IMG/VR virus record: IMGVR_UViG_3300042558_004148
Coordinates: 207,416 to 271,415 of that record
Direction: 5' to 3' (one strand)
Source: a virus
Length of the DNA: 64,000 nucleotides
In this document: positions 1 to 64,000 of the stretch, piece by piece
Position numbering within the stretch: position 1 is the stretch's first letter
Layout of the letters: every line of letters starts with the position of its first letter
Translations under genes and position numbers: made by a program
The notes under the pieces: model-generated
What the model was told of the DNA's origin: nothing
Database searches by the model: none
What the model saw: only the letters and a program-made list of their open reading frames with translations

Positions 1-1
1 A

Positions 2-298
2 GAAAGTAACCGAAAGGTTAAGGATGCTATACAAAAAATTAAAAGTCCCAAACTATCCAGAGATTTTTTAACCACTGTGGCATATAAGGAATCAAGATTT
101 AATCCAAATCCATCCACAAATAAATCCTATACTGGATTATTTCAAATCGGTGGCCCGGCATGGGCTCAATTAAAAAGAATAAATCCAACCAAATATAAAG
201 GTAAAAATCCACCACTTGATCCCACATTAAATGCACAGGCTGGATATGATTATCTAAATTGGTCTTTCGAACAATTTAAAAAATTAACCGAGAAGTAA
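2..298 (+). CDS. lytic transglycosylase (SLT-domain) protein, 5' end outside window
   Basis: The frame is open from the window edge. The segment ...AYKESRFNPNPSTNKSYTGLFQIGGPAW resembles the SLT catalytic E-S...GL(M/F)QI motif. Confidence 0.5.
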   Translation, partial: ESNRKVKDAIQKIKSPKLSRDFLTTVAYKESRFNPNPSTNKSYTGLFQIGGPAWAQLKRINPTKYKGKNPPLDPTLNAQAGYDYLNWSFEQFKKLTEK

Positions 299-304
299 TA
301 TAAA

Positions 305-904
305 TTAAGCTATAAAACGATCTCCTGATAGATCAGACAGATCTATTTCTTCGTCGTCTATTTTTATTGAGATTAGGTTTACTTTAGCTCCCTTGACTAG
401 CCTTATCTCCTTTTCCTCGTAAGAAACAGGTTCTATATTAAGTCTTATTGTAGGTAACCAATCTACAGCAGTTTCATCAACTTCAGCTTCCATTATTGCG
501 GTAAATGGCATTTCGTTGCTATATCCCCAATGAGGTTCAGCCGATGATTTATCCCAGGACCAATAAATCCCGAGGTGTTTTACCTGCGAGGGTAATCTAG
601 ATTCCCATTCCTTATTAACGGTCATTGCTCTCCAGATCCTAATCTTTCCGTTATTAACAAGTTCTCTTTTTAATCTGTCTATAAAATTTTCAGCAAGAGC
701 CTCAAATTCATATTCCACCCAATTTCTAAAATCATCCTCGTCGATATCATCATCCGAAATTCCCTCCTCCGCTGAATATTCATATCTTAGAGATTCATCA
801 TTATAAGTATCAGATATTGCGAGATCCACAAATTTCTTATTAACCACTTCACTTACGGAAATGGAGGTAACACTAGATTCATTTATAAATTGATGGAATT
901 TCAT
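305..904 (-). CDS. hypothetical acidic protein
   Basis: ORF track 305..958. The internal Met at 904 abuts the stop of the upstream minus-strand gene (906), so it is the preferred start. No recognisable domain. Confidence 0.45.
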   Translation of the reverse strand: MKFHQFINESSVTSISVSEVVNKKFVDLAISDTYNDESLRYEYSAEEGISDDDIDEDDFRNWVEYEFEALAENFIDRLKRELVNNGKIRIWRAMTVNKEWESRLPSQVKHLGIYWSWDKSSAEPHWGYSNEMPFTAIMEAEVDETAVDWLPTIRLNIEPVSYEEKEIRLVKGAKVNLISIKIDDEEIDLSDLSGDRFIA

Positions 905-905
905 A

Positions 906-1484
906 CTAATCAGTTGACTTCTTCTCCTTTTTTGCTCTCTGATATAGAGCCTTATCACTCATTTCTGTTGTTCTACCACCAGTGAGGAAAGAATTAACTC
1001 TTGCCATGGCCCATTGCTGTGGTGTTGTTCCTGGAATATGGCCGGTTTTCCATGCAGCATATCCTCTAGACCAGACCTCTCTAAGTATACCTAATGGAAA
1101 TCCTGTCTTATCAGATTTCTTTTTCAGAGCTTTATATATCGGACTATTTTTTCCCATGGATTTCTCGAGAAGAACTTCCTCGGTTATATCAGCATTTTCA
1201 ATAACAATATCTTCAAATATATCAGATGGAATTTTAAAGCTGTCGAATTCTATAATATTCTTAGATTCGAATTCCTCGTTCTCACCAAACATTTCTTTAT
1301 ACTTTTTTGTATATTTAGATGCTTTGGTAGGAACAGGTTTACCCTTTCCAGCTTTTCTACTTTTATAGTCAGCATCCCATGGACCATAAGCAGAATCGTC
1401 ATCATCCTTTTTATCGGCATGTTTCTTAATCTCCTTCTTCATGACATTGGGATTTGTTGTCAAATATTTCTTTGGTAATTTCAT
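906..1484 (-). CDS. hypothetical Lys-rich protein
   Basis: ORF track. Co-directional with its neighbours. No motif recognised. Confidence 0.45.
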   Translation of the reverse strand: MKLPKKYLTTNPNVMKKEIKKHADKKDDDDSAYGPWDADYKSRKAGKGKPVPTKASKYTKKYKEMFGENEEFESKNIIEFDSFKIPSDIFEDIVIENADITEEVLLEKSMGKNSPIYKALKKKSDKTGFPLGILREVWSRGYAAWKTGHIPGTTPQQWAMARVNSFLTGGRTTEMSDKALYQRAKKEKKSTD

Positions 1485-1499
1485 ATCTTGCTATTTCTA

Positions 1500-2240
1500 T
1501 TATAATTTTATCCATTCCTTAAATCTCATAATCGACTCATTTAGGGTTTCAACAAAATTAAAATCCCTAAGAAAATCACCAAAGTCTTCCAAGTAACCTT
1601 TCTTTGTTTCGTCATATTTATCAGTTGTCCATTGCCAATTGAATGATAGCACATCTGGTGTTTTAAATCCGAAGAATTCAAGGACCTGTTTTTCAAGTTT
1701 TATGGCTTCCGCTCCATTCCAGTTATGTCCGGTAGCTACAACGCCGGTTTCTTTGTTTTTAATTAAATTAGATTCTCCTAATGTTGAATGTCTGCTTTCA
1801 ATCCATGTTAATCTTTCAATTAATTCAGTGTAAATTGAATTCATTTTTCCCCATCTGATGGATCCAAAGAAAATAATTATATCTGCCTCAAAAATAGCAT
1901 TTGCTACTTTATATAGTTCATCCGATTTGTTATTTAAGGAAGCCCAACATCTAATATTACCTGTTGGATTCTTAGATTTATCCTTTAGCATAGCTTCCTT
2001 CAAACCACAGGTATTTCCTCTTTTAGTGGATACGTTTCCTTCACAAGGAAATATTTTTAACTTTGCAACATTAATCAATTCAGTATTATTAGGGCCTAGT
2101 TTTTTTAAAAGCTCCTGTGCTATTATGGAAGATTTGGGTAATTCATCGTCACCTTCCCATCGATTGGAGGTTGTTAGAAAGAGTATTTTTTTCTTTCTGT
2201 CCTTCTTTAAATAGTTATAAAGTTTTTTTAATTTATCCAT
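1500..2240 (-). CDS. flavodoxin-like NAD(P)H-dependent FMN reductase family protein
   Basis: N-terminal KKILFLTTSNR and ADIIIFFGSIRWGKMNS resemble a flavodoxin-fold FMN reductase (Rossmann-like beta-alpha core). It sits divergent from the + strand array. Confidence 0.4.
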   Translation of the reverse strand: MDKLKKLYNYLKKDRKKKILFLTTSNRWEGDDELPKSSIIAQELLKKLGPNNTELINVAKLKIFPCEGNVSTKRGNTCGLKEAMLKDKSKNPTGNIRCWASLNNKSDELYKVANAIFEADIIIFFGSIRWGKMNSIYTELIERLTWIESRHSTLGESNLIKNKETGVVATGHNWNGAEAIKLEKQVLEFFGFKTPDVLSFNWQWTTDKYDETKKGYLEDFGDFLRDFNFVETLNESIMRFKEWIKL

Positions 2241-2306
2241 GAATTATATATCATAATATTTTTTCTTCCCGAAAGATTAACCTATATTTGTTAAAAATAT
2301 TAATAT

Positions 2307-2669
2307 ATGAAGAGTTACTATAGAGTGTGTCATCATGAGACATTACAAGGACTTTGGTATGCATTTAATGGTGATTTCACCGGATTAATCCACGACAAGT
2401 TCAAATTCTGTCTAAACAATGGTCTGGAAATGGAATTTGATGAATCCCTGGTTGGGTGGTTATCTGCCGTTGAATCGCAGGAAGACCTATATGCATGGTT
2501 TACAGAGCATGATATAATGGAATTACAAAAGCATGGGTGGTTCATCCATGAATTTGAATGTGAGGATGTCAGATTCTATGAAAGATTCCAGCATCTTGTT
2601 ATAAAGCAGGAGACAGCAAAAGTAAAAAGATTAATAGAACTTAATTTTGAATATGATGAAAGTAGATGA
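2307..2669 (+). CDS. hypothetical protein
   Basis: ORF track; downstream of a TAnnTTTG promoter at ~2283. Confidence 0.45.
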   Translation: MKSYYRVCHHETLQGLWYAFNGDFTGLIHDKFKFCLNNGLEMEFDESLVGWLSAVESQEDLYAWFTEHDIMELQKHGWFIHEFECEDVRFYERFQHLVIKQETAKVKRLIELNFEYDESR

Positions 2670-2940
2670 GAGCAAACTGACATTTGAGGGAAGTATGAAT
2701 TATATCCTGCAGATAATGCCGGATGACGAAGATCCCGATGAGATATACGTCAATCAATATCAACCAAGGAGAAACAAAGTATGGGTTGGTGCTATGAATA
2801 AAGAAGAACTGATACCTCAGGTGGAGGAAACGATTGAGAGAATGAAAATTGCAATCTCGCATTTACAGGAATACCTGGACGGTAAGAGAGACTATGTCTA
2901 CTATTGGGAAAACGAAAAAGAACCTTGGAAAAGTAAATAG
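2647..2940 (+). CDS. hypothetical protein
   Basis: ORF track; short overlap with the upstream gene. Confidence 0.4.
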   Translation: MNMMKVDESKLTFEGSMNYILQIMPDDEDPDEIYVNQYQPRRNKVWVGAMNKEELIPQVEETIERMKIAISHLQEYLDGKRDYVYYWENEKEPWKSK

Positions 2941-2943
2941 AAT

Positions 2944-4083
2944 ATGGAAAGAAAATTAGCATCAGTACAGAAAGTTAGAGAAATACTCCCAATAGAGGGA
3001 GCGGATGCAATAGAAATTGCAGTTATTAATTCATGGAAGGTTATCACAAAAAAAGGTGAATATCAGCCGGGAGATCTTTGCATTTATTGCGAGATTGATT
3101 CATTTCTCCCAATTAAAGAAGAATTTGAATTTCTCAGAAAGAGCTCGTTTAAAAAGATGGATGGTCAAGAAGGATTCCGCCTTAAAACAATTAGATTGAG
3201 AGGTCAAGTTAGTCAGGGTCTTATATTGCCATTATCAGTTTTAAATGGCGAGGAGGAAATGACTGTTGGTATCAGCCAGCAACCATGGGGAGATCAATTA
3301 CAACTTGGACCTTATGACGATGCACTTGTTATAGAAGAGGGAGCTGATGTTACTGAGATTTTAGGGATAGTCAAGTACGATCCACCAATCCCAGCTCAGC
3401 TTGCAGGTAAGGTTAAAGGTTACTTCCCATCATTCATTCGTAAGACCGACGAGGAAAGGGTTCAAAATCTAACTAATGAATATTTTGGGTGGAAAATACA
3501 ATCAGCTACTCAATTCTACGTTACTGAGAAATTGGACGGAAGCTCTGCAACATTCTATTTCAAGGATGGCGTATTTGGTGTGTGTTCTAGAAATCTAGAA
3601 TTGGCTGAGCCTGAAGCATTCGTTGAAGGTGAAATGGTAATGTGTCAGGATGGTGTTGAACGACCTAAGCAGGAAAATTCCTTCTGGAAAGTTGCTCAGC
3701 ATCTACAACTTGGAGATTGGATGGCAAAACAAGATGCCAACTATGCTATCCAAGGGGAGTTGATTGGCGAAGGAATTCAGGGAAATCCATATAAAATAAA
3801 AGGTCACACCGTTAGATTCTTTAATGCATTCAATATCGATACACAGGAATATCTAGGACTGGATGAATTTGAGGGCTTAATAAAATCAATGGGATTGGAA
3901 ACTGTGCCTATCTTAGATCGTAATTTTCTTCTTCCTAATACAGTTGATGATCTATTGGAATATGCTGACGCAAAATCAGTTTTAAATCCGGATTTCGATA
4001 GAGAGGGAGTCGTTATCAGAAGTCTTGATAGAAAGATTAGCTTCAAAGCTATCTCCAATAAATTCCTATTAAAAGAGAAATAA
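2944..4083 (+). CDS. ATP-dependent RNA ligase (nucleotidyltransferase superfamily)
   Basis: Ligase motif I KxDG (TEKLDGSS), a motif IV-like segment (IQGELIGEG) and a motif V-like segment (YKIKGHTVRF). The N-terminal VQKV..IEGAD...GDLCIYCEIDS stretch is typical of phage Rnl-type ligases. Confidence 0.65.
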   Translation: MERKLASVQKVREILPIEGADAIEIAVINSWKVITKKGEYQPGDLCIYCEIDSFLPIKEEFEFLRKSSFKKMDGQEGFRLKTIRLRGQVSQGLILPLSVLNGEEEMTVGISQQPWGDQLQLGPYDDALVIEEGADVTEILGIVKYDPPIPAQLAGKVKGYFPSFIRKTDEERVQNLTNEYFGWKIQSATQFYVTEKLDGSSATFYFKDGVFGVCSRNLELAEPEAFVEGEMVMCQDGVERPKQENSFWKVAQHLQLGDWMAKQDANYAIQGELIGEGIQGNPYKIKGHTVRFFNAFNIDTQEYLGLDEFEGLIKSMGLETVPILDRNFLLPNTVDDLLEYADAKSVLNPDFDREGVVIRSLDRKISFKAISNKFLLKEK

Positions 4084-4544
4084 TGGGGAGAAATAAAATA
4101 AAGGAGCCATTAGTTAACGAGAGGATAGGAATTCTTCTTAAAGCTAATGGCTTTAATAGAAGTGTTGCTAATTATAATTGGGAATCAGATTCAGAAGGCG
4201 ATATGGTTTTTGAATCGGAGCTTCAGTATCCGAATAATTCCGAATTTACACATAATCCTGAGATTGATCCAGCTATAATTGAATTTGAAAAATGGCAGGA
4301 TTCCCTTATTCCTAGACCTTCACAGGAGGTTGTTAGATACTGGTTATCATCGTATAAATCAATTGAAATTGAAATTGAAATTGATAAAACAGCGGAACCA
4401 AAATATTGTTTCTCCGTTTGGTCTTATTCTGATTTCGGTAACTGGGAAGAAATAAAACAGGATGAGTGGTATTTATACCGGACTCGTCAAGAGGCTATCG
4501 ACGAAGCTATTGAATTAGCTTTAAAAAGCTTACAATACAAATAA
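4083..4544 (+). CDS. hypothetical protein
   Basis: ORF track; contains an in-frame (gaaatt)3 repeat encoding IEIEIEID. Confidence 0.45.
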   Translation: MGRNKIKEPLVNERIGILLKANGFNRSVANYNWESDSEGDMVFESELQYPNNSEFTHNPEIDPAIIEFEKWQDSLIPRPSQEVVRYWLSSYKSIEIEIEIDKTAEPKYCFSVWSYSDFGNWEEIKQDEWYLYRTRQEAIDEAIELALKSLQYK

Positions 4545-4545
4545 A

Positions 4546-5010
4546 TTATCTATTGCCTATTCTTTTCTCTATTTGGGTTTTTGCGTGTTTTATTAGATAT
4601 TCATCAACGTTAGGTATTTTATAAAGGAATTCAAGCTCATATTTATAACAGAGTATTTCCTCTATATTTACATCCATTTTTACGCCGAGCATCTTAATTT
4701 TTAAATGCATGGATTCATGGACCAGAACGGAGCATATGTTATTAATATCACCTATCTTCATATCGGAAGCTGATATAAATATTACTCCTTTACCGTTAGT
4801 TTCTACTAAATTAGTTGAATAACCACCATTCCAAAAGGAAATCTTATAGCAGCTTTTGTCTATAAGGTTATAATATGATGTATCTATGGTATTTATTTTA
4901 TCTAATGCTTTACGAACGTCCTTATCCCAGAAATCACCAGCTTGATCTATTTGTATCTGTGCTGATAAATATACGGGAATAAAAAAGAGAATATAAATTA
5001 TGGATTTCAT
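4546..5010 (-). CDS. secreted HExxH zinc-metallopeptidase-like protein
   Basis: N-terminal signal peptide (MKSIIYILFFIPVYLSAQ) and HExxH (VLVHESMHL). Confidence 0.4.
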   Translation of the reverse strand: MKSIIYILFFIPVYLSAQIQIDQAGDFWDKDVRKALDKINTIDTSYYNLIDKSCYKISFWNGGYSTNLVETNGKGVIFISASDMKIGDINNICSVLVHESMHLKIKMLGVKMDVNIEEILCYKYELEFLYKIPNVDEYLIKHAKTQIEKRIGNR

Positions 5011-5043
5011 GATTTATATATTAAAAAATTAAAATTTAAAAAT

Positions 5044-5589
5044 ATGTCTTTAGAGAAAGAACCTGCTAAAAACAGAAAACCAGTACAGAATAACAGAAAA
5101 CCAAAAAAACCAGTGGCTATCAAAAATATCGCGGATGATATAAGCGATCTTGAGGTTGCTAGAAAAATGATTAAAATATACCAAAGTGCACAGGACAGAA
5201 AACTTGAATTCAATTTAAGCTTTGAATCTGTTAAAAAACTTTTGTCATATCATACATGTTATTATACAAATAGGATATTTGATGAGGATGGTCCATTTTC
5301 AAGAAGTTTTGATCGAATCGATTCAGCAAAAGGATATATCGAAAATAATGTGGTTGCATGTACAGTGGATATAAATGGGAAGAAGAGCAACTTGTCAATG
5401 GAGGAAATAGAATGTCTATATACTAAATTGATAAAATATCACACCAAGAAATCCGATCAGACAATAAAATCTGAAATTTCAAATCCAGTAACTTCCATAG
5501 TATCTGAAATCGTTATATCGAACGAGGAACCAGAAGAAATTCGTGATGGTGAAACATCAGAAGGTACCGCTGAAGTGGAAGATATATAG
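5044..5589 (+). CDS. HNH-family nuclease-like protein (possibly inactive, H->R)
   Basis: CYYTNRIF....SFDRIDSAKGYIENNVVACTVDINGKKSN matches the HNH_3 layout (C..C ... D[H]ID ... N ... N..K), but with DRID in place of DHID. Confidence 0.35.
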   Translation: MSLEKEPAKNRKPVQNNRKPKKPVAIKNIADDISDLEVARKMIKIYQSAQDRKLEFNLSFESVKKLLSYHTCYYTNRIFDEDGPFSRSFDRIDSAKGYIENNVVACTVDINGKKSNLSMEEIECLYTKLIKYHTKKSDQTIKSEISNPVTSIVSEIVISNEEPEEIRDGETSEGTAEVEDI

Positions 5590-5592
5590 TGA

Positions 5593-6444
5593 ATGACTAC
5601 TAAAAAATTTAACAGCTGGCTTACCGAGAATTCCTCGGGTGATACCATGATTGAAATCACTCCGGATATCATTACCAAACTTGAGACCGATACTGGACTT
5701 TCAGAATGGAACAAGAATAAATATTTTAGTAGTGGTCAACCCGCATACAATAGTCAAAATTCATATTCCTCTAGAGGAGCAATTTTATATCAGCAGCCGG
5801 ATAAAAAATTAAGGATCATTATACCATTAATGAAGCCAAGTAATATAAAAAACAATTTTACATCACTTGAGGATTTACTGGAGGTTAATTTGATTCCCGA
5901 TTATATGGCAGGATCTTTTTATATAACAATAGAATTTAGTGAGAATCCCGACATTAAACCAGGATCACTAATAATGGAGGAGGTTAAGAATTGGAACAAC
6001 AGACACAGAATATCTTTCCAGTATAATGCAAAAGATTATAGTGATCTACTTGCTGTCGTAAATAAGGGTCTGGATGAGGCATTCGAATTTCTAAAAGATA
6101 TCAGAATAGTAATACCATCGGATATAAAGAAGATACCCGGGGTTAAAGCATACATGGAGGATAAGGTTAGAGAAATCTATAATAAAATGCTGGAAGAGAT
6201 AAGGGAAACAGGTGATGCTGTGGAAGATATCGACGATAATATATTTGCTCAGCTTATAATAACTATTCTGGAAGAACATCCAAATCTAATGGACGATTTC
6301 AACAACCTACCAGAGAAAGCCAAAGATAAATGGCTTCATGGGGTTAAGGAGATATTTCCTGACGGTAAAATAGAAATAAACAAGAAGTCGATAGACTCAA
6401 TAAAAGCTTTTCTTAACGTTAAAAATTCTTTCTATCTCATATAA
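5593..6444 (+). CDS. hypothetical protein
   Basis: ORF track. Confidence 0.45.
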   Translation: MTTKKFNSWLTENSSGDTMIEITPDIITKLETDTGLSEWNKNKYFSSGQPAYNSQNSYSSRGAILYQQPDKKLRIIIPLMKPSNIKNNFTSLEDLLEVNLIPDYMAGSFYITIEFSENPDIKPGSLIMEEVKNWNNRHRISFQYNAKDYSDLLAVVNKGLDEAFEFLKDIRIVIPSDIKKIPGVKAYMEDKVREIYNKMLEEIRETGDAVEDIDDNIFAQLIITILEEHPNLMDDFNNLPEKAKDKWLHGVKEIFPDGKIEINKKSIDSIKAFLNVKNSFYLI

Positions 6445-6842
6445 TGAAAAATATCAAGGATTATAAAGTTTTTGAATCAACAGAGGAAGAGGAAGGTACT
6501 GAAAGATTAGCTCTCCTTATTGATTATAATAGATCCAGGATACTGAAATTCTTTTCGGATAAAGGCATGGATTCAGACTTCGTTGCTATAGAAGATCCAG
6601 AAGAATTTATAATGGAATACTGGCCGAGATCTCTTGATGGTTCAATATCAAATAGGATATCATATTACATTGACGAATTTAGATCAATTATATCCAAGGA
6701 ACTAAAAACTGGCATAGAATGGAGATTCGGACCGAACGGAAACGTACAGAGACTAATATTTACTCTGGATAGCCCGATATCTCAGGAATACTACGATGGG
6801 ATATTAAAATACATCGAGACCAAAGAAAAATTAAAATATTAG
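6444..6842 (+). CDS. hypothetical protein
   Basis: ORF track; ATGA overlap with the upstream gene. Confidence 0.45.
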   Translation: MKNIKDYKVFESTEEEEGTERLALLIDYNRSRILKFFSDKGMDSDFVAIEDPEEFIMEYWPRSLDGSISNRISYYIDEFRSIISKELKTGIEWRFGPNGNVQRLIFTLDSPISQEYYDGILKYIETKEKLKY

Positions 6843-6843
6843 A

Positions 6844-6873
6844 ATCCGAGAATCCTCTCGGATTTATTTTTTA
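6844..6873 (+). terminator. rho-independent terminator
   Basis: Hairpin ATCCGAGA-atcc-TCTCGGAT followed by TTATTTTTTAT. Confidence 0.55.
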
Positions 6874-6914
6874 TACTGTAACAATTTATCATATTTGCCA
6901 TATAAGATTCAATA
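6862..6914 (+). repeat. direct repeat copy 1 (promoter-containing), upstream of galE
   Basis: ATTTATTTTTTATACTGTAACAATTTATCATATTTGCCATATAAGATTCAATA; about 48/54 identical to copy 2 at 7990..8043. Confidence 0.7.
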
Positions 6915-6944
6915 TATTCCTCGGTAAATAATAAATAAAATAAT

Positions 6945-7967
6945 ATGAAAATACTTGTAACAGGCGGTTTGGGATTTATAGGTTCACATACCGTTGTAGC
7001 TTTACAAAATGAAGGATTTGAAGTTATCGCTGTTGATAATTTATCCAATTCTTCACTTGAAGTTTTAAATGGAATTGAACGAATCACCGGAACAAAACCA
7101 GTATTTGAAAACATCGATTTGCGAGATAAAAGTTCGGTTCAAAATCTCTTCAAAAAATACGAAGAAATCTCCGGTGTTATTCATTTTGCCGCTTCAAAAG
7201 CAGTGGGCGAAAGTGTAGAAAATCCGTTGTTGTATTACGAAAACAACATCAACCCATTGATCTACTTGTTGCAAGAATTACAGAAAAAACCTGCTGCACA
7301 TTTTATTTTTAGTTCGTCTTGCACGGTATACGGTCAATCTGAAAAAATGCCTATTACTGAAGATGCACCAACACAGGTAGCTTTATCACCCTATGGAAAC
7401 ACCAAGCAAATTGGGGAAGAAATCATAACCGATGTGGCAAAAGTTGGTGCTATCAATGCTATATTGTTGCGTTATTTCAATCCGATTGGCGCTCATGAAT
7501 CAGCAGAAATTGGAGAATTGCCACTGGGGGTTCCTCAAAATTTAGTACCATTTATTACACAAACAGCCATTGGAATTCGTGAAAGGTTATCAGTATTTGG
7601 AAACGACTATCCCACAACAGACGGAACCGCGGTTAGAGATTATATTCATGTAGTCGATTTAGCCAAAGCACATGTTGTGGCACTTCAACGATTGTTGCAT
7701 CATCAAAATATTGAAAATGTAGAGATTTTTAATTTAGGTACTGGAAAAGGAAGTTCGGTATTGGAAGTGATCCAGGCGTTTGAAAAAGTGACTGAGCAAA
7801 AATTAAATTACCAAATTGTAGGACGCCGTGAGGGTGATATCACAGAAGCTTACGCAGATACAGGGAAAGCCAACACAGTTTTGGGATGGAAAACCGAATT
7901 ATCACTAGAAGATGCATTAGCCTCAGCTTGGAAATGGGAAAAAAAGATTAGCGAAAATCCTTTATAA
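6945..7967 (+). CDS. galE: UDP-glucose 4-epimerase
   Basis: MKILVTGGLGFIGSH (Rossmann GxxGxxG) and the SDR YxxxK region. Full-length GalE-like at 340 aa. Composition and codon usage are visibly less AT-rich than the surrounding phage genes. Confidence 0.85.
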   Translation: MKILVTGGLGFIGSHTVVALQNEGFEVIAVDNLSNSSLEVLNGIERITGTKPVFENIDLRDKSSVQNLFKKYEEISGVIHFAASKAVGESVENPLLYYENNINPLIYLLQELQKKPAAHFIFSSSCTVYGQSEKMPITEDAPTQVALSPYGNTKQIGEEIITDVAKVGAINAILLRYFNPIGAHESAEIGELPLGVPQNLVPFITQTAIGIRERLSVFGNDYPTTDGTAVRDYIHVVDLAKAHVVALQRLLHHQNIENVEIFNLGTGKGSSVLEVIQAFEKVTEQKLNYQIVGRREGDITEAYADTGKANTVLGWKTELSLEDALASAWKWEKKISENPL

Positions 7968-7989
7968 AAATAAATCTGAACCCCACTGA

Positions 7990-8043
7990 ATTTATTTTTT
8001 TATATCGTAACCATTTATTATATTTGCCATATAAGATTAAATA
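7990..8043 (+). repeat. direct repeat copy 2 (promoter-containing), upstream of smpB
   Basis: ATTTATTTTTTTATATCGTAACCATTTATTATATTTGCCATATAAGATTAAATA; near-identical to copy 1. Confidence 0.7.
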
Positions 8044-8064
8044 CTATATCTTATCAAAGTTAAA

Positions 8065-8508
8065 ATGGCAAAAAAACACGTAAATATTGTAAACCGAAAA
8101 GCTAAATTCGAATATGAATTTATAAGAACCTTAGTTGCAGGTATTCAATTGATGGGATCCGAGGTTAAGTCTATAAGGGACTCAAGAGTTGATTTTTCGG
8201 ATTCGTACTGTTATTTTAATAATGGAGAGTTATACATCAAGAATCTAAGCATCACGCAAATGGATTCGCATTATTCACACGAAGCAAAAAGAGATCGAAA
8301 ACTTCTACTGAAGAAAAGAGAACTAACCAAATTTGAAAAAGATCTGGTTAAGAACATGTCAATAGTTCCGTACAGAATCTTCGAAACTGATAAGGCTATG
8401 CTTAAAATGGAAATAGCTCTAGGAAGGGGTAAAAAACTTTACGATAAGAGGGAGACTATAAAAAATAGGGACATAGAAAGAGACACTCAGAAACAACTTA
8501 AAGGATAA
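8065..8508 (+). CDS. smpB: SsrA-binding protein SmpB
   Basis: NRKAKFEYEF..GIQLMGSEVKSIRDSRVDFSDSYCYF, RDRKLLLKKREL and GRGKKLYDKRETIK align position-by-position with bacterial SmpB. Confidence 0.85.
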   Translation: MAKKHVNIVNRKAKFEYEFIRTLVAGIQLMGSEVKSIRDSRVDFSDSYCYFNNGELYIKNLSITQMDSHYSHEAKRDRKLLLKKRELTKFEKDLVKNMSIVPYRIFETDKAMLKMEIALGRGKKLYDKRETIKNRDIERDTQKQLKG

Positions 8509-8512
8509 GGTC

Positions 8513-9046
8513 ATGGAAAAAATTGAATGGTGCATAGAACAGCACAGAAAAACCAATCACTGGTATGATGAGTATTTGCCGTATGAATTTCATCTAAGAA
8601 TGGTAGCACAAGCGGCTAAAGATTTTATTCATTTGGTACCTGATTCAAATGATGGTGAAACATCATTCCGGGATGATATTATCCTGGCTGCACATGGCCA
8701 CGATTTAATAGAAGATACGAGGGTTTCATATAATGACGTAAGAGAGGTTCTTGGTCACACTCCAGCTGATATCATCTATGCAGTATCTAACGAAAAAGGA
8801 AAGAATCGTAAGGAACGAGCAAACGACAAATATTACGGGGGTATCAGAAATACGCCAGGTGCAGTCTTTGTTAAACTTGCAGATCGAATTGCCAATGTTC
8901 AATATTCTAAGATGACTAAATCAAGAATGTTTGAAATGTACAAAAAGGAAAATGATAATTTCTTAACAAGTCTTGGTTTTGTTGAAGGCCAAGCACATCC
9001 ACTTGGTGAGATGTGTCACTATTTGGAAAATCTATTCATTGATTAA
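8513..9046 (+). CDS. HD-domain (p)ppGpp hydrolase-like protein (small alarmone hydrolase / Mesh1-SpoT type)
   Basis: AAHGHDLIEDT, EVLGHTPADIIYAVS and VKLADRIANV match the SpoT/Mesh1 hydrolase HD motifs (HDxxED ... KLADRLhN). Confidence 0.7.
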   Translation: MEKIEWCIEQHRKTNHWYDEYLPYEFHLRMVAQAAKDFIHLVPDSNDGETSFRDDIILAAHGHDLIEDTRVSYNDVREVLGHTPADIIYAVSNEKGKNRKERANDKYYGGIRNTPGAVFVKLADRIANVQYSKMTKSRMFEMYKKENDNFLTSLGFVEGQAHPLGEMCHYLENLFID

Positions 9047-9068
9047 TAATAAATATTAAAATTAAATT

Positions 9069-9401
9069 ATGAAAAAAGCATTTGTATTTTTATTGGGCTT
9101 ATCTTTAAGCTTATTAATTTCCTGCGAAAAAGAGGGAGTTACACGAAACAAAATAGAAGGAAATGAATCAGGTTTACCACCGGAACTTAAAGGTCTAAAA
9201 ATCTACGACGTATCTATTGGTGGTGGTTCATATGTTAAAGTTGGTGTTTTGGATAATGAGGTGAAAGGACTAACATATAGAGAAGGTAAGCATACCGGAG
9301 CTATTGTTATGGTTCACAAAAATCAAAACCGAGTAATTGAGATCGAAACGATTATTTCAGAAAATGATTCCATCATGGTTATTAAAAAAGCTATCAAGTA
9401 A
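9069..9401 (+). CDS. lipoprotein
   Basis: Signal peptide with lipobox LLISC. Confidence 0.5.
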   Translation: MKKAFVFLLGLSLSLLISCEKEGVTRNKIEGNESGLPPELKGLKIYDVSIGGGSYVKVGVLDNEVKGLTYREGKHTGAIVMVHKNQNRVIEIETIISENDSIMVIKKAIK

Positions 9402-9610
9402 TGGTATCTGCTGATTTCGTAAGAATGATGAGAGAAAGTGATGGTACCCCGAGAAATAAGGAGTATGTTGAACAGCTAGCGAGACAACATCAATATATTC
9501 TTGAATGGGATAAAGGTATTGCATATGCTGAGACCAGATGTGGTTGGAGAGAAGAAATGCAAAGGGACAGAGAAGCGGTAAGAAGAGCAAGAGCTAGAGG
9601 ATGTTGGTAA
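9401..9610 (+). CDS. hypothetical protein
   Basis: ORF track; ATGG overlap. Confidence 0.4.
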   Translation: MVSADFVRMMRESDGTPRNKEYVEQLARQHQYILEWDKGIAYAETRCGWREEMQRDREAVRRARARGCW

Positions 9611-9770
9611 TAGTTGGTAGTTATGAATAGTCAAGAAAAAGATCAAATTTCAATAATCATTATGGTTGCCTTATATGCATTTGCATTAGGGTTTCTTACA
9701 GCATCAGTATTATTGGACGATAGAGAAGTTACCGAGGAGGATATGATAGAATTAAATCAACCACAATATT

Positions 9771-10253
9771 ATGAATAATAATCAACCATGGTTAAGAGCC
9801 AGTATAAAAATAACTAAGCCAATCCTATTAATAGATATGGACGGGGTTATTTGTGATTTTGACAAGAGAGCAAAAGAATTAGAGCAGCAAGGTGTTAAAG
9901 GTCATAGTCTTTTTAGACATCCTGATGCATACAGGGCTTTGGAACCTATAGAAGGTGCTATAGATGCATGGCATGAACTACAGGAAAAATACGAGACGTA
10001 TATCTTAAGCACTCCACCATGGAGCAATCCTGATGCTTGGTCGGAAAAAAGAATCTGGGTTCAACAACATCTAGGAGATTCGGCTAAGAAAAAATTAATC
10101 CTATGTCATAATAAGGGATTAGTTAAGGGTGATTTTCTAATCGACGATAGAATAGCCAACGGTGTTGCAGACTTTGAAGGTGAGCATATTCATTTTGCAA
10201 CCGAGAAATTTCCAGGATGGGAAACAGTATTAGAATATCTTAAATCTAAGTAA
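9771..10253 (+). CDS. HAD-family 5'(3')-deoxyribonucleotidase-like protein
   Basis: Motif I LLIDMDGVICDF and a C-terminal FLIDDR (Asp pair) are typical of NT5C-type HAD nucleotidases. Confidence 0.55.
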   Translation: MNNNQPWLRASIKITKPILLIDMDGVICDFDKRAKELEQQGVKGHSLFRHPDAYRALEPIEGAIDAWHELQEKYETYILSTPPWSNPDAWSEKRIWVQQHLGDSAKKKLILCHNKGLVKGDFLIDDRIANGVADFEGEHIHFATEKFPGWETVLEYLKSK

Positions 10254-10254
10254 C

Positions 10255-10623
10255 ATGAATAAATTATTCATTCTTGCAGGTTCTTCTGGTAGTTATGACG
10301 ATTACGCAAGGATCAACATTGGAGTTTATGACTCCGAGGATGCAGCTAAGGAAGCTGGTGATAAATTTCTAAAGAGAAGAAATGATATCCTAAATAACGT
10401 CAACAATAAATGCCCATTAACACCGGATCAATTGAGAATCGTGGAGGAAACTTACGAAACTGATGGACTTACCGAATCTGAGATTGATTCATATTATTCA
10501 TGGTGGAATATCAAGAATATGCTGGAAGAAATAAATAATACCTATTATATCGAGGAGTTCATGCTAAACGTTGACACTTCAGAAAACATAATGGACTTTG
10601 AGGTAGGTGAGGAATATATTTAA
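10255..10623 (+). CDS. hypothetical protein
   Basis: ORF track. Confidence 0.45.
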   Translation: MNKLFILAGSSGSYDDYARINIGVYDSEDAAKEAGDKFLKRRNDILNNVNNKCPLTPDQLRIVEETYETDGLTESEIDSYYSWWNIKNMLEEINNTYYIEEFMLNVDTSENIMDFEVGEEYI

Positions 10624-10849
10624 AAGCTTAAGAGATCAATATTATGATGTTATATTAAGTAAGATCATGATACCTAGGGAAGAACTTAATGAGGTTGAAA
10701 TGGAGATTATAGATGCTGGATTTGAGTTAATGAAGGAGAAACTCGAGGACATTAAAATTCTAAACGATGACATAAAGAGACTCTCGATAGAGAATGCTAA
10801 TCTAAAGGCATATAACGACGATAAAGACTACGGAGATGAAGAAGAATAA
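10607..10849 (+). CDS. hypothetical protein
   Basis: ORF track. Confidence 0.4.
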   Translation: MRNIFKSLRDQYYDVILSKIMIPREELNEVEMEIIDAGFELMKEKLEDIKILNDDIKRLSIENANLKAYNDDKDYGDEEE

Positions 10850-10882
10850 TTTTTTATCTCCGTCTTTTTTTGTTATATTTGC
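10850..10882 (+). promoter_or_regulatory. phage promoter: upstream element TTTTTTATCTCCGTC plus -7 TATATTTG
   Basis: Matches the recurring element + N9 + TAnnTTTG architecture; about 15 nt before ATG 10897. Confidence 0.55.
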
Positions 10883-10896
10883 TAAAAAATAAAGAT

Positions 10897-11628
10897 ATGT
10901 TTAAATTTTACGAGGTTGGTGGAAAGGTTAGAGACGAGATTTTAGGATTACAGTCTAAAGACGTTGATTATGTTGCAGTTCCGAATGATGCTTTATTAAG
11001 CAAATATAAGGAGGCATATGAAATGTTTCTGTCTCTCGAGAATTATCTTACAACAAATGGATTTGAAATATTCCTATCTACTCCTGATTGCTATACAATT
11101 AGAGCGAAGTTTCCGAAAGACCATGTATATTCAGGCGTAGCGGACTTCGTAATGGCACGAAAAGAAGTTGGTTATGTTACAGGCACAAGAACTCCAATAG
11201 TTAAGCCAGGCACTCTATATGACGATCTAGAGCGAAGAGATTTTACCCTCAATGCTCTTGCTAAGGATGACGATGGAACCATCATAGACTTTTTTAATGG
11301 GATAGACGATCTTAAAGCTGGTGTATTGAAAACACCTCTTGATTGCAAGGTGACATTTGACGACGATCCGCTAAGAATTCTGAGAGCTATTAGATTTTCT
11401 ATAACCAAGGGATTTACCATGACACCACATATGGCCATCGTTATTGATTCCTACAATTATGACGAAAAAATGTCAGTGGTTTCAACCGAGAGAATCAGGG
11501 AGGAATTATATAAATGTTTCAAAGAGAATACATTAGGAACGCTAAGAATTCTTAATGAATTTCCAACTCTAAGAAATTACATTTTTGAAAAAACTGATCT
11601 TTGGTTAAAGCCAACTAACGAAAAATAG
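10897..11628 (+). CDS. tRNA nucleotidyltransferase (CCA-adding enzyme, head domain only)
   Basis: MFKFYEVGGKVRDEILGLQSKDVDYVAV matches the GGxVRD...DxD head motif and RRDFTLNALA matches RRDFTINA. The track start at 10870 is a TTG lying inside the -7 box, so the ATG at 10897 is preferred. Confidence 0.8.
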   Translation: MFKFYEVGGKVRDEILGLQSKDVDYVAVPNDALLSKYKEAYEMFLSLENYLTTNGFEIFLSTPDCYTIRAKFPKDHVYSGVADFVMARKEVGYVTGTRTPIVKPGTLYDDLERRDFTLNALAKDDDGTIIDFFNGIDDLKAGVLKTPLDCKVTFDDDPLRILRAIRFSITKGFTMTPHMAIVIDSYNYDEKMSVVSTERIREELYKCFKENTLGTLRILNEFPTLRNYIFEKTDLWLKPTNEK

Positions 11629-11633
11629 ATAAT

Positions 11634-12371
11634 ATGGCTGATAATATATTCTGTCCGGTGTGCAAGTGTCAATTACACGTAACACATAGTGCAAGGTATG
11701 AATCTAGAGAAGAGCACATCTCAAATCCGAATGGTCCATTTTCTATGAAGGATGGATATCAATGTACCAATGTTAGTTGGTGTGAAGCTTCATATCTAAA
11801 TTATACGTGGATACATGATGGTGATTATTATTCAAATCCACCAGAAGGTATCAGCTACTCTGAGGCTTCCAAGAGATTGAAAGCAGCTAGTGTATCTGGA
11901 ATGGGTTATGCACTTAATTCATGGGAACATTATTACGAATTAGGAAAACTTAATGTCGACAAAAGAAAAAAGACTGTCTATATCGGAAAATACATGATTA
12001 AGATAGAGCCTAAAACTTACGGCTATGATTACCCAATCGAAAAACAATATATGCCAAGAAGATTTGGGTGGAAATTTGAATTTTTCCAGAGGACCAGTGA
12101 TGGATGCTACACAAACATAATACCAACATACAGAATGGTTAGGTATTGTTTGAGACAGTTCAATATGAATTATCGCAACATAAAACAAAACAGCTCTTCC
12201 AGCAATGGATCAATTAAGGAGGCTTTATCGATGATAAATTGTACCAATTGGGGTAGAACCCCTGATGATAGACTTTATGCTAAAATATCATCATTCCTCG
12301 TTAGACTATTCTACCCAAAGAAGGTTAAATACGTAAGGGAAATAGCTGAATCAAATCAAATCAAATATTAA
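11634..12371 (+). CDS. hypothetical Cys-rich protein
   Basis: ORF track; N-terminal CPVCKC...H. Confidence 0.45.
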   Translation: MADNIFCPVCKCQLHVTHSARYESREEHISNPNGPFSMKDGYQCTNVSWCEASYLNYTWIHDGDYYSNPPEGISYSEASKRLKAASVSGMGYALNSWEHYYELGKLNVDKRKKTVYIGKYMIKIEPKTYGYDYPIEKQYMPRRFGWKFEFFQRTSDGCYTNIIPTYRMVRYCLRQFNMNYRNIKQNSSSSNGSIKEALSMINCTNWGRTPDDRLYAKISSFLVRLFYPKKVKYVREIAESNQIKY

Positions 12372-12404
12372 TTTTTTATCTCCGTATAAATTGAATATAT
12401 TTGC
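12372..12404 (+). promoter_or_regulatory. phage promoter: TTTTTTATCTCCGTA - N9 - TATATTTG
   Basis: -7 box at 12396..12403; ATG at 12425. Confidence 0.55.
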
Positions 12405-12424
12405 TAATAATTAAAAATAAAATT

Positions 12425-12844
12425 ATGGCGGTAATATCAATTAGTTATGATGGTGGTGGTAAAGAATATGATGATGACGATAACATCATCTCAGAAACTC
12501 CAATAGTATACCAATTCGTAGAATTATCTAATCAGAAGGAGGGAAGAATCAAATTCAATAGTGGTAACTTCGTCAAGGATTGGTATGACGCAAAGAAAAA
12601 ATATTTGGAAACCGAGGAAGAGGATCCAGTATTTTGTCATTCATCATCAGTTGATCACTTTCTTATGGATGGAGCTAAGTATGACAGCGCTTATCTTCAT
12701 GTAGTGGACGGTAAACCTGTTCTTAAATACTTAGACCGAACCAAAGATGATTGGTACATCGATCCGATTGGGGATGGCTGGGAATTTTTTGTCAATGAAG
12801 GTGAAACTCCAACATTCGATGAACTTAAGGAATCTTGCAAATAA
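12425..12844 (+). CDS. hypothetical protein
   Basis: The track start 12401 is a TTG inside the -7 box, so the ATG at 12425 is preferred. Confidence 0.45.
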   Translation: MAVISISYDGGGKEYDDDDNIISETPIVYQFVELSNQKEGRIKFNSGNFVKDWYDAKKKYLETEEEDPVFCHSSSVDHFLMDGAKYDSAYLHVVDGKPVLKYLDRTKDDWYIDPIGDGWEFFVNEGETPTFDELKESCK

Positions 12845-13479
12845 TTATGAAAACAACTATCAAATATAAGGTCTTATATTACCACGGAGGAATGGGCGAA
12901 ATCAAGGTTGATTACGATTGTCCGGATTTTAGTGATATTGAGGTTGAACCATTAGTTCTAAATGGCAAGCAGGTAACCGATGGACATATTCACACAATAG
13001 AATCCCAGATTGATGAGTGGGTAGGTGAATTTGACAAGAAGGAGTGGATGAATTCCAATGACATCATGACCATATTTGATTGGCAAGTGGTGAGTGCAAA
13101 ATCTAAGGAATCTCCAAACATAAACTTGGTGGTCAAAGAAAAAAAATTAACTCAATCGGAGATGGTTGGTCTATTCGTTCAAATGTCTTCAATGTCAGAC
13201 GATTTAAAGCTGGAATTTATTGCTGTCTATAAGGAACTAAAACCCACAATCAAAAATTTAAAATTCGATAAGCAAATTGATATCACATTCAAGGGATTAA
13301 ATATTGGTATGAAAGCTGCAAGTCAGGCATATAAGTACATCAGTGAGTTTTCAAAGACCATGAGTGGCATGAAAACAGATGACTATAAATCAATATCTTG
13401 GGGTGAAACCATCTTTGATAAGGACAAGATGCTTGATGATGCGAAAGATACAACGATTAAAAAATTAGCTAATGACTAG
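12835..13479 (+). CDS. hypothetical protein
   Basis: ORF track. Confidence 0.45.
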   Translation: MQIIMKTTIKYKVLYYHGGMGEIKVDYDCPDFSDIEVEPLVLNGKQVTDGHIHTIESQIDEWVGEFDKKEWMNSNDIMTIFDWQVVSAKSKESPNINLVVKEKKLTQSEMVGLFVQMSSMSDDLKLEFIAVYKELKPTIKNLKFDKQIDITFKGLNIGMKAASQAYKYISEFSKTMSGMKTDDYKSISWGETIFDKDKMLDDAKDTTIKKLAND

Positions 13480-13822
13480 AAGTCTAAAATTCTATAGAGA
13501 TCCAGATGGATGGTTTGTTGATCTACCTGAATGGGAAGGTTCTAAAGCTGATCTACAGATGGTTGCAGGAGCTGACGTATTTCTGGATATAATGTCACAG
13601 GGAGAAAATGAGGTTTATTTAACATTATCAGATACTCCAATGGATAACTGCAGCCAATTAACATTCAAAGAAATTGGGAGGTTGGAAGGATTTGAATTAG
13701 GAGAGGGAGCATGGTACGTTCTTAATGAGTATATTGGGATAGAATATAATCATGATATGTGGCTATGTGATGTCACTAAATTTGTATTTGGCGAATTTCC
13801 TAAAATAATATACTTTATATGA
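13472..13822 (+). CDS. hypothetical protein
   Basis: ORF track. Confidence 0.45.
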   Translation: MTRSLKFYRDPDGWFVDLPEWEGSKADLQMVAGADVFLDIMSQGENEVYLTLSDTPMDNCSQLTFKEIGRLEGFELGEGAWYVLNEYIGIEYNHDMWLCDVTKFVFGEFPKIIYFI

Positions 13823-14679
13823 ATAAGCTAGAATACGTAACGAGACAATTAGCGAGAGCTGAAAGAAAAAGATACGAACATTATGTTGTTAGTAGGGTAT
13901 TTCATTTGTTGAATGATCTGTCCATTAAATTCATAACCCAGCAGTATGTAAATCGTCCTAGCGGTAGAGCTTTAACCGACATGTACTTTCCTCAATTTGG
14001 TGTTCATATAGAAGTGGACGAGCCACACCACAACAATCAAATTCAGGAAGATAAGCTAAGAGAACTCGATATAGTAAATGCAACTGGTCACGACATCATA
14101 AGGATAACAGTTTCTAATCAAACGATCGAAGATGTTAATGCGCAGATAGATTATGTTGTTAACCTAATAAAATCTAGGAAGTTAAATGATCCAGATTTTA
14201 AAGAATGGGATCCTGAACTGGAGCATAACACCGAAACATATTTAGCAAAAGGGAATATAGATCTTTCGGATAATTGCTCCTTCATGACCATGGTCGATGG
14301 AGCTAATTGTTTTGGTAATAGTTATAAACCTGGTGGAATTTGGAAGGGCGGAGCCAAGCACCAACACGAGGATAAGATCATATGGTTCCCGAAGTTATAT
14401 CCAAATAAAAAATGGATTAATACTATATCGGATGACGAGGAGATGATTACCGAAAAATCGGTTGATTCGGACATCACTGAAAAGTATGTTGATAAAATGA
14501 AATCAAAAGATCAGCCAAATCGTATAGTCTTTGCAAGAGTAAAGAGTCCGCTTGGTGAAGTTATGTACAGGTTTAGAGGAGAATATAAATTTGATACTGG
14601 TGCATCCAATTACGATGACGGTCTAATATTCAGAAGAATAGCAACTTCAGTAAAAACTTATAGAGACAATAGAATATAA
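13819..14679 (+). CDS. hypothetical protein with N-terminal DUF559/endonuclease-like domain
   Basis: LTDMYFPQFGVHIEVDEPHH...DKLRELDIVNATGHDIIRI resembles the DUF559 / Vsr-like nuclease fold (…iEvDG.H……D..Rd..L…G..vlR). Confidence 0.35.
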   Translation: MNKLEYVTRQLARAERKRYEHYVVSRVFHLLNDLSIKFITQQYVNRPSGRALTDMYFPQFGVHIEVDEPHHNNQIQEDKLRELDIVNATGHDIIRITVSNQTIEDVNAQIDYVVNLIKSRKLNDPDFKEWDPELEHNTETYLAKGNIDLSDNCSFMTMVDGANCFGNSYKPGGIWKGGAKHQHEDKIIWFPKLYPNKKWINTISDDEEMITEKSVDSDITEKYVDKMKSKDQPNRIVFARVKSPLGEVMYRFRGEYKFDTGASNYDDGLIFRRIATSVKTYRDNRI

Positions 14680-14807
14680 ATTAAACAACTAATATATGAC
14701 AGCAAAAGATTTAATTTCGGAATTATCTAAAATGGATCCTGATAAGATTGTAATACTGACAGATCCTGATGGAATTGGATGGTCAAATATAGGCAAAGTT
14801 ACCGAAG

Positions 14808-15056
14808 GTGTCTCTGATATTAAGATATCTGAGGACGATAACGCATTTGATAATTAATATGGCAGCAATTCAGATAGTTAAGATGGATCATTCAATCATA
14901 GATTGGTTTTACATGATGATGGATCTTGGTAACGAATCTCTAGAATATAGAGAAGTAACGATAAAAGAATTTAAAGAGAATCTACTAAGATCTTTACAAA
15001 CAGGTCCGGAGAAAAAAGAAATCGTATGGATAAAAGAAGGGGAGGAGATAAAATAA
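14808..15056 (+). CDS. hypothetical protein
   Basis: ORF track; start uncertain. Confidence 0.3.
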   Translation: MSLILRYLRTITHLIINMAAIQIVKMDHSIIDWFYMMMDLGNESLEYREVTIKEFKENLLRSLQTGPEKKEIVWIKEGEEIK

Positions 15057-15418
15057 TGAAAAAGTTAGACTTTATAAACCTAATAACAACCTATGCATCA
15101 CACTTCAGAGATCTAAACGAATCTACGGAAGCTGATGAGATATTAGCAGAATTCATAAATTATATTGCTGGTAACCAGGGTGTTGATTATGGAATATATG
15201 CGAGTGATCTGGAAAAACACAAGAGGCGAGTCTATAACCCGCAGGATTCCGATGTTATAATAAACATGTCCAAGCAAATCGGTGAACTAAATACCGCATT
15301 ATCAACTATATACATGAATTCAAGAACCCCGCAGGTAAGAACCTTGATAGAGCATCTGGGGGAAAAATTCGGAGGGGATTTAGAAAGATCAGTGGCGTTA
15401 CATAAAGAGGAAATATAA
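15026..15418 (+). CDS. hypothetical protein
   Basis: ORF track. Confidence 0.45.
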   Translation: MDKRRGGDKIMKKLDFINLITTYASHFRDLNESTEADEILAEFINYIAGNQGVDYGIYASDLEKHKRRVYNPQDSDVIINMSKQIGELNTALSTIYMNSRTPQVRTLIEHLGEKFGGDLERSVALHKEEI

Positions 15419-15642
15419 TGAATAAATTCAGAGCAATTCTTACAGTATTTTTTATGGTCATCATACCGATGGCTATTCTAAATTGCATTTTATATTTAAT
15501 TGGAAGCTTTATTGCTTGGGATTGGAACCCACTTAATTGGCTTTTATTAAGTGAATCGGTAGGTAGGGTAATTTTGGTTATTCTTGAAATAGTATTTCTT
15601 GTAAATTCTCCTAATTTTTTTGACGAAGATTTCGAGCTATAA
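15418..15642 (+). CDS. small membrane protein
   Basis: Two hydrophobic helices. Confidence 0.4.
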   Translation: MNKFRAILTVFFMVIIPMAILNCILYLIGSFIAWDWNPLNWLLLSESVGRVILVILEIVFLVNSPNFFDEDFEL

Positions 15643-16154
15643 TGAGAGTTATATTTCTTGACATAGACGGTGTTTTAAATACATGGGATTATATAGGTTC
15701 ATTATATCTTCTAGCAAGTAAACATAAGGTGGGTTCGAGTATCGATGAATATGGACAGCTATTTGATCCAAGGTGTGTCAATTATCTGGATTACATAATT
15801 AGAGAGACAGATGCTAAGATAGTCATAAGCTCAACATGGAGAAATAAAGGTATAAGCAATCTGCAGGAAATGTGGGAAATGAGGGATTTACCTGGAGAAA
15901 TAATAGACATAACCCCGCTTACCTTGGATGGAGAAATTGTTGAGAGATACTATCACGTCGATGCTGATAGGGGATACGAGATACAGGAATGGTTGGATAA
16001 CCACGACGATATAGAGTCATATGTCATCCTTGATGACATGTCGGATATGCTCCCATCGCAAAATTTCGTAAAATGTGACGGTAAATTTGGAATAACCAGA
16101 GAGGTTGCTAACATGGCAATACACCACTTAATAAAGGAAAAATATTCGGAATAA
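15642..16154 (+). CDS. HAD-superfamily phosphatase
   Basis: Motif I VIFLDIDGVLN, a Ser/Thr motif (ISSTWR) and a later ILDDMSD. Confidence 0.5.
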   Translation: MRVIFLDIDGVLNTWDYIGSLYLLASKHKVGSSIDEYGQLFDPRCVNYLDYIIRETDAKIVISSTWRNKGISNLQEMWEMRDLPGEIIDITPLTLDGEIVERYYHVDADRGYEIQEWLDNHDDIESYVILDDMSDMLPSQNFVKCDGKFGITREVANMAIHHLIKEKYSE

Positions 16155-16206
16155 AATTATTATTTACCGTAATGCTGATCTATATTTGTAAAAAATAATA
16201 AGTATT

Positions 16207-16911
16207 ATGAGTTTATTAGATAAATGGATATTATCAAGAGCTAAAAAAATAGAGGCTAAAAAGAAGGCTCTATATGAATCAGAAACCAAGAAGAGAAAAA
16301 CCATTTCAGATTCGATGAAATTGGTAAAGGAAATACTAATCCGCAGAATAAATAAGGAAGCTAAAGAATTAGCTGATACCGAAACCCACATAAGCATCGG
16401 AGACAAAGCCATATTAAATGTATATTCATTGGGCGGCAAGAATGGATCTAATGGATGGGACGGTGGAACTTCATCTCTCATTAAGAACATACCAAAGGAA
16501 GAATTAAACGAACCAGTAATTGTTGAGATCTCCGAAATTTATATAGACACCTCACTTGCTGAGGAAAGAGTTGGTAGATTCGTGGATAACCTAGATAATG
16601 ATTTACTACTATTAATAATGAACGATGAGAAATTAGTATTTGAAGAATACACCTACTGGTTAATCAATAGAACAGGATCGGGTGATTATGGTTTATATAA
16701 AACCGCATATTTCAAATATGATGGTACATTCCAGCCAAAATGGGGTCTTAATATAGATTCATTTCTAAAGGAGGGAACACCAGAATATAAAAAGACTTAT
16801 TCTCTATGGAAAAGAGAATTGGTATTAAATTCAAAGATCGAAAAACTAAAAACTCAGCTTAAAAAGCTTGACGCGGAGAGGGAGAAGATAATGAATGAAT
16901 TGGTAAATTAA
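16207..16911 (+). CDS. hypothetical protein (coiled-coil C-terminus)
   Basis: ORF track. Confidence 0.45.
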   Translation: MSLLDKWILSRAKKIEAKKKALYESETKKRKTISDSMKLVKEILIRRINKEAKELADTETHISIGDKAILNVYSLGGKNGSNGWDGGTSSLIKNIPKEELNEPVIVEISEIYIDTSLAEERVGRFVDNLDNDLLLLIMNDEKLVFEEYTYWLINRTGSGDYGLYKTAYFKYDGTFQPKWGLNIDSFLKEGTPEYKKTYSLWKRELVLNSKIEKLKTQLKKLDAEREKIMNELVN

Positions 16912-17217
16912 TTGTTGAATATGAATAAGGAAAGAAACGAATTCTTAGAAATGGACGGTCTATATTGGGAATCTGAAACCCATGAGTGGTTTCATGATAA
17001 AACTAGTACTCAGTATGCTCAAAGCGATAATGGTCTTAACAAAGATGCCTTAAAAAATATCTTCTGTTTTGTTACAAGAAACAAGGAGACTGGGGAATAT
17101 GACAGGGTAATGATGGACTCTAAAACAAACGAGGTCATTTACGACACCAAAGTTCTTGAAGAGATGGCATTCGAAATTGATAGAATGAAAGTTTTAAAAA
17201 GATTCAATGTTAGCTGA
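16912..17217 (+). CDS. hypothetical protein
   Basis: ORF track. Confidence 0.4.
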   Translation: MLNMNKERNEFLEMDGLYWESETHEWFHDKTSTQYAQSDNGLNKDALKNIFCFVTRNKETGEYDRVMMDSKTNEVIYDTKVLEEMAFEIDRMKVLKRFNVS

Positions 17218-17419
17218 AAATTATAAATTAGGATATAAGGTAACTACCGAATACTACTACCATGGAGAAGTTTTTACGGTAGTTGGAATTCGAGAAGATG
17301 AATTAGAACTTCGTGGGGATTGGTCAGGGGGAACTCATAACGTAGATCAAACAGATTGGTACCCGATAGAAAAATGTAAACCAGTGCTTCCCAATATTGA
17401 ATGGGATAATATTAAATAA
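17207..17419 (+). CDS. hypothetical protein
   Basis: ORF track. Confidence 0.4.
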   Translation: MLAENYKLGYKVTTEYYYHGEVFTVVGIREDELELRGDWSGGTHNVDQTDWYPIEKCKPVLPNIEWDNIK

Positions 17420-17427
17420 TAATACTA

Positions 17428-17877
17428 ATGGAAACGATATACAGTAAAATAATTTGGGGAGAACTTGGATTAAAAGATTATAAGATTCATCTGGAGGAAT
17501 CAGAAAAAACCAGAGATCTTATTTTGGGATGGGTACGTGATACTGATCTACCTAAGGTGGAGGAAGTTCTTTCCGAACTAAGCTGGATCAGAAAAACAAC
17601 ATACGAAACATATTACGACGGACCATTCTATGGATTCTCCCAGCACGATGATGCTATACTGGATAATCTGGAGGGACATAAGTGCGACCTATTAATTCAC
17701 GATTCCGCCCTGTTTACCACCATTCTAGAAATGGCAATTAGAACTAGAATGACCCCATCAGATTTTGTTTTCATGTCACAGATTTTGGAGGAATTCTGGA
17801 AAAAAGTTCCGGTTGATGGATCATGCTCCTCAGATGGACACAACTGGGGATATAAAGTAGAGGATAACGAAAAATAA
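17428..17877 (+). CDS. hypothetical protein
   Basis: ORF track. Confidence 0.45.
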   Translation: METIYSKIIWGELGLKDYKIHLEESEKTRDLILGWVRDTDLPKVEEVLSELSWIRKTTYETYYDGPFYGFSQHDDAILDNLEGHKCDLLIHDSALFTTILEMAIRTRMTPSDFVFMSQILEEFWKKVPVDGSCSSDGHNWGYKVEDNEK

Positions 17878-17887
17878 TAATAAAAAT

Positions 17888-18487
17888 ATGAGCTACACAG
17901 AATTTCACACAGGTAAATTATATCGCGTAAAAATCGAACACGATATAGAGGACACTTGCAGAACAATTGCAAAAAGATTTGATATTGATTTAGGTGAAGA
18001 TTGGAAAGAGGAATTCCGGGATAATTTTAACGAATATGCAAATAAAAGAGGGGATGCTAAGGAAGAATATTTCATTCACGGCGAGGATCTTTATAGAGTT
18101 ATAGATCACGAGGAAAGAGAGGATGAAGAATATTTCATGAAGCTGGATAGAAACCCGGACGGGAGCATCTCATTCATTGGACAATTCTATAATGGCGGAA
18201 CATGCTTCTCGGAGATGCTGGAGGATGCGCTAGGTGGATTGAAACCATCTTATCAAAAACAGATCAAGGAAACAATCGAGGAAATCTGTGCAACCCACGT
18301 AGTTGATAGTCCAACATCAATTCCGGGTGCAGCTAAGATGATAGCTACCTATAAAGGTCTAGAAAAAGCTATTGAGCTTTATGAGGGTGCTGCTAAAGAA
18401 ATGAAGCATGATATATTCAAATCATCAGCATATGAGGCAACATTGGAAACCATATTAAAGAATTTTAAACCAGACCAGAATGGATAA
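17888..18487 (+). CDS. hypothetical protein
   Basis: ORF track. Confidence 0.45.
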   Translation: MSYTEFHTGKLYRVKIEHDIEDTCRTIAKRFDIDLGEDWKEEFRDNFNEYANKRGDAKEEYFIHGEDLYRVIDHEEREDEEYFMKLDRNPDGSISFIGQFYNGGTCFSEMLEDALGGLKPSYQKQIKETIEEICATHVVDSPTSIPGAAKMIATYKGLEKAIELYEGAAKEMKHDIFKSSAYEATLETILKNFKPDQNG

Positions 18488-18728
18488 CGGAAGTAAATAT
18501 GTGTCGGAATTTCTTCTCAGAAATTCTTTCATGGAGCTGGAGGGAAATACATTTAGCAATGCTCTAAGTACCGTAGTGATACACGATGATCACTACCAAG
18601 TAATCTTCATGTATCCTGATTACAATCTGGGCGATAATGTGGAAATGTTCACTGAATCATTAAATATTTTCCAGTTGGTCGGGATACTGACTTGGTTTGG
18701 TTTAATCGATAGAAACTACTCTAAATAA
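18480..18728 (+). CDS. hypothetical protein
   Basis: ORF track. Confidence 0.4.
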   Translation: MDNGSKYVSEFLLRNSFMELEGNTFSNALSTVVIHDDHYQVIFMYPDYNLGDNVEMFTESLNIFQLVGILTWFGLIDRNYSK

Positions 18729-18931
18729 TGAGACAATTAATTTTAATAGCAATAGCTATACTCTCGATTTCATGTAATGTTGAAATGAGAATAAAAGATC
18801 ACAGTTATACCGATAAATGGCACTATGAGAATGGTAATAGATATCAGGTTTACCAAACTAAAAAAGGTACAAAATACATAATCATTTTAAATAAAAGAGA
18901 AACAAAAATGATTAGAAAGTATATAGATTAA
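18728..18931 (+). CDS. small secreted/lipoprotein-like protein
   Basis: Signal-peptide-like N-terminus ILSISC. Confidence 0.4.
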   Translation: MRQLILIAIAILSISCNVEMRIKDHSYTDKWHYENGNRYQVYQTKKGTKYIIILNKRETKMIRKYID

Positions 18932-19016
18932 TATTTTTAACCCGCATCCGCTAAAATAAATTTATCGGAATTGATGGAAAAGCATTAATGATTTGGATAT
19001 ATAAAATAAAAAAACT

Positions 19017-20054
19017 ATGGATTCAAAATCAGTAATACGATCAATCATAGAAGGAAAGAGCGGGTTACATTTTTCTAAAGGTTGTAAAAAAATGTATAAA
19101 GAACTATATGATGAGATTTGCGAAAATACAAAATTCTTAGATGAGACAAATCCAAGAATAATTGATCGAGCATATCACTACATAAATGGGATAACCGAAT
19201 CTAAAAAATGTATCGAATGTTCAAATCCTATGTCTAGGATTGATTCTACCTTTTGTTCTAAAAAATGCATGGATTCTAGTGAATTCTTAAAAAAGAAAAA
19301 GGAGGAAACAAACTTAAAGAAATTTGGTTCTACAAATGTTTCTAAAACTGATTATTTTAAGGAAAAGTATAAAAATACAATGAATAAAAAATATGGTGTA
19401 GATCATTATTCTAAAACTAAAAGCTATTTAGAAAAGTATAGGGAAACTTCTCTTGAACGATACGGAGAATCGAATCCAGCAAAAAGTGATTTGATAAAAA
19501 AGAAGACTGAAGATACCAATATTGAAAGATATGGAAGTAAAAGTCCTTTGCAAAACCCCGCAATTAAACAAAAAACCATAGAAACTTTGACCTCTAAATA
19601 CAACATCGATCATAATTCTAAAATAGAAGGAAGATATGAAAAAATGAAAGAGAATTCAAATAATAATTTTGGTACCGACCATCCGATGCAAAATGAGGAA
19701 GTTTTTGATAAATGCATGAAAAACTCTTATCGTTTCAAAGAATATAAATTACCCAGTGGTAAAATTGTTAAGGTTCAAGGATATGAGAATTTTGCTTTAG
19801 ATAAATTACTGGAGTCCTATAATGAAAATGATTTGATTATAGGGACTAAAGAGATAAAAACTATTATAGGTAGAATCGAATACTTTTTCGAAGGTGGAAA
19901 AAAAGTATATCATCCTGATATTTACATAGTATCAGAAAATAAAATTGTTGAAGTTAAGTCAGCCTACACGATTAAGCTTGATTTAGAAAAAAACGAAGCT
20001 AAAAGAAAAGCTGTTTTAGATAAAGGAATTAATTTTGAATTTATGATTTTTTAA
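19017..20054 (+). CDS. putative nuclease: Zn-ribbon + six ~23-aa tandem repeats + C-terminal PD-(D/E)xK domain
   Basis: CIECSN...CSKKC zinc ribbon. Repeats of the form K.K.E....K(Y/F)G..(H/N).... x6. C-terminal YHPDIYIV...IVEVKSAY gives D...E.K (restriction-endonuclease-like). Confidence 0.45.
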   Translation: MDSKSVIRSIIEGKSGLHFSKGCKKMYKELYDEICENTKFLDETNPRIIDRAYHYINGITESKKCIECSNPMSRIDSTFCSKKCMDSSEFLKKKKEETNLKKFGSTNVSKTDYFKEKYKNTMNKKYGVDHYSKTKSYLEKYRETSLERYGESNPAKSDLIKKKTEDTNIERYGSKSPLQNPAIKQKTIETLTSKYNIDHNSKIEGRYEKMKENSNNNFGTDHPMQNEEVFDKCMKNSYRFKEYKLPSGKIVKVQGYENFALDKLLESYNENDLIIGTKEIKTIIGRIEYFFEGGKKVYHPDIYIVSENKIVEVKSAYTIKLDLEKNEAKRKAVLDKGINFEFMIF

Positions 20055-20064
20055 TTTTACAAAT

Positions 20065-20922
20065 ATGAAAGACCCAATCGGAGATCGTATGAAATCTTTT
20101 TATGAAGATAGAACTCGATACAAGTTAACAAGAAGAACTTACACAATCATAAGAATTGACGGCAAGTCATTTAGTAATTACACAAAGGGATTAGAAAGAC
20201 CTTTCGACGAAGGACTAATCAATGACATGAATGCTACCACTGCATACCTTTGCAAAAACATTCAAGGAGCTAAATTAGGTTATGTACAATCAGACGAGAT
20301 TAGTTTAGTTCTAACTGACTTCGATGATCTAGGAACACATGCTTGGTTTGATAACAACCTACAGAAAATGGCGTCTGTAGCTGCTTCTATGGCAACAGCT
20401 AAATTTAATGAATTAAGGATTGCTAGAGCTTTTAGACAATATGAATGTCTATTCGATACGCCATTACAGATGAATGCCGATGAGATATTAGAATTTCTAT
20501 CTAAAATCAAGAAAGCTGAGTTTGACGCTAGGGTATTCCAAATCCCTTTTATCGACGAGGTTTGCAACTATTTTATTTGGAGACAACAAGATGCAGTAAG
20601 AAACTCAATTTCTTCGGTTGCACAAAGCCTTTATAGTACAAAAGAACTACATGGGGTTAAGACTGATGGAATGCAAGACCTAATCTTTCAGAAAGGAATC
20701 AATTGGAATGACTATGATTTTCGTAAGAAAAGAGGAGCAGTAATTGGCAAAGTAGAAAAGTTATTTACAAAGACCTCAAATTATTATGATCCTAATACAT
20801 CTTACATCCCGTCTGAACACATTTTTACTAGAAATGTATGGGAAGTTATTGAAACCCCAACGTTCACTCAAGACAAAGATTTTCTTAGAGATATTCTAAA
20901 CAAAGAAATAAAATCAGTTTAA
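20065..20922 (+). CDS. Thg1-like protein (tRNA-His guanylyltransferase family, 3'-5' polymerase)
   Basis: IIRIDGKSFSNYTKGLERPFDE, GYVQSDEISLVL and NNLQKMASVAASMATAKF align with the Thg1/TLP palm-domain motifs (RiDG..F, QSDE). Confidence 0.8.
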   Translation: MKDPIGDRMKSFYEDRTRYKLTRRTYTIIRIDGKSFSNYTKGLERPFDEGLINDMNATTAYLCKNIQGAKLGYVQSDEISLVLTDFDDLGTHAWFDNNLQKMASVAASMATAKFNELRIARAFRQYECLFDTPLQMNADEILEFLSKIKKAEFDARVFQIPFIDEVCNYFIWRQQDAVRNSISSVAQSLYSTKELHGVKTDGMQDLIFQKGINWNDYDFRKKRGAVIGKVEKLFTKTSNYYDPNTSYIPSEHIFTRNVWEVIETPTFTQDKDFLRDILNKEIKSV

Positions 20923-21174
20923 ATGTACAGAGCAAAATATGTAATAATCGGAGGAAGCGCAATAGTTTTCTCCGCTGCTATTAAGCACAGCGAAATGGTT
21001 GGGTATAATAAAAAGGCTGAGGGAGCTGGTTTCGTTGCCTTTGCAACCGAGGTTGATAGTTACGGCGACACGATAATAGTAGCAAAAGCTTACGGAAAAT
21101 CAGATTCACTGGGGATAGAATCCAGAGAGGAAGATTCGGCTATTATAACAAGGCAAATAACAAATGTTTTCTAA
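20923..21174 (+). CDS. hypothetical protein
   Basis: ORF track. Confidence 0.4.
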   Translation: MYRAKYVIIGGSAIVFSAAIKHSEMVGYNKKAEGAGFVAFATEVDSYGDTIIVAKAYGKSDSLGIESREEDSAIITRQITNVF

Positions 21175-21176
21175 TA

Positions 21177-21653
21177 ATGGACCACAGTCAAATATTAGAA
21201 ATCCCTATTATTGAGATAGGTAAAAAAACAGCCAGAGGTAATATCTACACACAATATTCAGTAAATCTGATACTTGATCTATATTATAAGGAGTATGGTG
21301 ATAGGTATGGAAGAAAAATGTGGGGAGAGATAGCAGACTCAGAATCCAAAGATGGAGAATATAGAACTGCAATGGTTCAAGTGGTTGGGAATGGATTATC
21401 ACATTCAATAGATCATATGTACATAAAAGATGGATTTCTTATTGGAATTTTCAAATTCTCCAATAACAAATGGGGTAAGAAGGCAGTTTCCATGCTAAAA
21501 TCCGGCGAAGGTAAATTAATACCAACAATTAGCGGTCGTGTAAATCCGGATACCGGAGAAATTATCGTGGAAAACCTAATATCAGTTGATGTAATTCCTG
21601 CAGTTAATTTAGAATTGGAAAAATTAGAAATGTCATGGATTGAAATTGCATAG
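21177..21653 (+). CDS. hypothetical protein
   Basis: ORF track. Confidence 0.45.
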   Translation: MDHSQILEIPIIEIGKKTARGNIYTQYSVNLILDLYYKEYGDRYGRKMWGEIADSESKDGEYRTAMVQVVGNGLSHSIDHMYIKDGFLIGIFKFSNNKWGKKAVSMLKSGEGKLIPTISGRVNPDTGEIIVENLISVDVIPAVNLELEKLEMSWIEIA

Positions 21654-21657
21654 GAAT

Positions 21658-21692
21658 TAATTTTTAATCCCGTAAATTATCATTACATTTAC
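21658..21692 (+). promoter_or_regulatory. phage promoter: TTTTTAATCCCGTAA - N9 - TACATTTA
   Basis: Variant of the recurring element upstream of ATG 21707. Confidence 0.45.
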
Positions 21693-21706
21693 CAAAATTA
21701 ATAACT

Positions 21707-22483
21707 ATGACGGAGTCAGATTTACTAAATATAGTACTTATCAAATGGCCAGCTTTGGTCGTTAAGGGAGAACCAGTAACCAAGGATCAAGCCAAGGAGA
21801 TACTAATCAGAACAGATTCTCTTTATTTAAGTTGCAATGATCGGGAATGGGAAGAATTTATTCAGACCAAATTTTACGATATAGATTCCAGCATATCAAA
21901 GGGAAATGGTAGGAGACGTTATGATCAAATCGATGAAGAACTTAGAGAAAAACACGGGATTTCTGAGAATGACCATACCAGATTATGGGAGATAAAGGGT
22001 GAATACGAGGATTCAGTTGGATCCATAGAGGGTTTAGAATATCTACGAAACTCCAGAATAGCTTCATCGTGGGTAGGTGGTGCACATGGATGGTGCAACT
22101 GGGACGGGACAATAGGAACTTCAGAATACAATATAGGAAAATATCCTAGTGTTAGCGAAGTCTATGAAGAATGGAAAATAATTGCCAGAGAGTTTCCCTT
22201 TCTAGATCTAAGATGTCAAATAATGAACGAAGAATCCTGTAGTGATGACGAAGACAATACCACAATAAAACCCGTAGTTGAATTTGTAGTTAAAGCAGGC
22301 AAGGTTAAATTAATCGAACCAGTAGAAACTATAACAATACCAATATTCGGCTGGAAGGGTGAAAGAAACGAAAGAGGATGCACGGAGGAGGTATTTTCTG
22401 ATGCTCTTAATTACGCTAAGAATAAAGTTAAAATAGAAAAAATGCTATCATCTGATGATGCATGGGTAGGAGTAAGTAAATAA
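21707..22483 (+). CDS. hypothetical protein
   Basis: ORF track. Confidence 0.45.
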   Translation: MTESDLLNIVLIKWPALVVKGEPVTKDQAKEILIRTDSLYLSCNDREWEEFIQTKFYDIDSSISKGNGRRRYDQIDEELREKHGISENDHTRLWEIKGEYEDSVGSIEGLEYLRNSRIASSWVGGAHGWCNWDGTIGTSEYNIGKYPSVSEVYEEWKIIAREFPFLDLRCQIMNEESCSDDEDNTTIKPVVEFVVKAGKVKLIEPVETITIPIFGWKGERNERGCTEEVFSDALNYAKNKVKIEKMLSSDDAWVGVSK

Positions 22484-22501
22484 TAAAATAAATTGTAAAA
22501 A

Positions 22502-23086
22502 ATGAAATTAAATCAAAATTCAATCAGTGTTAAGTTGTACAGATGGTTCTATGGTCTTGAAGATTATAAGGATCTTCCAGGAAATCTTTGTCCATATTTT
22601 TGGAAACTCGTGTTAGCATATTTGCTTCTTATCCCTTATGCAGCATTTTGCATACCAAACATATTGATCATGGAGGTCTTTAACAAGAATTACTCCAATG
22701 GTGATCATTCAACTGGTGCTAGAATGGGGATAAGCTTTGGCTTCTATCTGGCTGGATTTATTGTTCTTTGTATGGGAACAGCAGTTGGGGCTCTATTTGT
22801 TGACTATGGTGAAACCGGATTTTTTTATGCCATCCTGCCAGGCGGGATTATTTTCTGGATAGGAGCTATCTTAGTAGGTGGATATCATGGAATTAAATAT
22901 CTGATTGAAAGATATAAGGAAAAGAGGGATTACTATATAGACGAGAATGGTAGAAGATGGTATAAGTCAAAAGAAAAAACCGATAACATCATCGTAGCTT
23001 TCGCCAAGGCAAAATATAATAAATACTGTCCTAAGATCGAATGGGTTAATTCCAAAAACAATCCACAGGATGAGCAAGGTAAATAA
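22502..23086 (+). CDS. integral membrane protein
   Basis: Several hydrophobic helices. Confidence 0.45.
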   Translation: MKLNQNSISVKLYRWFYGLEDYKDLPGNLCPYFWKLVLAYLLLIPYAAFCIPNILIMEVFNKNYSNGDHSTGARMGISFGFYLAGFIVLCMGTAVGALFVDYGETGFFYAILPGGIIFWIGAILVGGYHGIKYLIERYKEKRDYYIDENGRRWYKSKEKTDNIIVAFAKAKYNKYCPKIEWVNSKNNPQDEQGK

Positions 23087-23684
23087 GGAAAAGCTAGAAG
23101 CTCAACTATCATTTTTAGTTGAGCTTCTTTCACCGAGGGGTGTTGGTCATACCAGATTGATGACGGAGGGAATTATGAACTATGAGGGAAGATATGCTAT
23201 AGTTGGTAAAACTCACAGTGAAGCAAGGGAGCTATTGAATTCTATTGGTGCAGATCAGAACAATTCAGTCATATATTCTCTAAATAGCTCTAAGAAATTA
23301 TTTGGCACAGCAACACTAAAACTTCCAGTTGCAATTGATAATTGGGTATTAAAAGATTTACTACAATCTGTTTTAATACAGTTAACTAGAAGCACCGATG
23401 ACAAGGAAGTCAATGATATAATAGCCGAAAGAATAGCTAACGTCAAACCAGTTGAGAAAATAGTCGTTAAATATGACGAAAGCATATTATCGGATGTAAT
23501 GTGTATCGCTGAGATTTATCAAGAAAGAACACACGTTATTGAATCATTACTCCTGGAATATCTAAGATGTAATTGGTGGCAGATAACTAAAAAGCTAGAT
23601 CTAAAATCTCAGATACTGGAGCAGTCAATAAAAAATTATAGCGACGAAAAATTAGATTCAATTCTTAAAAAATATAAAAAATAA
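23070..23684 (+). CDS. hypothetical protein
   Basis: ORF track. Confidence 0.45.
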   Translation: MSKVNKEKLEAQLSFLVELLSPRGVGHTRLMTEGIMNYEGRYAIVGKTHSEARELLNSIGADQNNSVIYSLNSSKKLFGTATLKLPVAIDNWVLKDLLQSVLIQLTRSTDDKEVNDIIAERIANVKPVEKIVVKYDESILSDVMCIAEIYQERTHVIESLLLEYLRCNWWQITKKLDLKSQILEQSIKNYSDEKLDSILKKYKK

Positions 23685-23686
23685 AT

Positions 23687-24574
23687 ATGTACATCTTAAA
23701 TCTCACGGACAATGAAAAGTCCGACATTAAATTTCAAATCTCAAAATTCCCTGATGGACAGCAATCAGTAACAATCACTGATTGTACAAATGCATCTGAT
23801 ATATCTCATCCCGTAAAAATTAAGTCCCGTCTAAATTCTTTTAAGGATTTAGAACTTATCGTTTGTGCAACACAAGCTTTACGAGATCTTGGTACTAAAG
23901 AAATTCATTTGTATTCTCCTTATTTTGTAGGTGCTCGTTCAGATCGTAAATTCGTTCAAGGATCCACGAACTATCTAAAAAATGTAATCTGTCCTATTAT
24001 CAATTCACAAAATTTCGAATCGGTAAATGTACTTGATCCTCACTCGGACGTACTCGAAGCTTGCTTAAATAATTACGTTAAGGAAGATAATCATCGACTT
24101 GTAAAATTTGCACTACCTCCAATCGATAATAAAGATGGTGCTCAAAGAAGAGTGGTTCTTGTTTCACCTGATGCTGGGGCTTACAAAAAAATCTTTGATG
24201 TTGCTCAGAAATTCGCCATCGAAAATGTGGTTACTGCTATGAAGCATAGGGACATCGAAACTGGGAAAATCACACATACAGAAATTCCTAATATCGATCA
24301 ATATGGTGAAGATCATAAATTTGTAATTGTCGACGATATCTGTGACGGTGGAAGAACCTTCATCGAATTGGCAAAGGAGATCCGTAAACATAACGCGATT
24401 TCTGACATCTATTTAATTGTTACCCATGGAATCTTCTCAGCAGGATTAAAACCACTGAATGATGCATTCACAGGAATATTCTGCACTAATTCATATTCAG
24501 ATGTGAACGATCCTGAATTTAGCCTACGTAACGATAATGAATTACATAGACTAAAGCAACTTAACGTTTTCTAA
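23687..24574 (+). CDS. ribose-phosphate pyrophosphokinase family protein (Prs-like; candidate ADP-ribose pyrophosphokinase)
   Basis: KFPDGQQSV, YSPYFVGARSDRK (cf. PYfgYARQDRK), VLDPHSD, VVLVSPDAGAYKK and FVIVDDICDGGRTF (PRTase loop) track Prs along its whole length. Confidence 0.75.
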   Translation: MYILNLTDNEKSDIKFQISKFPDGQQSVTITDCTNASDISHPVKIKSRLNSFKDLELIVCATQALRDLGTKEIHLYSPYFVGARSDRKFVQGSTNYLKNVICPIINSQNFESVNVLDPHSDVLEACLNNYVKEDNHRLVKFALPPIDNKDGAQRRVVLVSPDAGAYKKIFDVAQKFAIENVVTAMKHRDIETGKITHTEIPNIDQYGEDHKFVIVDDICDGGRTFIELAKEIRKHNAISDIYLIVTHGIFSAGLKPLNDAFTGIFCTNSYSDVNDPEFSLRNDNELHRLKQLNVF

Positions 24575-24580
24575 AACACT

Positions 24581-25096
24581 ATGGAATACAAAGAAATAAA
24601 AGGAGATCTGATAAAACTAGCTCAGGGAGCCAGTTTTGATGTCATTGCACATGGATGTAATTGTTTTTGCCAAATGGGTGCAGGAATTGCTCCACAGATG
24701 GCAAAGGCTTTTTCTTGTAACGATCCCGAAAAATATCACGGTGAATCAACATCATTCCCGGATAAAAGAGGTGATATGTCTAAGCTAGGAAATATTGAAT
24801 CATACGCTTGGTTCGTATTTGATGAAGAAGGTAACCGCAAGAGATTAGAAGTAGTCAATGCATACACACAATACAAATATGGTAGGAATCATAAGGACGG
24901 AGATAAAAATCCGGTTGATTATGCTGCAATTGAAATGTGTATAAAAAAGATGAATTATCGATTTAAGGGTAAGCATATAGGTCTTCCTAAGATAGGTGCT
25001 GGTCTTGCTGGCGGTGATTGGGAAAGAATCAAGGGTATTATACAAAAAGAATTAAAAGATTGCAGCGTAACTGTTGTAATTTACGAACCCTCTTAA
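24581..25096 (+). CDS. Macro-domain protein (ADP-ribose binding/processing)
   Basis: GDLIKLAQGASFDVIAHGCNC...MGAGIAP and IGLPKIGAGLAGGDWERI match the macro-domain motifs. Confidence 0.7.
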   Translation: MEYKEIKGDLIKLAQGASFDVIAHGCNCFCQMGAGIAPQMAKAFSCNDPEKYHGESTSFPDKRGDMSKLGNIESYAWFVFDEEGNRKRLEVVNAYTQYKYGRNHKDGDKNPVDYAAIEMCIKKMNYRFKGKHIGLPKIGAGLAGGDWERIKGIIQKELKDCSVTVVIYEPS

Positions 25097-25106
25097 AAAC
25101 AAAAAC

Positions 25107-25295
25107 ATGGAGAGATATAAAATAACGTGCAGGATCGAAACCGAATCTTGGAGAAAAACTATCGAATGCAGAGAAATGACAATTAAGGATGGTGCATATT
25201 GTTTTTGGACAGGTGAATATGGAAACACAAATAGATTAATATGGTCATTTCCGGTGATGTTCACGATAATTGAGGCTATAGAAGAAGAAAATTAA
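25107..25295 (+). CDS. hypothetical protein
   Basis: ORF track. Confidence 0.35.
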   Translation: MERYKITCRIETESWRKTIECREMTIKDGAYCFWTGEYGNTNRLIWSFPVMFTIIEAIEEEN

Positions 25296-25303
25296 CTCTA
25301 AAA

Positions 25304-25337
25304 TTTTTTTAATACCGAATTTTTAGCCTATATTTGC
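25304..25337 (+). promoter_or_regulatory. phage promoter: TTTTTTTAATACCGAA - N9 - TATATTTG
   Basis: -7 box at ~25329..25336. Confidence 0.5.
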
Positions 25338-25374
25338 AAAACAATAATTAAAATTGATAAAATAAAGAGAAATT

Positions 25375-25719
25375 ATGGCAGCAAAATCAAAATCAGTAAA
25401 AGCATTAGATTTATTAAAATCTAACAAATCAGTTTCTGAAAGAGCAGAAAACTACATCGTATCAGTAAAACGTAACATTCAACGTGATGTTATCGATGCA
25501 TTAACTGCTAAGAAAGAATCAATGGAGGATGAGTTATTCGAATTAACTAACTTCAACTTGGAAACCGATGTTAATAAAGGTTACCAACAAATGACTAAAG
25601 AATCGGTTGAACAAAGATTCAAAAAAGTTATCGACATCGAGTATAAGTTGAAATTGACAAGTTTAGAATTAGCTTCTAAGCAAGAGTCTTTTGACAAATA
25701 CTTCGCAGATGCTGAATAA
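25375..25719 (+). CDS. hypothetical protein
   Basis: ORF track. Confidence 0.45.
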   Translation: MAAKSKSVKALDLLKSNKSVSERAENYIVSVKRNIQRDVIDALTAKKESMEDELFELTNFNLETDVNKGYQQMTKESVEQRFKKVIDIEYKLKLTSLELASKQESFDKYFADAE

Positions 25720-26257
25720 GATATCTAAAGTATTTATCAGTGCTCCGATCTCTGTTGATTGGAGCACTGTTATGGAATTTGCTTCGGTTGTTAAAGAAGC
25801 TGGTGGTAATCCACAATACTGGTATCGCGATACGGTATACAATCAAAGGTCATTCGATGCATCAAATTCAGTCATATTCATTCTTCCGGGAAATGCATGG
25901 GAAAAATCCCAGCACGGTTTACCTAAGGGTTTGAAATCCGAATTATCCCGTGCATATGCATCAGGTAAAAATATCTACATTGGTTACATTACATCAAGAG
26001 GTGAACACAACATATATTGTGCTGATAGTAATGGAATGGACATCAAAGGTATACAGGGATCATCATCAGCATTTGAAGAACAAATGACAGCAAATAAATA
26101 CGCTGAAAGAGTTATGATGAATAGCACCTATGGTGCAAATATTTGTAGCGAAATTGAATTACCATTACCTAAAGGACCTACTGGGTTTTCAGGTAGACCC
26201 GGGATCGCAGGGGTTGATGGAATTGAATTTGATGAAAGATTATTATTGATGATGTAA
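25709..26257 (+). CDS. hypothetical protein with short collagen-like GXY run and C-terminal RLLLMM motif
   Basis: The track start 25691 is TTG, so the ATG at 25709 is preferred. C-terminus ...KGPTGFSGRPGIAGVDGIEFDERLLLMM. Confidence 0.45.
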   Translation: MLNKISKVFISAPISVDWSTVMEFASVVKEAGGNPQYWYRDTVYNQRSFDASNSVIFILPGNAWEKSQHGLPKGLKSELSRAYASGKNIYIGYITSRGEHNIYCADSNGMDIKGIQGSSSAFEEQMTANKYAERVMMNSTYGANICSEIELPLPKGPTGFSGRPGIAGVDGIEFDERLLLMM

Positions 26258-26429
26258 TCATGGGGAAAGAAAAATACCATTCGTTTGATATCGAAACATA
26301 CCATGCTATGAAATATGCTGATATCGATACATATGCACTGATGTCAGAAATAATTAATGCCGCATCTCGTCCGTGTAATACAGATCCTATCGAAGAAGAA
26401 TTGGATAACAGAATCTTATTAGCTTAACC

Positions 26430-26780
26430 ATGATAACATTCAAAGTAAAAAGAACTGAAGGGGTTGGGGTTAAACCAGGATGTGGATGGATTAAATATGT
26501 AGGAAAATCTAGACTAGACGGATTTCCAATTTTTTCTACTGATTATATAGGGCGTATTACTACTGATATCATAAAAGATCACTTAATCGTTAATACTAAA
26601 CCAGGATATATTCTAGAAAATCACGAGATAGAAGGAATAGGAAGTTTAGATGGTGGAATGATCAGGTCTTTCTCCGATGATTTGGTTCCAGTTAAGCCTA
26701 TGGATTCTCCTAGCGGAACCCTATTCTATATTGATCATGTTTATGAAGATTTAGATCCACGATTGCTATTAATGATGTAA
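26430..26780 (+). CDS. hypothetical protein with C-terminal RLLLMM motif
   Basis: Ends ...DLDPRLLLMM, the same six C-terminal residues as the upstream gene. Confidence 0.45.
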   Translation: MITFKVKRTEGVGVKPGCGWIKYVGKSRLDGFPIFSTDYIGRITTDIIKDHLIVNTKPGYILENHEIEGIGSLDGGMIRSFSDDLVPVKPMDSPSGTLFYIDHVYEDLDPRLLLMM

Positions 26781-26807
26781 ATTATTGATAACTTTTGTAA
26801 ATAATTG

Positions 26808-26840
26808 TCCCGAGATTTTTTAATCTCGGGATTTTGTTTT
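26808..26840 (+). terminator. rho-independent terminator followed directly by a -7 box
   Basis: TCCCGAGAttttttaaTCTCGGGA + TTTTGTTTT; TATATTTG at ~26840..26847. Confidence 0.55.
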
Positions 26841-26864
26841 ATATTTGCTCGTAATTAAAAAAAT

Positions 26865-27512
26865 ATGAAAAATAAAAAAGAACACCTAGACATCGAGAAT
26901 CCAATGGAAATGCTTGCTGCATTTACCCAAATGATGGGTTCCGGAGGGGTCCATAGTTTTTTTGGAGGATTACCTTTCGAAGAGAAAGAGAAATATCCAC
27001 ATGATCGATTAGGTGATGGATACGAACTTCGAAAAATCGAAATGAAAGATTTAAAAGGAAATCCAGTTGATAATCGAGATAATTACTCTCATTTATATCA
27101 TAACGATCTTAAGGTTTCTAGTGAAGTATTTCGTAGAGGTGGAACTGGTGGTAAATTTAAAGATGGTTATTGTTCACTGATACATTACGTAGAAGACAAA
27201 AAGAATTCTAAAGGATTTGATTTTGGAACACATGTTATCATTAACAATTTAGGTGAAATTGTTATGGGTAGAAAGGGATTGGATTATCCTAGTCATATTG
27301 GTGGTCATCTTGGTTCGATTAATAATTACATATATGATTTGAGAAGTGGTGCTGCAATTGCTCCAAAGTCTTCAACTACAATTACAGGAACAAACTGTAT
27401 TATTGTTGAACATAGATACGATTGGTATGATAAGGAGGTTAAGTTACCATTAGGAATCTACCGCATAGATTTTCAAACGGCAGAACTTTTATTAATAGAC
27501 AGCATAAAATAA
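26865..27512 (+). CDS. hypothetical protein
   Basis: ORF track. Confidence 0.45.
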   Translation: MKNKKEHLDIENPMEMLAAFTQMMGSGGVHSFFGGLPFEEKEKYPHDRLGDGYELRKIEMKDLKGNPVDNRDNYSHLYHNDLKVSSEVFRRGGTGGKFKDGYCSLIHYVEDKKNSKGFDFGTHVIINNLGEIVMGRKGLDYPSHIGGHLGSINNYIYDLRSGAAIAPKSSTTITGTNCIIVEHRYDWYDKEVKLPLGIYRIDFQTAELLLIDSIK

Positions 27513-27525
27513 TAAATACGTAATT

Positions 27526-27936
27526 ATGAAAAAACATTATTTTGAATTAGACAAAGTAGATTCTATTACTCTAACGGGAGAAAAAGAAACAGAATATGGA
27601 TGGTTCCAAGAGATTCCATCTAGACCTAAAACATTCCTAGGAATTAAATATGGTATGCATGAAGCAATTCCAGCAGGTTGGAATGATTATATTGATAAGG
27701 ACGGAAACGAATACAATACGCATTGGAGAAAACCAGTATCGTATTTTGCAGATTATTCTTCGTACAAAGTATGCGATATCACAGAAAGAATTTATAACAA
27801 AGCACATGTAGAAATTCGTTTTGGTTATAAACAATCTTTTGGAGTTAACTTCAATGATAACACAGAGGCTCAAAAATATGTTGATGATTTAATTAACTCA
27901 TCAGAAAAACAATTTCACGTAATAGTTAATATCTAA
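27526..27936 (+). CDS. hypothetical protein
   Basis: ORF track. Confidence 0.45.
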   Translation: MKKHYFELDKVDSITLTGEKETEYGWFQEIPSRPKTFLGIKYGMHEAIPAGWNDYIDKDGNEYNTHWRKPVSYFADYSSYKVCDITERIYNKAHVEIRFGYKQSFGVNFNDNTEAQKYVDDLINSSEKQFHVIVNI

Positions 27937-27940
27937 TCAA

Positions 27941-28432
27941 ATGAAAACATACACTAAATACACATTCTTCTATAAAACACGTCACCCGTTCTCCAATTGG
28001 CATCCATGTTCATTTGAGGACGAGGAGGGAAACGAATATAATTGCTCAGAGCAATGGATGATGGCGGAAAAGGCTAAGCTATTTGGCGACGAAGAAACCA
28101 GAGAGGAAATTTTATTCTCAAAGGATCCTGGTAAACAAAAGGAGCTAGGGAGAAAGGTTAAGAATTTCAATTCTGATGTCTGGACAGAAAATGCTAAAAA
28201 AATTGTTTACAATGGATGTCATTTGAAATTCACTCAGAATCCAAAATTACTAAAAACATTATTGGACACCGAAGGAACCTTACTTGTTGAAGCTTCACCC
28301 TACGATAAAATCTGGGGTATAGGTCTTGGCGAGGATGACCCTAAAATACACGATCCTAAAAATTGGAGAGGTACAAATTGGCTAGGCGAAGTTCTAACTG
28401 ATCTTAGAGATAATCTATTAAAATCTAAATAA
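27941..28432 (+). CDS. NADAR (YbiA/DUF1768) domain protein
   Basis: FSNWHPCSF.....YNCSEQWMMAEKAKLF....W......KF.QNP.L...LL.T....LVEASPYDKIWGIG is the NADAR signature. Confidence 0.7.
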   Translation: MKTYTKYTFFYKTRHPFSNWHPCSFEDEEGNEYNCSEQWMMAEKAKLFGDEETREEILFSKDPGKQKELGRKVKNFNSDVWTENAKKIVYNGCHLKFTQNPKLLKTLLDTEGTLLVEASPYDKIWGIGLGEDDPKIHDPKNWRGTNWLGEVLTDLRDNLLKSK

Positions 28433-28433
28433 A

Positions 28434-28682
28434 ATGGCAACATCACCAGAATACTTAAACAAAGCTTTCCAGAGGGAAGTTGATGAATTTGAACTTAAAT
28501 TGGATTCTCAACTGGAGAAAAAAACCGTAGTAAAAGGAGGTTCGGTTTCTATAGACATTCCAAATGGAATGTCACAAAGACATTTCGGACTACTTGAATC
28601 CAAATATATTTCCGCTGGATGGAGTTCAGTTAAATGGAATAGTGATCAGAGAGAAGGTATGTGGTTAACTTTCACCTACTAG
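28434..28682 (+). CDS. hypothetical protein
   Basis: ORF track. Confidence 0.4.
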   Translation: MATSPEYLNKAFQREVDEFELKLDSQLEKKTVVKGGSVSIDIPNGMSQRHFGLLESKYISAGWSSVKWNSDQREGMWLTFTY

Positions 28683-28686
28683 GTCA

Positions 28687-29196
28687 ATGAGCAAATTAGT
28701 CTATATAGGATCGCCATATTCAAATCAGGATCCAGCTGTTAGAGAGGAAAACTTTAATATAGTTTCCAGACTAGCTGCAAGAGAATGCTCAAATGGAAAA
28801 GTTGCTTTCTCGCCAATAACATATGGGCATACTCTTATTGAGTTTAAACATATGCCAACCAATTGGGAATTCTGGAAATCATTTTGTCTTGCATTTCTAG
28901 AACATGCTGATGAGCTACTGGTTTATAAAATGCCAGGATGGGAGAATTCAAGGGGTCTTGCCGAAGAGATACTATTTGCAACCGAGAGGAATATAAAAAT
29001 CACTTGGTTGGAATATGATCAATACGAAAACGTTCCCGTAGATGAAAAGAGAGAATTCATATCAGCGAATGGAGAATGGGAGAATTCATGGTCCGATGAT
29101 AACTGGGTACGTAAGGACTCAGATAACAAAGAAGCAAATACTGGAATAGATACCGACCATCTATATAGATCACTTAAATTAAAAAGTGAGTTGTAA
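28687..29196 (+). CDS. DUF1937-like protein (nucleoside 2-deoxyribosyltransferase-like fold)
   Basis: VYIGSPYS...SPI.YGH...PGWENSRGLAEEILFA resembles the DUF1937 / N-deoxyribosyltransferase-like pattern. Confidence 0.4.
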   Translation: MSKLVYIGSPYSNQDPAVREENFNIVSRLAARECSNGKVAFSPITYGHTLIEFKHMPTNWEFWKSFCLAFLEHADELLVYKMPGWENSRGLAEEILFATERNIKITWLEYDQYENVPVDEKREFISANGEWENSWSDDNWVRKDSDNKEANTGIDTDHLYRSLKLKSEL

Positions 29197-29230
29197 TTTT
29201 TTTATCCCGTATAAATTTAATATCTTTACA
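29196..29230 (+). promoter_or_regulatory. phage promoter: TTTTTTTATCCCGTA - N9 - TATCTTTA
   Basis: Canonical copy of the recurring upstream element; ATG at 29248. Confidence 0.5.
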
Positions 29231-29247
29231 AAACTAAAAATATAAAT

Positions 29248-30765
29248 ATGTTTAAACCCACAAGTTTATTTTACACTGATGGCTATAAAATTGGCCACAA
29301 GAAAATGTTAGCTCCCGGAACAACCCGTTTGTACGGTACTTGGATTCCACGAAGCACAAAGCATGCTCCTGAGGGAGTAGATAAAATAGTATCATTCGGT
29401 CAACAATTGGTAGTGAAATGGTTACATGATGAATTCGAAGAGAATTTTTTCAAACAACCAATTAGCGTTGCTACTAAATTTTCCGATGATATGTCAAAGT
29501 ATTTAGGACTTCCGTTCGATGGTTCACACTTCTCGGAATTACATCATCTGGGTTACTTGCCTATTAGAATTAAAGCTTTACCTGAAGGTATCGAAACAAA
29601 CCCTAACATCCCTCACATGACATTTGTGAATACTGTGGATGGATTCGGATGGTTAACATTATATTTGGAGACCATCATATCTTCATTGGCATGGAAACCA
29701 GCAACCTCTGCTACACTTGCACTAAGATACCGAAGAAATTTGGTTGAATGGGTTACGAAAACTGATCCGGCTAACGCTTGGTTAATTCCTTTCCTATGTC
29801 ACGACTTCTCTGCTAGAGGTTTATCTCCATGGGATATGTTATCTAGTGGTTTAGGACACGCTACGTCATTCAGAGGATCTGACACTATTGTTTGTATTCC
29901 TGCAGCACGATACTTCTATAACGAGCCAGAAAACGATGTCTGCATCAATTCTGTTAACGCTTCTGAACACTCAGTATCAACAACAAAGATATTTACTGTA
30001 GGAGAACAACAAATGATCTCCGATTGGTTAACTGAATTCCCTACAGGAATCCTATCAATTGTATCTGACACTTTTGATTTATGGAAACTTATCACGGAAT
30101 ATCTTCCTGCAAATAAAGAGCAAATCATGTCACGTGATGGAAAACTTGTTATCCGTCCTGACTCTGGTGATCCAGTAGATATTATCTGTGGTTCAGTGGA
30201 TGTGTTTAAGCACAATGATCCTAATTCACCACAAAGAAAAGGTGTAGTTGAATTACTTTGGGATATCTTCGGTGGAACAATCAACGAACAAGGATACAAA
30301 GTTCTTGATCCACATATTGGTGCGATCTACGGGGATTCAATCACAGTTGGTCGTCAGATTCAAATCTATGAAAGATTAGAAGAAAAAGGTTTTGCTTCAA
30401 CAAACATCGTGTTGGGAATCGGATCATTCACTTATCAAATGAATACTAGAGATACTTTGGGATTCGCTGCTAAAGGAGCTTGGTTCGAAGTAGAAGAACC
30501 TATATTTGGTGAATTTTTAGACCAAAATCTAAATACTGAAAAGGTTGCTTATGACATCTATAAAGATCCAATCACTGACGACGGAACTAAAAAATCATTG
30601 AAGGGATTAGTTCAAGTTGTAATGGAAGGCGATGAATATCATGTTAATACTCAATGTACTTGGGAACAGGAGGAGCAGGGCTTTTTACAAACAATCTATG
30701 AAGAGGGAAGATTCGTTAACGAAACAACTCTTGAGGAAGTACGTAACAAATTAAATTCTTTATAA
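29248..30765 (+). CDS. nadV: nicotinamide phosphoribosyltransferase family protein (Nampt/NadV-like; candidate nicotinamide ADP-ribose transferase)
   Basis: LFYTDGYKIGHKKMLAPGTTRLYGTWIPRS matches the Nampt N-terminus (tDsYK.tH..yP..t..yS....R). NASEHSVSTT matches AAEHST. Length 505 aa. Confidence 0.75.
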   Translation: MFKPTSLFYTDGYKIGHKKMLAPGTTRLYGTWIPRSTKHAPEGVDKIVSFGQQLVVKWLHDEFEENFFKQPISVATKFSDDMSKYLGLPFDGSHFSELHHLGYLPIRIKALPEGIETNPNIPHMTFVNTVDGFGWLTLYLETIISSLAWKPATSATLALRYRRNLVEWVTKTDPANAWLIPFLCHDFSARGLSPWDMLSSGLGHATSFRGSDTIVCIPAARYFYNEPENDVCINSVNASEHSVSTTKIFTVGEQQMISDWLTEFPTGILSIVSDTFDLWKLITEYLPANKEQIMSRDGKLVIRPDSGDPVDIICGSVDVFKHNDPNSPQRKGVVELLWDIFGGTINEQGYKVLDPHIGAIYGDSITVGRQIQIYERLEEKGFASTNIVLGIGSFTYQMNTRDTLGFAAKGAWFEVEEPIFGEFLDQNLNTEKVAYDIYKDPITDDGTKKSLKGLVQVVMEGDEYHVNTQCTWEQEEQGFLQTIYEEGRFVNETTLEEVRNKLNSL

Positions 30766-30767
30766 TT

Positions 30768-31031
30768 ATGGCAATGGAAAAAGTATGGCAATGGCTTGCA
30801 ATCCTGGTAATTGCAACATTAACTGGGACATTAGTTCATCATGTAGTATCACCAAAACACGTGGTTAGATATGAACTAGGGATTGGGTATGATGGAATTC
30901 CAGCGATTACCGCAGATATCGAGAACTCGGCAGATGATCGCATTCATCTATCAAAAGAAGTGAGCTGGAGCGATGCAGTTCATATGGTTGATTCATTAAA
31001 TATGAATTTACGTAAACATCGTATAAAATAA
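30768..31031 (+). CDS. small membrane protein (NfeD-like position upstream of flotillin)
   Basis: N-terminal TM helix WLAILVIATLTGTL; immediately precedes the SPFH/flotillin gene. Confidence 0.35.
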   Translation: MAMEKVWQWLAILVIATLTGTLVHHVVSPKHVVRYELGIGYDGIPAITADIENSADDRIHLSKEVSWSDAVHMVDSLNMNLRKHRIK

Positions 31032-31055
31032 ATTTTATTAAAAATCAAAAATTAA

Positions 31056-32948
31056 ATGGAAATTCTATTATCTTATGCCTGGGTATTAATCCCAATTTTA
31101 GCTCTCTTGTTTTACAAGTTCACGCTACGTTTCTTCTTCGGTATGGTTATTATACCAGAAGACAAAATCGGTTTAGTTACCAAAAAATTCGTTTTGTTCG
31201 GTGCAAACAAATCTCTTCCTGATGGGAAAATTATTGCACTAAATGGAGAACCTGGTTACCAGGCGGATCCACTAGCTCCTGGACTTTATTGGGGTTATTG
31301 GGTGTGGCAATATTCAATTGATCAATCTCCATTGACTGTAATTCCGAAAGGTAAGATTGGTTTGCTATCTGCTAAAGACGGTGCACAATTACCTACTGGA
31401 TCTATTCTTGCCCGAAATATTGAATGTGATAATTATCAAGACACTAGGGCATTCCTATTAAATGGCGGACAGCGAGGTAAACAGGTTGGTTACTTAAACA
31501 ATGGGGTTTATCGTATCAATCCATATTTATTTGAAATATTCTTAGCTGATATCACAAGCATCGAAGATGGGATGGTCGGTGTAGTAACGGCATTAGACGG
31601 AACTCCTCTAGAACTAGCTTCCATTGCAGGATCAGTAATTGAAGGTCATAATAATTTCCAAGATTTTGATAAGTTTTTATCAAAGGGAGGTCAAAGAGGT
31701 ATGCAAATCCAGGTTATTCAAGCTGGTTCTTATTCTCTTAACCCTTGGGCAGTTGAGGTAGAGAAAAAAGAAATGACTTCTATTCCAATCGGTCATGTCG
31801 GTGTGGTAATATCATATGTTGGAGATGAAGGTGAGGACACTACTGGTGACGGATTCAAACACGGTAATATTGTTAAGAAGGGGCAAAAAGGAGTTTGGGC
31901 TTCGGTATTAGACCCTGGTAAATATGCAATTAATCCTTACACACAAAAAATTGAAATCGTACCTACAACCAATCTAGTTCTTAACTGGGCAACTGCTAGA
32001 AACGAATCACATAATTTGGATCAGAACTTAAGTACAATTACAGTTCGATCTCAAGATGGATTCCCATTCAACTTGGACGTATCACAAATCATTCACGTAC
32101 CTTCAACTGAAGCTCCTAAGGTAATTGCTCGATTTGGTTCAATGTCAAACCTAGTATCTCAGGTATTAGAACCTACAATTGGTAACTACTTCAGAAACTC
32201 AGCTCAGGATTCGGATGTTATTTCTTTCCTATCAACTAGACAGCAAAGACAAACTGCTGCTAAGGAAAAGATCAGTCAGGTACTGGAGGAATATAATGTT
32301 CATGCTGTTGATACTCTTATCGGAGATATCGTTCCACCAGCAGAGTTAATGAAAACCCTAACAGATCGTAAGATTGCATCGGAGGAGGAAGTAACTTTTG
32401 ATACTCAACGTAAAGCACAGGATAAACGTAAAACTTTAGAATCTGCTAAAGCACTTGCTGATATGCAGGGACAAATGGTTCAGGCACAACAATCTGTAGA
32501 AATCTCCGAAAGAGAAGCTCAAGCAGCGGTTAAAAAATCTGAAGGTGAAGCTAAGGCGATAGAATTAAAAGCTGGTGCAAACGCAAAAGCCAAAATCTTA
32601 AATGCTGAAGCTGAAGCGAAACAAATTCAATTAACAGGTACAGCGGAAGCTACTAAGATTGAAGCGATCGGTAAAGCAACAGCGGAAGCTTACGATTTAC
32701 AGGTTAAAGCAATGGGTGAAGCCAATTTCGGTCAATTAAAAGTAGTTGAATCGATTGGGGTGAACAATATCAAGATTATCCCTGAAATTCTTATCACAGG
32801 TGGAGAAAGCGGATCTAATGGTCCAATCTCGGGATTACTTGGGATGGAATTATTAAGTCAGGTTACTGCTAGAAAAAATGCAAATGCATCTACTACAGAA
32901 ACACCATTGAGCTCAATAACTCAGGAAAGTCCGAAAAAAGATAAATAA
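31056..32948 (+). CDS. flotillin-like SPFH-domain membrane protein
   Basis: N-terminal TM helix, a central SPFH-like region and a C-terminal Ala/Glu-rich coiled coil (AEAEAKQIQLTGTAEATKIEAIGKATAEA) typical of flotillin/YqiK. Confidence 0.6.
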   Translation: MEILLSYAWVLIPILALLFYKFTLRFFFGMVIIPEDKIGLVTKKFVLFGANKSLPDGKIIALNGEPGYQADPLAPGLYWGYWVWQYSIDQSPLTVIPKGKIGLLSAKDGAQLPTGSILARNIECDNYQDTRAFLLNGGQRGKQVGYLNNGVYRINPYLFEIFLADITSIEDGMVGVVTALDGTPLELASIAGSVIEGHNNFQDFDKFLSKGGQRGMQIQVIQAGSYSLNPWAVEVEKKEMTSIPIGHVGVVISYVGDEGEDTTGDGFKHGNIVKKGQKGVWASVLDPGKYAINPYTQKIEIVPTTNLVLNWATARNESHNLDQNLSTITVRSQDGFPFNLDVSQIIHVPSTEAPKVIARFGSMSNLVSQVLEPTIGNYFRNSAQDSDVISFLSTRQQRQTAAKEKISQVLEEYNVHAVDTLIGDIVPPAELMKTLTDRKIASEEEVTFDTQRKAQDKRKTLESAKALADMQGQMVQAQQSVEISEREAQAAVKKSEGEAKAIELKAGANAKAKILNAEAEAKQIQLTGTAEATKIEAIGKATAEAYDLQVKAMGEANFGQLKVVESIGVNNIKIIPEILITGGESGSNGPISGLLGMELLSQVTARKNANASTTETPLSSITQESPKKDK

Positions 32949-32966
32949 TCTAAATCTGGATATATT

Positions 32967-32994
32967 AAACCCCATGAGAAATCATGGGGTTTTT
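32967..32994 (+). terminator. rho-independent terminator
   Basis: AAACCCCATGAgaaaTCATGGGGTTTTT. Confidence 0.65.
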
Positions 32995-33042
32995 CGTGGA
33001 ACAAAACCCTTCTATTTTCTATAAATAATAAAAGATTACCCG

Positions 33043-33663
33043 ATGAACATAAATGTATTTTTTGATAAAATTTTTTATATTAATTTGGATAAGGACACCG
33101 ACAGGGATTCCAAAATGATTGAGCAATTCAAACGATATAACATAACTAACTACGAGCGTGTTTCGGGTACAGTTTGGGAATTGGTTCCTGACATTTCATT
33201 TTGGAGAAATTTCAACCAGGATCAAACAACTGAAAAATACGTTTTGGGCAGTCTCGGATGCAGAAATTCACATTGGAGAATTACTAAAATGGCAATGGAG
33301 AGAGGATATAACAAAATATTAATTTTGGAAGACGATGTTATCTTTACCGAGGACCCACATGAAATTTTAGAGAATAATAAAAATAAATTGGATAATTGGG
33401 ACATGCTTTATTTCGGTGGAGCGGAGGAGGATAATTTCGATGGGCAGATCGTTGGCGCATATGCATATTGTTTAAATAGGAAGTTAATAGAGGAAATATA
33501 TTATATGCTACCAACTTCCGGTATGGAAGTAGATAACTTTTATGCAAAGGTGCTGTTTCATATGAGCTACAATTACAGTAAATCAGGTAGGTATGATATA
33601 AAGAAGATCGAACCTTTTAATACAATCAAAGTCGATTTCGAATTTATCTCAAATATTAGATAA
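33043..33663 (+). CDS. glycosyltransferase family 25 (LPS/LOS-type) protein
   Basis: N-terminal FDKIFYINLDKDTDR matches the GT25 signature (…YvINL……R). Confidence 0.6.
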   Translation: MNINVFFDKIFYINLDKDTDRDSKMIEQFKRYNITNYERVSGTVWELVPDISFWRNFNQDQTTEKYVLGSLGCRNSHWRITKMAMERGYNKILILEDDVIFTEDPHEILENNKNKLDNWDMLYFGGAEEDNFDGQIVGAYAYCLNRKLIEEIYYMLPTSGMEVDNFYAKVLFHMSYNYSKSGRYDIKKIEPFNTIKVDFEFISNIR

Positions 33664-33666
33664 AAT

Positions 33667-34356
33667 ATGGAAACAAACCCTTTTAATTTTTTCGATAAGA
33701 TCTTTTATATCAACCTAGATGATAGGCCTGAAAGAAAGTTACATATTGAAAATGAATTGGAAAAATATGGAATCGTTGCTGAGAGATTTCCAGCAATACA
33801 ATTAACGCAGGAGCAAAACGAGATTTTAAAAAGTGAGGGCTGCATGTTTAAAAAAGATGAAAGACCCGAATACTCAAGATTTGCAAAATCCTGTGCGTTA
33901 TCGCACCTTCATATTATACTAAGATCCAAATTAATGGGATACAAGAACGTTTTAATTCTTGAGGATGATGTTATATTCAGGGAAGATATTTTGGAGGAAT
34001 TAAAAAAATCACTTGATGATTTAGAAAAAGAATCCAGATGGGACATGTTTTATATCGGATGCAATCCATTCCTATATGAGAAGGTAACCGACAATTTATC
34101 AATTTCATTAGGAGCATATGCAGCACACGCATATGCTGTGAATAGTCATTTCTATGATACCATATTAAATATACCATTCAGGATTCTTCCAATTATAGAT
34201 GTGTATTATTATAATCTATCTACGAACCCATTATATAAATTATATATGTCGCCACATAATTTAGCTTGGCAGATACCTAGTTATTCGACTCTGGAGGAGA
34301 TGGACGTTGACTATTATCCAATTATAGAGGAGAGATATAATCTGAATGGAATCTAA
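33667..34356 (+). CDS. glycosyltransferase family 25 protein (tandem paralogue)
   Basis: FFDKIFYINLDDRPERK; LILEDDV shared with the upstream paralogue. Confidence 0.6.
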   Translation: METNPFNFFDKIFYINLDDRPERKLHIENELEKYGIVAERFPAIQLTQEQNEILKSEGCMFKKDERPEYSRFAKSCALSHLHIILRSKLMGYKNVLILEDDVIFREDILEELKKSLDDLEKESRWDMFYIGCNPFLYEKVTDNLSISLGAYAAHAYAVNSHFYDTILNIPFRILPIIDVYYYNLSTNPLYKLYMSPHNLAWQIPSYSTLEEMDVDYYPIIEERYNLNGI

Positions 34357-34381
34357 AAATTAAAAAACTAAAAGTATAATA

Positions 34382-34891
34382 ATGATAACATTAAATAAAC
34401 CAGATGACCAATTTATAACGGAATCCGATTCAATAAAGATATTTCTAGCGGGATCTATCGATATGGGATCTTCAGAAGATTGGCAAACAGAAATATACAA
34501 CCGATTAGTAACAATCGAAGCTGATAATGCAGCAAATATCGAAGTTTATAATCCCAGAAGAGATTCATGGGATAGTACCTGGACACAGGAACAATCAAAT
34601 TCTGAGTTCAATTATCAGGTTAATTGGGAGCTTAATAACATAGAAGACTCAGATATAGTTTTCTTTAATATATTACCAGATTCAAAAAGTCCAATCACAT
34701 TAATGGAACTTGGCCTATGTGCGGGTAAGGAGAAAAAAGCTATAGTTTGCTGTCCTGATGGATTCTACAGAAAGGGAAATGTTGATGTTGTTTGTACAAG
34801 ATATGGTATACAACAATACACAGATATAGATTCGGCATTTGGTGCATTATTAACGGAATTGAATAAAATCGAAAGAAGTAAAATTAAATAA
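34382..34891 (+). CDS. nucleoside 2-deoxyribosyltransferase-like / DNPH1-like protein
   Basis: IKIFLAGSID and SDIVFFNILPDSKSPITLMELGLCAGKEKKAIV match the Nuc_deoxyrib_tr pattern (kiYlAG ... D.GT.fElG.a...gKpv). Confidence 0.45.
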   Translation: MITLNKPDDQFITESDSIKIFLAGSIDMGSSEDWQTEIYNRLVTIEADNAANIEVYNPRRDSWDSTWTQEQSNSEFNYQVNWELNNIEDSDIVFFNILPDSKSPITLMELGLCAGKEKKAIVCCPDGFYRKGNVDVVCTRYGIQQYTDIDSAFGALLTELNKIERSKIK

Positions 34892-34898
34892 AATTAAA

Positions 34899-35804
34899 GT
34901 GATGAAAGCAATAAAAGAAATCGTACAGTATATAGAAACTGATAATCCAACCGGGACATTAAGTATACTGGAGCCAAATTACTCATCCGTAAGTGAGGAA
35001 GGCATATTACCAATACAATTAAACACCAAGAATTTCCATTTGGAAGACCATAGGATCAAATCAGTAATGAACAAAGAAACTATTGCTGATATCATGGCTA
35101 TGCACGGTATAGATTCAAGAGCGATGACAAAAAATACAATCGATAATGAAGCTGAAGTTAACCTAGAGAAAAAAATCTATGGGATGCTAGAAGAATCAGG
35201 AAGAAATAACTACCGAAGTGAATGGAGCAAAACTAGATGGTTCATTTATAATTGGTTGGGTTATTATCCTAAGGTTAGAATATTAGCAACAGAGTCTTCA
35301 CCTGGGAGTCTTTTAAAGCATATACATATAGCAGGAAGTAAAATAGCAAACAAGTCAAGAGGTGGAGGTGCTGATTTTATTATAGTTAGCCAATCAATAG
35401 GATCACTGCTATCGGATCTTAGCCAATTCTCTTTCAATATGGAAGAAGCAACAAATTTCATAGAGAACGGATCATCAATCAGACAAATAGGTGTTCTTGC
35501 TGGAAGATATAGGGTACTTATAAATCCTTTACTTAGTAATGATATAGATCAAACCAGTATTGTAATCGGAGCATCCACAAAAGAAGGACAGGAAGGTGTC
35601 TATCATATTGCTATGCTTCCTACCTATGATGAAATCGAGAACGAAAACTACGCAACTCTAAGAACTGAAATCATCACGGTGAGGTCACAAAGAATGGCAA
35701 CAATAAAAACCAACAACTCTGATTTCAAATACATAACAATTCCGCTTACTAAATCTAGACACAATATAATAACTCACCTATATAAAAAAATATTTAAAAA
35801 ATAA
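34899..35804 (+). CDS. hypothetical protein
   Basis: ORF track. Confidence 0.45.
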   Translation: MMKAIKEIVQYIETDNPTGTLSILEPNYSSVSEEGILPIQLNTKNFHLEDHRIKSVMNKETIADIMAMHGIDSRAMTKNTIDNEAEVNLEKKIYGMLEESGRNNYRSEWSKTRWFIYNWLGYYPKVRILATESSPGSLLKHIHIAGSKIANKSRGGGADFIIVSQSIGSLLSDLSQFSFNMEEATNFIENGSSIRQIGVLAGRYRVLINPLLSNDIDQTSIVIGASTKEGQEGVYHIAMLPTYDEIENENYATLRTEIITVRSQRMATIKTNNSDFKYITIPLTKSRHNIITHLYKKIFKK

Positions 35805-35807
35805 GAG

Positions 35808-36929
35808 ATGATTATAAATAAAAAAAGCCAAAATAACCTATCAGGATTTTATATAGTCTATGAGGGATCAACGAATCTAGAAAAATCAGGATGGTACGGA
35901 ATATCGCATCTGATGGAGCATTTAGTATGTAAGTCATTTGATCATTTTCAGGAAGATCTTGATCGTGATGGTATTGAATGGAATGCTTACACAAGCGGCA
36001 ATGAAATAGTTTTCTATCTTACTGGTCTTGACGAGAGAGTAAATAAGTGGAAATATAAATTTGTGGAGTTGTTAAGCAAATTTAAAGTTACCGAGGAAGA
36101 ATTTGAAAATGAAAGAAATATAGTTCTTGAGGAATATATGGACTGCTTCAATGATCAAACTCAGGCTCACTTCCTTAATCTATCAAGAAAACTTTTTAAA
36201 GATTATGATCCTATTGGGCTAAGATCGGATTTAGAGGCTCTTAAGTTTAGTGATTGTTTAGAATACTTTGAATTACAATATTCAAAACCTAGCAAAATTA
36301 TAAACATCTCAAAAAACCACGATTACATCAACGATGAGCTGGTATTTGCTGATACGGAGATTAAGAACGATAAAGAATATGGGAATCATGAGGTTGAATT
36401 GGAATTAAATAATGAATTCAAGGACAAGACATCAATCATATTATTGAGTCCGATGATCAGAGAAGACTTTGCTTATGTTTCTTTCATAAATTCCATGTTG
36501 GGATTAGGTTTAAAATCTCCATTATACCAGGAAATCAGAGAAAAAAGAGGTCTTGCTTATTATGTTCATTGCTATCAGCCAAGAATATATGATAAAGGAA
36601 TGGTTGTTATCTCAACACAGGTATCAAACAAGAACGTAGAGGCGGTTATTAATGCAGTTAAGGAGGTTATAGCAAATCCAGATACCTATTTAACTCAGGA
36701 AAGATTTGATGTCGTTAAGGACTACTTTACTGTCAGAAAAGAAAAGAACGAAATCTTATCTTACGAGAAAGCCATCGGAACAATATTACAACCAGAGGGA
36801 TGGTCAATGTATGACATATTAGAAACTGCCACCATGGATAAAATCAAAGAGGTGTATGAGAAATATTACAATTTTGAAAACTTCTATATTTCAAACGATA
36901 AGGAGGAATTTGTAAAAGAATCAAATTAA
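35808..36929 (+). CDS. M16 (insulinase/pitrilysin) family peptidase-like protein
   Basis: Inverted zinc motif HxxEH (GISHLMEHLVCKS) near the N-terminus. Confidence 0.5.
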   Translation: MIINKKSQNNLSGFYIVYEGSTNLEKSGWYGISHLMEHLVCKSFDHFQEDLDRDGIEWNAYTSGNEIVFYLTGLDERVNKWKYKFVELLSKFKVTEEEFENERNIVLEEYMDCFNDQTQAHFLNLSRKLFKDYDPIGLRSDLEALKFSDCLEYFELQYSKPSKIINISKNHDYINDELVFADTEIKNDKEYGNHEVELELNNEFKDKTSIILLSPMIREDFAYVSFINSMLGLGLKSPLYQEIREKRGLAYYVHCYQPRIYDKGMVVISTQVSNKNVEAVINAVKEVIANPDTYLTQERFDVVKDYFTVRKEKNEILSYEKAIGTILQPEGWSMYDILETATMDKIKEVYEKYYNFENFYISNDKEEFVKESN

Positions 36930-36938
36930 TATAGACAC

Positions 36939-37286
36939 ATGAAAGTTATCATTGCTGGTGGTAGGGGTTTTTCAGATTTTCAATTATTATATGCTAAGTG
37001 TGAAGAAATTTTAGCTAATCAAACGGAAGTAGAGATTGTTAGCGGTACTGCAAAGGGAGCAGACAAAATGGGAGAACACTATGCTAAATTAAAAGGATTT
37101 ACGGTTAAGCAATTCCCTGCGGAATGGGACAAATATGGAAAATCAGCAGGATATATTAGAAATAAGGATATGGCGGATTACGCTGATATCCTTATTTCAT
37201 TCTGGGATGGAGAATCAAAAGGAACAAAGCATATGATAGATCTTGCAACGGAGAGAAATCTATCAATTCACATAATAAATTATTAA
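36939..37286 (+). CDS. SLOG/LOG-like Rossmann-fold protein (DUF2493-like)
   Basis: MKVIIAGGRGF....VEIVSGTAKGADKMGEHYA......FPAEWDKYGKSAGYIRNKDM......ISFWDGESKGT. Confidence 0.4.
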   Translation: MKVIIAGGRGFSDFQLLYAKCEEILANQTEVEIVSGTAKGADKMGEHYAKLKGFTVKQFPAEWDKYGKSAGYIRNKDMADYADILISFWDGESKGTKHMIDLATERNLSIHIINY

Positions 37287-37289
37287 AAA

Positions 37290-37511
37290 ATGGACAATTT
37301 TATTAAATTAAATATCGTAAAGGAACCGGATGGTTCGATACTAGAGATAAATCCAGCATTCATAGAAAGCATGGAGAGCGATAATAGCACAACAAAAATA
37401 GTGACCTTTAGCGGTAGATTATACGAGGTTAAGGAAAGCATCGGAGAAATCAGAAAGCTGTCTTCAATAAAGAAAAAATTCAATTATCAATATCCTACGA
37501 TGAATAGTTAA
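37290..37511 (+). CDS. hypothetical protein
   Basis: ORF track. Confidence 0.4.
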   Translation: MDNFIKLNIVKEPDGSILEINPAFIESMESDNSTTKIVTFSGRLYEVKESIGEIRKLSSIKKKFNYQYPTMNS

Positions 37512-38052
37512 TTCTACCAGCAACTTTGGACGCTAGTTCAGAGATCACACCAGAAGAAAGAGATGATAAATCAGCGGAAGATATAGATACAGTGTCAGGA
37601 TCAACAGAAGCTTTTATCTTTACCTCCAAATCATCCACTAAATTTATATCATAGGAGATATCAGCACCATAAGTATCAATGCCTATATAATCGGAAGGAT
37701 TCTTTTCGAAAACTGAGTAGATGACACCAGCTATATCATCTCTGGTAAATTTAGGGCCAGTAGCCTCAGGATCAGCAGTAATATTATCTATTACATCATC
37801 CGCTATTCTCTCGCCATCAATGTGGATATCATAGTCATCAACATCCTCGCTTACCTCAGCATTAACTTTAACCTCTCCCTTACTATCATAATAATCAATT
37901 TTAATTGGAATTTTGTTGCTATTTATGACAAAGTAGTCTTCACTATTTGAATGTATTTGGTCAAATCCTTCAATTATCTGGGAAATCGTATATCCATCGT
38001 TCGATGACTCGTTGATTTTATGTTCGTTATTAAAGGGTTTTAGATGTTTCAT
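37495..38052 (-). CDS. hypothetical acidic protein
   Basis: ORF track; D/E-rich. Confidence 0.45.
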   Translation of the reverse strand: MKHLKPFNNEHKINESSNDGYTISQIIEGFDQIHSNSEDYFVINSNKIPIKIDYYDSKGEVKVNAEVSEDVDDYDIHIDGERIADDVIDNITADPEATGPKFTRDDIAGVIYSVFEKNPSDYIGIDTYGADISYDINLVDDLEVKIKASVDPDTVSISSADLSSLSSGVISELASKVAGRINYSS

Positions 38053-38103
38053 TTCAAATACATTTATATTATTCTATATATCGGTGATGATATATAATGT
38101 AAT

Positions 38104-38550
38104 ATGATAAACTTAGTTAAATTCTCAGACTTTTTAAATTCTTCGGATGAAGTAAATGAAGCTTACTCACCAGGATACACACCTGAATGGAAGGACGGCG
38201 GACTAGTTCTAATTAAGGGTATACCTCTTAAAGACGGAAAACCAAGGCTATATGGGGCTAAATTAAAGAGGATCATAAAGGACGATAGAGGAAATTTCTT
38301 CAGAGCTATCCTATATCCCGAATTATACATAATTAGAAAGAATGAGAGCGGGAACTACGTTGCCCCTAGAGTTGACATTAATGATAATACATTAAAGAAG
38401 TCAGTAGGAATTTCTGGATTTAACGTTGCTCTTAATTCTAAAAGCGGTAAAACACCAATGTGGAAAACATCTGTAACCGAAACAAGTTTTCCTAGATTCC
38501 TGAATGACTGGAGATCATCTCTGGATTCCTGGGATGAATTTAATTACTAG
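38104..38550 (+). CDS. hypothetical protein
   Basis: ORF track. Confidence 0.45.
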   Translation: MINLVKFSDFLNSSDEVNEAYSPGYTPEWKDGGLVLIKGIPLKDGKPRLYGAKLKRIIKDDRGNFFRAILYPELYIIRKNESGNYVAPRVDINDNTLKKSVGISGFNVALNSKSGKTPMWKTSVTETSFPRFLNDWRSSLDSWDEFNY

Positions 38551-39116
38551 GATTTACCAAGAATATCATTTATAACCCAATCGTTCCTTTCCGACATTGG
38601 AATATCACTAAGATCAATATATGGGATATTTTCAAGATCCATATAATTTCTTATCACAGAATCTAGTTTTATTATCTCCTCTTTATTATGGAACCTTATA
38701 CCGTCTTGCTCATCATCTTCCAGGAATGGCGGAACGTAATATATTTTATGCCACTGGCCCAAAGATTTAAGGATCTCCTTTTGTATATGATTTATGGTAG
38801 CAATATCCTTAAGAGAAAGAGGATGTTTAAAGGTTGATCTGAAATAGAAGTAATTTAATATACTGCTAGAATCACAGACTATCCAATCCTTAGATCCAAG
38901 ATACATTCTTTCCCTACCTATTTGTTTATAAAATATAACTATCTGATCAGTTGGTGTGTCAGGAATACCCCATTCTGCTATGTAGTCAGTAGCAGCTTCA
39001 CCAACGAAGATAGAATTCTTTTTCCTTATCTTAAGACCATGATGAACTGATGTTGCTAAAGTTGACTTCCCCGATGATGGAGCACCCATAACACAAATAA
39101 GTTTTGATTCCTTCAT
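38547..39116 (-). CDS. P-loop NTPase (AAA_28/NadR-kinase-like; putative nucleoside/nucleotide kinase)
   Basis: Walker A LICVMGAPSSGKSTLA at the N-terminus. Small at 189 aa. Confidence 0.45.
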   Translation of the reverse strand: MKESKLICVMGAPSSGKSTLATSVHHGLKIRKKNSIFVGEAATDYIAEWGIPDTPTDQIVIFYKQIGRERMYLGSKDWIVCDSSSILNYFYFRSTFKHPLSLKDIATINHIQKEILKSLGQWHKIYYVPPFLEDDEQDGIRFHNKEEIIKLDSVIRNYMDLENIPYIDLSDIPMSERNDWVINDILGKS

Positions 39117-39166
39117 ATAAATTACATTTGAATGTTATATTGGAAAATTTATAAAAATTCCATGTT

Positions 39167-39201
39167 TATTTTTTAATACCGAGAAATAAATCTATATTTG
39201 C
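39167..39201 (+). promoter_or_regulatory. phage promoter: TTTTTTAATACCGAG - N9 - TATATTTG
   Basis: -7 box at ~39193..39200. Confidence 0.5.
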
Positions 39202-39234
39202 AATCTAAAAAATAAAAACTAATTTTTAAAATTT

Positions 39235-39792
39235 ATGGAAACATCAAAAATTATTAAGTATTCAATTATTGCACTGGTATCGATATTCCTATTAGGGACA
39301 ATCGGAAGTGTTATCTCGACTTCCAATGATGAGGTTGAATTAAAAAATCGCTTCAAACAAAAAATGGATGAACGTACCGCATTTTATGATAAGATGTGGA
39401 AAACAATCTCTCAGAAATCGCAAATTGCAATTAAAAATGATAGTTCATTCGTTAGAAATGTAAATATCATTATGCAAGGAAGAAAAGATGCACCGCAGGT
39501 ATTTATGAAATGGATCCAGGAATCAAATCCAAATTCAAATTATGAAACTGTATCCTCCTTATATGCTGATTTAAGTAGAACCGTAGAGGGACAGAGAGAT
39601 GGTTTCTTCATGCAGGAAAAAATGATCCAAGACATCGTTCTATCACATGATAATATAATGACTAGATTTCCTTCAGGTTTTATCCTATCAACCTTCATGG
39701 GTAGAACAAGATTAGTATACAAACCTATTACATCGGACCGTACAGATGGCGTTATCAAGTCAGGTAAGGATAACGATGTAAGCGTATTTTAA
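39235..39792 (+). CDS. membrane-anchored protein (weak LemA-like)
   Basis: N-terminal TM helix; weak LemA-like MW..ISQ.SQ segment. Confidence 0.35.
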   Translation: METSKIIKYSIIALVSIFLLGTIGSVISTSNDEVELKNRFKQKMDERTAFYDKMWKTISQKSQIAIKNDSSFVRNVNIIMQGRKDAPQVFMKWIQESNPNSNYETVSSLYADLSRTVEGQRDGFFMQEKMIQDIVLSHDNIMTRFPSGFILSTFMGRTRLVYKPITSDRTDGVIKSGKDNDVSVF

Positions 39793-39805
39793 TAATAACA
39801 TAAGT

Positions 39806-39837
39806 CAAAAAGCCAGTCGTAAAGGCTGGCTTTTTTT
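39806..39837 (+). terminator. rho-independent terminator
   Basis: AGCCAGtcgtaaaGGCTGGC + TTTTTTT. Confidence 0.7.
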
Positions 39838-39860
39838 ATAAACAATTAAAAATAATCATT

Positions 39861-41072
39861 ATGTCTATTTGGCTTTCATTACTTATACCAGTTCTTGCAG
39901 CAGCAGTTATGCTGAAGTGGTTTCCTAAATATTTAGCATGGTGGGAAGGAGCTATTCCTCTAGCTGTTTGCTTTGTATTCATTGGGATTTTTAAATTCAC
40001 GGTCGAAAAAGTACAGGTGAATGACACTGAGTATCACGGTGCTCTTATAGTCGAAGCCAGATACTATGAGTATTGGGAAACTTACGTACATCGAACATGC
40101 ACAAGGACGGTTAGTTGCGGTAAAAATTGCACAACAACTGTTTCTTATGACTGTTCATATTGTGACGAGAATTATGAACGCTGGACAGTTGTAAATTCAC
40201 TGGGTAATGAATTTACAGTATCAAAATCATATTACGATTATCTTGTTAAGAAATGGAAAGACACACCAGAATTTGTAGAGCTAAACAGGGATATTGATCA
40301 TAGCGGTGGATGTGGACAGGATGGGGATATGTACAGGGTTAATTGGAATGCAGATCCACTAACAGCAGAAGCTACGACTACAAGTCATTGGTATGAGAAT
40401 AGAGTACAGGCAGCTCACACAGCTTTCGATTTTGCTGATGTTACCGAGGATGATGTAAAAGCATATAAACTATTTGAATATCCCGATATAGACGGATTCC
40501 AACAGGAGACAGTTCTTGGATTGGATAAAGTTAAATGGGTGAAGAAATGGGAAGTCAATAGGATGAAACAATGGGCAAAATATCTAAATGGACATCTCGG
40601 AACCAAAAAACACGCAAGAATATATTTACTATTCTTCGTTGATCAATCTGCTTTAGCAGCTAATATGCAGGAAGCATACTGGGACGGCGGAAATGATAAT
40701 GAGTTAGTTGTTTGTATAGGTCTTAATAGTAAAACCAGAAAGATCCAATGGACCAGACCATTTACATGGTCACCGGAAAGAAGGATCATACCAGATGTCA
40801 GAGAGGATATAATGTCAAGAGATAATTTCGACGTCGATAATATAGCAAATTCAATATTGGTTAATGTTGGGAAAGAGTACAAAAGAAAGAACTTTGAGGA
40901 ATTCTCATACATCACAGTTGAACCACCTACATGGGCTAAATGGGTAACATTTATAGTAACCTTAATGATAACTGTAGCACTATGCTGGTGGGCAGTTACG
41001 AATCAAATAGATTCAGCATATGATCCTTTAAAGGAATTATTTAATAAAAGAAATAATGGATATAGATATTAA
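39861..41072 (+). CDS. membrane protein with Cys-rich ectodomain
   Basis: N- and C-terminal TM helices; multiple Cys (CTRTVSCGKNCTT...CSYCD). Confidence 0.45.
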   Translation: MSIWLSLLIPVLAAAVMLKWFPKYLAWWEGAIPLAVCFVFIGIFKFTVEKVQVNDTEYHGALIVEARYYEYWETYVHRTCTRTVSCGKNCTTTVSYDCSYCDENYERWTVVNSLGNEFTVSKSYYDYLVKKWKDTPEFVELNRDIDHSGGCGQDGDMYRVNWNADPLTAEATTTSHWYENRVQAAHTAFDFADVTEDDVKAYKLFEYPDIDGFQQETVLGLDKVKWVKKWEVNRMKQWAKYLNGHLGTKKHARIYLLFFVDQSALAANMQEAYWDGGNDNELVVCIGLNSKTRKIQWTRPFTWSPERRIIPDVREDIMSRDNFDVDNIANSILVNVGKEYKRKNFEEFSYITVEPPTWAKWVTFIVTLMITVALCWWAVTNQIDSAYDPLKELFNKRNNGYRY

Positions 41073-41388
41073 TAAGGTTGTTGAATTCACGAACAGATAT
41101 GGAACTGTTCTTGAATTCAAAAGAACTTCAATCTCTGAATTTTTGGTGTCTAATATACCAAATTTTTTCGCCAGAAGATCCATGACTGAATCGGGTGAAA
41201 CGGTAATGTATGATCCATCAGGTGGTCCTTATATAGGAGCTGAGATAGATGGGCATCCTGGTACAGATATGGGATATTATGACAAAGCATGGAAGGGGCT
41301 GATAGTTAATAATATAGAAATCCTGGAAGGTGATCAAATAATACTAAGATGCCACGGAGGTCCGGTGGAATGGGATCAGATTAAATAA
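41056..41388 (+). CDS. hypothetical protein
   Basis: ORF track. Confidence 0.4.
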   Translation: MDIDINKVVEFTNRYGTVLEFKRTSISEFLVSNIPNFFARRSMTESGETVMYDPSGGPYIGAEIDGHPGTDMGYYDKAWKGLIVNNIEILEGDQIILRCHGGPVEWDQIK

Positions 41389-41989
41389 GAGGTAACTTGT
41401 TTTTGAATGATTTATATCTGTCAATAATTTTATCAAATTCATCAGATTCTAGATTGATGGAGGAAAGGAATAATTCTTTCTCTTCCTTCTTCAATATAGG
41501 ATAGATCATAAGGAAATTATCAATATCACCTTTATAAGCTGATACTAGGTATTCGCCAAGTTTATCCTTGGGTACTCTGTCGAAATGACCAAGATCTATG
41601 CTTTTATACCTCTTATATCTCTTCTTAGCCCATGATAGAATGTAGAGAAATCTTGAATTCCAATCATTTAGATTTTGTATTGGTGCATCGAATTCTTTTA
41701 ATATATGAGGATTACCCTTATTGATTCCCCTCACGTTTCTATAAAAACTTGCGGTAGACTTTCTTATTGGTCCATTCTGATATATCGTGATAGCTGTGTC
41801 CGGTGCATCCATATCAAGCTCGTTGTTATATAATCTCATGTTACCATGACTCCATATTGCATTGGTAGTGGAATCAGTAAACCCTAATGTTTCCAATACC
41901 TTAAAAGTAGGAAGAGCCTTAACATCATCAATTGTATATGAATAATTAGCAGATTCAAATAGATCGGAGAATTTTAGAAGATTTATCAC
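41381..41989 (-). CDS. hypothetical protein
   Basis: ORF track. Confidence 0.45.
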   Translation of the reverse strand: MINLLKFSDLFESANYSYTIDDVKALPTFKVLETLGFTDSTTNAIWSHGNMRLYNNELDMDAPDTAITIYQNGPIRKSTASFYRNVRGINKGNPHILKEFDAPIQNLNDWNSRFLYILSWAKKRYKRYKSIDLGHFDRVPKDKLGEYLVSAYKGDIDNFLMIYPILKKEEKELFLSSINLESDEFDKIIDRYKSFKNKLPLI

Positions 41990-42023
41990 TATTAGCTTAT
42001 ATTTAATTTAATCTATATATCAT

Positions 42024-42055
42024 TTTTTATACCCGTAACATTTTAATACATTTAC
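42024..42055 (+). promoter_or_regulatory. phage promoter: TTTTTTATACCCGTAA - N9 - TACATTTA
   Basis: Recurring element upstream of ATG 42068. Confidence 0.45.
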
Positions 42056-42067
42056 AAAAAATCAAAT

Positions 42068-42817
42068 ATGAATAAGATATTAGAATCTTTAAGACCTTTC
42101 TGCTCTGTTAAAAATGCAGGACCAGCATACCTAAATGGAGCTGAGCCAACACCAAGAGTTAGATTTATCATTGATCTTTTAGATGAGATGAAAATACCTT
42201 ATGAAATTGACAGCTTCCTGTTCAATGATATAAATCTATATAATGTGATATTGAGAGGAACCAGCAAAAGAATGGTGGTAGCACATCATGATATAGTTAA
42301 TCCAGATTCTGAGAATGCGAATGACAATTCAGCATCAGTCCTTAATGCGATATATTTAAAATCGATACTTCCTGAGATCAATGTAGTTCTGACAGATGCC
42401 GAGGAGGTTGGTCTTAGAGGTGCATCACATTTGGCAGAACAAATATTGGCTGGAGAATTTGGAGAAATTGAATGGGTATTAAATTTGGAATTAAGTGGAG
42501 CTGGCGGTAAGAATTTTATGATAGGATCACATAAGGGTAAACTTACAGACAGGATTGTCGAGATGTTTAATGCACCAGTAGTTCAAACTCCTCCTAGCGA
42601 TTCTTATGCATTTGAAAGATATGGCATAGATACCAATGTAATAAACCCATTATCGCTATTGAATGAAGGAGAATCTAGTATATTGAGTGAGTCAGGATAT
42701 TTAGATAACTCATCATGGTGGTTGTGTCATACCATGGAGGACACTGCGGATAAGTTATCAACAAAAGATATGTATGATTTTGTCAACGAGGTTCTTGTAC
42801 CCATAGTTTCGGAATAA
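42068..42817 (+). CDS. M28/M20-type zinc exopeptidase-like protein
   Basis: VVAHHDIV....DNSASVLNAIYL and VVLTDAEEVGLRGASH match the metal-ligand layout of M28/M42 peptidases (H.D ... D ... EE ... H). Confidence 0.5.
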   Translation: MNKILESLRPFCSVKNAGPAYLNGAEPTPRVRFIIDLLDEMKIPYEIDSFLFNDINLYNVILRGTSKRMVVAHHDIVNPDSENANDNSASVLNAIYLKSILPEINVVLTDAEEVGLRGASHLAEQILAGEFGEIEWVLNLELSGAGGKNFMIGSHKGKLTDRIVEMFNAPVVQTPPSDSYAFERYGIDTNVINPLSLLNEGESSILSESGYLDNSSWWLCHTMEDTADKLSTKDMYDFVNEVLVPIVSE

Positions 42818-43032
42818 TGAATTATTTGATATATAAATCTATGTTTGGTGCCATTATAATAAAATCTAGGGATGTTCAGGAAGCTAAAGAAAAATGGGGC
42901 TCAGAAATGGTCGACTCATTATTTAAGTTGTTAAATGGAAATCATCCGGATCACATTATAAAAAACCTAGAATCAGAGGATAAATTTGAAGAAGCTAAAT
43001 GCTTGATGTTTATACTTAGAAATAGAAAATAA
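42817..43032 (+). CDS. hypothetical protein
   Basis: ORF track. Confidence 0.4.
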   Translation: MNYLIYKSMFGAIIIKSRDVQEAKEKWGSEMVDSLFKLLNGNHPDHIIKNLESEDKFEEAKCLMFILRNRK

Positions 43033-43118
43033 TTTTGAAACATAACATCAAATAGGTGATATAAAAATAGAACACTAAGAGGTTTAGTAATAGACAATCA
43101 TAGATGTTTGTTTTGGTT

Positions 43119-43148
43119 CACCAGAGTCTTTTTAAGACTCTGGTTTTT
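43119..43148 (+). terminator. rho-independent terminator
   Basis: ACCAGAGTCTttttaAGACTCTGGT + TTTTTATT. Confidence 0.65.
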
Positions 43149-43173
43149 TATTAAAAATAATTTTAAATAACTA

Positions 43174-43353
43174 TGACAAATTCAGAGCAAATTGAAGAGA
43201 TTATGTACGAGGCATATAATCTTAAAATACACAGAAAGGTGTTCGATCTTGCAAAAAAACATATAGACGAAGGTTCACTTGCTGTTGATGCTTATGAGAA
43301 AGCATTAAGAACAGTGAAAGAGAATAGAAGAAGAGAGATCGCTGCTAGATAGT
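43174..43353 (+). CDS. small hypothetical protein (59 aa)
   Basis: ATG directly after the terminator. Below the ORF-track size cutoff. Coordinates approximate. Confidence 0.3.
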
Positions 43354-43653
43354 GATCTCTTTTTCATTTAAGTCGACTTTATTTTCTGGCTTCAATAAAT
43401 AATACAATCCAAAAAACAATGCCGATATGGAATAGAAAATTATATCGGTTACCCAATATGATCCAGTCCACTTCATCACAAGAGCGAATAGTGCGTCGAA
43501 TCCCAATGGATTGAAGAAAGTTGCTAGGATAAGAATTAGTGTTCTTATTTTTTTCTTTTTGTTCACGTTTAAAACTATCGGGGTCCATAGAGGAATTAAT
43601 TTTCTAAACATATGATATACAATATAATATGTTACGGGATTCAAGTTATCCAT
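43345..43653 (-). CDS. small membrane protein
   Basis: Three hydrophobic helices. Confidence 0.4.
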   Translation of the reverse strand: MDNLNPVTYYIVYHMFRKLIPLWTPIVLNVNKKKKIRTLILILATFFNPLGFDALFALVMKWTGSYWVTDIIFYSISALFFGLYYLLKPENKVDLNEKEITI

Positions 43654-43878
43654 CTCTATATATTTATTTCCGAAATTTTTTTATATTCCCGCATATAATA
43701 CTTATATTTACAAATTATTAACTAGTTTAAATTAATATGTCGGTAATTTCAAACAATAAGTATGACATGTTTAATTGGGTTGAGAAAATAATTGGCTCTT
43801 ATAAAACTTTAGATCATACTAATGGTTCTGATAGATTATAAGAGAGGTTTAAGATTAAATCAATGAAAAAAAGAAAAT

Positions 43879-44598
43879 ATGAACTTTGATATAAATAATT
43901 TCAACAAACTAGGTTATGTAATAGTAAAAGATTTTTTATCTGAAGATGAACTAAAAACTTTATTAGAAACATCACAAAAGCATTATGAGTATTCTCTTAA
44001 CTTAAGGGAACATGAAGGCAACTACAGACTAAACAGTCCAACTAATTTAAACAAAATAGAGGGTGCCTGCGATTACGAACCTGAGTTTTTGAAGATAGCA
44101 AAAAATAAAATTTTAGTAGATACTGCCAAGAAATTAATTAATACCGAGGAAACATTGGATGTTTATATATCTAAATTTTTCCCTATGAAACCTAAAGTGG
44201 GAATATCAACATTTTTCCACCAAGACAATTTCTATTTTGGAGGCGATCCCAATACCATAATTAGTTGTGCTCTATATTTTCAAGATACGAATAAAGAAAA
44301 TGGTTGCTTAAGAATCATTCCGGGGTCCCATAATATAGGAATAATAAGACATGATATATCTTCTCATATAGGAGGTATAAGGTGGATAGATGAAAAAATA
44401 CTAAATCCTAATGCGATATTAGATTTAGAACTGGATGCTCCATATGCTGTGTTTTTTAATATTAATATGATACATGGGTGTTATCCAAACACATCAAACG
44501 GGACTCGATTTAGCTTAGCATGGGAATACATAGAATCTAGTAATAGTAAAGTAGCACACTCACCAGATAATTGGTGTGATAGAAACTTAGTAGGATAA
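43879..44598 (+). CDS. phytanoyl-CoA dioxygenase (PhyH) family 2OG-Fe(II) oxygenase
   Basis: FHQDNFYF...CALYFQDTNKENGCLRIIPGSH matches the PhyH H.D ... eNG.l.viPGSH pattern. Confidence 0.6.
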   Translation: MNFDINNFNKLGYVIVKDFLSEDELKTLLETSQKHYEYSLNLREHEGNYRLNSPTNLNKIEGACDYEPEFLKIAKNKILVDTAKKLINTEETLDVYISKFFPMKPKVGISTFFHQDNFYFGGDPNTIISCALYFQDTNKENGCLRIIPGSHNIGIIRHDISSHIGGIRWIDEKILNPNAILDLELDAPYAVFFNINMIHGCYPNTSNGTRFSLAWEYIESSNSKVAHSPDNWCDRNLVG

Positions 44599-44599
44599 T

Positions 44600-45169
44600 A
44601 TGAGTTCTCTAAGATTTAATCCTCCGAAACAATGGAATAATAATTTTGGTAATAGATACTTTTTGGGACTTACTGACTTGATGTATGACTTATACGGTAC
44701 CTTATTAAACCGACCTAATTTAAAGATGCTGGAAATTGGGTCTTATAAAGGAGAATCAGCTTTTATGTTTGCTTCTCTAGGTATATTTACAGAGATACAT
44801 TGCATTGATCCCTTAGAAGGTGTGGAAGAGTCAAATGATATTTTTACTGAGAATTGGGACAATGTTAAGAATGAATTTAAACTAAATACTCGTTACTTCG
44901 ATAATGTAACCCTGCATCAAGGATTTAGTTATAATTTGGTTAATAATTTTGAAGACAATTATTTTGACTTTATATACATTGATGGTAATCACTCATACGA
45001 GGATGCAAAAAAAGACATTGAATTATACCTTCCAAAAACTAAACATTTAATGGGTGGACATGATTATCAAAAAGAATGGCCTGGAGTAATCAAGGCAGTA
45101 GATGAAATCTTTGGTAAACCTCATAAAACATATTCCGACGGAAGTTGGATAAAATCAATTAAGTCATGA
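44600..45169 (+). CDS. class I SAM-dependent methyltransferase (Methyltransf_24-like)
   Basis: MLEIGSYKGESAFMFAS (motif I) ... IDGNHSYEDAKKD ... GGHDY; tight ATGA coupling to the dioxygenase gene. Confidence 0.5.
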   Translation: MSSLRFNPPKQWNNNFGNRYFLGLTDLMYDLYGTLLNRPNLKMLEIGSYKGESAFMFASLGIFTEIHCIDPLEGVEESNDIFTENWDNVKNEFKLNTRYFDNVTLHQGFSYNLVNNFEDNYFDFIYIDGNHSYEDAKKDIELYLPKTKHLMGGHDYQKEWPGVIKAVDEIFGKPHKTYSDGSWIKSIKS

Positions 45170-45495
45170 AAGACCCTAAAATAAAAATAAATAAAATAGT
45201 TAAAGAATATAAAGATGCCACTGCTAAAGAAATCTGGGAGGGAGTTAGAGATAACTTTACCTTTGGGTTTCTTGGGGCTGTATTAGTTGTATTCATATCA
45301 ACAAAACTTGATACTGCCGTATTCCTAGGATATTTAGTATACTATTTCTATATGGGTAGAATAGTGAATAGACCAAAGTATGTTACATCATTAGGAAAAC
45401 TAATAGTATTTCCGATACCATCCGCTCTAGGAGCATTTAGCGGATATAAATTAGCTTATTTACTATCAAATTTAATTAACAATATAAACTTTTAA
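45166..45495 (+). CDS. small membrane protein
   Basis: Two TM helices. Confidence 0.4.
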   Translation: MKDPKIKINKIVKEYKDATAKEIWEGVRDNFTFGFLGAVLVVFISTKLDTAVFLGYLVYYFYMGRIVNRPKYVTSLGKLIVFPIPSALGAFSGYKLAYLLSNLINNINF

Positions 45496-45497
45496 TT

Positions 45498-45812
45498 ATG
45501 CCAAATTTCGAAACGTACGTCGACGTTGATGCTGATGATTTCTATAAGGAATGTAACAGGAGAGAGAAAAAAGAATTAATAGATCTAATATCAAGCGAAT
45601 GTGAAGACGATCCAGATCTAAAAGAATATCTTATCGAATCAATCGAATATGAATCAGATAACGGGATGGGATCGATCTCATCGAATGGTAGAGAAACATT
45701 CGATCAGCTACTTTTCAAAAAATCATTGCTTGCATTAGATAAGCAATATCATTGTCTTCCTAATGAATTAGTTGAGCAGGTTAATAAACTTGCAGAAAAA
45801 TTTAGAATTTAA
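45498..45812 (+). CDS. hypothetical acidic protein
   Basis: ORF track. Confidence 0.4.
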   Translation: MPNFETYVDVDADDFYKECNRREKKELIDLISSECEDDPDLKEYLIESIEYESDNGMGSISSNGRETFDQLLFKKSLLALDKQYHCLPNELVEQVNKLAEKFRI

Positions 45813-45833
45813 AAAAAATCTAAAATAATACCC

Positions 45834-46091
45834 ATGGGCAATAAATGTATATGCGGAAAGAAAGCTGATAGAAGGATTTCTATCGAGACCGGTGAGGTTT
45901 TTATAGAATGCTGTTCTAAATGTTCAAACAAGATAAAAGCGGAAATGCTGGAAGTGAAGGAGAATCAAATTTACAGACAGGGTAAAAGCAGAAGACAATA
46001 TAAGACATCACTAATGATAGCTATGTGGGCATTATTATCCATTTTAGCAATTGGAGTATTATTTTTAATAAAAAGTATATGGAATTATTAA
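45834..46091 (+). CDS. zinc-ribbon membrane protein
   Basis: CICGKK...ECCSKCSNK plus a C-terminal TM helix. Confidence 0.4.
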   Translation: MGNKCICGKKADRRISIETGEVFIECCSKCSNKIKAEMLEVKENQIYRQGKSRRQYKTSLMIAMWALLSILAIGVLFLIKSIWNY

Positions 46092-46495
46092 ACACCCATC
46101 CTATCAAAAAATCTGATTTGGGATTTCATGGTAACCTATTTGGTGGGAAATTATTAGCATGGATAGATGCTGCAGCTGCTGGATATTCTATGCAGCTTTG
46201 TGATACACCAAGAATGGTAACAGTATCCATCGATAAGTGTTATTTTGAAAAACCAGCTAGAGAGGGTCAGCTTCTTAAGATATATGGTACACCTAGTAAA
46301 TTGGGAACTACCTCAGTTACTCTTTATATGGAAGCTAGAGCTCATAATGTATATACCGGTAATCAGGTGATAGTTCTAAGAACAAACATAAGATTTGTTT
46401 CTATAGACGAAGGAGGTAACCCTATACCAATCGGGGATAAAGGAAGAAACAGAATAAGCTCCATGATAGAAGATAACAAGGAATCGAATATCTGA
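46079..46495 (+). CDS. hotdog-fold acyl-CoA thioesterase-like protein
   Basis: LGFHGNLFGGKLLAWIDAAAAGYSM matches the 4HBT/YciA motif. The start at 46079 (ATG) is preferred over the track start. Confidence 0.55.
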   Translation: MELLNTHPIKKSDLGFHGNLFGGKLLAWIDAAAAGYSMQLCDTPRMVTVSIDKCYFEKPAREGQLLKIYGTPSKLGTTSVTLYMEARAHNVYTGNQVIVLRTNIRFVSIDEGGNPIPIGDKGRNRISSMIEDNKESNI

Positions 46496-46517
46496 AGCCC
46501 AAAATAAATCAAAAAAT

Positions 46518-46553
46518 AAAGCCTGGAATTTTTTTATTCCGGGCTTTATTTTT
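46518..46553 (+). terminator. rho-independent terminator overlapping the next promoter
   Basis: AAAGCCTGGAAtttttttaTTCCGGGCTTT + ATTTTTAT; TATATTTG at 46553..46560. Confidence 0.6.
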
Positions 46554-46585
46554 ATATTTGCATTATAAAATTAATAAGATCCGAT

Positions 46586-46798
46586 ATGGAGAAAGATACA
46601 AATAAAAATCCATTAATATTTCCACTGATAGGTGCTTCGATGTCATTTATAATGTACATGTTTGCATTTCATGCAGAAAGAAACGAAAACAAGGAGCTGA
46701 AAATCCAAATTGAATCTTATAAACATCAGATAGATTCACTGAAAATTATAAATAACATTAATCCAAAATCAAATATAAATGATAACAATAAACAATAA
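46586..46798 (+). CDS. small membrane protein
   Basis: ORF track; TM helix. Confidence 0.4.
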   Translation: MEKDTNKNPLIFPLIGASMSFIMYMFAFHAERNENKELKIQIESYKHQIDSLKIINNINPKSNINDNNKQ

Positions 46799-47165
46799 CA
46801 GTTACTCAGGTAGAAGCATAGTGATCAAAGATGGTAAAGTTATCGTAGACGGTAAGGATGTCACACCTGATTCCAAGGAAGTAAACATCTCTGTTATCGG
46901 AGATCTGGAAAATCTTGAAGTTGATTATGCTAAAAGTATAGAGATAACAGGAAATGTCAATAAGGTCAGATCCGGAAGCGGCGATGTTAATTGTGAGAGA
47001 GTTGGCGGTGATGTCCAGACAGGTTCTGGTGATGTTGAATGTTCATATATCAATGGTGACGTTAATACCGGTTCCGGTGATGTTAAATCGAATACCATTA
47101 TGGGATCGGTAAAAACTGGATCAGGTGATATCAAATATAAAAAACAAGATGGAAACAGTATTTAA
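46779..47165 (+). CDS. repeat protein (five GSGDV-type ~11-aa repeats; DUF4097/adhesin-head-like)
   Basis: RSGSGDVNCERVGGDVQTGSGDVECSYINGDVNTGSGDVKSNTIMGSVKTGSGDIKY. Confidence 0.4.
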   Translation: MITINNNSYSGRSIVIKDGKVIVDGKDVTPDSKEVNISVIGDLENLEVDYAKSIEITGNVNKVRSGSGDVNCERVGGDVQTGSGDVECSYINGDVNTGSGDVKSNTIMGSVKTGSGDIKYKKQDGNSI

Positions 47166-47532
47166 AGTTGCTAAGTACGAAAAGACCGATGTTGGGTTTA
47201 ATCATCTTGGATATGATGAGTATCTAATCACATACATCAAAGGTAAGAAACCCCACCAAATCAGAATTGTTGTTAACGGAATATTATCAACTAAGGTTAT
47301 TAATTTGGTAGACGGAAAATCCGGATATAAGAATCAAATACTAGCTGCAATTAGTGAAATTAAAAACGGTAAGATTAGCATGAATAATATCGTTTCTGCA
47401 AAGAAAAAAGTAACACTAGCATATATTGATACTTTCTACAGTAAGTTAATAGTTCGCAACGTTAAGAACTATTTAATAGGAATTAATAAGGAGGAAGGAA
47501 GAGACTCGTTAACCAAATTTGAATTAATTTAA
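47125..47532 (+). CDS. hypothetical protein
   Basis: ORF track. Confidence 0.4.
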   Translation: MISNIKNKMETVFKVAKYEKTDVGFNHLGYDEYLITYIKGKKPHQIRIVVNGILSTKVINLVDGKSGYKNQILAAISEIKNGKISMNNIVSAKKKVTLAYIDTFYSKLIVRNVKNYLIGINKEEGRDSLTKFELI

Positions 47533-47545
47533 TCACAATTTAAAG

Positions 47546-48364
47546 ATGCCAGAATTACCAGAAGTAGCTAGAGCAGCACTATCATTAAATACTGCAATAC
47601 AGGGTAAAACATTAAGTGATGTTATCGTACACTCGGGAAGATATTCCAGACATGGGGATCCAGTCGGGTTAGCTAATTTTAGTGAGGAACTTCCTGCACA
47701 TGTTGATAATGTTACCTTCTGTGGAAAACTTATCTTATTTGAATTTACCGGTAAGAGCGGGAAAAAATGGTGGCTTTGGAATACACTCGGCATGGGAGGT
47801 GGATGGAGACATGAGAGAACAAAACACGGACATGTTGAGTTTGTAACAAATGACGGTTCAGTTTTCTTCACAGATATACGTAATTTCGGTACATTGAAAT
47901 TTGTAGATAGCGAGAATGAAACAAATAAGAAAAAATCATCCATTGGACCTAATCATTTAGCAGATACAATTTCCGACGAGTTATTCAAGACCCGATTACT
48001 TAAAAGACCGAACCGTACTATGCCAGAGGTCTTAATGGACCAATCACTAATAGGTGGGATAGGCAATTACATTAAAGCTGAGATCCTTTATATTGCAGGG
48101 ATTTCACCGCACCGAATTGTAAATACACTATCCGACGAGGAATTTGCAAAACTTAATGCAGCAACCAAGGATGTGGTTAATAAATCATTCGCCAGTCAGG
48201 GAGCATCCATAAGTACATATAAGGGAATGGATGGCGAAGAAGGAGACTTTGTATTTTATTTCAAAGTATACGGTAGAAAAGAATGCGAGAGTGGATTCAC
48301 GGTAATAAGAGAAACTACGAAGGAAGGAAGAACAACTCATTGGGTTCCACAAATACAAAAATAA
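47546..48364 (+). CDS. Fpg/Nei-family DNA glycosylase (formamidopyrimidine/endonuclease VIII-like)
   Basis: N-terminal MPELPEVARAAL (catalytic Pro2/Glu3). Central H2TH-like region LMDQSLIGGIGNYIKAEILYIAGISP. C-terminal finger-like segment. Confidence 0.75.
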   Translation: MPELPEVARAALSLNTAIQGKTLSDVIVHSGRYSRHGDPVGLANFSEELPAHVDNVTFCGKLILFEFTGKSGKKWWLWNTLGMGGGWRHERTKHGHVEFVTNDGSVFFTDIRNFGTLKFVDSENETNKKKSSIGPNHLADTISDELFKTRLLKRPNRTMPEVLMDQSLIGGIGNYIKAEILYIAGISPHRIVNTLSDEEFAKLNAATKDVVNKSFASQGASISTYKGMDGEEGDFVFYFKVYGRKECESGFTVIRETTKEGRTTHWVPQIQK

Positions 48365-48762
48365 TGAAAGATAAAAAACCTGATCTGGTTGTTTGGAGTG
48401 AGGATGAAGGGTATGATGCTAAATCTAAAGCATATCCAACAACTGTTTCCGGACAAGGTTTTGATTTACCTAACGTTCCCCTATTTAGGGAATTATCATC
48501 GAAAAAAATGATGGACGTTTTTAATAGAGAGAAAGAAGAAATTAGAGAACGAATAGAAAAGCTTTACGAAGAATATAACACTTCAATTATGGTTTGGGAA
48601 TCTAAAATTTCATTTGAACCAATCATAGGAAAAATCTATCACTTATACAATTTCAACGGACAGAGAACTCTATCTTTAATCAGTCCTCAAGAATGGAATA
48701 AAGAAACCGATTTTATCGGATCATATATGTTAAATTCAGAAAACAAATGGATAAAAAAATAG
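48364..48762 (+). CDS. hypothetical protein
   Basis: The internal ATG at 48364 (MKDKKPDL) is preferred over the track start, which lies inside the upstream gene. Confidence 0.4.
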   Translation: MKDKKPDLVVWSEDEGYDAKSKAYPTTVSGQGFDLPNVPLFRELSSKKMMDVFNREKEEIRERIEKLYEEYNTSIMVWESKISFEPIIGKIYHLYNFNGQRTLSLISPQEWNKETDFIGSYMLNSENKWIKK

Positions 48763-48971
48763 GTATAAAAGATAGGATTAAGGCATTTTTTGATGCAGCC
48801 GGAGCATTTTTTCGATGGATGTGGATGTATCCAACAACTCCAATTGAGAATTTTCAGGATGCAAGGTTTCGCTACAGTTCTCAATTGGATCCGGAGATTA
48901 TAAAAGCATTTGATGACATACAAAAATCAATAGAAGAGCATCAGCGTGGTAATAAAAAAATTAATTCATGA
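48747..48971 (+). CDS. hypothetical protein
   Basis: ORF track. Confidence 0.35.
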   Translation: MDKKIGIKDRIKAFFDAAGAFFRWMWMYPTTPIENFQDARFRYSSQLDPEIIKAFDDIQKSIEEHQRGNKKINS

Positions 48972-49177
48972 GAAGTTTTAATAATCTCTTTGATGTAATC
49001 GATATGAAAGCATCTATTAAACAACCAGATACTTACCACCGTATAGAAGAGGAAATAGCATCATTACACAGGCTCCTAGATAAATTAGCACCTAATACAA
49101 TGGGTGAGGGTGATCTTATAGGTAATAGGATAGAGAAATTATTATCATCAGATGCAGATTGGGATAAAATAAAATAG
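48968..49177 (+). CDS. hypothetical protein
   Basis: ORF track. Confidence 0.35.
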   Translation: MRSFNNLFDVIDMKASIKQPDTYHRIEEEIASLHRLLDKLAPNTMGEGDLIGNRIEKLLSSDADWDKIK

Positions 49178-49183
49178 CAAATT

Positions 49184-49217
49184 ATTTTTTTATCTCGTAT
49201 AAATTGATTAAATTTGT
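49184..49217 (+). promoter_or_regulatory. phage promoter driving tRNA-like gene A: TTTTTTTATCTCGTA - N9 - TAAATTTG
   Basis: The -7 box lies about 15 nt upstream of the predicted 5' end of the tRNA-like RNA at 49232. Confidence 0.5.
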
Positions 49218-49231
49218 ATAACAATTAAAAA

Positions 49232-49311
49232 GGTCCTGGAGCTTAATCTGACGTGGAAGTCAGGTCTGCCTCTAAAACAGATAGCATCGGGTTCGAATCC
49301 TGCTAGGATCA
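49232..49311 (+). tRNA. tRNA-like gene A (80 nt, non-canonical D region), anticodon loop C-U-CUA-A-A (amber-suppressor-like CUA)
   Basis: Acceptor GGTCCTG pairs with TAGGATC (two G.U pairs). T arm CGGG-TTCGAAT-CCTG. Anticodon stem TCTG/CAGA closes the loop CTCTAAA. Discriminator A. No encoded CCA. Confidence 0.45.
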
Positions 49312-49317
49312 CAAAAG

Positions 49318-49330
49318 AGTTCTTTGAAAT
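49318..49330 (+). repeat. 13-bp direct repeat AGTTCTTTGAAAT (copy 1)
   Basis: Identical 13-mer recurs at 50148..50160, bracketing about 820 bp. Confidence 0.5.
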
Positions 49331-49597
49331 AGTAAGATAGCAGATAGACCTATATCAGCAGAATCCCACAGGGAGTCAGAAATGACGAGCAAGACGGAGC
49401 TCCTATCAGATTAACGCGTTGAGGAGGCACTCAAAGTTTTCCGAGAGGTTAACAGGTGTATAAACGATGGTTTGGGTAGAACGGATGTTAAAGGCGAGAT
49501 ATAGGTAGAAAGGATGGGGTAACCCACGAATGTGTAAATCTTAAGGTCTTACTATTTTAATTATTCTTGATTGATAATTAACACTTAAAAAATATTT

Positions 49598-50143
49598 ATG
49601 GCAACATTATTTGCATTTGGAACAATTTGGTTTTGGTTCCTAATTACGGCGGTTCTAGTAACCATTATTTCCATCACTGAATTGGAGGAGTCGTCATCCT
49701 GGCATTGGCCAATATTACTAGGAATCCCAACACTGCTATACTTTACTGGATGTGCAGATGAGATCAATTCCATTATAAACTATGCTAAGGATAATCCATT
49801 AGCAATAATTCTGATCTTAGGTGGATATTTATTAGTAGGTACCCTCTGGTCTTTCATTAAATGGTTTCTATATCTTACAAATTTAACGGAATATTACAGA
49901 AAATATCCATATAATTTCAGTTCAGCTAAGGATAAATTTAATGCTAGGGAAAATAAGGAGAGAATCATTAATTGGATGATGTATTGGCCGTTGTCAGGAA
50001 TTTGGACATTGATCGACGATCCAGTTAAGAAAGCATTCCAAAAGATATTCTCCGGATTAGAAAACAGATTCCAAAAGATATCAGATAATTTAACAGAGGA
50101 ATTTACCGAAAAGGAATCTGAAGAATTTGACAAGAGAGGTTAA
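49598..50143 (+). CDS. integral membrane protein
   Basis: Several TM helices. Confidence 0.45.
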   Translation: MATLFAFGTIWFWFLITAVLVTIISITELEESSSWHWPILLGIPTLLYFTGCADEINSIINYAKDNPLAIILILGGYLLVGTLWSFIKWFLYLTNLTEYYRKYPYNFSSAKDKFNARENKERIINWMMYWPLSGIWTLIDDPVKKAFQKIFSGLENRFQKISDNLTEEFTEKESEEFDKRG

Positions 50144-50147
50144 AAAT

Positions 50148-50160
50148 AGTTCTTTGAAAT
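50148..50160 (+). repeat. 13-bp direct repeat AGTTCTTTGAAAT (copy 2)
   Basis: See copy 1. Confidence 0.5.
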
Positions 50161-50164
50161 TATA

Positions 50165-50840
50165 AAAAATATCATAAAAACGGCCTGGTTGGTAGACAGG
50201 GAGGAGTATTTAATGTAATCTGCTCAATGTGAGGAAATAACTGTCTGTAGGCATACAACAGTCCAAACGATAAACCATTATGATACAATTAGCAATGGAG
50301 GTAAACGCGAGATGAAGCGTTGGAGAATAGGGGCTCATGGATTTGAGATTCCCGCCTGGCTACCCATCAGGACTTTATAAGATAATTCCATCCACCTATA
50401 AGAAACCATTGCTTTTTAAAATATATTTAGTTAATAAATATTTTGGGGAAAGGATTAATTAACTAAACAGGTTAAACATTGAATACCTTTGTAAATTATA
50501 GTTGGGCATTTCACAGATGAGTGTTTAGATGAGTTTGAATCTCAGATTGTCCTCAAAGTTAAGAAGTTGAAAGACTCTTTTGCTATAGGTTTACATAAAG
50601 ATACTATCAGTAATGGTAGATGTGTTGTTCCCTTGAGAAAGGAATACGATTTGGCAAGCTTGGTGCAGGAGTTTTGATACTGACAAGACAACACAAATGA
50701 GTTCTCAGCAAGTGCTTCGAAAAGCTATGCAGTTTTAAAACTCCTATGGAGCCTTACAAACTAGAAGTACGTGACCCTACTCTTATACAAGCCCCGTAAC
50801 TGATAACTCGGTAGGCTATAAGAAAGAGGGTGCTAAATAA
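50165..50840. other. about 680-bp ORF-free, GC-richer block; candidate structured ncRNA(s)
   Basis: No ORF of 60 aa or more on either strand. Composition differs from the flanking AT-rich genes. It sits inside the tRNA-like cluster. Confidence 0.3.
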
Positions 50841-50845
50841 AAGTT

Positions 50846-51052
50846 ATGGAAAGAGAAATAAGTAAAGAAACTGATGAGTTTATTGATAAATTAGACCATC
50901 TATGTTGGGAACATCGCTTTGAAATTTGGCCAACTGATACCATTAATAAAAGAAATGAAGATGGATCATATCCAACTTTTACTATTCATAATATGAGCAA
51001 TGGGGAAACAGTAAGATTAATATATGTCGATGGTGACGGAAGAGGTAAATAA
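50846..51052 (+). CDS. hypothetical protein
   Basis: ORF track. Confidence 0.4.
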   Translation: MEREISKETDEFIDKLDHLCWEHRFEIWPTDTINKRNEDGSYPTFTIHNMSNGETVRLIYVDGDGRGK

Positions 51053-51058
51053 TTAAAT

Positions 51059-51228
51059 AGTCAGGTGGCGGAATTGGTAGACGCTATTTTGAAAGCAAAC
51101 AGTTGCAGGATTAGATCGGCACCAGCTAAGTAGTATCAAATGCCATTAAGGTACTGGGTCGTAATAACTGATATTAACCGCTCGCGGTTGGCATGTAATC
51201 CATGCAGGTTCGAGTCCTGCCCTGACTA
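51059..51228 (+). tRNA. tRNA-like gene B (about 170 nt): type-II-like 5' half and T arm/acceptor separated by an insertion of about 100 nt
   Basis: 5' AGTCAGG-TG-GCGGAATTGGTAGACGC (canonical acceptor + D arm). 3' GCAGG-TTCGAGT-CCTGC + CCTGACT + A. The acceptor strands are complementary. About 100 nt too long for a tRNA. Confidence 0.45.
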
Positions 51229-51268
51229 CGAATTCTTATCGACGTTGATAAGAAGAAAAACAAATATA

Positions 51269-51727
51269 ATGAAAAGAACAAAATTAATTTTAATTGCGAT
51301 GTTAAGTGTTTTGTCACTAAGTACATTCGCTCAATCCATTACATCGGTAGTTACCCCGGCAACTAGTGATACTTTATGCAATGGATCAACCACTTTTACC
51401 GGAGCTAATCCATCAGCAGTGTTTATTTGGATGCAACAAGGGACAACACCAATTGCAACGTTTACATCGGATTCAACAACCTATAATCTATGTCCAGGAA
51501 TATATGATGTTCAAATTTGGAACAATATGACGGATACGATGTACTATGATACAGTCATTACCATCCTATCACCATCAACACATTTAGGAATCGATGAATT
51601 GACAAATGAAGCCAAAATTGTAGGAGTATTTGATTTAGTAGGTAAAGAATCTGAATTGGTAACAAATAAACCTCTGGTTTTGGTTTATAGTAACGGAACA
51701 AGAAAACGTAGATATATTACAGAATAA
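51269..51727 (+). CDS. secreted protein
   Basis: The internal ATG at 51269 gives a signal peptide MKRTKLILIAMLSVLSLSTFAQ. The track start 51140 lies inside tRNA-like gene B. Confidence 0.5.
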   Translation: MKRTKLILIAMLSVLSLSTFAQSITSVVTPATSDTLCNGSTTFTGANPSAVFIWMQQGTTPIATFTSDSTTYNLCPGIYDVQIWNNMTDTMYYDTVITILSPSTHLGIDELTNEAKIVGVFDLVGKESELVTNKPLVLVYSNGTRKRRYITE

Positions 51728-51734
51728 TAAAAAA

Positions 51735-51864
51735 AGTCAGGTGGCGGAATTGGTAGACGCTAGACAGGTAACCAACTACAACTGTAATAAACCCGCTGAT
51801 CACGGTTAATAAGAACAGCTCTGTCGCAGAGGTTGGTATACAGGTTCGAATCCTGTCCTGGCTA
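51735..51864 (+). tRNA. tRNA-like gene C (about 130 nt): first 28 nt identical to gene B; insertion of about 57 nt
   Basis: 5' AGTCAGGTGGCGGAATTGGTAGACGCTA is identical to B. 3' ACAGG-TTCGAAT-CCTGT + CCTGGCT + A. The acceptor pairs with one G.U pair. Confidence 0.45.
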
Positions 51865-52009
51865 CTTAGCAAGGCATAAACGATAAGGAAAATCTGTCAC
51901 AAGTTTATGTTAAGTTGCAGACAGACCGAAATGCTTACGGTTAACAGGGCTTACCCATAAAGTCCAGAGAGCATAATCTAACGGGTGACTGATGGAAAGA
52001 CATCAAAAT

Positions 52010-52096
52010 AGTCAGGTGGTGTAATAGGCAACACCCTTCATTATCAGGCCCCGTAAGGCTGGAAGGACGACGCAGGTTCGAATCCTGTCCTGACCA
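52010..52096 (+). tRNA. tRNA-like gene D (87 nt) with an extended (about 32-nt) anticodon-arm-like hairpin
   Basis: Acceptor AGTCAGG/CCTGACC (A1.C72). D arm GTGT-AATAGGCA-ACAC. Long hairpin CCTTC...CAG(G)CC-CCGTAA-GGCTG...GAAGG. T arm GCAGG-TTCGAAT-CCTGT. Confidence 0.45.
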
Positions 52097-52217
52097 CTAA
52101 AACAACTAGCGGAGTAGGCACAAATCTTCGTTAACAGTGGTATTTAAGTAGGTTTGGGGATGCTGTGTAGTCCATTGAAAACTAAACCGAAGATTGCTTA
52201 TGTAGTTGTTTTTATAC

Positions 52218-52283
52218 AGTCAGATGAAAGTAGGCTAAGACGAATTAAGTTTCGCGTTGCAGGTTCGATTCCTGCTCTGACTA
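52218..52283 (+). tRNA. tRNA-like gene E (66 nt, degenerate; possibly a pseudo-tRNA)
   Basis: Acceptor AGTCAGA/TCTGACT and T arm GCAGG-TTCGATT-CCTGC. The internal region is too short for both a D arm and an anticodon arm. Confidence 0.35.
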
Positions 52284-52309
52284 CTAATATTAAATTAAAA
52301 AAATTCCAT

Positions 52310-52636
52310 GTGAATGTAGACTTATTTAGACATTGGCTTCCGGACTTAAGACAAACTCAAAACAAGAGTGCTTATGTAGCAAAGCAATGCCCGATTTGTC
52401 CAAGAACCCCGAATAGCAAATCGTTTCGTATAAACACGAAACTAAAAGTTTTTAAGTGCTATCAATGCGGAAGAGGTGGAAAGAACTTTAATAAGATGGT
52501 CCATTATTTAAAGAAACGTGATACTAGTGTACATAGTAATAAATATCTGAAGAAAATAGGTCGTCGTCCAGTGTGTGTTCCTATTGAGGTTCATTACGGT
52601 TGTGAAACTTTCTATGAAAGTCAGCTCCCATTTTGA
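52310..52636 (+). CDS. CHC2 (primase-type) zinc-finger protein, start uncertain (GTG)
   Basis: CPICPRTPNSKSF....KVFKCYQCGRGGKNFNKMVHYL matches the DnaG CHC2 finger. The frame is open back through tRNA-like gene E with no ATG, so GTG 52310 is the first plausible start. Confidence 0.4.
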   Translation: MNVDLFRHWLPDLRQTQNKSAYVAKQCPICPRTPNSKSFRINTKLKVFKCYQCGRGGKNFNKMVHYLKKRDTSVHSNKYLKKIGRRPVCVPIEVHYGCETFYESQLPF

Positions 52637-52641
52637 CATAT

Positions 52642-52676
52642 AACCCGTGAGGACGTAAAGACGAATAAGCGGGTTT
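52642..52676 (+). terminator. possible terminator (long-loop hairpin)
   Basis: AACCCG...CGGGTT stem followed by TATTAAAAATAAATTT; weak. Confidence 0.3.
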
Positions 52677-52742
52677 ATTAAAAATAAATTTAATAAAAAA
52701 AGAAACTTTTTTAAAAACAAATATATAATAGGTATGAATTAG

Positions 52743-53084
52743 ATTAAATTACAAACTCCGAAACTTGTCATCATAACCAGACAAGACATCAACCCAGGTT
52801 ATCAAGTTGTTCAATCAACACATTCAATAGCTGACTTTGCTTATGAACATCCTGAAAAGTTCAAAGAATGGAAAGAGACATCAAATTCTATAATTTGTCT
52901 CTCCGCAAGATCAGAAGAGCACCTAATTAAACTTTACGAGAAATACAGAACCGTCACAGAGGCATCATTGTTTTTTGAGCCTGATGTTGACGCATATACT
53001 TCTGCGTGTTTTTTTGGAACTCCACAAGTCAGAAAAGCATTCTCGCATCTACCGCTATCATTAAAAACACAACCAACATCATGA
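52743..53084 (+). CDS. PTH2-like peptidyl-tRNA hydrolase; no canonical start codon in the open frame
   Basis: KLVIITRQDINPGYQVVQSTHSIADFAY and WKETSNSIICLSARSEEHLIKLYEKY align with PTH2 ([29 protein letters not shown] / [27 protein letters not shown]). The frame opens at ATT directly after ATG-AAT-TAG. Stop overlaps the next gene (ATGA). Start coordinate approximate. Confidence 0.55.
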   Translation: MKLQTPKLVIITRQDINPGYQVVQSTHSIADFAYEHPEKFKEWKETSNSIICLSARSEEHLIKLYEKYRTVTEASLFFEPDVDAYTSACFFGTPQVRKAFSHLPLSLKTQPTS

Positions 53085-53494
53085 AAGGAATTCTAAAAGT
53101 TAGAAACATAGATTCAATTAAGAGATTGAGTCTTAAGAGGGCTATCGGCAAGCAGAAAGGTCTGAGATCGAGAATGTCAAAAATTCGAACATCAATATTA
53201 TTTCTAGAGGAACATAATATGCTCACCGAGGATCAGCTATGGGATATAATGGTGATTTATTTAAAATATCATGCTGAATATTCCAAATTACAATATCTGA
53301 TCTATGTTAGGAAAAGAAGCTCCTGGCTCAATTATACCACGCTATCCCAGGAAACAATGGATGAATATATCAACAAAATCTCAGTTAATTCACACAATAT
53401 TACTAGCAATCTACCATACGAGATCTATTATAAATATAGGGATGCTATGACAAGGAGAGAACTAGAATTAAAACAAATAATAAATAATAAATAA
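53081..53494 (+). CDS. hypothetical protein
   Basis: The internal ATG at 53081 (MKGILKV) overlaps the PTH2-like stop; preferred over the track GTG at 53006. Confidence 0.4.
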   Translation: MKGILKVRNIDSIKRLSLKRAIGKQKGLRSRMSKIRTSILFLEEHNMLTEDQLWDIMVIYLKYHAEYSKLQYLIYVRKRSSWLNYTTLSQETMDEYINKISVNSHNITSNLPYEIYYKYRDAMTRRELELKQIINNK

Positions 53495-53545
53495 TAAATA
53501 ATTATGTGCAACTAGATTAACAACAAAGAAGAGCTCGTTATTGCA

Positions 53546-54091
53546 ATGAGCCAATGCGAGCAGACTAAAGGACAGTCTGTATTAGATCACGGTAAATCTG
53601 TGGAATCCCATTTATTCGATTTACTTCATCATCTACGCCACGGATCCGATCTGAAATACGAATGGAAAATTCCAGAATTCGTATACGAAAACAAGGATCT
53701 ATTACTTAAGTCATTGCCAGATGACGAGACATTAAGTCTCTATACAATTTACCACGACTGTGGAAAAATTTTATGTATGGAAATAGATGCCGACGGACGT
53801 AAACACTTCCCTAATCACGCAGAAATATCTCATAAGACCTTTACCCGATTTTTTGAAAATAGTGTTGCAGCGGAGCTAATTCGATGTGATATGGACATTC
53901 ATTGTCTTAAGTCCGAAGGTGTAGAGGAATTTGCAAAAAATCCACACTGTTTAACCTTATTATTAGCTGGATTAGCAGAAATCCATTCAAACTCTCAGAT
54001 GTTTGGTGGGATGGATAGTACAAGTTTTAAAATCAAATGGAAAGCCATCACCCAACGAGGCAAACAAATATTAAAAATAAAAACAATTTAA
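53546..54091 (+). CDS. HD-domain phosphohydrolase-like protein
   Basis: VLDHGKSVESH ... LYTIYHDCGK ... FPNHAEISH gives the H..H ... HD.GK ... H..H layout. Confidence 0.45.
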   Translation: MSQCEQTKGQSVLDHGKSVESHLFDLLHHLRHGSDLKYEWKIPEFVYENKDLLLKSLPDDETLSLYTIYHDCGKILCMEIDADGRKHFPNHAEISHKTFTRFFENSVAAELIRCDMDIHCLKSEGVEEFAKNPHCLTLLLAGLAEIHSNSQMFGGMDSTSFKIKWKAITQRGKQILKIKTI

Positions 54092-54093
54092 TT

Positions 54094-54447
54094 ATGAAAA
54101 CAACGGAACATCACAAGAAAGAGGTTTTAAACTACCTAAGAAAAACAACAGAGCATAGATTCATTATAAAGGATGAGCTTATGCACGTCGAAGAAACAGA
54201 GGACGGAGTATTCTACCTAGTTAAAAACGGTAAGCATGGGACTAGTCCAATATTCTCAGATTGCTCAATAGAGGATTTTATGAAAAGAAATACCCCTCCG
54301 TTGGGGAACACTAAGAATATAATTAAGCATAGAATATTTGGATCTGCAACATGTTACTGTCACGACTACCATGGACATACATATACATCCATAAAGAGAA
54401 AGTATTACGATAAGCTTATGGCAGAAATAAAAAAAGGTGAGATTTAA
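54094..54447 (+). CDS. hypothetical protein
   Basis: The internal ATG at 54094 is preferred over the track start inside the upstream gene. Confidence 0.4.
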   Translation: MKTTEHHKKEVLNYLRKTTEHRFIIKDELMHVEETEDGVFYLVKNGKHGTSPIFSDCSIEDFMKRNTPPLGNTKNIIKHRIFGSATCYCHDYHGHTYTSIKRKYYDKLMAEIKKGEI

Positions 54448-54463
54448 TCTCACCTTTTTTATA
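54430..54463. terminator. bidirectional rho-independent terminator between convergent genes
   Basis: AAAAAAGGTGAGATttaATCTCACCTTTTTTAT; A-run and T-run flank the hairpin. Confidence 0.65.
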
Positions 54464-55178
54464 TTGAATTGTAGCCATTCTTTATGGAATCGTGGTGGTT
54501 TATCCAGAATCTTTCTCTCTCGAAAATGAATTTATCAGCTTCTGAATATTCCTTTGTATCATCCGGGATCTTAACAACCTCTATCACTTCAAATGTCCAA
54601 TCACTAATCTCGGTTGTCTTTATCTCATTGTGGAATTTAGTGCTACCGAGTTGGAAAAAGTGTTGATACCATCGGAAAGTAAATGCTTGTGTTGTCTTTC
54701 CTATATAGGATAGACCAGTTTTCTTATTGGTTATCTTGTATATGACAGGAATGTGTTTACCGTTCATTACGTTATCCTCATTCCACTTTACGGTCTCAAT
54801 AAGCTTTGCTTCGTGTTTACATTCATCGGAGCAATATTCAGATCCCTTATTTAAACAATTAGCATCATTGTACTTATCAATTATTCTGAATTCAGATCCA
54901 CAAGTGGAACACTCCCTTGATGAAAATAACCTAGAATGCCCAGAGTTTTCCGTTATTTCAGTTATTGCTAGAAGATATTCATTAGCATCTATATCCTTAT
55001 CAAGAACTCTTAGTGGAAATTTTCTACCGTATTCCTCGTCTATAATTAGTTTAGCTTCCTTTCTATCAGTAGCTGAAACCTTACCACTGAATATGGGAGG
55101 GAAAGCCCATTTCCCATATGAATATGGGTCACTCGGATTATTCTTACCCTTTATCTGATAATAGAATTCCTTCATCAA
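54459..55178 (-). CDS. GIY-YIG nuclease-domain protein with N-terminal Cys cluster (homing-endonuclease-like)
   Basis: IPVIYKITNKKTGLSYIGKTTQAFTFRWYQH...E...NGYN gives GIY ... YIG ... R ... H ... E ... N. N-terminal CSTCGSE...CSDEC. Confidence 0.6.
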   Translation of the reverse strand: MMKEFYYQIKGKNNPSDPYSYGKWAFPPIFSGKVSATDRKEAKLIIDEEYGRKFPLRVLDKDIDANEYLLAITEITENSGHSRLFSSRECSTCGSEFRIIDKYNDANCLNKGSEYCSDECKHEAKLIETVKWNEDNVMNGKHIPVIYKITNKKTGLSYIGKTTQAFTFRWYQHFFQLGSTKFHNEIKTTEISDWTFEVIEVVKIPDDTKEYSEADKFIFERERFWINHHDSIKNGYNSI

Positions 55179-55195
55179 CCGAAAATAATAGGGAG

Positions 55196-55381
55196 TTAAA
55201 GAATTTCACCATCTGCAAGGTCTTCTCCTGCATCTGCAAGGTCTTCACCTGCTGATTGTATTAATTTTTTGGTTGCATCCGCTTCCTCTCCGGTTACTAC
55301 ATTTACAGTGTCCTTTAAGATCGCTACTGGAGTAAGTGCTGTTTTAATAGTTGCACCAACTAAGTTAGATAAAAATCCCAT
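55196..55381 (-). CDS. small hypothetical protein
   Basis: ORF track. Confidence 0.3.
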   Translation of the reverse strand: MGFLSNLVGATIKTALTPVAILKDTVNVVTGEEADATKKLIQSAGEDLADAGEDLADGEIL

Positions 55382-55442
55382 AATTAAATTTATTTTCTTA
55401 TTTATATTAAATGAAATTAATTTAGTTCCCTTGGATATTGGT

Positions 55443-55799
55443 TTAATCCTTCTCGTATCTGATTATCAATTCACCAACAACCTCTATTCTTCCAACAAGC
55501 TCCTGAAATTCCACCGGAGTAATATCCATTTTCTTATAAGTTGATGAATAAAGTTTATCCATCAGATCCTTATACTCATCCTTAGCTTTATCAAGATCGA
55601 ATTTACCATCACCAGCTTTTCTATATGTTGGCAGCTTAACTACAAAGTGATGATAAGTGAGCATGGCATCACCACCTTTTTCCTTTGCTGAATCAGCTAT
55701 CTTTGTAGCACCAGCTAATCTCACATTAGAAAATTCCTCAAAAGATTCGCTTTTGGCCTCATTAATATTTAAACTCGGATAATCTTTAATATATTGCAT
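55443..55799 (-). CDS. hypothetical protein
   Basis: ORF track. Confidence 0.45.
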   Translation of the reverse strand: MQYIKDYPSLNINEAKSESFEEFSNVRLAGATKIADSAKEKGGDAMLTYHHFVVKLPTYRKAGDGKFDLDKAKDEYKDLMDKLYSSTYKKMDITPVEFQELVGRIEVVGELIIRYEKD

Positions 55800-55843
55800 A
55801 TGATTTATAATTTATGTATATATTCAAAAAAATTGATTAAATA

Positions 55844-55876
55844 TTTTTTTATCCCGTAATTATGCATTACTTTTAC
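55844..55876 (+). promoter_or_regulatory. phage promoter: TTTTTTTATCCCGTAA - N9 - TACTTTTA
   Basis: Recurring element upstream of ATG 55902. Confidence 0.45.
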
Positions 55877-55901
55877 CTCATAAATCTTAAAATATAAAAA
55901 T

Positions 55902-56360
55902 ATGACTTACGTTAAGAAAGCAAAAAATGCACAAGCTCCTTCAAACAACAAAGTTTGGACTTCTAAGGACGACAAAACTTTAATCGGAATGGCAAAAGAT
56001 GGTGCTTCCACTGCAGAGATTGCCAAGGAGTTGGGAAGAACTAAAGCTGCTATCTGGGGCAGAAAATATGGCCTAGGTGTTACAGGAAGATTAACATCAT
56101 CTAAAGGACAAGGAATCATGGTACCGGTTTCAATTTCTACGAAAGTTAGAAAGAATGCAGGTAAAAATTCTAAAGTAACAACATCAGCTAAGGGAAGTGT
56201 TGCACGTTCAACTAAACCTGAAGTTATGGTAAATGTTGAGACAGGCTCGGTTAAAGTTTCAAAACCTAGCAAAGGTGCTAAGACAGAAACTATCGGTTTA
56301 GCTATGATCAAAAAGTTTGCTAAAGCAAACGGTGCGAAAGTAACGATCACTTTTGAGTAA
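55902..56360 (+). CDS. Lys-rich HTH DNA-binding protein (histone-like tail)
   Basis: WTSKDDKTLIGMAKDGASTAEIAKELGRTKAAIWGRK is helix-turn-helix-like. The C-terminus is K/T/S-rich. Confidence 0.4.
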   Translation: MTYVKKAKNAQAPSNNKVWTSKDDKTLIGMAKDGASTAEIAKELGRTKAAIWGRKYGLGVTGRLTSSKGQGIMVPVSISTKVRKNAGKNSKVTTSAKGSVARSTKPEVMVNVETGSVKVSKPSKGAKTETIGLAMIKKFAKANGAKVTITFE

Positions 56361-56384
56361 GTAAAAATAGAAATAAATAAATAT

Positions 56385-56418
56385 AAAAAAGGTCCGGCAA
56401 AAGTCGGACCTTTTTATT
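56385..56418 (+). terminator. rho-independent terminator
   Basis: AAAAAAGGTCCGGCaaaaGTCGGACC + TTTTTATT. Confidence 0.7.
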
Positions 56419-56444
56419 GAGGTAATTTTAATGATATATACTGA

Positions 56445-56918
56445 ATGAAACATCTAACAGTATACGAATCATATACAGCAGCAAACGCAGACTATCTACC
56501 GGTTGTAACCAGCGTACCTAATTTTAAGGAGGATTACAAGAGTCTGGCTGAACAATTTTTAGGTGTGGTTAGAAAAGATTATATTACGGGAAAGGATAAG
56601 CCATACAACGTTAAATACGGCGATGACTCATGGTACACACAGGAGTTTTTTAGATGGTGTGAGCTACTTGGTATACCAGTAAAGGTGATATATTTCCAGG
56701 GAAATGGCGATATTAAAGATCATGTAGCTATATTTCTTAATGGATATATTATAGACTTTACCTACAAAAAAATATCAGGTAATCCCAAGGATAATTATTA
56801 TGTAGGTAATGCTAAAGGGTATCTGAAGTATGGTTATAGTGATTCGAAAACTGATATATTGGAAGAATTCCCATCATGGGTAGAAAGATATCAATCTCCT
56901 ATAAAGAAGACCAATTAA
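56445..56918 (+). CDS. hypothetical protein
   Basis: ORF track. Confidence 0.45.
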   Translation: MKHLTVYESYTAANADYLPVVTSVPNFKEDYKSLAEQFLGVVRKDYITGKDKPYNVKYGDDSWYTQEFFRWCELLGIPVKVIYFQGNGDIKDHVAIFLNGYIIDFTYKKISGNPKDNYYVGNAKGYLKYGYSDSKTDILEEFPSWVERYQSPIKKTN

Positions 56919-56966
56919 TCGATCTTAGTTAAAATCTCCCAATAATACCATTCCCAACAGTTTCGT

Positions 56967-57326
56967 TTAATATCTTGTCGGAATTCTTCCAGCTGGTCTA
57001 TCACCCATATTGGGATTACCTCCGCTCATCTTAGCCATGACTAATCCAAATAGAAAAGCATTGAAAGCTTCATAGTGGTCTGAAGCATATATTACATTGT
57101 CATTAATAGCTACACCTGATTGTCCATCTGGGGTGTGTCTGATTGATAAATGTGGGTACATTCTTTTAACATCAGCTTCCAATTTAGCTCTCATAGCTTC
57201 CTGCTCTCTTGTAACAACCTCAGTCTCGCTTCTTAAAGCAGGAGTTGAATCGGTATCATTAGATGCTAATTGCGGAACGTTGCTATTCTCATTAACAAAA
57301 TCAGAATATATTTTTATGTTTTCCAT
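56967..57326 (-). CDS. hypothetical protein
   Basis: ORF track. Confidence 0.4.
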   Translation of the reverse strand: MENIKIYSDFVNENSNVPQLASNDTDSTPALRSETEVVTREQEAMRAKLEADVKRMYPHLSIRHTPDGQSGVAINDNVIYASDHYEAFNAFLFGLVMAKMSGGNPNMGDRPAGRIPTRY

Positions 57327-57353
57327 AATAAATTTTTATTTCATCTATATATC

Positions 57354-57391
57354 AAAAAAGAAGGATGAAAGTAGCGAACCTTTCATCCTTC
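57354..57391 (-). terminator. rho-independent terminator (minus strand)
   Basis: 12-bp stem GAAGGATGAAAG/CTTTCATCCTTC with the T-run on the minus strand; downstream of the minus-strand gene 57456..58514. Confidence 0.6.
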
Positions 57392-57455
57392 AGTGATCGT
57401 AACCACTCCGGTCCTAAAATGGGGCACTAAGCCCGCCGGATAAAATATATATCAT

Positions 57456-58514
57456 TTAGATTATACCTATATCAAGTCCTGATGCGATCTTGCTATAATC
57501 TCTTATTCCAGTTCTTTTAAGAACCTCCGCTTTCATTTCAGGATTACCATTTAGCTTAATTATATCCAGCGGATTCTTTTTAATGTACTCATCCAGGATT
57601 TCCTGCCATGAACCATCATTATCAGATAAAGCGATATCGTGATATAGGTTAGTAAGTATATCCGATTTTTTTGATCCATTTTTATCAGTTATAAATATTT
57701 CAACCTTCTTAATGTATTTAGTTAAAATTTCATCAATCTTCTGTATCATCGGATAACTATTCTGATAGCCGAGCTTCATTTTAATTCTTATATAACGATC
57801 TCTATATTTGGATGTTTTCACTTCGCTTCCTGGTTTACCAGGAGAAATGTTGACAGTGTCAATACCATTCTTAAAGACAACCATTCCGCTACCTTTAAGG
57901 AGGGAAGCTATAATATGGAATGGCCACGATTTATTATGCTCTCCGTATACTTGATGAGAAAAATTCATGGTGATAGAATCATCCTTATTAACACTAGATG
58001 TACTTAATCCATTAAGAAGAAGTCTGTCCATTAAAGGGGTTCTTATTTTACTAAAGTCATTTAGAACACCAGGATTAAAGCTTTCCCTATATTTCTTATA
58101 AATATCACCTCCAGAAAGAGAATCCATACTGGCATTAGCCAATATCCATTTCTTATCCGAAACCATCTTATCAACTTCGTTTCTAGTAAAACCGCTTGGA
58201 GCCACCTTCTTAATACAGTCAATAACCATTTCTTCGAACAGTTTAGAAAGATCGGATGATGTTTGTTTTCCGTAATCTCTTCCCGATGAGCTGTAGGTAT
58301 AATTCCAATTGGATCCTGTTTTCCAGAAGTAGGTCATAACAGGAAGGAATCGGCTGGTTACATATACTCTTCCAGTCTTTACTGGTTTGGTTTTAATAAG
58401 TGATTCTAGTTTTTTACCCCACTCCGTAGAATTTAATGCTTTCATAAACTCCTCAGCTTCTGGATGTAAAGCTTTTTCAGCCTCAAATAATCTGAATGTT
58501 CTTAGGTTTTTCAT
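57456..58514 (-). CDS. hypothetical protein
   Basis: ORF track; 352 aa. Confidence 0.45.
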   Translation of the reverse strand: MKNLRTFRLFEAEKALHPEAEEFMKALNSTEWGKKLESLIKTKPVKTGRVYVTSRFLPVMTYFWKTGSNWNYTYSSSGRDYGKQTSSDLSKLFEEMVIDCIKKVAPSGFTRNEVDKMVSDKKWILANASMDSLSGGDIYKKYRESFNPGVLNDFSKIRTPLMDRLLLNGLSTSSVNKDDSITMNFSHQVYGEHNKSWPFHIIASLLKGSGMVVFKNGIDTVNISPGKPGSEVKTSKYRDRYIRIKMKLGYQNSYPMIQKIDEILTKYIKKVEIFITDKNGSKKSDILTNLYHDIALSDNDGSWQEILDEYIKKNPLDIIKLNGNPEMKAEVLKRTGIRDYSKIASGLDIGII

Positions 58515-58528
58515 GATGTATATATCCG

Positions 58529-59521
58529 CTATATTACATCCTTTATCGACATAAAGTTTCTGAATGCCTCATACTTTCTAACATCCTCTTCCGTTACTGT
58601 CGGAAGGTCATTGTACATGTGGATCTGATCTTCTAATGGTATTTTCTTCCATATCTTAAGCAAACCTTTACTGTAGTCACCACCAGCAGCCTTCATAGCA
58701 TTAAAAGCCAGCTTAAGAGATTTGCTACTAACCACGTTACCCTCCAGATCTATATCTCTAAGAGTTAGATTAATAGGTGCACCTTTCATAGAAACAAGTT
58801 CATTATGGGACACTACCAGCCTTCTTCGTATTTCCGGACATCCTACAAGGTCACGCAATTTATTATCGGCGCAATTTAATGTAGCCAGCGATAGATTTTT
58901 TAACGGTTCCAATGATGTTATTTCATTATATGAGCATTTTAGATCTCCGTCTATATATTTGGAAATGTATTTTAGAGAGGTCAATTTATTATTGGAACAG
59001 TCGTATTCGCTCACCCAATCCGGTCCATTCTTAAGGGATGTCAGTTCATTATGAGAGCAATCAAAATGGTAGGAAACCTTTCTTGGTAGGGCTGACCAAA
59101 GCTGCTTGAGCCCGGAATGTCTAATGCTAAAATATCTACAATTACCAAACTTTACGTCCTTCATCGTTTTAAATATTGCCAGCCTTAATTTTTTATCTTT
59201 TTTCGATTCTTCTCTATACCATCTACTCTTGGATTCAAGACCAAGATCAACTGATGCTAAAGTTCCATCAATATTAACAGATTCTGTAGAATAGTCAAAA
59301 TTCCACGAGCTACTAAACCCATTTAGTATTTTTTTGACATCTTCACTAAGATGTGGAGGATCATTGTACTTTTTTAATAACCTATGAGATGCATCAAATA
59401 TTGCTCTGAATTCCTCCGAATCGGTTTCATTAAGACCCTCGATGGCTCCGATCACTTTCTTATGTAATTCAGCATTCCATGATGGTTTTTTCACTACTCT
59501 TTTTGCCATAATATTATCCAA
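58529..59521 (-). CDS. leucine-rich-repeat (LRR) protein
   Basis: Tandem ~22-aa LRR-like units: CSHNELTSLKNGP, CSNNKLTSLKYIS, CSYNEITSLEPLK, CADNKLRDLVGCP, SHNELVSMKGAP. Confidence 0.5.
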   Translation of the reverse strand: MDNIMAKRVVKKPSWNAELHKKVIGAIEGLNETDSEEFRAIFDASHRLLKKYNDPPHLSEDVKKILNGFSSSWNFDYSTESVNIDGTLASVDLGLESKSRWYREESKKDKKLRLAIFKTMKDVKFGNCRYFSIRHSGLKQLWSALPRKVSYHFDCSHNELTSLKNGPDWVSEYDCSNNKLTSLKYISKYIDGDLKCSYNEITSLEPLKNLSLATLNCADNKLRDLVGCPEIRRRLVVSHNELVSMKGAPINLTLRDIDLEGNVVSSKSLKLAFNAMKAAGGDYSKGLLKIWKKIPLEDQIHMYNDLPTVTEEDVRKYEAFRNFMSIKDVI

Positions 59522-59584
59522 GATATCGATATTATATGTGATGATCGATATTAGGTTCCAAAATGGTGATGACTAAATACCACA

Positions 59585-59624
59585 AAAAAGGCTCAGTATT
59601 TTAATTTCTGAGCCTTTTTTATTA
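59585..59624 (-). terminator. rho-independent terminator (bidirectional-capable)
   Basis: AAAAAAGGCTCAGtattttaatttCTGAGCCTTTTTTATT. Confidence 0.65.
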
Positions 59625-60164
59625 TTCTAATGCGTGATTTTCCCAATGTCCTTCCGGATAACTAGGATTTATATAACATGTAAACTTTGTCCAGTCCTTT
59701 CTTTTATCTTCGTTCCAATGATTCCATCTAGCATCCTCGTCCATAAATGGTTGATAACCTGATTTCTTTATTAGCTCAACAAGCCAATTAAGTAATTCTT
59801 TAATTAATGAATCATCCTTCTCACCCTCAATCTCAATGGAACATGCAATCCATGGTGTTCTTTGGACTTTACCTGATCTATCAGAGCTACCATATGTTAA
59901 AAGCTCGGGATAAAAAACCATACCAGTTTTGTTTATCCATTCCTTATTAGGAACATCCGGATTTAATTCAAACGGGGTTTCTATTTCAATATACCCGGTA
60001 TCTACTTGATTACATTCTTTGTTTTTAAGAATGGCCGCAATAGCATCCTCTATCTCAGTATCAAGTTCTGGAGAAATGTCTATGAGTGATTCATTTATAT
60101 GCGAGCTGAAAGATTTTATATACTTCATCTTATTATGCATTTTCGTTCGCCCAATCCTGTGCAA
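59622..60164 (-). CDS. hypothetical protein
   Basis: ORF track. Confidence 0.45.
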   Translation of the reverse strand: MHRIGRTKMHNKMKYIKSFSSHINESLIDISPELDTEIEDAIAAILKNKECNQVDTGYIEIETPFELNPDVPNKEWINKTGMVFYPELLTYGSSDRSGKVQRTPWIACSIEIEGEKDDSLIKELLNWLVELIKKSGYQPFMDEDARWNHWNEDKRKDWTKFTCYINPSYPEGHWENHALE

Positions 60165-60384
60165 TCTCTGGATGCATCGAATTAAGTTCGTCTAGTTCAA
60201 CTTCAGTAAGTGGTGTTCCGTCCGTGTATTCAGCATAGGAAACGTATGAGTCAACGAAGTCTGGTCTATCATTAGTATCTATACCATCAACCTCAATTGT
60301 GCTAAGGTCCAAACCTTTATCCTTGAATAGGAATATAAATTCAGGCTTCCCTGCAAAATCCTCAAATAATCTAATATGTTTCAT
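60133..60384 (-). CDS. hypothetical acidic protein
   Basis: ORF track. Confidence 0.4.
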   Translation of the reverse strand: MKHIRLFEDFAGKPEFIFLFKDKGLDLSTIEVDGIDTNDRPDFVDSYVSYAEYTDGTPLTEVELDELNSMHPEIAQDWANENA

Positions 60385-60464
60385 AATTTATTTATTATAT
60401 TAATCTATATATCAATTTAAAATAGTTATAAATTCTTCATAACTAAAAACATAAAATACAAATT

Positions 60465-60499
60465 TATTTTTTTATACCGGGGAATTCTCAGATATTTGC
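60465..60499 (+). promoter_or_regulatory. phage promoter: TTTTTTTATACCGGG - N9 - GATATTTG
   Basis: Recurring element upstream of ATG 60543. Confidence 0.45.
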
Positions 60500-60542
60500 A
60501 TAATAAATCGATGAAATCAATTAATTCAAAATAAAAAAACAT

Positions 60543-61577
60543 ATGGGAAGTTGGTCAGTAAGCTGTGGAATTAGCAATATCGCAATCACATCAGGAAATG
60601 AATGTTGCATCATTCCGCTAAATGAATCAGGTCAAGACTATGGTGGGTATTTACCTACTACATTACCAATTTTTGGTAAGTATGATGACTATGGCGGTAT
60701 GGAAGACATAGTTGAGGATGAGAACACTAAACTCATAGAGGACTTTTTCGGTATCACAATTGCTGAATTTATTGAATTTTTGGTTGATGGAGAATATACT
60801 TTCGATAGACGTGAGGTTAAACCAATCAGACAAAAGCTAGAAGACAATGGAAAACTAGAGCACATCGAGAAATGGCGTTTTATGTGGGTGGATAAACAGG
60901 TTTATGATGTTATGGCACAATCATATGACGAACATGAGAAGGGACATCATGACTTTGGTACACCAGAAATGTTATCATTGTTAGGCTTCACACTTATTGA
61001 TGGTGAAATCACAAACTACGATCCAAAACGTTTCAATAAGAAATATAAAAAAGGTGATTTGATTGTATATTCTGATGATAGAACAATGTTATCAGAAGCT
61101 AATCGATACATTTTTTATACCGATAAAGGTTGCGAGAGTAGTCTTACCACATACACAGAATTACCAGAAGAATTAGCGTACATTAAGGATAAAACCAGTA
61201 GTGAAATTTGGCGATTAATGTCCAAAGTAAAGCAGAAGGAAAAGCTGGGTTATATCTTTGGGAATCGTTATGATCTGGATATCGACGAGGGACTATTAGC
61301 TAACTTAAAAGATGCAATAGAAAAAACAGGTGATGTACTTGGTATTAAAATCAACAAAAAATCAATCTATAAACAATACTTCGACAATATGGAGGAATTT
61401 GGTGATAAAATCGTTGGATTACTTAATGTTCGTGGTAATATGCATCCTATGTCCAGCAGATTTTTTCCACACGTATTGTATCTAACCCCACAATGTGGTG
61501 AACATGAACAACACCAAATATTGCTTGAAGCATTTGCAAAGATTAATAAATCATACATCGAAGAATATGAAGACTAA
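60543..61577 (+). CDS. hypothetical protein
   Basis: ORF track. Confidence 0.45.
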   Translation: MGSWSVSCGISNIAITSGNECCIIPLNESGQDYGGYLPTTLPIFGKYDDYGGMEDIVEDENTKLIEDFFGITIAEFIEFLVDGEYTFDRREVKPIRQKLEDNGKLEHIEKWRFMWVDKQVYDVMAQSYDEHEKGHHDFGTPEMLSLLGFTLIDGEITNYDPKRFNKKYKKGDLIVYSDDRTMLSEANRYIFYTDKGCESSLTTYTELPEELAYIKDKTSSEIWRLMSKVKQKEKLGYIFGNRYDLDIDEGLLANLKDAIEKTGDVLGIKINKKSIYKQYFDNMEEFGDKIVGLLNVRGNMHPMSSRFFPHVLYLTPQCGEHEQHQILLEAFAKINKSYIEEYED

Positions 61578-62151
61578 TAACGAAACGACGCTTAAAGCAT
61601 CAAAAAAAGGAAATTATTTCCAGATCGATTATGTTAATGGGCTGGACCATGTTCCATCACACTACAATAAATACGTATGGGCTTTGAGCAAGAAGCATGC
61701 TAGAGAATTTATCAAACGTGTAGCTGAGATTGAAACCAGCATCAAGGAAATTCTTATCAGAGACGGTTTACCTTATGATTACCGTTTGATTGTTTATTTG
61801 TATTTGAATGCGATTGATAATATATCATCTGGGTTAGATATTAGAAGCAATATGAGTAGTTCAGAATTGGCTGATCGTTTTGTATATGGTTATGACCACA
61901 AATACAAAGAAGCGTATACGTTTTGTAAAGATACGCTAGATCATGTTGAAACTACTGGCAAGTTCGATAGCTACATGAAAGATTGGAGAAGACACGATAA
62001 ACACAATGAACTTGTTCGTGAATTTAACCTACCATTAAAACGACTGGAACTGGAAGACTTCCATGTTGATGAATTAAAGAATATGAGTGAAGCATTGGAT
62101 ATGCTGCACAAATTGATTGACGAACAAAAAGAGTTAGTAGATGGGAAATAA
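61567..62151 (+). CDS. hypothetical protein
   Basis: The internal ATG at 61567 is preferred over the track start inside the upstream gene. Confidence 0.4.
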   Translation: MKTNNETTLKASKKGNYFQIDYVNGLDHVPSHYNKYVWALSKKHAREFIKRVAEIETSIKEILIRDGLPYDYRLIVYLYLNAIDNISSGLDIRSNMSSSELADRFVYGYDHKYKEAYTFCKDTLDHVETTGKFDSYMKDWRRHDKHNELVREFNLPLKRLELEDFHVDELKNMSEALDMLHKLIDEQKELVDGK

Positions 62152-62401
62152 TGAAGCAGATCAAATCAAGTGCTATTGCGGACATACAGATTACTGTGAT
62201 TGCGGTCCAGATGTTGTTGGTGATGCCAATGAAATTGAGAAGCTGGTGGAGTCATGGAGACAAAGACAGCTGAAATATGAGGACCTTGCTCAAAAGCACT
62301 CGGATAACGAGCACAATTTTAAAAAATTTACATATAAAGCAATGGCTACTAGAGATTGCTGGAAGGAACTATTAGAATTAGTAAACAAATCAAAAAATTA
62401 A
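62141..62401 (+). CDS. hypothetical Cys/His-containing protein
   Basis: ORF track; CYCGHTDYCDC. Confidence 0.4.
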   Translation: MGNNEADQIKCYCGHTDYCDCGPDVVGDANEIEKLVESWRQRQLKYEDLAQKHSDNEHNFKKFTYKAMATRDCWKELLELVNKSKN

Positions 62402-62407
62402 ATTAAA

Positions 62408-62731
62408 ATGACTCAAGAAGAATTAAAGCAAAAGTTTGCACAGAAAATGTTGGATGAGAATCTAGATTTCTTACCATTGGAAGAATCCCTACAATTAGTG
62501 GATTGCGATATTAACCTAGACACCCGATTTTCATGGGTTATAAATGTGGAGGAACTTGGTACCGAGGATAGAGATTATGACGAAATGACCACGGAGGAAC
62601 TTCTGGGAAATTACAGAGAAGTTTTTGGTGATTCTGATTGTGGCTTAAAAGTTGGTAATAGTGATCAAGAATTTTCTGAATTCACTATGGAATTAGCTCC
62701 GGCACCAACTTATATCGATTTAATCAAATAA
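62408..62731 (+). CDS. hypothetical acidic protein
   Basis: ORF track. Confidence 0.4.
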   Translation: MTQEELKQKFAQKMLDENLDFLPLEESLQLVDCDINLDTRFSWVINVEELGTEDRDYDEMTTEELLGNYREVFGDSDCGLKVGNSDQEFSEFTMELAPAPTYIDLIK

Positions 62732-62734
62732 GTT

Positions 62735-62932
62735 ATGTCGAATCGGGTAAGATCTGGATGGAAAGACTTTTTAAATTGGCTGATAGGCTTACCCAAATGT
62801 AAAAAAGGTGGTCGATGCAATATGGATTCTGAAATTGAATATACCATGAAATCTGGAAAATTCTTTCGAAAAAGTAACAGATGGGCATGTTCTAAATGTC
62901 ATACAGAGACAACCAAATATGGAGAAATTTAA
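62735..62932 (+). CDS. zinc-ribbon protein
   Basis: CKKGGRC...CSKCH. Confidence 0.4.
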   Translation: MSNRVRSGWKDFLNWLIGLPKCKKGGRCNMDSEIEYTMKSGKFFRKSNRWACSKCHTETTKYGEI

Positions 62933-62975
62933 AACCTCGCTTGGGTAGGTAAAAGCTAATTAATAATATGAAAAA
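62931..62975 (+). repeat. intergenic direct repeat copy 1 (AAACCTCGCTTGGGTAGGTAAAAGCTAA...AATATGAAAA)
   Basis: About 36/40 identical to copy 2 at 63195..63240; each spans a stop codon and the next start. Confidence 0.55.
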
Positions 62976-63207
62976 TTTAATCATCACCGTGTCTGGTGAA
63001 ACTAACTCAGGAAAGTCTCGTATAATGCTATTACTAAAGGATTTTCTAAGAGAAAATGATTTTATAGTCGAATTTGACGGTGGAATCGATTATGAAAACG
63101 AGAATCAATTCAACGAACACGTGAGCAAAAATTTCGATCATGTAATTGAGCATGTGAAAAATACAAAAACTATAACGTTGAAAGAAGAACAACTAAACCT
63201 CGCTTGA
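62968..63207 (+). CDS. small P-loop-like protein
   Basis: SGETNSGKS (GxxxxGKS). Confidence 0.35.
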   Translation: MKNLIITVSGETNSGKSRIMLLLKDFLRENDFIVEFDGGIDYENENQFNEHVSKNFDHVIEHVKNTKTITLKEEQLNLA

Positions 63208-63240
63208 ATAGGTAAAAGCTAACACGTAATATGAAAATAT
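63195..63240 (+). repeat. intergenic direct repeat copy 2
   Basis: AAACCTCGCTTGAATAGGTAAAAGCTAACACGTAATATGAAAAT. Confidence 0.55.
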
Positions 63241-63821
63241 CAGTAAATCAAGATGACTCATTCCAATTAGAGGAAGTTTATCTGCCGATAGTTCTAGTAT
63301 CCGACGATAAGGAGGAAATGTCTATCGTAATGAGAGACAGCGGATTTGAGTTCAAGTATCAAGGGGATTGGTACATTGCAAAGAATGGAGTAGTTGAGCT
63401 TCTAAGAAAACAGGATCTGTCCGGTGCATTAAAAGAAGCACCAGATACGGCAACAGCACAGTACGAAACACCAAATGCCGTTGATTTTATGGATCTAGCT
63501 CCACAAACAACATTACAAACAACAAGAGGTGATGTAGTACCAGATGTGGATACGACGGGGAATGGAAAGCTGGTTGAAGCCATATTGAGAGAATATATTT
63601 CTGAAAATCTATTTAATGGTTCAGAAGGATTAAAGGAATTACTTCAGAAAGAAATGGATAATCGTTTAGAATTCACTGTGATAGTATTTGACGTGGAGAG
63701 TGGTGATGGATTCATTCACGGATCTGCTGGTTATCACTCGGATGGAAAGATGAGAATAGCTAACTTTACGGTGACGTCATACTTAGGTGATGTTATTTCT
63801 TCCGAAAATAAAGCGGATTAG
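63231..63821 (+). CDS. hypothetical protein
   Basis: ORF track. Confidence 0.45.
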   Translation: MKISVNQDDSFQLEEVYLPIVLVSDDKEEMSIVMRDSGFEFKYQGDWYIAKNGVVELLRKQDLSGALKEAPDTATAQYETPNAVDFMDLAPQTTLQTTRGDVVPDVDTTGNGKLVEAILREYISENLFNGSEGLKELLQKEMDNRLEFTVIVFDVESGDGFIHGSAGYHSDGKMRIANFTVTSYLGDVISSENKAD

Positions 63822-63857
63822 TCAGCCTAATAGGCTACTCAAAAATATAATATGGAT

Positions 63858-63893
63858 AGGAATGTCTTAATTAAGGCATTCCTATTTTTTTTA
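63858..63893 (+). terminator. rho-independent terminator followed by a phage promoter
   Basis: AGGAATGtcttaattaaggCATTCCT + ATTTTTTTT, then TTACCCGCAA ... TACATTTA (63908..63915). Confidence 0.55.
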
Positions 63894-64000
63894 CCCGCAA
63901 TGTGGTATTACATTTACACCATTAATAGATTCTTAATTTTAGGAAGAACATGAAGAAAAATCTATACCTATTACCAACTGATAAACCAAGCAGATTAATA

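Follow-up and report, generated by a model that had tools for sequence, protein, structure and literature searches.

Prohibitin, erlin, HflK/C, stomatin, QmcA and flotillin form closed, dome-shaped oligomeric cages from the same elements. The first five share a Band_7 domain, an N-terminal membrane anchor, an alpha/beta core, a long wall helix and a hydrophobic C-terminal segment. Flotillins such as Escherichia coli YqiK and Bacillus subtilis FloT (SPFH2) are characterized by a single transmembrane (TM) or membrane-associated N-terminus, an SPFH domain and an Ala/Glu-rich helix. Small membrane partners of the NfeD type (YqiJ, YuaF) are encoded immediately upstream of some SPFH genes on the same strand; most SPFH subfamilies, however, have no NfeD partner (PMC2636767).

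A second point of comparison is the major vault protein (MVP), with nine small beta-sandwich repeats of about 55 aa, an SPFH-like ‘shoulder’ and a long cap helix. According to a 2026 study, MVP has no membrane motif, and copies of a ‘unique’ MVP domain precede its SPFH domain (PMC13100048). Homologues of MVP that are detectable by sequence have been described in bacteria and gut phages (10.1101/872010; 10.1101/2023.11.10.566534); since PSI-BLAST from human MVP found them, the published viral MVPs are a separate, sequence-recognizable family. As for phages, mass spectrometry has detected SPFH-domain proteins in the virions of certain jumbo phages (PMC7760394, PMC6034870). A comparative-genomics review of jumbo phages (PMC7824862) and the huge-phage papers (PMC7162821, PMC9723584) make no mention of SPFH, flotillin or band 7.

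Here, we describe an SPFH gene of a huge phage in a 64,000-nucleotide window (positions 207,416 to 271,415 of the IMG/VR record IMGVR_UViG_3300042558_004148).

Architecture of the SPFH protein and its locus

The two ORFs that the first-pass annotation had placed in this part of the window, of 87 and 630 aa, are both present, preceded by a gene for nicotinamide phosphoribosyltransferase (NAMPT) and followed by a hairpin terminator (Table 1). The larger ORF encodes, with high probability, a membrane protein of the SPFH family that contains a four-fold repeat. The Pfam Band_7 profile (PF01145) matches residues 242–452 (94.3 bits, cutoff 23.6; E 1.2e-26), which bears out the SPFH-like core proposed in the first pass, with the amendment that residues 1–240 consist of extra repeats. 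The proposed N-terminal TM helix was recovered as well and is kept in the homologues. That annotation was silent on the four-fold N-terminal repeat, the vault-like fold and the Bacteroidota host-type nature of the gene.

Table 1. Features of the NAMPT-SPFH locus (window coordinates; residue numbers are those of the 630-aa protein)
Feature	Position	Strand	Details
Nicotinamide phosphoribosyltransferase (NAMPT) gene	29248..30765	+	Pfam NAPRTase 4.5e-30; PHROG_448 2e-157
87-aa single-TM small protein	30768..31031	+	Between NAMPT and SPFH gene; lineage-restricted
630-aa SPFH-family membrane protein	31056..32948	+	TM anchor, 4 beta-repeat modules, alpha/beta SPFH core, long helix, C-terminal hydrophobic strand region, variable tail
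N-terminal TM helix (signal anchor), residues 1–30	31056..31145	+	Kyte-Doolittle 19-residue maximum 2.14 (residues 1–19); model helix 2–28
Four tandem beta-modules, residues 31–305	31146..31970	+	R1 31–94, R2 95–167, R3 168–241, R4 242–305
Alpha/beta SPFH core, residues 306–428	31971..32339	+	Most conserved part; within Pfam Band_7
Single long Ala/Glu/Lys/Gln-rich helix (coiled-coil or cage-wall type), residues 429–553	32340..32714	+	Model, composition
Short helix, conserved hydrophobic segment (NIKIIPEILITGG), non-conserved tail; residues 554–630	32715..32948	+
Intrinsic-terminator hairpin and T-tract	32967–32996	+	19 nt past SPFH stop codon

In the SPFH core, the window protein and the Bacteroidota copies share 85% identity (92% among the bacteria), and this level of identity between phage and bacterial copies points to strong purifying selection. 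As in the solved cage proteins, the alpha/beta SPFH fold is followed by a long helix, here of ~125 residues and modelled in one piece, with the Ala/Glu/Lys/Gln enrichment located at about residues 450–550. In the C-terminal closure region (residues 554–630), where the model confidence is low, P576 does not vary across the family alignment, and K573, L579, I580 and G582 hardly do; the tail (601–630) has only 4% identity to the bacterial copies.

The description of the protein as an SPFH/Band 7 membrane protein that has a coiled-coil helix in its C-terminal part thus stands, but its assignment to the flotillin/YqiK type does not. The 630-aa protein has no match to Pfam Flot (PF15975) at E ≤ 1, with E. 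coli YqiK, the positive control, matching this profile at 6.4e-41; it scores 10 bits against NCBIfam FloT, for which the cutoff is 700; and the comparison of the SPFH family alignment with YqiK using hhalign gives 17% probability over 20 coiled-coil columns. The best sequence-profile match in the PDB is to residues 236–350 of Flotillin-2 (E 5e-4) and lies in the helix, which is shorter than the EA-rich region of true flotillins. Further differences from flotillins, YqiK and FloT are the extra N-terminal repeats and the lack of a YqiJ/YuaF-type partner; no such NfeD2-type partner adjoins the bacterial orthologues examined. The ‘YqiK’ name attached to relatives in the databases is a JGI COG-level automatic label. 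The likeness to prohibitin, erlin, HflK/C, stomatin and QmcA extends over all the elements listed above for these proteins, the difference being three added beta-modules of about 64–74 aa between the anchor and the SPFH domain. The phage gene also has neither an NfeD partner, unlike QmcA with its YbbJ, nor a paired paralogue, unlike HflK with its HflC.

The stop codon of the NAMPT gene lies 2 nt before the start of the 87-aa ORF, which is separated from the SPFH gene by 24 nt. The strong terminator that the first pass had noticed after the SPFH gene is a genuine hairpin, judging by its fold energy and by comparison with shuffled sequences. It consists of an 11-bp perfect stem, AAACCCCATGA-GAAA-TCATGGGGTTT, followed by more T's, and folds with −17.2 to −18.4 kcal/mol (z = −2.55); it is one of only 4 strict hairpin and T-tract sites on the + strand of the 64 kb, compared with 0 in each of 20 shuffles. 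A generic terminator scanner did not report the 32967–32996 hairpin, probably because its A-tract pairs with the T-tract; the values above come from a custom scan and from folding. The short gaps and the terminator suggest that the NAMPT gene, the 87-aa ORF and the SPFH gene form one transcription unit. A search for defence systems with PADLOC returned only a spurious Cas13b match (E 0.022), and a reading of the gene as part of a defence system was discarded.

The repeat array and its resemblance to vaults

The four repeats of the 630-aa protein were established by hhalign, with R4 being the segment that Pfam takes as the start of Band_7. By the same profile comparisons, the repeats demonstrably arose through duplication of the SPFH domain's first beta-subdomain. 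Among the relatives, the array follows a strict 73-residue period and contains from 1 to 13 copies.

An initial AlphaFold model, built from an alignment of 50 sequences with at least 58% identity, reached a pLDDT of 58, and its fold matches were taken as a lead only. A second run, as a monomer and with a 72-sequence alignment extending down to 29% identity, gave a pLDDT of 83.6. When this model was used as the Foldseek query, MVP chains were the top matches over the whole length (E 1e-11), and SPFH cage proteins were matched with E from 1e-11 to 1e-6, the HflK/C-type structures 7wi3 and 9cz2 among them. The global TM-scores to MVP are low, 0.2–0.4, since the elongated chains differ in how they bend.

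As modelled, the repeat array folds like that of MVP, and the parts come in the vault order, a tandem beta-repeat array leading into an SPFH-like shoulder and then a cap helix. The small beta-sandwich type of the repeats is common to both proteins, and the number of repeats varies within the SPFH family studied. The resemblance does not extend to sequence. The Pfam Vault and MVP_shoulder profiles matched neither the N-terminal region nor the long relatives nor single repeat units at E ≤ 10, and a search of the PDB with the repeat profile yielded no MVP match. Because all sequence-level homology tests were negative, the claim is restricted to structural resemblance. Several differences are also apparent: the phage protein has 4 repeats of about 64–74 aa, compared with 9 of about 55 aa in MVP; these repeats are duplicates of its own first SPFH beta-subdomain; and the TM helix at residues 1–30 sets it apart from MVP, which forms a soluble, closed particle of two halves and for which no membrane motif is described (PMC13100048). 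The phage protein combines a TM anchor with MVP-like repeats ahead of an SPFH core, and the visible origin of these repeats from the N-terminal SPFH beta-subdomain suggests a route along which vault-type walls could evolve.

A far-reaching interpretation of these observations, which we regard as unlikely, is that the family shared by Bacteroidota and huge phages represents a prokaryotic, membrane-anchored version of the vault, a living intermediate between classical SPFH cages and MVP. The protein would form a tall ‘half-vault’ dome planted in the inner membrane by the TM helices, its height set by the repeat number (1–13 in relatives), and huge phages would use a version of their own to make a compartment attached to the membrane during infection. 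Since ADP-ribose, ADP and PARP4 are seen bound in solved structures of human vaults, such a compartment could be tied to the flanking NAD and nucleotide-salvage genes. If this reading were true, it would show MVP-type repeats arising by duplication of the first SPFH beta-subdomain.

Distribution in phages and Bacteroidota

The phage location of the gene, already proposed in the first pass, is confirmed by the identical protein and its relatives on viral contigs. The identical protein occurs, with the same gene order, on contigs of up to 373 kb and relatives on viral contigs of up to 675 kb; the gene is widespread in huge phages. Among the cultured phages, it is uncommon, as had been expected: 8 of the 50,697 INPHARED records match, one of them closely (LR756502.1), with the others, Vibrio phages, showing at most 25% identity. 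The 6-kb region had no megablast match in INPHARED, indicating that it has no close relative that is cultured or annotated.

In a midpoint-rooted NJ tree, the phage copies form several deep clades. The clade of the window protein has 56 members, most of which are 72–100% identical to it. The NAMPT gene is present in 31 of the 83 viral SPFH loci, where the gap from its end to the SPFH gene downstream is usually below 100 nt. The usual position of the SPFH gene is between the NAMPT gene and a deoxyribosyltransferase-like gene (NDT), a synteny confined to one phage clade.

Full-length chromosomal orthologues with 60–64% identity are found in Flavobacterium, Chitinophagaceae, Spirosoma, Pedobacter, Mucilaginibacter and other Bacteroidota. 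They sit among housekeeping genes, which in two Flavobacterium genomes encode a pseudouridine synthase, a dihydrolipoyl-dehydrogenase-like protein, an aminotransferase and a metallophosphoesterase. No conserved cellular operon partner was found beside the bacterial orthologues, and these neighbours, unrelated housekeeping genes, offer no functional clue. As far as sequence comparison goes, the SPFH gene is a host-type Bacteroidota gene with a Bacteroidota-specific architecture. The huge phage itself probably infects Bacteroidota, given the depletion of Shine-Dalgarno motifs (4% compared with a background of 12%) and the 642-kb relative, which is among the phages for which Bacteroidetes hosts are predicted (PMC7162821).

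Possible roles in infection

As the most likely function of the 630-aa protein, we infer a membrane-anchored SPFH cage with a role in infection. Cage formation, predicted from membership in the family, is likely; a helper role in infection is a tentative proposal; and the combined statement, a host-type SPFH scaffold that is carried by a huge phage and acts as a cage with a helper role, is slightly favoured on balance. Many copies of the protein would line up next to one another on the inner membrane of the host and form a cage that probably faces the cytoplasm, a topology suggested by the weak charge bias of the TM flanks (net charge −0.25 in the N-flank and +0.71 in the C-flank across 158 homologs). 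The repeats would extend the wall, making the cage taller than classical SPFH cages, and the cage would enclose a patch of membrane together with the membrane proteins within it. The phage copy is predicted to be expressed in the same transcription unit as the NAD-salvage enzyme NAMPT, with transcription stopped by its own terminator. During a long, resource-heavy infection, it may supplement or replace the single-copy orthologue of the host, and thus keep or re-purpose a membrane compartment, possibly to shield or regulate a membrane protease or transporter, or to stabilize the membrane. Neither the bacterial nor the phage gene neighbours identify a client protein.

The opposite relationship to the host, in which the phage copy is an antagonist that co-assembles with the host orthologue or displaces it, and so poisons or re-wires a membrane function of the host (membrane-based defence, superinfection by other phages or protease-dependent turnover of phage proteins), appears improbable. 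Mixed phage-host oligomers are conceivable because the SPFH core is 85% identical to that of the host-type protein. The helix, R2/R3 and the tail are at 4–59% identity to the bacterial copies, compared with 57–87% among the bacteria, which would fit an altered assembly or partner specificity; however, faster divergence is normal in phage genes, and neofunctionalization need not follow from it. Also in line with antagonism, HflK/C-type SPFH cages control FtsH, which decides the stability of phage lambda CII, and many genes of the surrounding island probably serve counter-defence (NAMPT, NADAR, SLOG/YAcAr and a PvuRts1I-like nuclease). On the other side, there is no match to a PADLOC defence family, and we know of no defence system built on an SPFH protein of this kind.

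Very improbable is the alternative that the protein is structural or virion-associated, or else a passenger, i.e. a host gene that was captured recently and drifts within a large accessory region. The virion SPFH proteins of jumbo phages and a Gp23-like 301-aa gene 2 kb downstream of the SPFH gene are compatible with the former, but those virion proteins are not close relatives (at most 25% identity for the INPHARED matches other than LR756502.1), and the TM anchor and the membrane-cage fold suit the host membrane better than a capsid. Drift of a passenger is disfavoured by the strong conservation of the phage clade: the gene is old, as seen from the 56-member clade and several deeper phage clades.

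The 87-aa protein has the single TM segment proposed for it (Kyte-Doolittle 19-residue maximum 1.84 at residues 10–28), but not the proposed NfeD-like identity. Ten members of its family have no Pfam match to NfeD (PF01957), YqiJ_N or YqiJ_OB at E ≤ 10, hhalign of the 10-sequence family alignment against YqiJ gives 0.02% probability, and there are no NfeD-type chains among the PDB matches at E ≤ 10. Pfam and PHROG searches assign it to no family. Read from its sequence, the soluble part is only about 58 aa long and closes with a segment resembling an amphipathic helix, which does not look like an OB barrel of five strands. The protein shares with NfeD, YqiJ and YuaF the gene position and orientation but has one TM segment where these have several, and, unlike them, is limited to a few phage lineages. 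Only 8 clusters of homologs, with 74–98% identity, were found among 5.8 billion proteins, compared with thousands for the SPFH protein; further relatives at 46–49% identity occur in two loci (L089 and L102). It is a recent, lineage-specific addition that may associate with the cage and is not needed for cage function.

Very improbable, too, is a canonical YqiJK/FloT-NfeD flotillin operon with the 87-aa protein as a minimal NfeD that nucleates or regulates flotillin assembly: the gene order, 24-nt spacing and Flotillin-2 match mimic such an operon, and the small ORF, conserved down to 46% identity, adjoins the SPFH gene directly upstream in all five loci that have it, but it is missing from 78 of the 83 phage loci and from all 77 bacterial ones, both proteins lack the expected domains (Flot, found in YqiK, and NfeD or YqiJ_OB), and most SPFH subfamilies do without NfeD (PMC2636767).

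For the family, a host-type SPFH cage encoded by a single gene would be of use because such cages are under active structural study while their functions in bacteria are mostly unknown, and the strongly conserved variant in cultivable Flavobacterium offers a tractable system. The papers on jumbo and huge phages (PMC7824862, PMC7162821, PMC9723584) do not consider a membrane scaffold owned by the phage. The retention of the gene in several deep clades of Bacteroidota phages with genomes of 300–675 kb suggests that huge phages manage the organization of the host membrane with a scaffold of their own.

Domain organization of the SPFH protein

Both tandem ORFs, of 87 and 630 aa, are present where the first-pass annotation had placed them, and the larger product displays the principal features originally attributed to it: a Pfam Band_7/SPFH domain (residues 242-452, E 1.2e-26, with 94 bits where the cutoff is 23.6), a strongly hydrophobic N-terminal transmembrane (TM) helix (KD-19 maximum of 2.14, residues 1-30) and an Ala/Glu-rich stretch that is also enriched in Lys and Gln (residues 450-550). 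Given the Band_7 match, the refuting condition set in the first-pass annotation does not apply. The assignment of this protein to the flotillin/YqiK type holds only loosely, through the best profile match among PDB sequences, Flotillin-2, which is confined to the helix (E 5e-4). The Pfam Flot domain is absent from the protein (E. coli YqiK, run as a positive control, has it at 6e-41), NCBIfam FloT yields 10 bits against a cutoff of 700, and the family profile produces no significant alignment with YqiK (17% probability over 20 columns); the ‘YqiK’ names of database relatives are JGI automatic COG-level labels. Membership of the YqiK/FloT type is not supported, and the most fitting description of the protein is an SPFH subfamily of its own.

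Profile-profile comparison (hhalign) of sub-alignments shows that the 240 residues ahead of the Pfam Band_7 match do not form a linker; together with the start of that match, they make up four homologous modules, R1 to R4. The R2-R3 pair aligns at 99% probability (E 8e-18), followed by R1-R2 (93%), R2-R4 (79%) and R3-R4 (72%), and none of the modules resembles the alpha/beta core (residues 306-428) in this comparison. Given that R4 is the segment matched by Pfam to positions 1-40 of Band_7, the extension arose when the SPFH domain had its first beta-subdomain duplicated in tandem. The repeat unit is covered by no Pfam family. An exhaustive search of 1.84 billion representatives detected 2769 relatives, 493 of these at E<=1e-30; among them are proteins of 1200-1800 aa that align in 5-10 separate stretches, with a motif that recurs at a strict 73-residue period (230, 303, 376 onward in the long relative P0280). 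Across 143 representatives, a repeat HMM finds 1-13 copies per protein, and the two longest relatives have a C-terminal VWA domain as well. In the ~1800-aa relatives P0280 and P0283, the SPFH core is accompanied by 13 of the 73-aa repeats and, at the C-terminus, by a von Willebrand A domain.

Predicted structure and likeness to the major vault protein

A shallow alignment gave a first structural model of low quality (pLDDT 58), whereas the second, from 72 sequences down to 29% identity, is confident (pLDDT 83.6, pTM 0.61, pLDDT >90 over most of residues 1-470). In the latter, a TM helix (residues 2-28) is followed by four modules of about five strands each, with an additional short helix in R2 and R3, and then by the alpha/beta core; one helix spans residues 429-553, a short one covers 555-569, and a stretch of low confidence separates the latter from a helix at 591-609. 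A Foldseek search with this model places major vault protein (MVP) chains on top (E 1e-11, 640-810 aligned columns covering repeats, shoulder and cap helix), compared with only ~350 columns for classical SPFH proteins; the low-confidence first model ranks MVP chains first as well. Global TM-scores against MVP lie in a low range (0.2-0.4), which is what long chains with different bends would be expected to give. Every sequence test for MVP similarity was negative, so the predicted likeness, in which repeats, shoulder and cap helix are matched, is one of architecture and fold rather than demonstrated homology.

MVP has unique repeats and no described membrane motif, whereas canonical SPFH proteins have a membrane motif and no repeats (2026 vault paper, PMC13100048); the phage protein, as modelled, combines the repeats of the former with the membrane anchor of the latter. 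For bacteria, as well as for two gut phages, sequence-detectable MVP homologues are on record (10.1101/872010, 10.1101/2023.11.10.566534), and SPFH-domain proteins without known function have been recorded in some jumbo phages (PMC7760394, PMC6034870). We found no account in the literature of a TM anchor joined to self-derived MVP-like repeats and an SPFH core, nor a description of wide Bacteroidota conservation and huge-phage occurrence of this architecture. The structural claim rests on prediction.

Transcription unit, neighbouring genes and the 87-aa protein

The SPFH gene lies in a predicted transcription unit closed by its own terminator. Gaps of 2 nt and 24 nt separate NAMPT from the 87-aa ORF and the latter from the SPFH ORF, respectively, and 19 nt past the SPFH stop codon lies the hairpin AAACCCCATGA-GAAA-TCATGGGGTTT, followed by further T's (folding energy of -17 to -18 kcal/mol, equalled by only 1 of 200 shuffles). 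Under a strict definition (perfect stem of >=8 bp, >=4 G-C pairs, T-rich tail), the + strand of the 64-kb window contains 4 sites, every one just past an ORF end, compared with 0 in each of 20 shuffles, in support of the strong terminator annotated previously. A generic terminator scanner did not report this hairpin; the probable cause is that the stem is prolonged by the A-tract and runs into the T-tract. Altogether, strong perfect-stem hairpins number 4 on the + strand and 3 on the - strand. The strict scan found none on the + strand between 6864 and 32967, which suggests very long transcription units.

Coordinates of features in the window and of modules in the SPFH protein
Feature	Position	Strand	Remark
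RNA ligase	2944-4083	+	PHA02142 OB domain
Strong perfect-stem hairpin	6843-6864		
PvuRts1I-like endonuclease	13819-14679	+	SRA domain; Pfam 1.5e-36 and 1e-34
Thg1-family tRNA-His guanylyltransferase	20065-20922	+	
PRPP-synthetase-like	23687-24574		
NADAR	27941-28432		
DUF1937/NDT-like	28687-29196		
NAMPT	29248-30765		
87-aa ORF	30768-31031	+	
630-aa ORF (SPFH protein)	31056-32948	+	
Two tandem family-25 glycosyltransferases	33043-34356	+	between SPFH terminator and NDT-like gene
Nuc_deoxyri_tr2	34382-34891		
301-aa Gp23-like protein	34899-35804	+	T4 Gp23 major-capsid profile, E 4e-11
YAcAr SLOG	36939-37286		
AAA_28/NadR-like kinase	38547-39116	-	
Strong perfect-stem hairpin	43120-43144		
Strong perfect-stem hairpin	54430-54460		works in both directions
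Strong perfect-stem hairpins	56386-57391		
R1	residues 31-94		
R2	residues 95-167		
R3	residues 168-241		
R4	residues 242-305		

The SPFH gene sits amid NAD/nucleotide-salvage or ADP-ribose-related genes (23687-30765 and 34382-39116), a cluster that is probably an NAD-regeneration or counter-defence island. Most relatives in the window's clade have NAMPT directly upstream (gap <100 nt) and a nucleoside-deoxyribosyltransferase-like gene after the SPFH gene. Co-location with the NAD-salvage genes is limited to a single phage clade, is not seen in bacteria, and is treated as an accessory-island effect unless shown otherwise. Among 83 related phage loci, the glycosyltransferase pair is confined to this phage's own strain, L002 and L003, and looks like a recent insertion. 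The Gp23-like protein aligns only with the middle of the Gp23 profile (positions 149-307 of 376) and does not reach the length of a normal major capsid protein; its gene is followed by an M16-family peptidase, and 15 of the 83 loci have it downstream of the SPFH gene (27-37% identity). PvuRts1I-type enzymes cleave DNA with hydroxymethylated or glucosylated cytosine, and the phage enzyme could be directed at competing phages with modified DNA. Thg1 and the RNA ligase may serve tRNA repair; no tRNA genes were found in the window.

The 87-aa ORF is a real gene, with length, TM helix and a ~55-residue domain kept down to 46% identity; a search of 5.8 billion proteins gives no more than 8 homolog clusters. 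Its proposed role as an NfeD-like partner finds no support: Pfam detects no NfeD, YqiJ_N or YqiJ_OB signal, there is no similarity to YqiJ and no NfeD-type match in a PDB search, and, of the loci fetched, 5 of 83 from phages carry the gene, compared with 0 of 77 from bacteria. The 5 phage loci represent three lineages, and in each the gene lies between NAMPT and the SPFH gene. Judging from the sequence, the last 20 residues look like an amphipathic helix, which would leave room for about three strands rather than a five-stranded OB barrel. The absence of NfeD is normal, given that only SPFH1, SPFH2 and SPFH5 have such partners (Hinderhofer et al., PMC2636767). The small protein is an add-on, not a defining partner, and may interact with the putative SPFH cage in the few lineages that have it.

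Huge-phage residence, bacterial orthologues and possible role

There is no nucleotide match among 50,697 deposited phage genomes. Metagenomic contigs reaching 373 kb encode the identical SPFH protein in an unchanged gene order. Relatives with 72-84% identity come from IMG/VR viral contigs (up to 434 kb), and those with 50-65% identity from viral contigs reaching 675 kb and from the uncultured phage LR756502.1 (642 kb). The window consists of dense small genes, mostly on the + strand, with the Gp23-like, RNA ligase, Thg1, NADAR, NAMPT, SLOG/NDT-like and PvuRts1I-like genes among them. Bacteroidota and their phages are typically devoid of Shine-Dalgarno motifs. Here, there is a depletion of such motifs ahead of genes (3 of 75 ORFs, compared with 12% at random positions) and leaders of + strand start codons are A-rich, which points to Bacteroidota-style translation initiation. 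Together with the viral-contig relatives, the gene content and the Bacteroidetes hosts predicted for all phage genomes >634 kb (Al-Shayeb et al., PMC7162821), this indicates that the source is a huge phage, with Bacteroidota as its most likely hosts.

A scan of one genome per prokaryotic species yielded at least 578 loci with relatives, and the best 80 of these are full-length, 60-64% identical and located on large chromosomal contigs or complete chromosomes (many species of Flavobacterium, Chitinophagaceae, Spirosoma, Pedobacter, Mucilaginibacter, Fluviicola and others). This is a host-type gene under strong constraint. In two Flavobacterium genomes, the orthologue stands alone amid unrelated housekeeping genes, and neither a small membrane protein nor an NfeD-like gene adjoins it. 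In a tree of 158 sequences built by neighbour joining, with uncertain rooting, the bacterial copies form one compact clade and the phage copies fall into at least 5 deeper clades (the window's clade, n=56); whichever the direction of transfer, the gene is an old, strongly conserved resident of huge phages. Two ‘bacterial’ matches outside Bacteroidota, L019 and L055, are on MAG contigs assigned to Methylophilus and Synechococcus, and L055 groups away from the main bacterial clade; both may be phage contigs mis-binned into MAGs.

The protein has an SPFH fold, a TM anchor, a repeat array, a long helix and a conserved hydrophobic C-terminal segment. The charge bias on the two sides of the TM helix speaks weakly for a protein bulk that lies in the cytoplasm. 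By analogy with every structurally characterized relative, many protomers would associate laterally into a membrane dome or cage that would enclose a patch of membrane, with the repeats making the cage wall longer. The core is 85% identical between the window protein and bacteria (92% among bacteria), compared with 58-59% for the helix, 55-58% for R2/R3 and 4% for the tail. Divergence of the helix and repeats, along with the counter-defence flavour of the neighbourhood, would fit an antagonistic or hijacking role, which we rank second. Of the possible roles, the most likely is that the phage copy would supplement or replace the host scaffold in a long infection.

Follow-up and report, generated by a model that had tools for sequence, protein, structure and literature searches.

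Five loci with the ends of tRNA genes and unusual lengths lie close together in a 64,000-nucleotide stretch of viral DNA (the window). The question raised by these loci is whether they are tRNAs interrupted by introns, RNAs of another kind built on a tRNA, decoys or the remains of tRNA genes.

The five loci and the RNA-gene island

All five loci (A to E, Table 1) were found on the + strand at the sites given in an earlier note on this DNA, and a T arm was confirmed at each. The T-loop motif GGTTCGANTCC occurs five times in the window, at 49290, 51207, 51843, 52075 and 52262, always on the same strand and within 49290-52272; the chance expectation from shuffled sequence was 0.08, and five copies were reached in none of 100 shuffles. 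AGTCAGRTG opens B, C, D and E and is absent from the rest of the window. As noted earlier, a discriminator A, followed by C, was present at all five loci and CCA was encoded at none. The 7-bp acceptors described as complementary were only partly so: a stem can be formed at each locus, but that of D has 6 of 7 pairs, with an A1.C72 mismatch, and that of A depends on two G.U pairs. The lengths reported earlier were correct for all five loci, but calling them aberrant does not necessarily fit A, for which a standard 73-nt cloverleaf is available.

No tRNA gene was called anywhere in the window by ARAGORN at default settings. The covariance-model check proposed in the earlier note gave a mixed result with the Rfam tRNA model (threshold 29 bits). 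D (37.8 bits) and C (33.1 bits) were above the threshold, E (27.5 bits) and A (25.4 bits) were slightly under it and B was not matched. The matches lie in the acceptor, D and T arms and leave out the middle, 72 nt in the case of locus C. Minimum-free-energy z-scores of the five loci were unremarkable compared to shuffles (-0.5 to -1.3), and support for the loci therefore comes from comparison with other sequences and not from thermodynamics.

Locus A stands apart from the other four and is probably a weak tRNA, its anticodon CUA being one that reads amber codons. Its cloverleaf has the loop CUCUAAA and three mismatched pairs, and the Rfam tRNA model aligned it over the full length with three non-standard pairs. 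With a lowered threshold, ARAGORN reported a tRNA(cta) at 49239-49312. No homologues of locus A were found in IMG/VR, and it lies outside the family to which the other four loci belong.

Table 1. Positions of the features of the island within the window
Feature	Position	Strand	Description
Phage promoter	49184..49216	+	upstream element ATTTTTTTATCTCG 49184-49197; -7 box TAAATTTG 49209-49216
Locus A	49232..49311	+	80-nt form with 8-bp acceptor and 4-bp T stem; alternative 73-nt cloverleaf 49239-49311
S1 structured RNA	49329..49555	+	~225 nt; directly after A, in the same RNA-gene island
Longer conserved RNA	~50498-50840	+	encloses the RNAD-like frame
RNAD-like second frame type	50622..50694	+	closing helix GTGTTG/CAACAC, hairpin TTCCCTTGAGAAAGGAA, variable middle
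Locus B	51059..51228	+	170 nt; acceptor 51059-65 / 51221-27; discriminator A 51228
Arms of B		+	D arm 51068-84; cargo domain 51085-51203; T arm 51204-20
Locus C	51735..51864	+	130 nt; acceptor 3' strand 51857-63; discriminator A 51864
Arms of C		+	D arm 51744-60; cargo 51761-51839; T arm 51840-56
S3 structured RNA	51865..52009	+	145 nt; between C and D
Locus D	52010..52096	+	87 nt; D arm 52018-35 with GUGU/ACAC stem; T arm 52072-88; A1.C72
Cargo of D	52036-71	+	30-nt hairpin plus linker
S4 non-coding spacer	52097..52217	+	between D and E; G+C-richer (composition profile)
Locus E	52218..52283	+	66 nt; acceptor AGTCAGA/TCTGACT; T arm 52259-75; minimal member with no D arm and a single short hairpin; Rfam match covers acceptor and T arm only

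The region is an RNA-gene island downstream of a phage promoter. The promoter noted earlier 15 nt before A is a copy of a class (ATTTTTTTATCTCG, about 12 nt, then TAnnTTTG) with eight copies in the window, upstream of genes. We take the TAnnTTTG box to be a Bacteroidota-type -7 element. No intrinsic terminator signal was found inside the island. The window was also confirmed to encode an RNA ligase (2944-4083), a Thg1-like protein (20065-20922; PF04446, E = 4e-28) and a CCA-adding-type nucleotidyltransferase (10870-11628), and from their co-occurrence in the window, the one basis for it, an action of these enzymes on the RNAs is plausible. A gp23-type capsid protein is encoded in the window, and a GIY-YIG homing endonuclease gene is found near the island at 54459-55178.

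A tRNA-Leu-derived frame and its neighbours

The 5' half of B and C, described earlier as perfect, is an exact 26-nt sequence with matches in more than 118 IMG/VR contigs. Matches to the 25-nt 3' half were found in more than 120, and with both halves combined at least 220 distinct IMG/VR contigs were obtained. Members of this AGTCAGG family share a near-invariant frame of AGTCAGG acceptor, tRNA-Leu-type D arm, U48, T arm and A73; the acceptor stem appears invariant partly because both collection scans were anchored on the acceptor sequence. In 93 copies picked by the 5' half, the 3' half was 95% identical to the consensus. Of 272 members, 234 have T at position 48 and 254 have A as discriminator. 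The D stems covary (GCGG/CGC, GUGU/ACAC, GCUU/AAGC), the D-arm variant of locus D recurs in other members and G.U pairs are confined to the + strand. The frame is derived from class II tRNA-Leu. It has retained the acceptor stem, U8, the D arm with G18G19, U48, the T arm and A73, which are the elements that build the tRNA elbow and the acceptor/T minihelix.

Family members behave like tRNA genes. They share the strand of neighbouring tRNAs and are located within canonical tRNA arrays, with eight members among about 30 tRNAs in one locus (L119). The Rfam tRNA model scored them at 29-47 bits, compared to 50-75 bits for their canonical neighbours. The frame was not found in cultured phages in a collection of 50,697 records, its sole carrier there being one uncultured Caudoviricetes record. 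No protein family was consistently linked to the frame; the best reached 19 of 220 loci.

Several neighbours of the five loci are conserved as RNAs. S1 is 86.6% identical over 254 nt to positions 4631-4883 of family locus L082, and its closing stem shows compensatory changes (ATAGTAAGA/TCTTACTAT in S1, TTGGTAAGA/TCTTACCA in L082); S1 had no Rfam match. S3 is 89.7% identical to L126 1126-1271, where it also comes after a family member, and has compensatory changes in four helices. No homologue was found for S4, which by direct reading of the sequence has the motif GTTAACAG in common with S1 and S3. The second frame type gave 25 matches across the collected family loci, including the one in Table 1, and in at least five of the 25 (strict pattern) it lies immediately 5' of an AGTCAGG element. 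T4 rnaD bears this frame too.

Cargo inserts and what they may do

Between the D and T arms, family members carry an insert of 15-140 nt. This cargo replaces the anticodon and variable arms, folds on its own in B and C, and differs from copy to copy. Pairwise identity between cargos equals that of shuffled sequence (median 0.50 and 0.49, respectively), and 172 unique members fell into 149 cargo clusters, 130 of which were singletons in the sample. A closing helix of at least 6 bp, 2-3 nt before the T stem, was found in 27% of members and 10% of shuffles, and the enriched site is the position of the class II variable arm.

An RNA found in Proteus, P22-like and Pseudomonas phages and prophages matches 88 nt of the cargo of B at 81-83% identity. 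A second copy of B in the same tRNA-like frame (L248) is about 90% identical within the RNA, with unrelated flanks and at least five compensatory double changes. In the Proteobacteria, compensatory changes were observed at 12 of 37 predicted pairs of this cargo family, and one further helix exists in four covarying versions. Although these proteobacterial relatives are without the tRNA sequence, they are closed by a stem that covaries and leads into ACC(A), and the D- and T-arm sites are taken by two hairpins whose loops are complementary (GCUGA/UCAGC); for cargo B, the shape of a tRNA seems to be important. Cargo C has homologues in L050 and L073 (95% identity over 63 nt), in comparison with which its closing helix covaries (ACCAAC/GTTGGT and GTCAAC/GTTGAC). 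No homologue was found for the cargos of D and E. Judged by sequence comparison, RNA-level selection on the cargo is established for a minority of members only, B and C included.

A canonical anticodon stem-loop after position 26 was present in 1 of 93 members, compared to 1.1 in shuffled inserts. ARAGORN in intron mode could be fitted to 138 of 172 members, including B, C and a D+E hybrid, but the identities were scattered over about 20 amino acids, with only 22 Leu, and the intron positions over 26-42. Together, these results argue against a decoding function.

We consider it fairly probable, on sequence comparison, that loci B to E are modular RNA genes with a function other than decoding, and that they work as a frame plus cargo. 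This agrees with the 'tRNA-derived structured RNAs' of the earlier note, as the frame of B to E is near-unchanged in hundreds of phage contigs and the inserts of B and C are kept elsewhere with compensatory changes. The tRNA frame would likely steer processing and stability, and the insert would do the work. Transcription of the island would start at the phage promoter at 49184 and at further promoters inside the island. Host RNase P would cleave at A1 and a 3' processing nuclease after A73, and the 3' end would be completed by the phage or host CCA-adding enzyme; the same cuts would free the intervening S1, S3 and S4. The tRNA shape would confer tRNA-like stability and handling, charging by LeuRS, which ignores the anticodon, is possible, and the specific activity, for example the binding of a factor from host or phage, would reside in the cargo.

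An unlikely alternative is that the elements are only punctuation, that is, RNase P/RNase Z cut signals separating flanking RNAs and small mRNAs, with inserts as filler. Mitochondrial tRNA punctuation and MALAT1/mascRNA are analogues. The elements abut conserved RNAs (C, S3, D, S4 and E in succession) and small ORFs, RNAD-like frames often finish exactly at an element's first base, E is a bare acceptor/T minihelix, and the singleton cargos and the lack of internal terminators also fit. However, neither the compensatory changes in the cargos of B and C nor recurrence across phyla is expected of filler. A minimum like E would do, yet most members carry 40-120 nt, and most retain the D arm and U48, which are unneeded for cleavage.

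It is similarly doubtful that the RNAs are decoys or charged effectors, in which tRNA-Leu mimics absorb or mislead a host factor that reads the tRNA body. A tRNA-cleaving defence nuclease, LeuRS, EF-Tu, a tRNA-modifying enzyme and the ribosome are candidate targets, and in a variant of this reading leucine would be delivered to a non-ribosomal acceptor, with the cargo tuning specificity or blocking cleavage. Bacterial LeuRS relies on A73 and the D/T tertiary core and not on the anticodon; both are retained in the frame, as is the ACC(A) end in distant relatives of cargo B, and extreme cargo diversity on a fixed frame would be expected from an arms race. Known anticodon nucleases, however, read the anticodon loop, which these RNAs do not have, and no defence or counter-defence gene is consistently near the family loci.

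It is very improbable that the loci are tRNA-Leu pseudogenes in decay, or sites of recombination or homing at the DNA level with conserved ends that happen to resemble tRNA halves; the earlier note likewise saw no pattern of random tRNA decay. The nearby GIY-YIG gene recalls segB in the T4 tRNA cluster, the identical 25-26-nt ends could favour cassette exchange, and the RNA of B and L248 is shared between different flanks. A decaying frame would not stay 95% identical across at least 220 contigs, and strand-specific G.U pairs and D-stem covariation would not persist. D arms, U48 and T loops are superfluous in a DNA site. Cargos may well be moved by recombination at the ends, which accounts for spread but not for function. 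Least probable of all is the 'intron-like' reading of the earlier note, in which inserts are excised, with help from the phage-encoded RNA ligase, to give working tRNAs: the fits in intron mode speak for it, but identities are inconsistent, anticodon stem-loops are no commoner than chance, no group I intron or other Rfam family was matched at E <= 10, group I introns are longer than the 15-140 nt of the inserts, excision of the whole insert leaves no anticodon arm and the insert of B is also a conserved domain in frames other than tRNA genes.

Comparison with known RNAs

For the modular RNAs B to E, the closest precedent is the T4 'species 1' RNA (RNAC). T4 RNAC and RNAD are small stable RNAs within the tRNA cluster of T4-type phages, with roles still unassigned (PMC3014915, PMC9697503). 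The terminal stem of RNAC resembles an acceptor and shows covariation between T4, Aeromonas PS49 and Yersinia TG1. RNAC also has an insert of about 105 nt and a canonical T arm (CCGGG-UUCGAAU-CCCGG). RNAD has a closing helix and UUCCCUGAGUAAGGAA hairpin as at 50622-50694 and 24 other places, and it precedes RNAC as the RNAD-like frame precedes AGTCAGG elements, a link based on a 16-17-nt hairpin, the flanking helix and gene order. RNAC has no sequence homology to the AGTCAGG frame and lacks its tRNA-Leu D arm. In addition, both T4 RNAs come from single genes that are kept as complete units over 793 T4-like phage records, and not from a multi-copy frame with interchangeable inserts.

The family resembles bacterial class II tRNA-Leu in the D arm GGCGGAAUUGGUAGACGC, U8, G18G19, U48, T arm and A73, and in the anchoring of the cargo at the long variable-arm site. 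It differs in having no anticodon arm, an acceptor beginning with A1-U72 and a length of 60-200 nt; separate canonical tRNA-Leu genes are encoded by the same phages. In tmRNA, an acceptor/T-arm domain likewise encloses a large functional insert and charging occurs without an anticodon. No tmRNA was found in the window by ARAGORN, and the family has neither the G3.U70 alanine identity pair nor the tag reading frame and pseudoknot series of tmRNA; its inserts are also far shorter and mutually unrelated.

Ponchon and Dardel reportedly engineered a 'tRNA scaffold' for recombinant RNA. The acceptor, D and T arms are kept, as in the family, and a structured RNA replaces the anticodon or variable arm, so that the cell processes and protects the RNA. 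Aptamer-tagged tRNAs are of the same man-made design (PMC7590224). Here, the design is a natural one and exists in many versions.

YrlA is a modular non-coding RNA with a tRNA-like domain in bacteria and phages (PMC4201824). Its topology is the opposite, with ends forming the Ro-binding stem and the tRNA-like part internal, and no YrlA was matched by Rfam among the loci of the window. GOLLD and ROOL are RNAs of phage tRNA islands and adjoin tRNA arrays (PMC12286853, PMC5737381). Unlike the family, they are 600-800-nt RNAs with conserved folds of their own. Neither was found in the window with Rfam; in L126, a GOLLD of 298.8 bits shares its island with four family members. The GOLLD linker sometimes carries tRNAs (PMC12286853), with the tRNA lying within the big RNA, whereas the AGTCAGG family has foreign RNA within a tRNA.

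The five tRNA-like loci and the AGTCAGG-frame family

Four of the five tRNA-like loci, B to E, are assigned by their sequence to a large family of RNAs in which a tRNA-like frame surrounds an insert that is not tRNA, here called the cargo. The coordinates and lengths of loci A-E in the earlier note were reproduced by re-reading the sequence, and all five loci carry the 7-bp acceptor stem, TPsiC-type T loop and discriminator base of a tRNA, the discriminator being an A with C as the next base and CCA not encoded. The T-loop motif GGTTCGANTCC was found five times in the 64-kb window, always on the + strand and between 49290 and 52272, compared to a shuffle expectation of 0.08; five copies were reached in 0 of 100 shuffles. 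AGTCAGRTG forms the start of B to E and has no other copy in the window. Acceptor pairing, described as proper throughout, holds overall, with an A1.C72 mismatch in D and two G.U pairs required in A. A D arm with G18G19 is present in B, C and D and absent from E.

The window is unusual in that it contains tRNA-like RNAs without any canonical tRNA. ARAGORN at default settings reported no tRNA gene and no tmRNA across the whole window. The covariance-model check proposed in the earlier note supported D (37.8 bits) and C (33.1 bits) above the Rfam threshold of 29 bits, while E (27.5 bits) and A (25.4 bits) fell below it. The Rfam tRNA alignment of B-E covered the acceptor, D and T arms only, and the middle was skipped. 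At E <= 10, only weak tRNA matches were obtained over 48900-52600 and the Proteus phage locus with the cargo-B RNA described below. The fold energies of the five loci were no better than those of shuffled sequences.

Features of the RNA island and related elements; positions are those of the window unless a stored locus from another record (L number) or an accession is named
Feature	Position	Strand	Length	Remark
Locus A	49232-49311	+	80 nt	
Locus B	51059-51228	+	170 nt	
Locus C	51735-51864	+	130 nt	
Locus D	52010-52096	+	87 nt	
Locus E	52218-52283	+	66 nt	
S1, non-coding stretch	49329-49555		~225 nt	Right after A; 86.6% identical to L082 4631-4883
S3, non-coding stretch	51865-52009		145 nt	Between C and D; 89.7% identical to L126 1126-1271
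Second frame type (RNAD-like)	50622-50694 within 50498-50840			GTGTTG-TTCCCTTGAGAAAGGAA-variable-CAACAC
RNAD-type frame in T4	AF158101 71053-71171			
Phage promoter class	7994, 10848, 12370, 26815, 29196, 43675, 49184, 55843			(A)TTTTTTATCTCG ~12 nt before TAnnTTTG box
Cargo-B RNA	L001 1471-1657 (Proteus phage Brookers OL539469); L002-L009; L233-L243; L244-L268		~190 nt	
GOLLD RNA	L126 3644-4051			Rfam 298.8 bits

Family members were defined by a non-tRNA insert flanked by a 5' half, AGTCAGG-UG-D arm, and a 3' half, U48-T arm-CCTGACT-A. Exact copies of the 26-mer that opens B and C, AGTCAGGTGGCGGAATTGGTAGACGC, are present in more than 118 IMG/VR contigs, and the frame variants carried by D and E likewise occur in other contigs. 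In the contigs listed, the 26-mer is nearly always followed by 15-140 nt of unrelated sequence and then by (A/T)ACAGGTTCGAATCCTGTCCTGACTA. A search with the 25-mer of the 3' half gave more than 120 contigs, at least 102 of them new relative to the 5' search, so that the family extends to at least 220 contigs in two collection scans that were both anchored on the acceptor sequence. A pattern search of the first contig set returned at least 191 members, 172 of them unique among those listed, with lengths of 60-200 nt (mostly 90-130) and up to eight copies per locus.

The frame is strongly conserved and the cargo is not. The 3' half was 95% identical to the consensus across 93 copies that had been picked by their 5' half. 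Pairwise identity of the cargos did not differ from that of shuffled cargos (0.50 vs 0.49). In copies picked by the 3' half, the D arm covaried (GCGG/CGC, GUGU/ACAC as in locus D, GCUU/AAGC). Of 272 members, 234 have U before the T stem and 254 have A as the discriminator; the G.U pairs fit a reading of the + strand only. The frame therefore retains the parts of the tRNA elbow and of the acceptor/T minihelix (U8, G18G19, U48, T loop, A73). Its D arm matches that of bacterial tRNA-Leu, from which the frame is clearly derived. Among cultured phages only generic D-arm/T-arm matches were obtained, in addition to one uncultured record, MW202828.

In other contigs, family members are interspersed on the same strand in long arrays of canonical tRNA genes, for example eight members among about 30 tRNAs in one stored locus (L119). 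Their Rfam tRNA scores were 29-47 bits, compared to 50-75 bits for the canonical neighbours. One island (L126) holds four members, a homologue of S3 and a GOLLD RNA, a phage RNA known near tRNA islands (PMC12286853). Members thus located behave like RNA genes of tRNA islands. No linked protein partner emerged when 3,663 ORFs from 220 loci were clustered; the top family was present in only 19 loci. Of the window proteins beside the elements, only one has a relative in the other loci, a 68-aa ORF (50846-51052) directly upstream of B; its homologue in L078 lies directly downstream of a family member and shares an ...EIWPTD motif.

Decoding capacity and selection on the cargo

B to E are neither decoders nor intron-split tRNAs. 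An anticodon stem-loop (5-bp stem, 7-nt loop, U33, purine 37) is absent from all four, and a canonical one directly after position 26 was observed in 1 of 93 members, compared to 1.1 in shuffled cargos. ARAGORN at default settings called 29-30 members, with identities scattered over a dozen amino acids. The earlier note had suggested intron-like tRNAs. ARAGORN in intron mode fits 138 of the 172 members, with some 20 identities, Leu in only 22 and intron positions from 26 to 42. Removal of the insert therefore yields no consistent tRNA, and neither a group I intron nor any other Rfam family was matched at E <= 10 in 48900-52600; the intron-bearing reading was rejected on these inconsistencies and on the missing Intron_gpI match. 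Ordinary tRNA-Leu genes with ordinary acceptor stems coexist in the same phages.

Locus A stands apart and is probably a weak tRNA(CUA) of uncertain function. It does not fit the AGTCAGG-frame family, and no homologues were found in IMG/VR. The aberrant lengths claimed for the five loci stand as measured, except that A can also be read as a normal 73-nt cloverleaf (49239-49311) with three mismatched pairs. It is the only one of the five with an anticodon stem-loop (loop CUCUAAA). As a candidate suppressor tRNA it has a full-length cloverleaf, but its 25.4 bits lie below the Rfam threshold and ARAGORN called it at a lowered threshold only. Stop-codon recoding through its CUA anticodon was considered and rejected, as TAG serves as an ordinary stop codon in 13 of the 86 ORFs, and translation with code 11 leaves the ORFs unbroken.

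The cargos fell into 149 clusters, and most of them (130) are singletons in this sample, in which selection on the cargo is shown at least for B and C. Cargo C recurs in two stored loci (L050 and L073) at 95% identity, with GTCAAC/GTTGAC in place of ACCAAC/GTTGGT as the closing helix. Cargo B was found within the AGTCAGG frame in a metagenome contig (L248) with approximately 90% identity inside the RNA and unrelated flanks. The two copies differ by at least five compensatory double changes, distributed over the T stem, two cargo helices and a hairpin.

An 88-nt core of cargo B also matches, at 81-83% identity, a ~190-nt RNA that carries a different frame. This RNA is present in Proteus phage Brookers, other P22-like prophages, six Pseudomonas genomes and many metagenome contigs; none was found in E. 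coli genomes. An RNAalifold consensus of ten cargo-B RNAs contained compensatory changes in 12 of 37 pairs, and a further helix exists in four covarying versions (GCAAGC/GCTTGC, GCGAAC/GTTCGC, GAGAGT/ACTCTC and GGATTA/TAATCC). The invariant core consists of GGUUUGAAAGCWAACAGUU, CCRGCUAAGUA, UCGUAAUAACUG and GGCAUG. In the proteobacterial RNAs the tRNA sequence is absent; the two ends pair in a covarying stem with ACC(A) behind it, and two hairpins occupy the places of the D arm and the T arm. The hairpin loops, GGCUGA and AGAUCAGCA, are mutually complementary and may kiss, in imitation of the tRNA elbow; both loops are invariant, which leaves the contact a putative one.

In P22-like phages the cargo-B RNA is part of the early leftward leader; the repressor/NYN genes lie on one side of it and an arginine-rich N-like gene immediately downstream. 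The records leave it without annotation or place small "hypothetical protein" calls over it. Downstream genes vary, and none was found consistently. Cargo B is a compact conserved domain common to phages of Bacteroidota-type hosts, Pseudomonas and Enterobacterales, always within a tRNA-shaped frame, and this spread and constancy suggest that it binds something universal.

Relation to known RNAs and proposed function

No account of the AGTCAGG-frame family was found in the open-access literature, and Rfam has no model for it. The nearest known precedent is T4 RNAC (species 1 RNA, gene rnaC), a tRNA-like stable RNA in the tRNA cluster of T4. Architecture and setting match: both lie in RNA islands of T4-type phages and combine a canonical T arm with a stem resembling an acceptor and a sizeable insert. 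In rnaC the insert is about 105 nt, and the terminal stem and the T arm both covary among T4, Aeromonas PS49 and Yersinia TG1. However, there is no sequence homology: blastn of the region against phage records gave no T4-like match, and the frames differ, the AGTCAGG frame being tRNA-Leu-derived and multi-copy with interchangeable inserts. The rnaD-rnaC region is conserved in 793 T4-like phage records in GenBank, where it is mostly annotated as "hypothetical protein" or left blank, and as tRNA-Phe in EcS1. The roles of RNAC and RNAD (species 2 RNA, gene rnaD) are still unknown (PMC3014915, PMC9697503).

A second frame type, resembling RNAD, was identified at 50622-50694, outside the five loci. 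Its hairpin, UUCCC(U)UGAG(A/U)AAGGAA, and a variable middle are enclosed by a short closing helix; the family form reads GTGTTG-TTCCCTTGAGAAAGGAA...CAACAC-AGAGGACTTCTCATCCTCAA. It describes 25 places in the stored loci, namely the window copy and 24 others including T4 rnaD (among them L028, L029, L044, L088, L147, L168, L170 and L221). T4 rnaD has the same 5' frame, UGAUG-GUUCCCUGAGUAAGGAAU...CAUCA, and is followed by rnaC. In at least five places under a strict pattern, the RNAD-type frame runs right up to the start of an AGTCAGG element. The 3' part of the window copy departs from the common form, being longer, and is shared with L081 and L089.

Other known systems are alike in principle and differ in family. 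The tRNA-Ala-like domain with G3.U70, tag reading frame and pseudoknots that define tmRNA were not found; ARAGORN called no tmRNA, and position 3:70 is U-A, not G3.U70. YrlA/Y RNA gave no Rfam match, and the ends here form an acceptor stem, not a Ro-binding stem. The principle is also common to mascRNA and to the engineered tRNA scaffold, to which a natural counterpart appears to exist.

In the mechanism judged most likely, the elements would be transcribed within long precursors; RNase P would cleave them at A1 and a 3' nuclease behind A73, and a phage or host enzyme would add CCA. The frame would confer tRNA-like stability and the cargo would bear the specific activity. LeuRS does not read the anticodon, and Larkin et al. 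in 2002 reportedly found minimal tRNA-Leu molecules without anticodon and variable arms still chargeable, so charging of the frame RNAs by LeuRS is predicted to be possible. The same cuts may free S1, S3 and S4, the non-coding stretches among the loci.

It is possible, and put forward tentatively, that tRNA-island phages run a natural "RNA display", in which a few fixed frames, tRNA-Leu-derived and RNAD-type, present a huge repertoire of small structured RNA domains. If so, the domains would be aptamer-like effectors against host or rival factors, and recombination between the identical halves of the frame would carry cassettes from phage to phage. The tRNA shape itself would contribute to the function, since cargo B keeps a tRNA-shaped, ACC(A)-ended frame even where proteobacterial phages have rebuilt the sequence. 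T4 RNAC and RNAD, which have lacked an explanation for about 50 years, would be the first known members. The clear frame-plus-cargo design of a family of hundreds gives testable handles on both. As tRNA finders miss the genes of the family or assign random identities to them, a common class of phage RNA genes is at present invisible.

Two rival explanations are each given a small chance. The elements could be decoys or charged effectors. Alternatively, the elements could be pure punctuation, serving as cleavage signals only, against which the conserved cargos speak. Introns, rejected on the ARAGORN fits, are unlikely, as are pseudogenes and DNA sites.

The RNA island and its surroundings

The non-coding stretches among the five loci are, judged by their compensatory changes, conserved structured RNAs themselves. 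In S1, one hairpin is capped by a GNRA loop and a T run comes after the closing stem; this stem changes compensatorily relative to L082, and no Rfam match was found for S1. The S3 homologue in L126 likewise lies 3' of a family member and shows four compensatory helices. GTTAACAG is common to S1, S3 and S4. The 13-mer AGTTCTTTGAAAT was observed at 49319-49331 and 50149-50161, in L082 at ~4633 and in L170 at ~12200, just upstream of different structured RNAs, the contigs being unrelated. The 13-mer is a candidate promoter element or processing site for RNA genes.

The ends of a G+C-richer, non-coding stretch at 50174-50363, GGCCTGGTTGGTAGAC ... GGATTTGAGATTCCCGCCTGGCTAC, look like those of a degraded frame copy; no homologue was found. 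As these ends are not complementary, the stretch was not counted as a sixth, degenerate element.

The promoter reported 15 nt before A was recovered as one of eight window copies of a two-part promoter, ATTTTTTTATCTCG plus TAnnTTTG. The TAnnTTTG box points to a Bacteroidota-type host. No terminator signal was found within the island behind the phage promoter. An RNA ligase, a Thg1-like protein and a CCA-adding-type enzyme, all named in the earlier note, are indeed encoded in the window, as is a gp23-type capsid protein, which indicates a T4-type phage. Neighbouring RNAD-type and tRNA-type cargos were no more complementary than random pairs, and no antisense match of any cargo or spacer within the window exceeded the shuffled level.

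A GIY-YIG homing endonuclease gene of the group-I-intron type (54459-55178, - strand) adjoins the RNA island, recalling segB in the T4 tRNA cluster. Elsewhere, the window encodes three auxiliary proteins, a PvuRts1I-like/SRA-domain endonuclease of the type recognising modified cytosine (13819-14679), a nicotinamide phosphoribosyltransferase (29248-30765) and an Fpg/Nei-type DNA glycosylase (47546-48364).

Follow-up and report, generated by a model that had tools for sequence, protein, structure and literature searches.

A non-canonical tRNA(CUA) gene and early amber codons in nearby PTH2-like and HD-domain genes of an apparent jumbo phage

The stretch of viral DNA analysed here (IMG/VR record IMGVR_UViG_3300042558_004148, positions 207,416 to 271,415; 64,000 nt, hereafter the window) appears to belong to a jumbo phage that uses the standard genetic code. 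Public assemblies contain the same genome on contigs of 0.2-1 Mb, and related contigs, denoted by L numbers, include some from lake metagenomes. Under the standard code, ORFs of 100 codons or more from the two strands add up to about 95% of the length of the window. Among about 117 crude ORF calls the stops were TAA (92, 79%), TAG (15-16) and TGA (9), in agreement with the original prediction that TAG is an ordinary stop for many genes of this DNA. The tRNA-like gene that is the main subject of this report, gene A, was delimited by means of its sequence, its homologues, an alignment and a covariance model; its parts are as follows.

49209..49216, + strand: candidate Bacteroidota-type -7 promoter box, TAAATTTG, lying 16 nt ahead of gene A
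49232..49311, + strand: gene A, putative non-canonical tRNA(CUA), 80 nt, GGTCCTGGAGCTTAATCTGACGTGGAAGTCAGGTCTGCCTCTAAAACAGATAGCATCGGGTTCGAATCCTGCTAGGATCA
49232-39, + strand: acceptor, 5' strand
49240, + strand: A9
49241-43, + strand: helix X, 5' strand, GCT
49244-47, + strand: TAAT
49248-63, + strand: hairpin H1, loop GTGGAA
49264, + strand: single G between H1 and the anticodon stem
49265-68 with 49278-81, + strand: anticodon stem TCTG/CAGA, 4 bp
49269-77, + strand: 9-nt anticodon loop
49272..49274, + strand: anticodon CTA, predicted to read UAG (CUA and A37 kept in homologues)
49283-85, + strand: helix X, 3' strand, AGC
49288-91 with 49299-302, + strand: T stem
49292-98, + strand: T loop TTCGAAT
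49303-10, + strand: acceptor, 3' strand
49311, + strand: discriminator A

The boundaries 49232-49311 had been proposed in the original prediction, as had a CUA loop on a 4-bp TCTG/CAGA stem with C.A at the closing position; the sequence is exactly so, and the register covaries among homologues. C49269 and A49277 at the loop-closing position are unpaired, and the inner 7-nt loop CTCTAAA (49270-76) supplies U33, the CUA anticodon, A37 and A38. CCA is not encoded, the trailer being CAAAAG. Under default settings ARAGORN found no tRNA anywhere in the 64-kb window. At an 80% threshold it called a tRNA(cta), labelled tRNA-Pyl, at 49239-49312, so that the ARAGORN check suggested beforehand failed at default, confirmed the anticodon at the lower threshold and misplaced the register. 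The Rfam tRNA model (RF00005) gave 25.4 bits (gathering score 29), likewise in a register from 49239, in which the cloverleaf contains three non-standard pairs. This cloverleaf register was rejected, since it needs the three mismatches and fails in homologues such as that of L013. Because the comparative data fit the register from 49232, that of Rfam and ARAGORN is taken to be wrong, and G49232 and A49311 are assigned, on the evidence of the homologues, as base 1 and discriminator. The model structure has a computed free energy of -22.1 kcal/mol, 3 kcal/mol above the minimum of -25.1 kcal/mol, a gap taken as unremarkable for a tRNA.

Three other identities of the RNA were considered and rejected. 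An initiator-type amber tRNA does not agree with the paired G1-C72 or with an anticodon stem that is without three consecutive G-C pairs. A tmRNA or permuted tmRNA, composed of gene A and downstream RNA, is unsupported by ARAGORN or Rfam, and G3-U70 is absent. Decoding of a quadruplet (UAGA) by the enlarged loop would lead into a +1 frame that stops after about 10 codons, and the protein of the PTH2-like gene described below lies in the triplet frame. Other Rfam families gave no match to gene A or its flank at E<10, so no theta or HDV-like ribozyme was found behind it. A motif, AGTTCTTTGAAA, occurs just past gene A (49317-49329) and again ahead of a large non-coding stretch (50147-50159); it was also seen behind the gene A copy of L023, at about 5060.

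Regarding homologues, the near-identical contig L011 carries an identical copy of gene A, and L013, a 314-kb JGI contig reached via its PTH2-like protein, carries one that has diverged and lies 2 kb ahead of its PTH2-like gene. A pattern derived from the window and L013 copies retrieved further members from viral and metagenome contigs, and 37 viral loci encoding PTH2-like proteins were fetched and scanned, which yielded many more. In total, the family comprises at least 22 distinct homologues. Its covariance model, R1, scores the members at 54-95 bits (93.3 bits for the window copy), except for one divergent copy at 32 bits, and scores ordinary tRNAs, including canonical tRNA(CUA), at no more than 49 bits; it thus sets the gene A family cleanly apart from ordinary tRNAs, and the feature goes well beyond what chance would produce. 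No family member was reported by ARAGORN under default settings in the related loci, and the L013 copy had no Rfam match at E<=0.5. The GTDB species-representative bacterial and archaeal genomes contained no match to an IUPAC pattern of the subfamily with the GGTCYT acceptor, the phage nucleotide collection contained no relative of 49150-52350, and two exact-pattern scans of viral contigs gave no matches. Contigs L002-L010, which are relatives found via a 181-aa ORF (49598-50143), have no gene A copy nearby; they carry a normal tRNA array and a tmRNA.

Nineteen distinct members were aligned with MAFFT (alignment A4), and the fold consists of an 8-bp acceptor, a 3-bp helix X, the 5-bp H1, the anticodon stem and a 4-bp T stem. 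Standard pairs fill 93.3% of the pair cells, compared with 32-44% after displacement of the 3' partners by 1-3 columns; both sides have changed in 22 of the 25 pairs, and none of 500 shuffles reached the observed values. The eighth acceptor pair is GC in nine sequences, AU in six, CG in two and GU in two, and is never unpaired. Both sides of the four anticodon-stem pairs have changed in 3-13 sequences each, whereas position 31-39 is unpaired in 17 of the 19, and the stem is therefore 4 bp long with a loop of effectively 9 nt. RNAalifold, with no structure supplied, recovered the 8-bp acceptor, H1, the 4-bp anticodon stem and the 4-bp T stem. In the register that puts 2 nt between helix X and the T stem, pairing of helix X across the 22 members amounts to 80%, as compared with 30-58% in other registers, and six different Watson-Crick triplet combinations occur; the helix is short and the least certain element of the fold.

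The bases invariant in A4 include G1, A9, the T-A-A after helix X, TCTAA of the anticodon loop (U33-C-U-A-A37) and TTC-A of the T loop; G25 is nearly invariant. Three members found later keep CUA and A37, position 33 being A in L041 and C in L050. Eighteen of 22 members have A as the discriminator, no member encodes CCA, and the trailer is mostly CAAA. The variable region has 5-7 nt, the H1 loop 5-8 nt, with 8 extra nucleotides ahead of H1. A scan that left the anticodon free met this architecture with CUA only. The CUA anticodon is thus invariant in the 19-member alignment while the stems covary, which lends strong comparative support to the earlier proposal of an amber-reading tRNA. A TAnnTTTG box, the Bacteroidota-type -7 consensus, lies 18-28 nt upstream of 12 of the 22 members, including the window copy, and may act as a promoter.

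Measured against a canonical tRNA, gene A has an 8-bp acceptor and a 4-bp T stem in place of 7 bp and 5 bp, and is without U8. The canonical D stem (10-13 with 22-25) is absent, positions 10-12 pairing with variable-region bases. A UUCRANY-type T loop, a GG for the elbow, a 7-nt anticodon loop of the form YU-NNN-RN and an unpaired discriminator are kept in A4. In the fold shown by covariation, the normal 12-bp acceptor branch is preserved as 8 bp of acceptor plus 4 bp of T stem, the old 5' strand of the D stem forms helix X with the variable region, the new hairpin H1 bears the GG that normally contacts the T loop, and a 4-bp stem presents the CUA; with its conserved CUA, the family consists of putative amber suppressors. 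In contigs L015 and L021 a canonical 7/5 tRNA(CUA) shares the acceptor sequence of gene A and its D-region GCTTAAT, and this likeness suggests that the odd body descends from a normal suppressor tRNA. At about 5930-5960 of L029 only the 3' end of a gene-A-type tRNA was seen, GGTCTGTAGGAGGCGCAAAAAC, ahead of a PTH2-like gene in which the TAG is retained; this remnant is possibly a decayed or rearranged copy.

Downstream of gene A lie two genes in which an in-frame TAG closely follows the start codon, separated by a further ORF.

52734..53084, + strand: PTH2-like gene; ATG 52734, AAT, TAG 52740-42, ATT; stop 53082-84 (Pfam, AlphaFold, homologues)
53081..53494, + strand: basic ORF of 137 aa, its ATG overlapping the PTH2 stop (ATGA)
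53504..54091, + strand: HD-domain gene; ATG 53504, TGC, AAC, TAG 53513-15, ATT 53516 (signature scan, homologues, fold model)

The PTH2-like gene opens as had been described, with ATG AAT TAG ATT AAA, and 113 in-frame sense codons follow the TAG before the stop. The Pfam PTH2 model gave a borderline 22.7 bits against a cut-off of 23; PF01981 is recorded for many homologues. Regarding structure, the AlphaFold model has a pLDDT of 74, and the top 11 Foldseek matches in the PDB are all Pth2 proteins (probability 0.96-1.0, TM 0.44-0.55). The product is thus assigned by its model to the PTH2 family and fold, with hydrolase activity predicted. Because of the ATGA overlap, the 137-aa ORF is probably coupled translationally to this gene.

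When DNA was read directly, ATG-(0-3 codons)-TAG was found in 36 of 41 PTH2-like loci (32 of the 37 viral loci, the window, L013, L059 and L060), in frame with the conserved protein. The codon after TAG is ATT (29 loci), GTA (4), ATA (2) or AAC (1). The five viral loci without TAG comprise one partial match and four distant homologues with 31-39% identity and ordinary starts, two of them beside a tRNA(UUA) and two (L057, L058) beside a tRNA(CUA). Since the TAG-less homologue of L052/L053 (6598-6673; 800-1151) directly adjoins a tRNA(UUA), which is ochre-reading, with a tmRNA nearby, PTH2-like genes seem to travel with suppressor tRNAs more generally. A glutamine at the position of the window TAG appears in database homologues, a point that had escaped the original prediction; code 15 had been used to translate these proteins, whose DNA reads TAG there. 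The contigs read ATG ACT TAG ATT and ATG TTG TAG ATT, from which translation table 11 does not give the stored proteins. The 'Q' is thus a code-15 convention and no evidence for glutamine at TAG. A conserved extra element was seen about 200 nt upstream of the PTH2-like gene in L033, L037 and L043; it begins with ATGATGTAGATTA, continues with a long hairpin and represents a second ATG-ATG-TAG-ATT motif, after which no long ORF follows.

The HD-domain gene, two ORFs downstream of the PTH2-like gene, was found by a scan for ATG followed by a few codons and TAG; 190 more sense codons come after its TAG. Neither this second gene (start 53504, TAG 53513) nor the non-cloverleaf body had been recognised when the tRNA was correctly called. 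In the window the signature occurs in the PTH2-like and HD genes only; it was also seen in a few other genes of other phages, such as one for a 317-codon zinc-finger protein right after the tRNA of L042. All 15 loci that hold an HD homologue read ATG-(1-7 codons)-TAG-AT[TA]. Standard gene callers start the gene at an internal Met (53546), and the homologues are stored in the database either as 181-184 aa (internal start) or as 193-197 aa (with 'Q'). The residues from TAG to the internal Met are conserved among homologues and form the first helix of the domain in the HD model (pLDDT 95.7), which argues that they are translated. The protein carries the H..HD..H..D motifs of the HD superfamily, and the best PDB fold matches of its model are the 'tRNA processing enzyme' entries 3wfo/3wfq/3wfr, which we take to be class-II CCA-adding enzymes, followed by HD phosphohydrolases.

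Taken together, the early stop is TAG, and never TAA or TGA, in all 51 loci (36 PTH2-like and 15 HD). It always follows an in-frame ATG, sits at about codons 2-8 rather than being scattered through genes, and is always followed by a purine, which is a favourable context for amber suppression; ATT comes next in 42 of the 51 (29/36 PTH2-like, 13/15 HD). A tRNA(CUA), of the gene A type or canonical, lies no more than 6 kb away, and often only a few hundred bases away, in 22 of the 32 TAG-bearing viral loci. With the TAG kept in 36 of 41 loci and this linkage, the suggestion that a suppressor possibly acts on the TAG of the PTH2-like gene has held up. The other ten loci have no tRNA(CUA) within 6 kb; theirs may lie elsewhere in genomes of 70-500 kb. 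When TAG was read as sense, the gain in ORF length did not exceed that of the TGA control, either in the window or in about 40 related loci of 12 kb; over this small part of large genomes, code-15 recoding was thus not found. In the window an in-frame TAG with a long ORF behind it was seen only in the two genes above, and the TAG stops gave no signal of adaptation to suppression (tandem stops, next base). A 95-aa ORF (2653-2940) ends in TAG-A, in frame with an RNA ligase ORF (2944-4083) one codon on; amber read-through would fuse the two, and the arrangement may be coincidence.

Several further elements related to RNA were located in the window, which also encodes SmpB, Thg1 and an RNA ligase.

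8065-8508: SmpB (Pfam, 152 bits)
10897..11628, + strand: nucleotidyltransferase, PolyA_pol / CCA-adding-type head domain (Pfam PF01743, 63.1 bits)
49312-49560 and 50144-50845: two gene-free stretches, conserved in comparison with L012 (89% protein identity)
51060-51229, 51735-51864, 52010-52096 and 52218-52283: four more tRNA-like genes

No tmRNA was detected in the window by ARAGORN or Rfam; a tmRNA matching RF00023 is present in the related jumbo-phage contigs L002, L004 and L006. All four tRNA-like genes have the acceptor AGUCAGG/CCUGACU together with a normal T arm, carry large insertions or rearrangements at the site of the anticodon arm, and have D arms of Leu type (two) and Gln type (one). 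The Rfam tRNA model gave 33.1, 37.8 and 27.5 bits for the last three, and none of the four was called by ARAGORN under default settings. Normal Leu and Gln tRNAs take the place of the odd ones in L008/L009, whereas those of L012 and L013 are similarly odd. The gene-free stretches show identity blocks and apparent compensatory changes relative to L012 and had no Rfam match at E<10; they are probably structured RNAs. The 3' half of 50144-50845 also occurs in L013 (8281-8590), with a tRNA-like gene directly after it. The nucleotidyltransferase has only 243 aa and consists of the head domain alone, and the HD protein resembles 'tRNA processing enzyme' entries; the two could be a split CCA-adding/repair enzyme.

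On present evidence gene A is probably a functional phage amber suppressor with a remodelled body that gates two genes for putative tRNA-3'-end enzymes. This reading is drawn from comparative evidence throughout: the cognate anticodon stays invariant while the body around it covaries, the early stop in two unrelated protein families is exclusively TAG, and the tRNA is physically linked to those genes; that GTA and AAC, found after some of the TAGs, are not start codons lends it further support. Gene A would be transcribed from its own Bacteroidota-type promoter and its ends would be trimmed. CCA would have to be added, because none is encoded, by a phage or host CCA-adding enzyme, possibly the nucleotidyltransferase of the window, and the tRNA would be charged by a host synthetase. 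Conservation and linkage suggest that it would then read the UAG located 1-4 codons past the ATG of at least two nearby genes (TAG 52740, 53513), the PTH2-like and HD proteins being made only if a working suppressor tRNA is present (an 'amber gate'). Read-through of ordinary TAG stops elsewhere would be only partial. Both gated proteins look like enzymes that act on tRNA 3' ends, and gene A itself needs CCA; the gate may thus tie their synthesis to tRNA maturation and charging, or may simply delay it.

Several observations weigh against this reading. There is no normal D stem or U8, 31/39 is unpaired, and a fit to synthetases, EF-Tu and the ribosome is assumed; 8/4 tRNAs do work in bacterial (E. 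coli) translation (PMC5389517). The PTH2 homologues of L057 and L058 stand beside a tRNA(CUA) and yet have no TAG. The preference for ATT after TAG (42/51) is unexplained by suppression alone, and the internal Met of the HD gene could be a suppressor-independent start.

These last two points lead to the main rival, in which ATG-x-TAG is a terminating leader mini-ORF with re-initiation at ATT or at the internal Met of the HD gene, gene A being unrelated or having other targets. ATT is a weak bacterial start and follows the TAG in 29/36 PTH2 and 13/15 HD loci, and the HD family keeps a Met 10-11 codons on that standard gene callers use; very short minigenes also interact with peptidyl-tRNA hydrolase biology, as with the bar minigenes of lambda. 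A leader leaves unexplained why the stop should be TAG in 51 of 51 loci where TAA dominates, and why tRNA(CUA) genes should be linked to it; the GTA (4 loci), AAC (1) or GTT found after TAG cannot initiate, and L027 has Val at the position of the internal Met. It is therefore considered unlikely. An ordinary suppressor serving a genome-wide reassignment of TAG in late genes, as in crAss-like phages with code 15, is judged rather improbable. The window covers only 64 kb of a genome of more than 200 kb and gene callers picked code 15 on short contigs; suppressor tRNAs with late-gene TAG recoding are well documented in phages (PMC10879173, PMC9523058). Against such recoding, TAG as sense gains no more than TGA in the window and about 40 loci of 12 kb, long ORFs behind an in-frame TAG are confined in the window to the two gated genes, 15-16 ORFs of the window end in TAG, and the early TAG is restricted to codons 2-8.

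That gene A does not decode at all, and is a tRNA-like regulatory or decoy RNA whose UCUA pairs with UAGR or which serves as bait for tRNA-targeting host nucleases, is regarded as very improbable. Such a role would accord with a non-canonical body missed by tRNA finders, with the purine after TAG, which could pair with U33, and with the presence in the window of four more aberrant tRNA-like genes and of RNA-repair genes. It would not account for selection that keeps the 12-bp acceptor branch, a canonical-type T loop (UUCGAAU in the window) and the GG, together with the YU-CUA-AA anticodon loop and the unpaired discriminator, and it would make the in-frame ATG ahead of the TAG needless. A decayed tRNA pseudogene with a fortuitous CUA is hardly credible: the sub-threshold scores in Rfam and ARAGORN and the three mismatches of the cloverleaf register would be expected of one, but at least 22 homologues have compensatory changes in every helix, with U33-CUA-A37 invariant in the 19 that were aligned.

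Regarding known systems, the dedicated suppressor proposed here has several partial counterparts. Phage suppressor tRNAs with adjacent ribozymes are known (PMC10879173). The suppressors of code-15 phages (PMC9523058, PMC10879173) are like gene A phage-encoded and bear CUA, and such a tRNA is proposed to serve as a switch, allowing translation of phage genes at which the host code would stop. In contrast to those phages, the phages of gene A are without general in-frame TAG use in the DNA seen, TAG occurring only 1-8 codons past the start of a few genes near the tRNA; gene A is also non-cloverleaf with no ribozyme behind it (no Rfam match at E<10), unlike the suppressors described there. In the 8/4 allo-tRNAs (Mukai et al. 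2017, PMC5389517) the 12-bp branch is composed of an 8-bp acceptor and a 4-bp T stem, as in gene A, and the 8/4 tRNAs include phage-encoded ones and candidate suppressors of nonsense codons. A long variable arm and a D arm like that of tRNA-Sec (long stem, tetraloop) characterise the allo-tRNAs; gene A has neither, its variable region being 5-7 nt long and pairing with 10-12, and it has an additional hairpin of 5 bp and an anticodon stem of 4 bp. A shortened, 4-bp anticodon stem is shared with the stop-reading tRNAs of PMC13092985; in those the top pair 27-43 is open and a near-cognate CCA reads UGA, whereas gene A has its open position at the bottom (31/39) and an anticodon fully cognate to UAG.

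The CUA anticodon is shared with tRNA-Pyl, a label that ARAGORN gives by naming convention only to any tRNA with CUA. In contrast to the 6-bp anticodon stem of tRNA-Pyl, gene A has a 4-bp stem, a canonical-type T loop, a GG in a hairpin loop and another body altogether, and no pyl genes stood out in those ORFs of the window that were scanned. The prfB gene (RF2) has an early in-frame UGA and a +1 frameshift by which it senses its own product. It resembles the gated genes in that an early stop in a translation-factor gene sets output by termination versus recoding; in the present case UAG would be read in frame by a dedicated tRNA, with putative tRNA-end enzymes as the products of the gated genes. 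The literature searched contained no account of this tRNA body or of amber-gated PTH2/HD genes, which does not prove that none exists.

A standard tRNA finder misses the whole of this family of phage suppressors, and phage genes with an early TAG are therefore mis-called, either by truncation to an internal start or by an assumed Gln. If the tRNA is active, it would widen the range of tRNA shapes accepted by bacterial translation and provide a natural, possibly orthogonal, scaffold for amber suppression. In a broader reading, for which the evidence is about evenly balanced, a family of jumbo phages with Bacteroidota-type hosts would possess a self-contained switch within an otherwise standard code, made up of a structurally new, CUA-only class of elongator tRNA and a small amber-gated regulon of tRNA-3'-end enzymes with UAG at one of codons 2-8, which would sense tRNA maturation and charging or time expression. 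The conserved early TAG in two genes for putative tRNA-end enzymes points to suppression as a gene-specific gate and not as a genome-wide change of the code.
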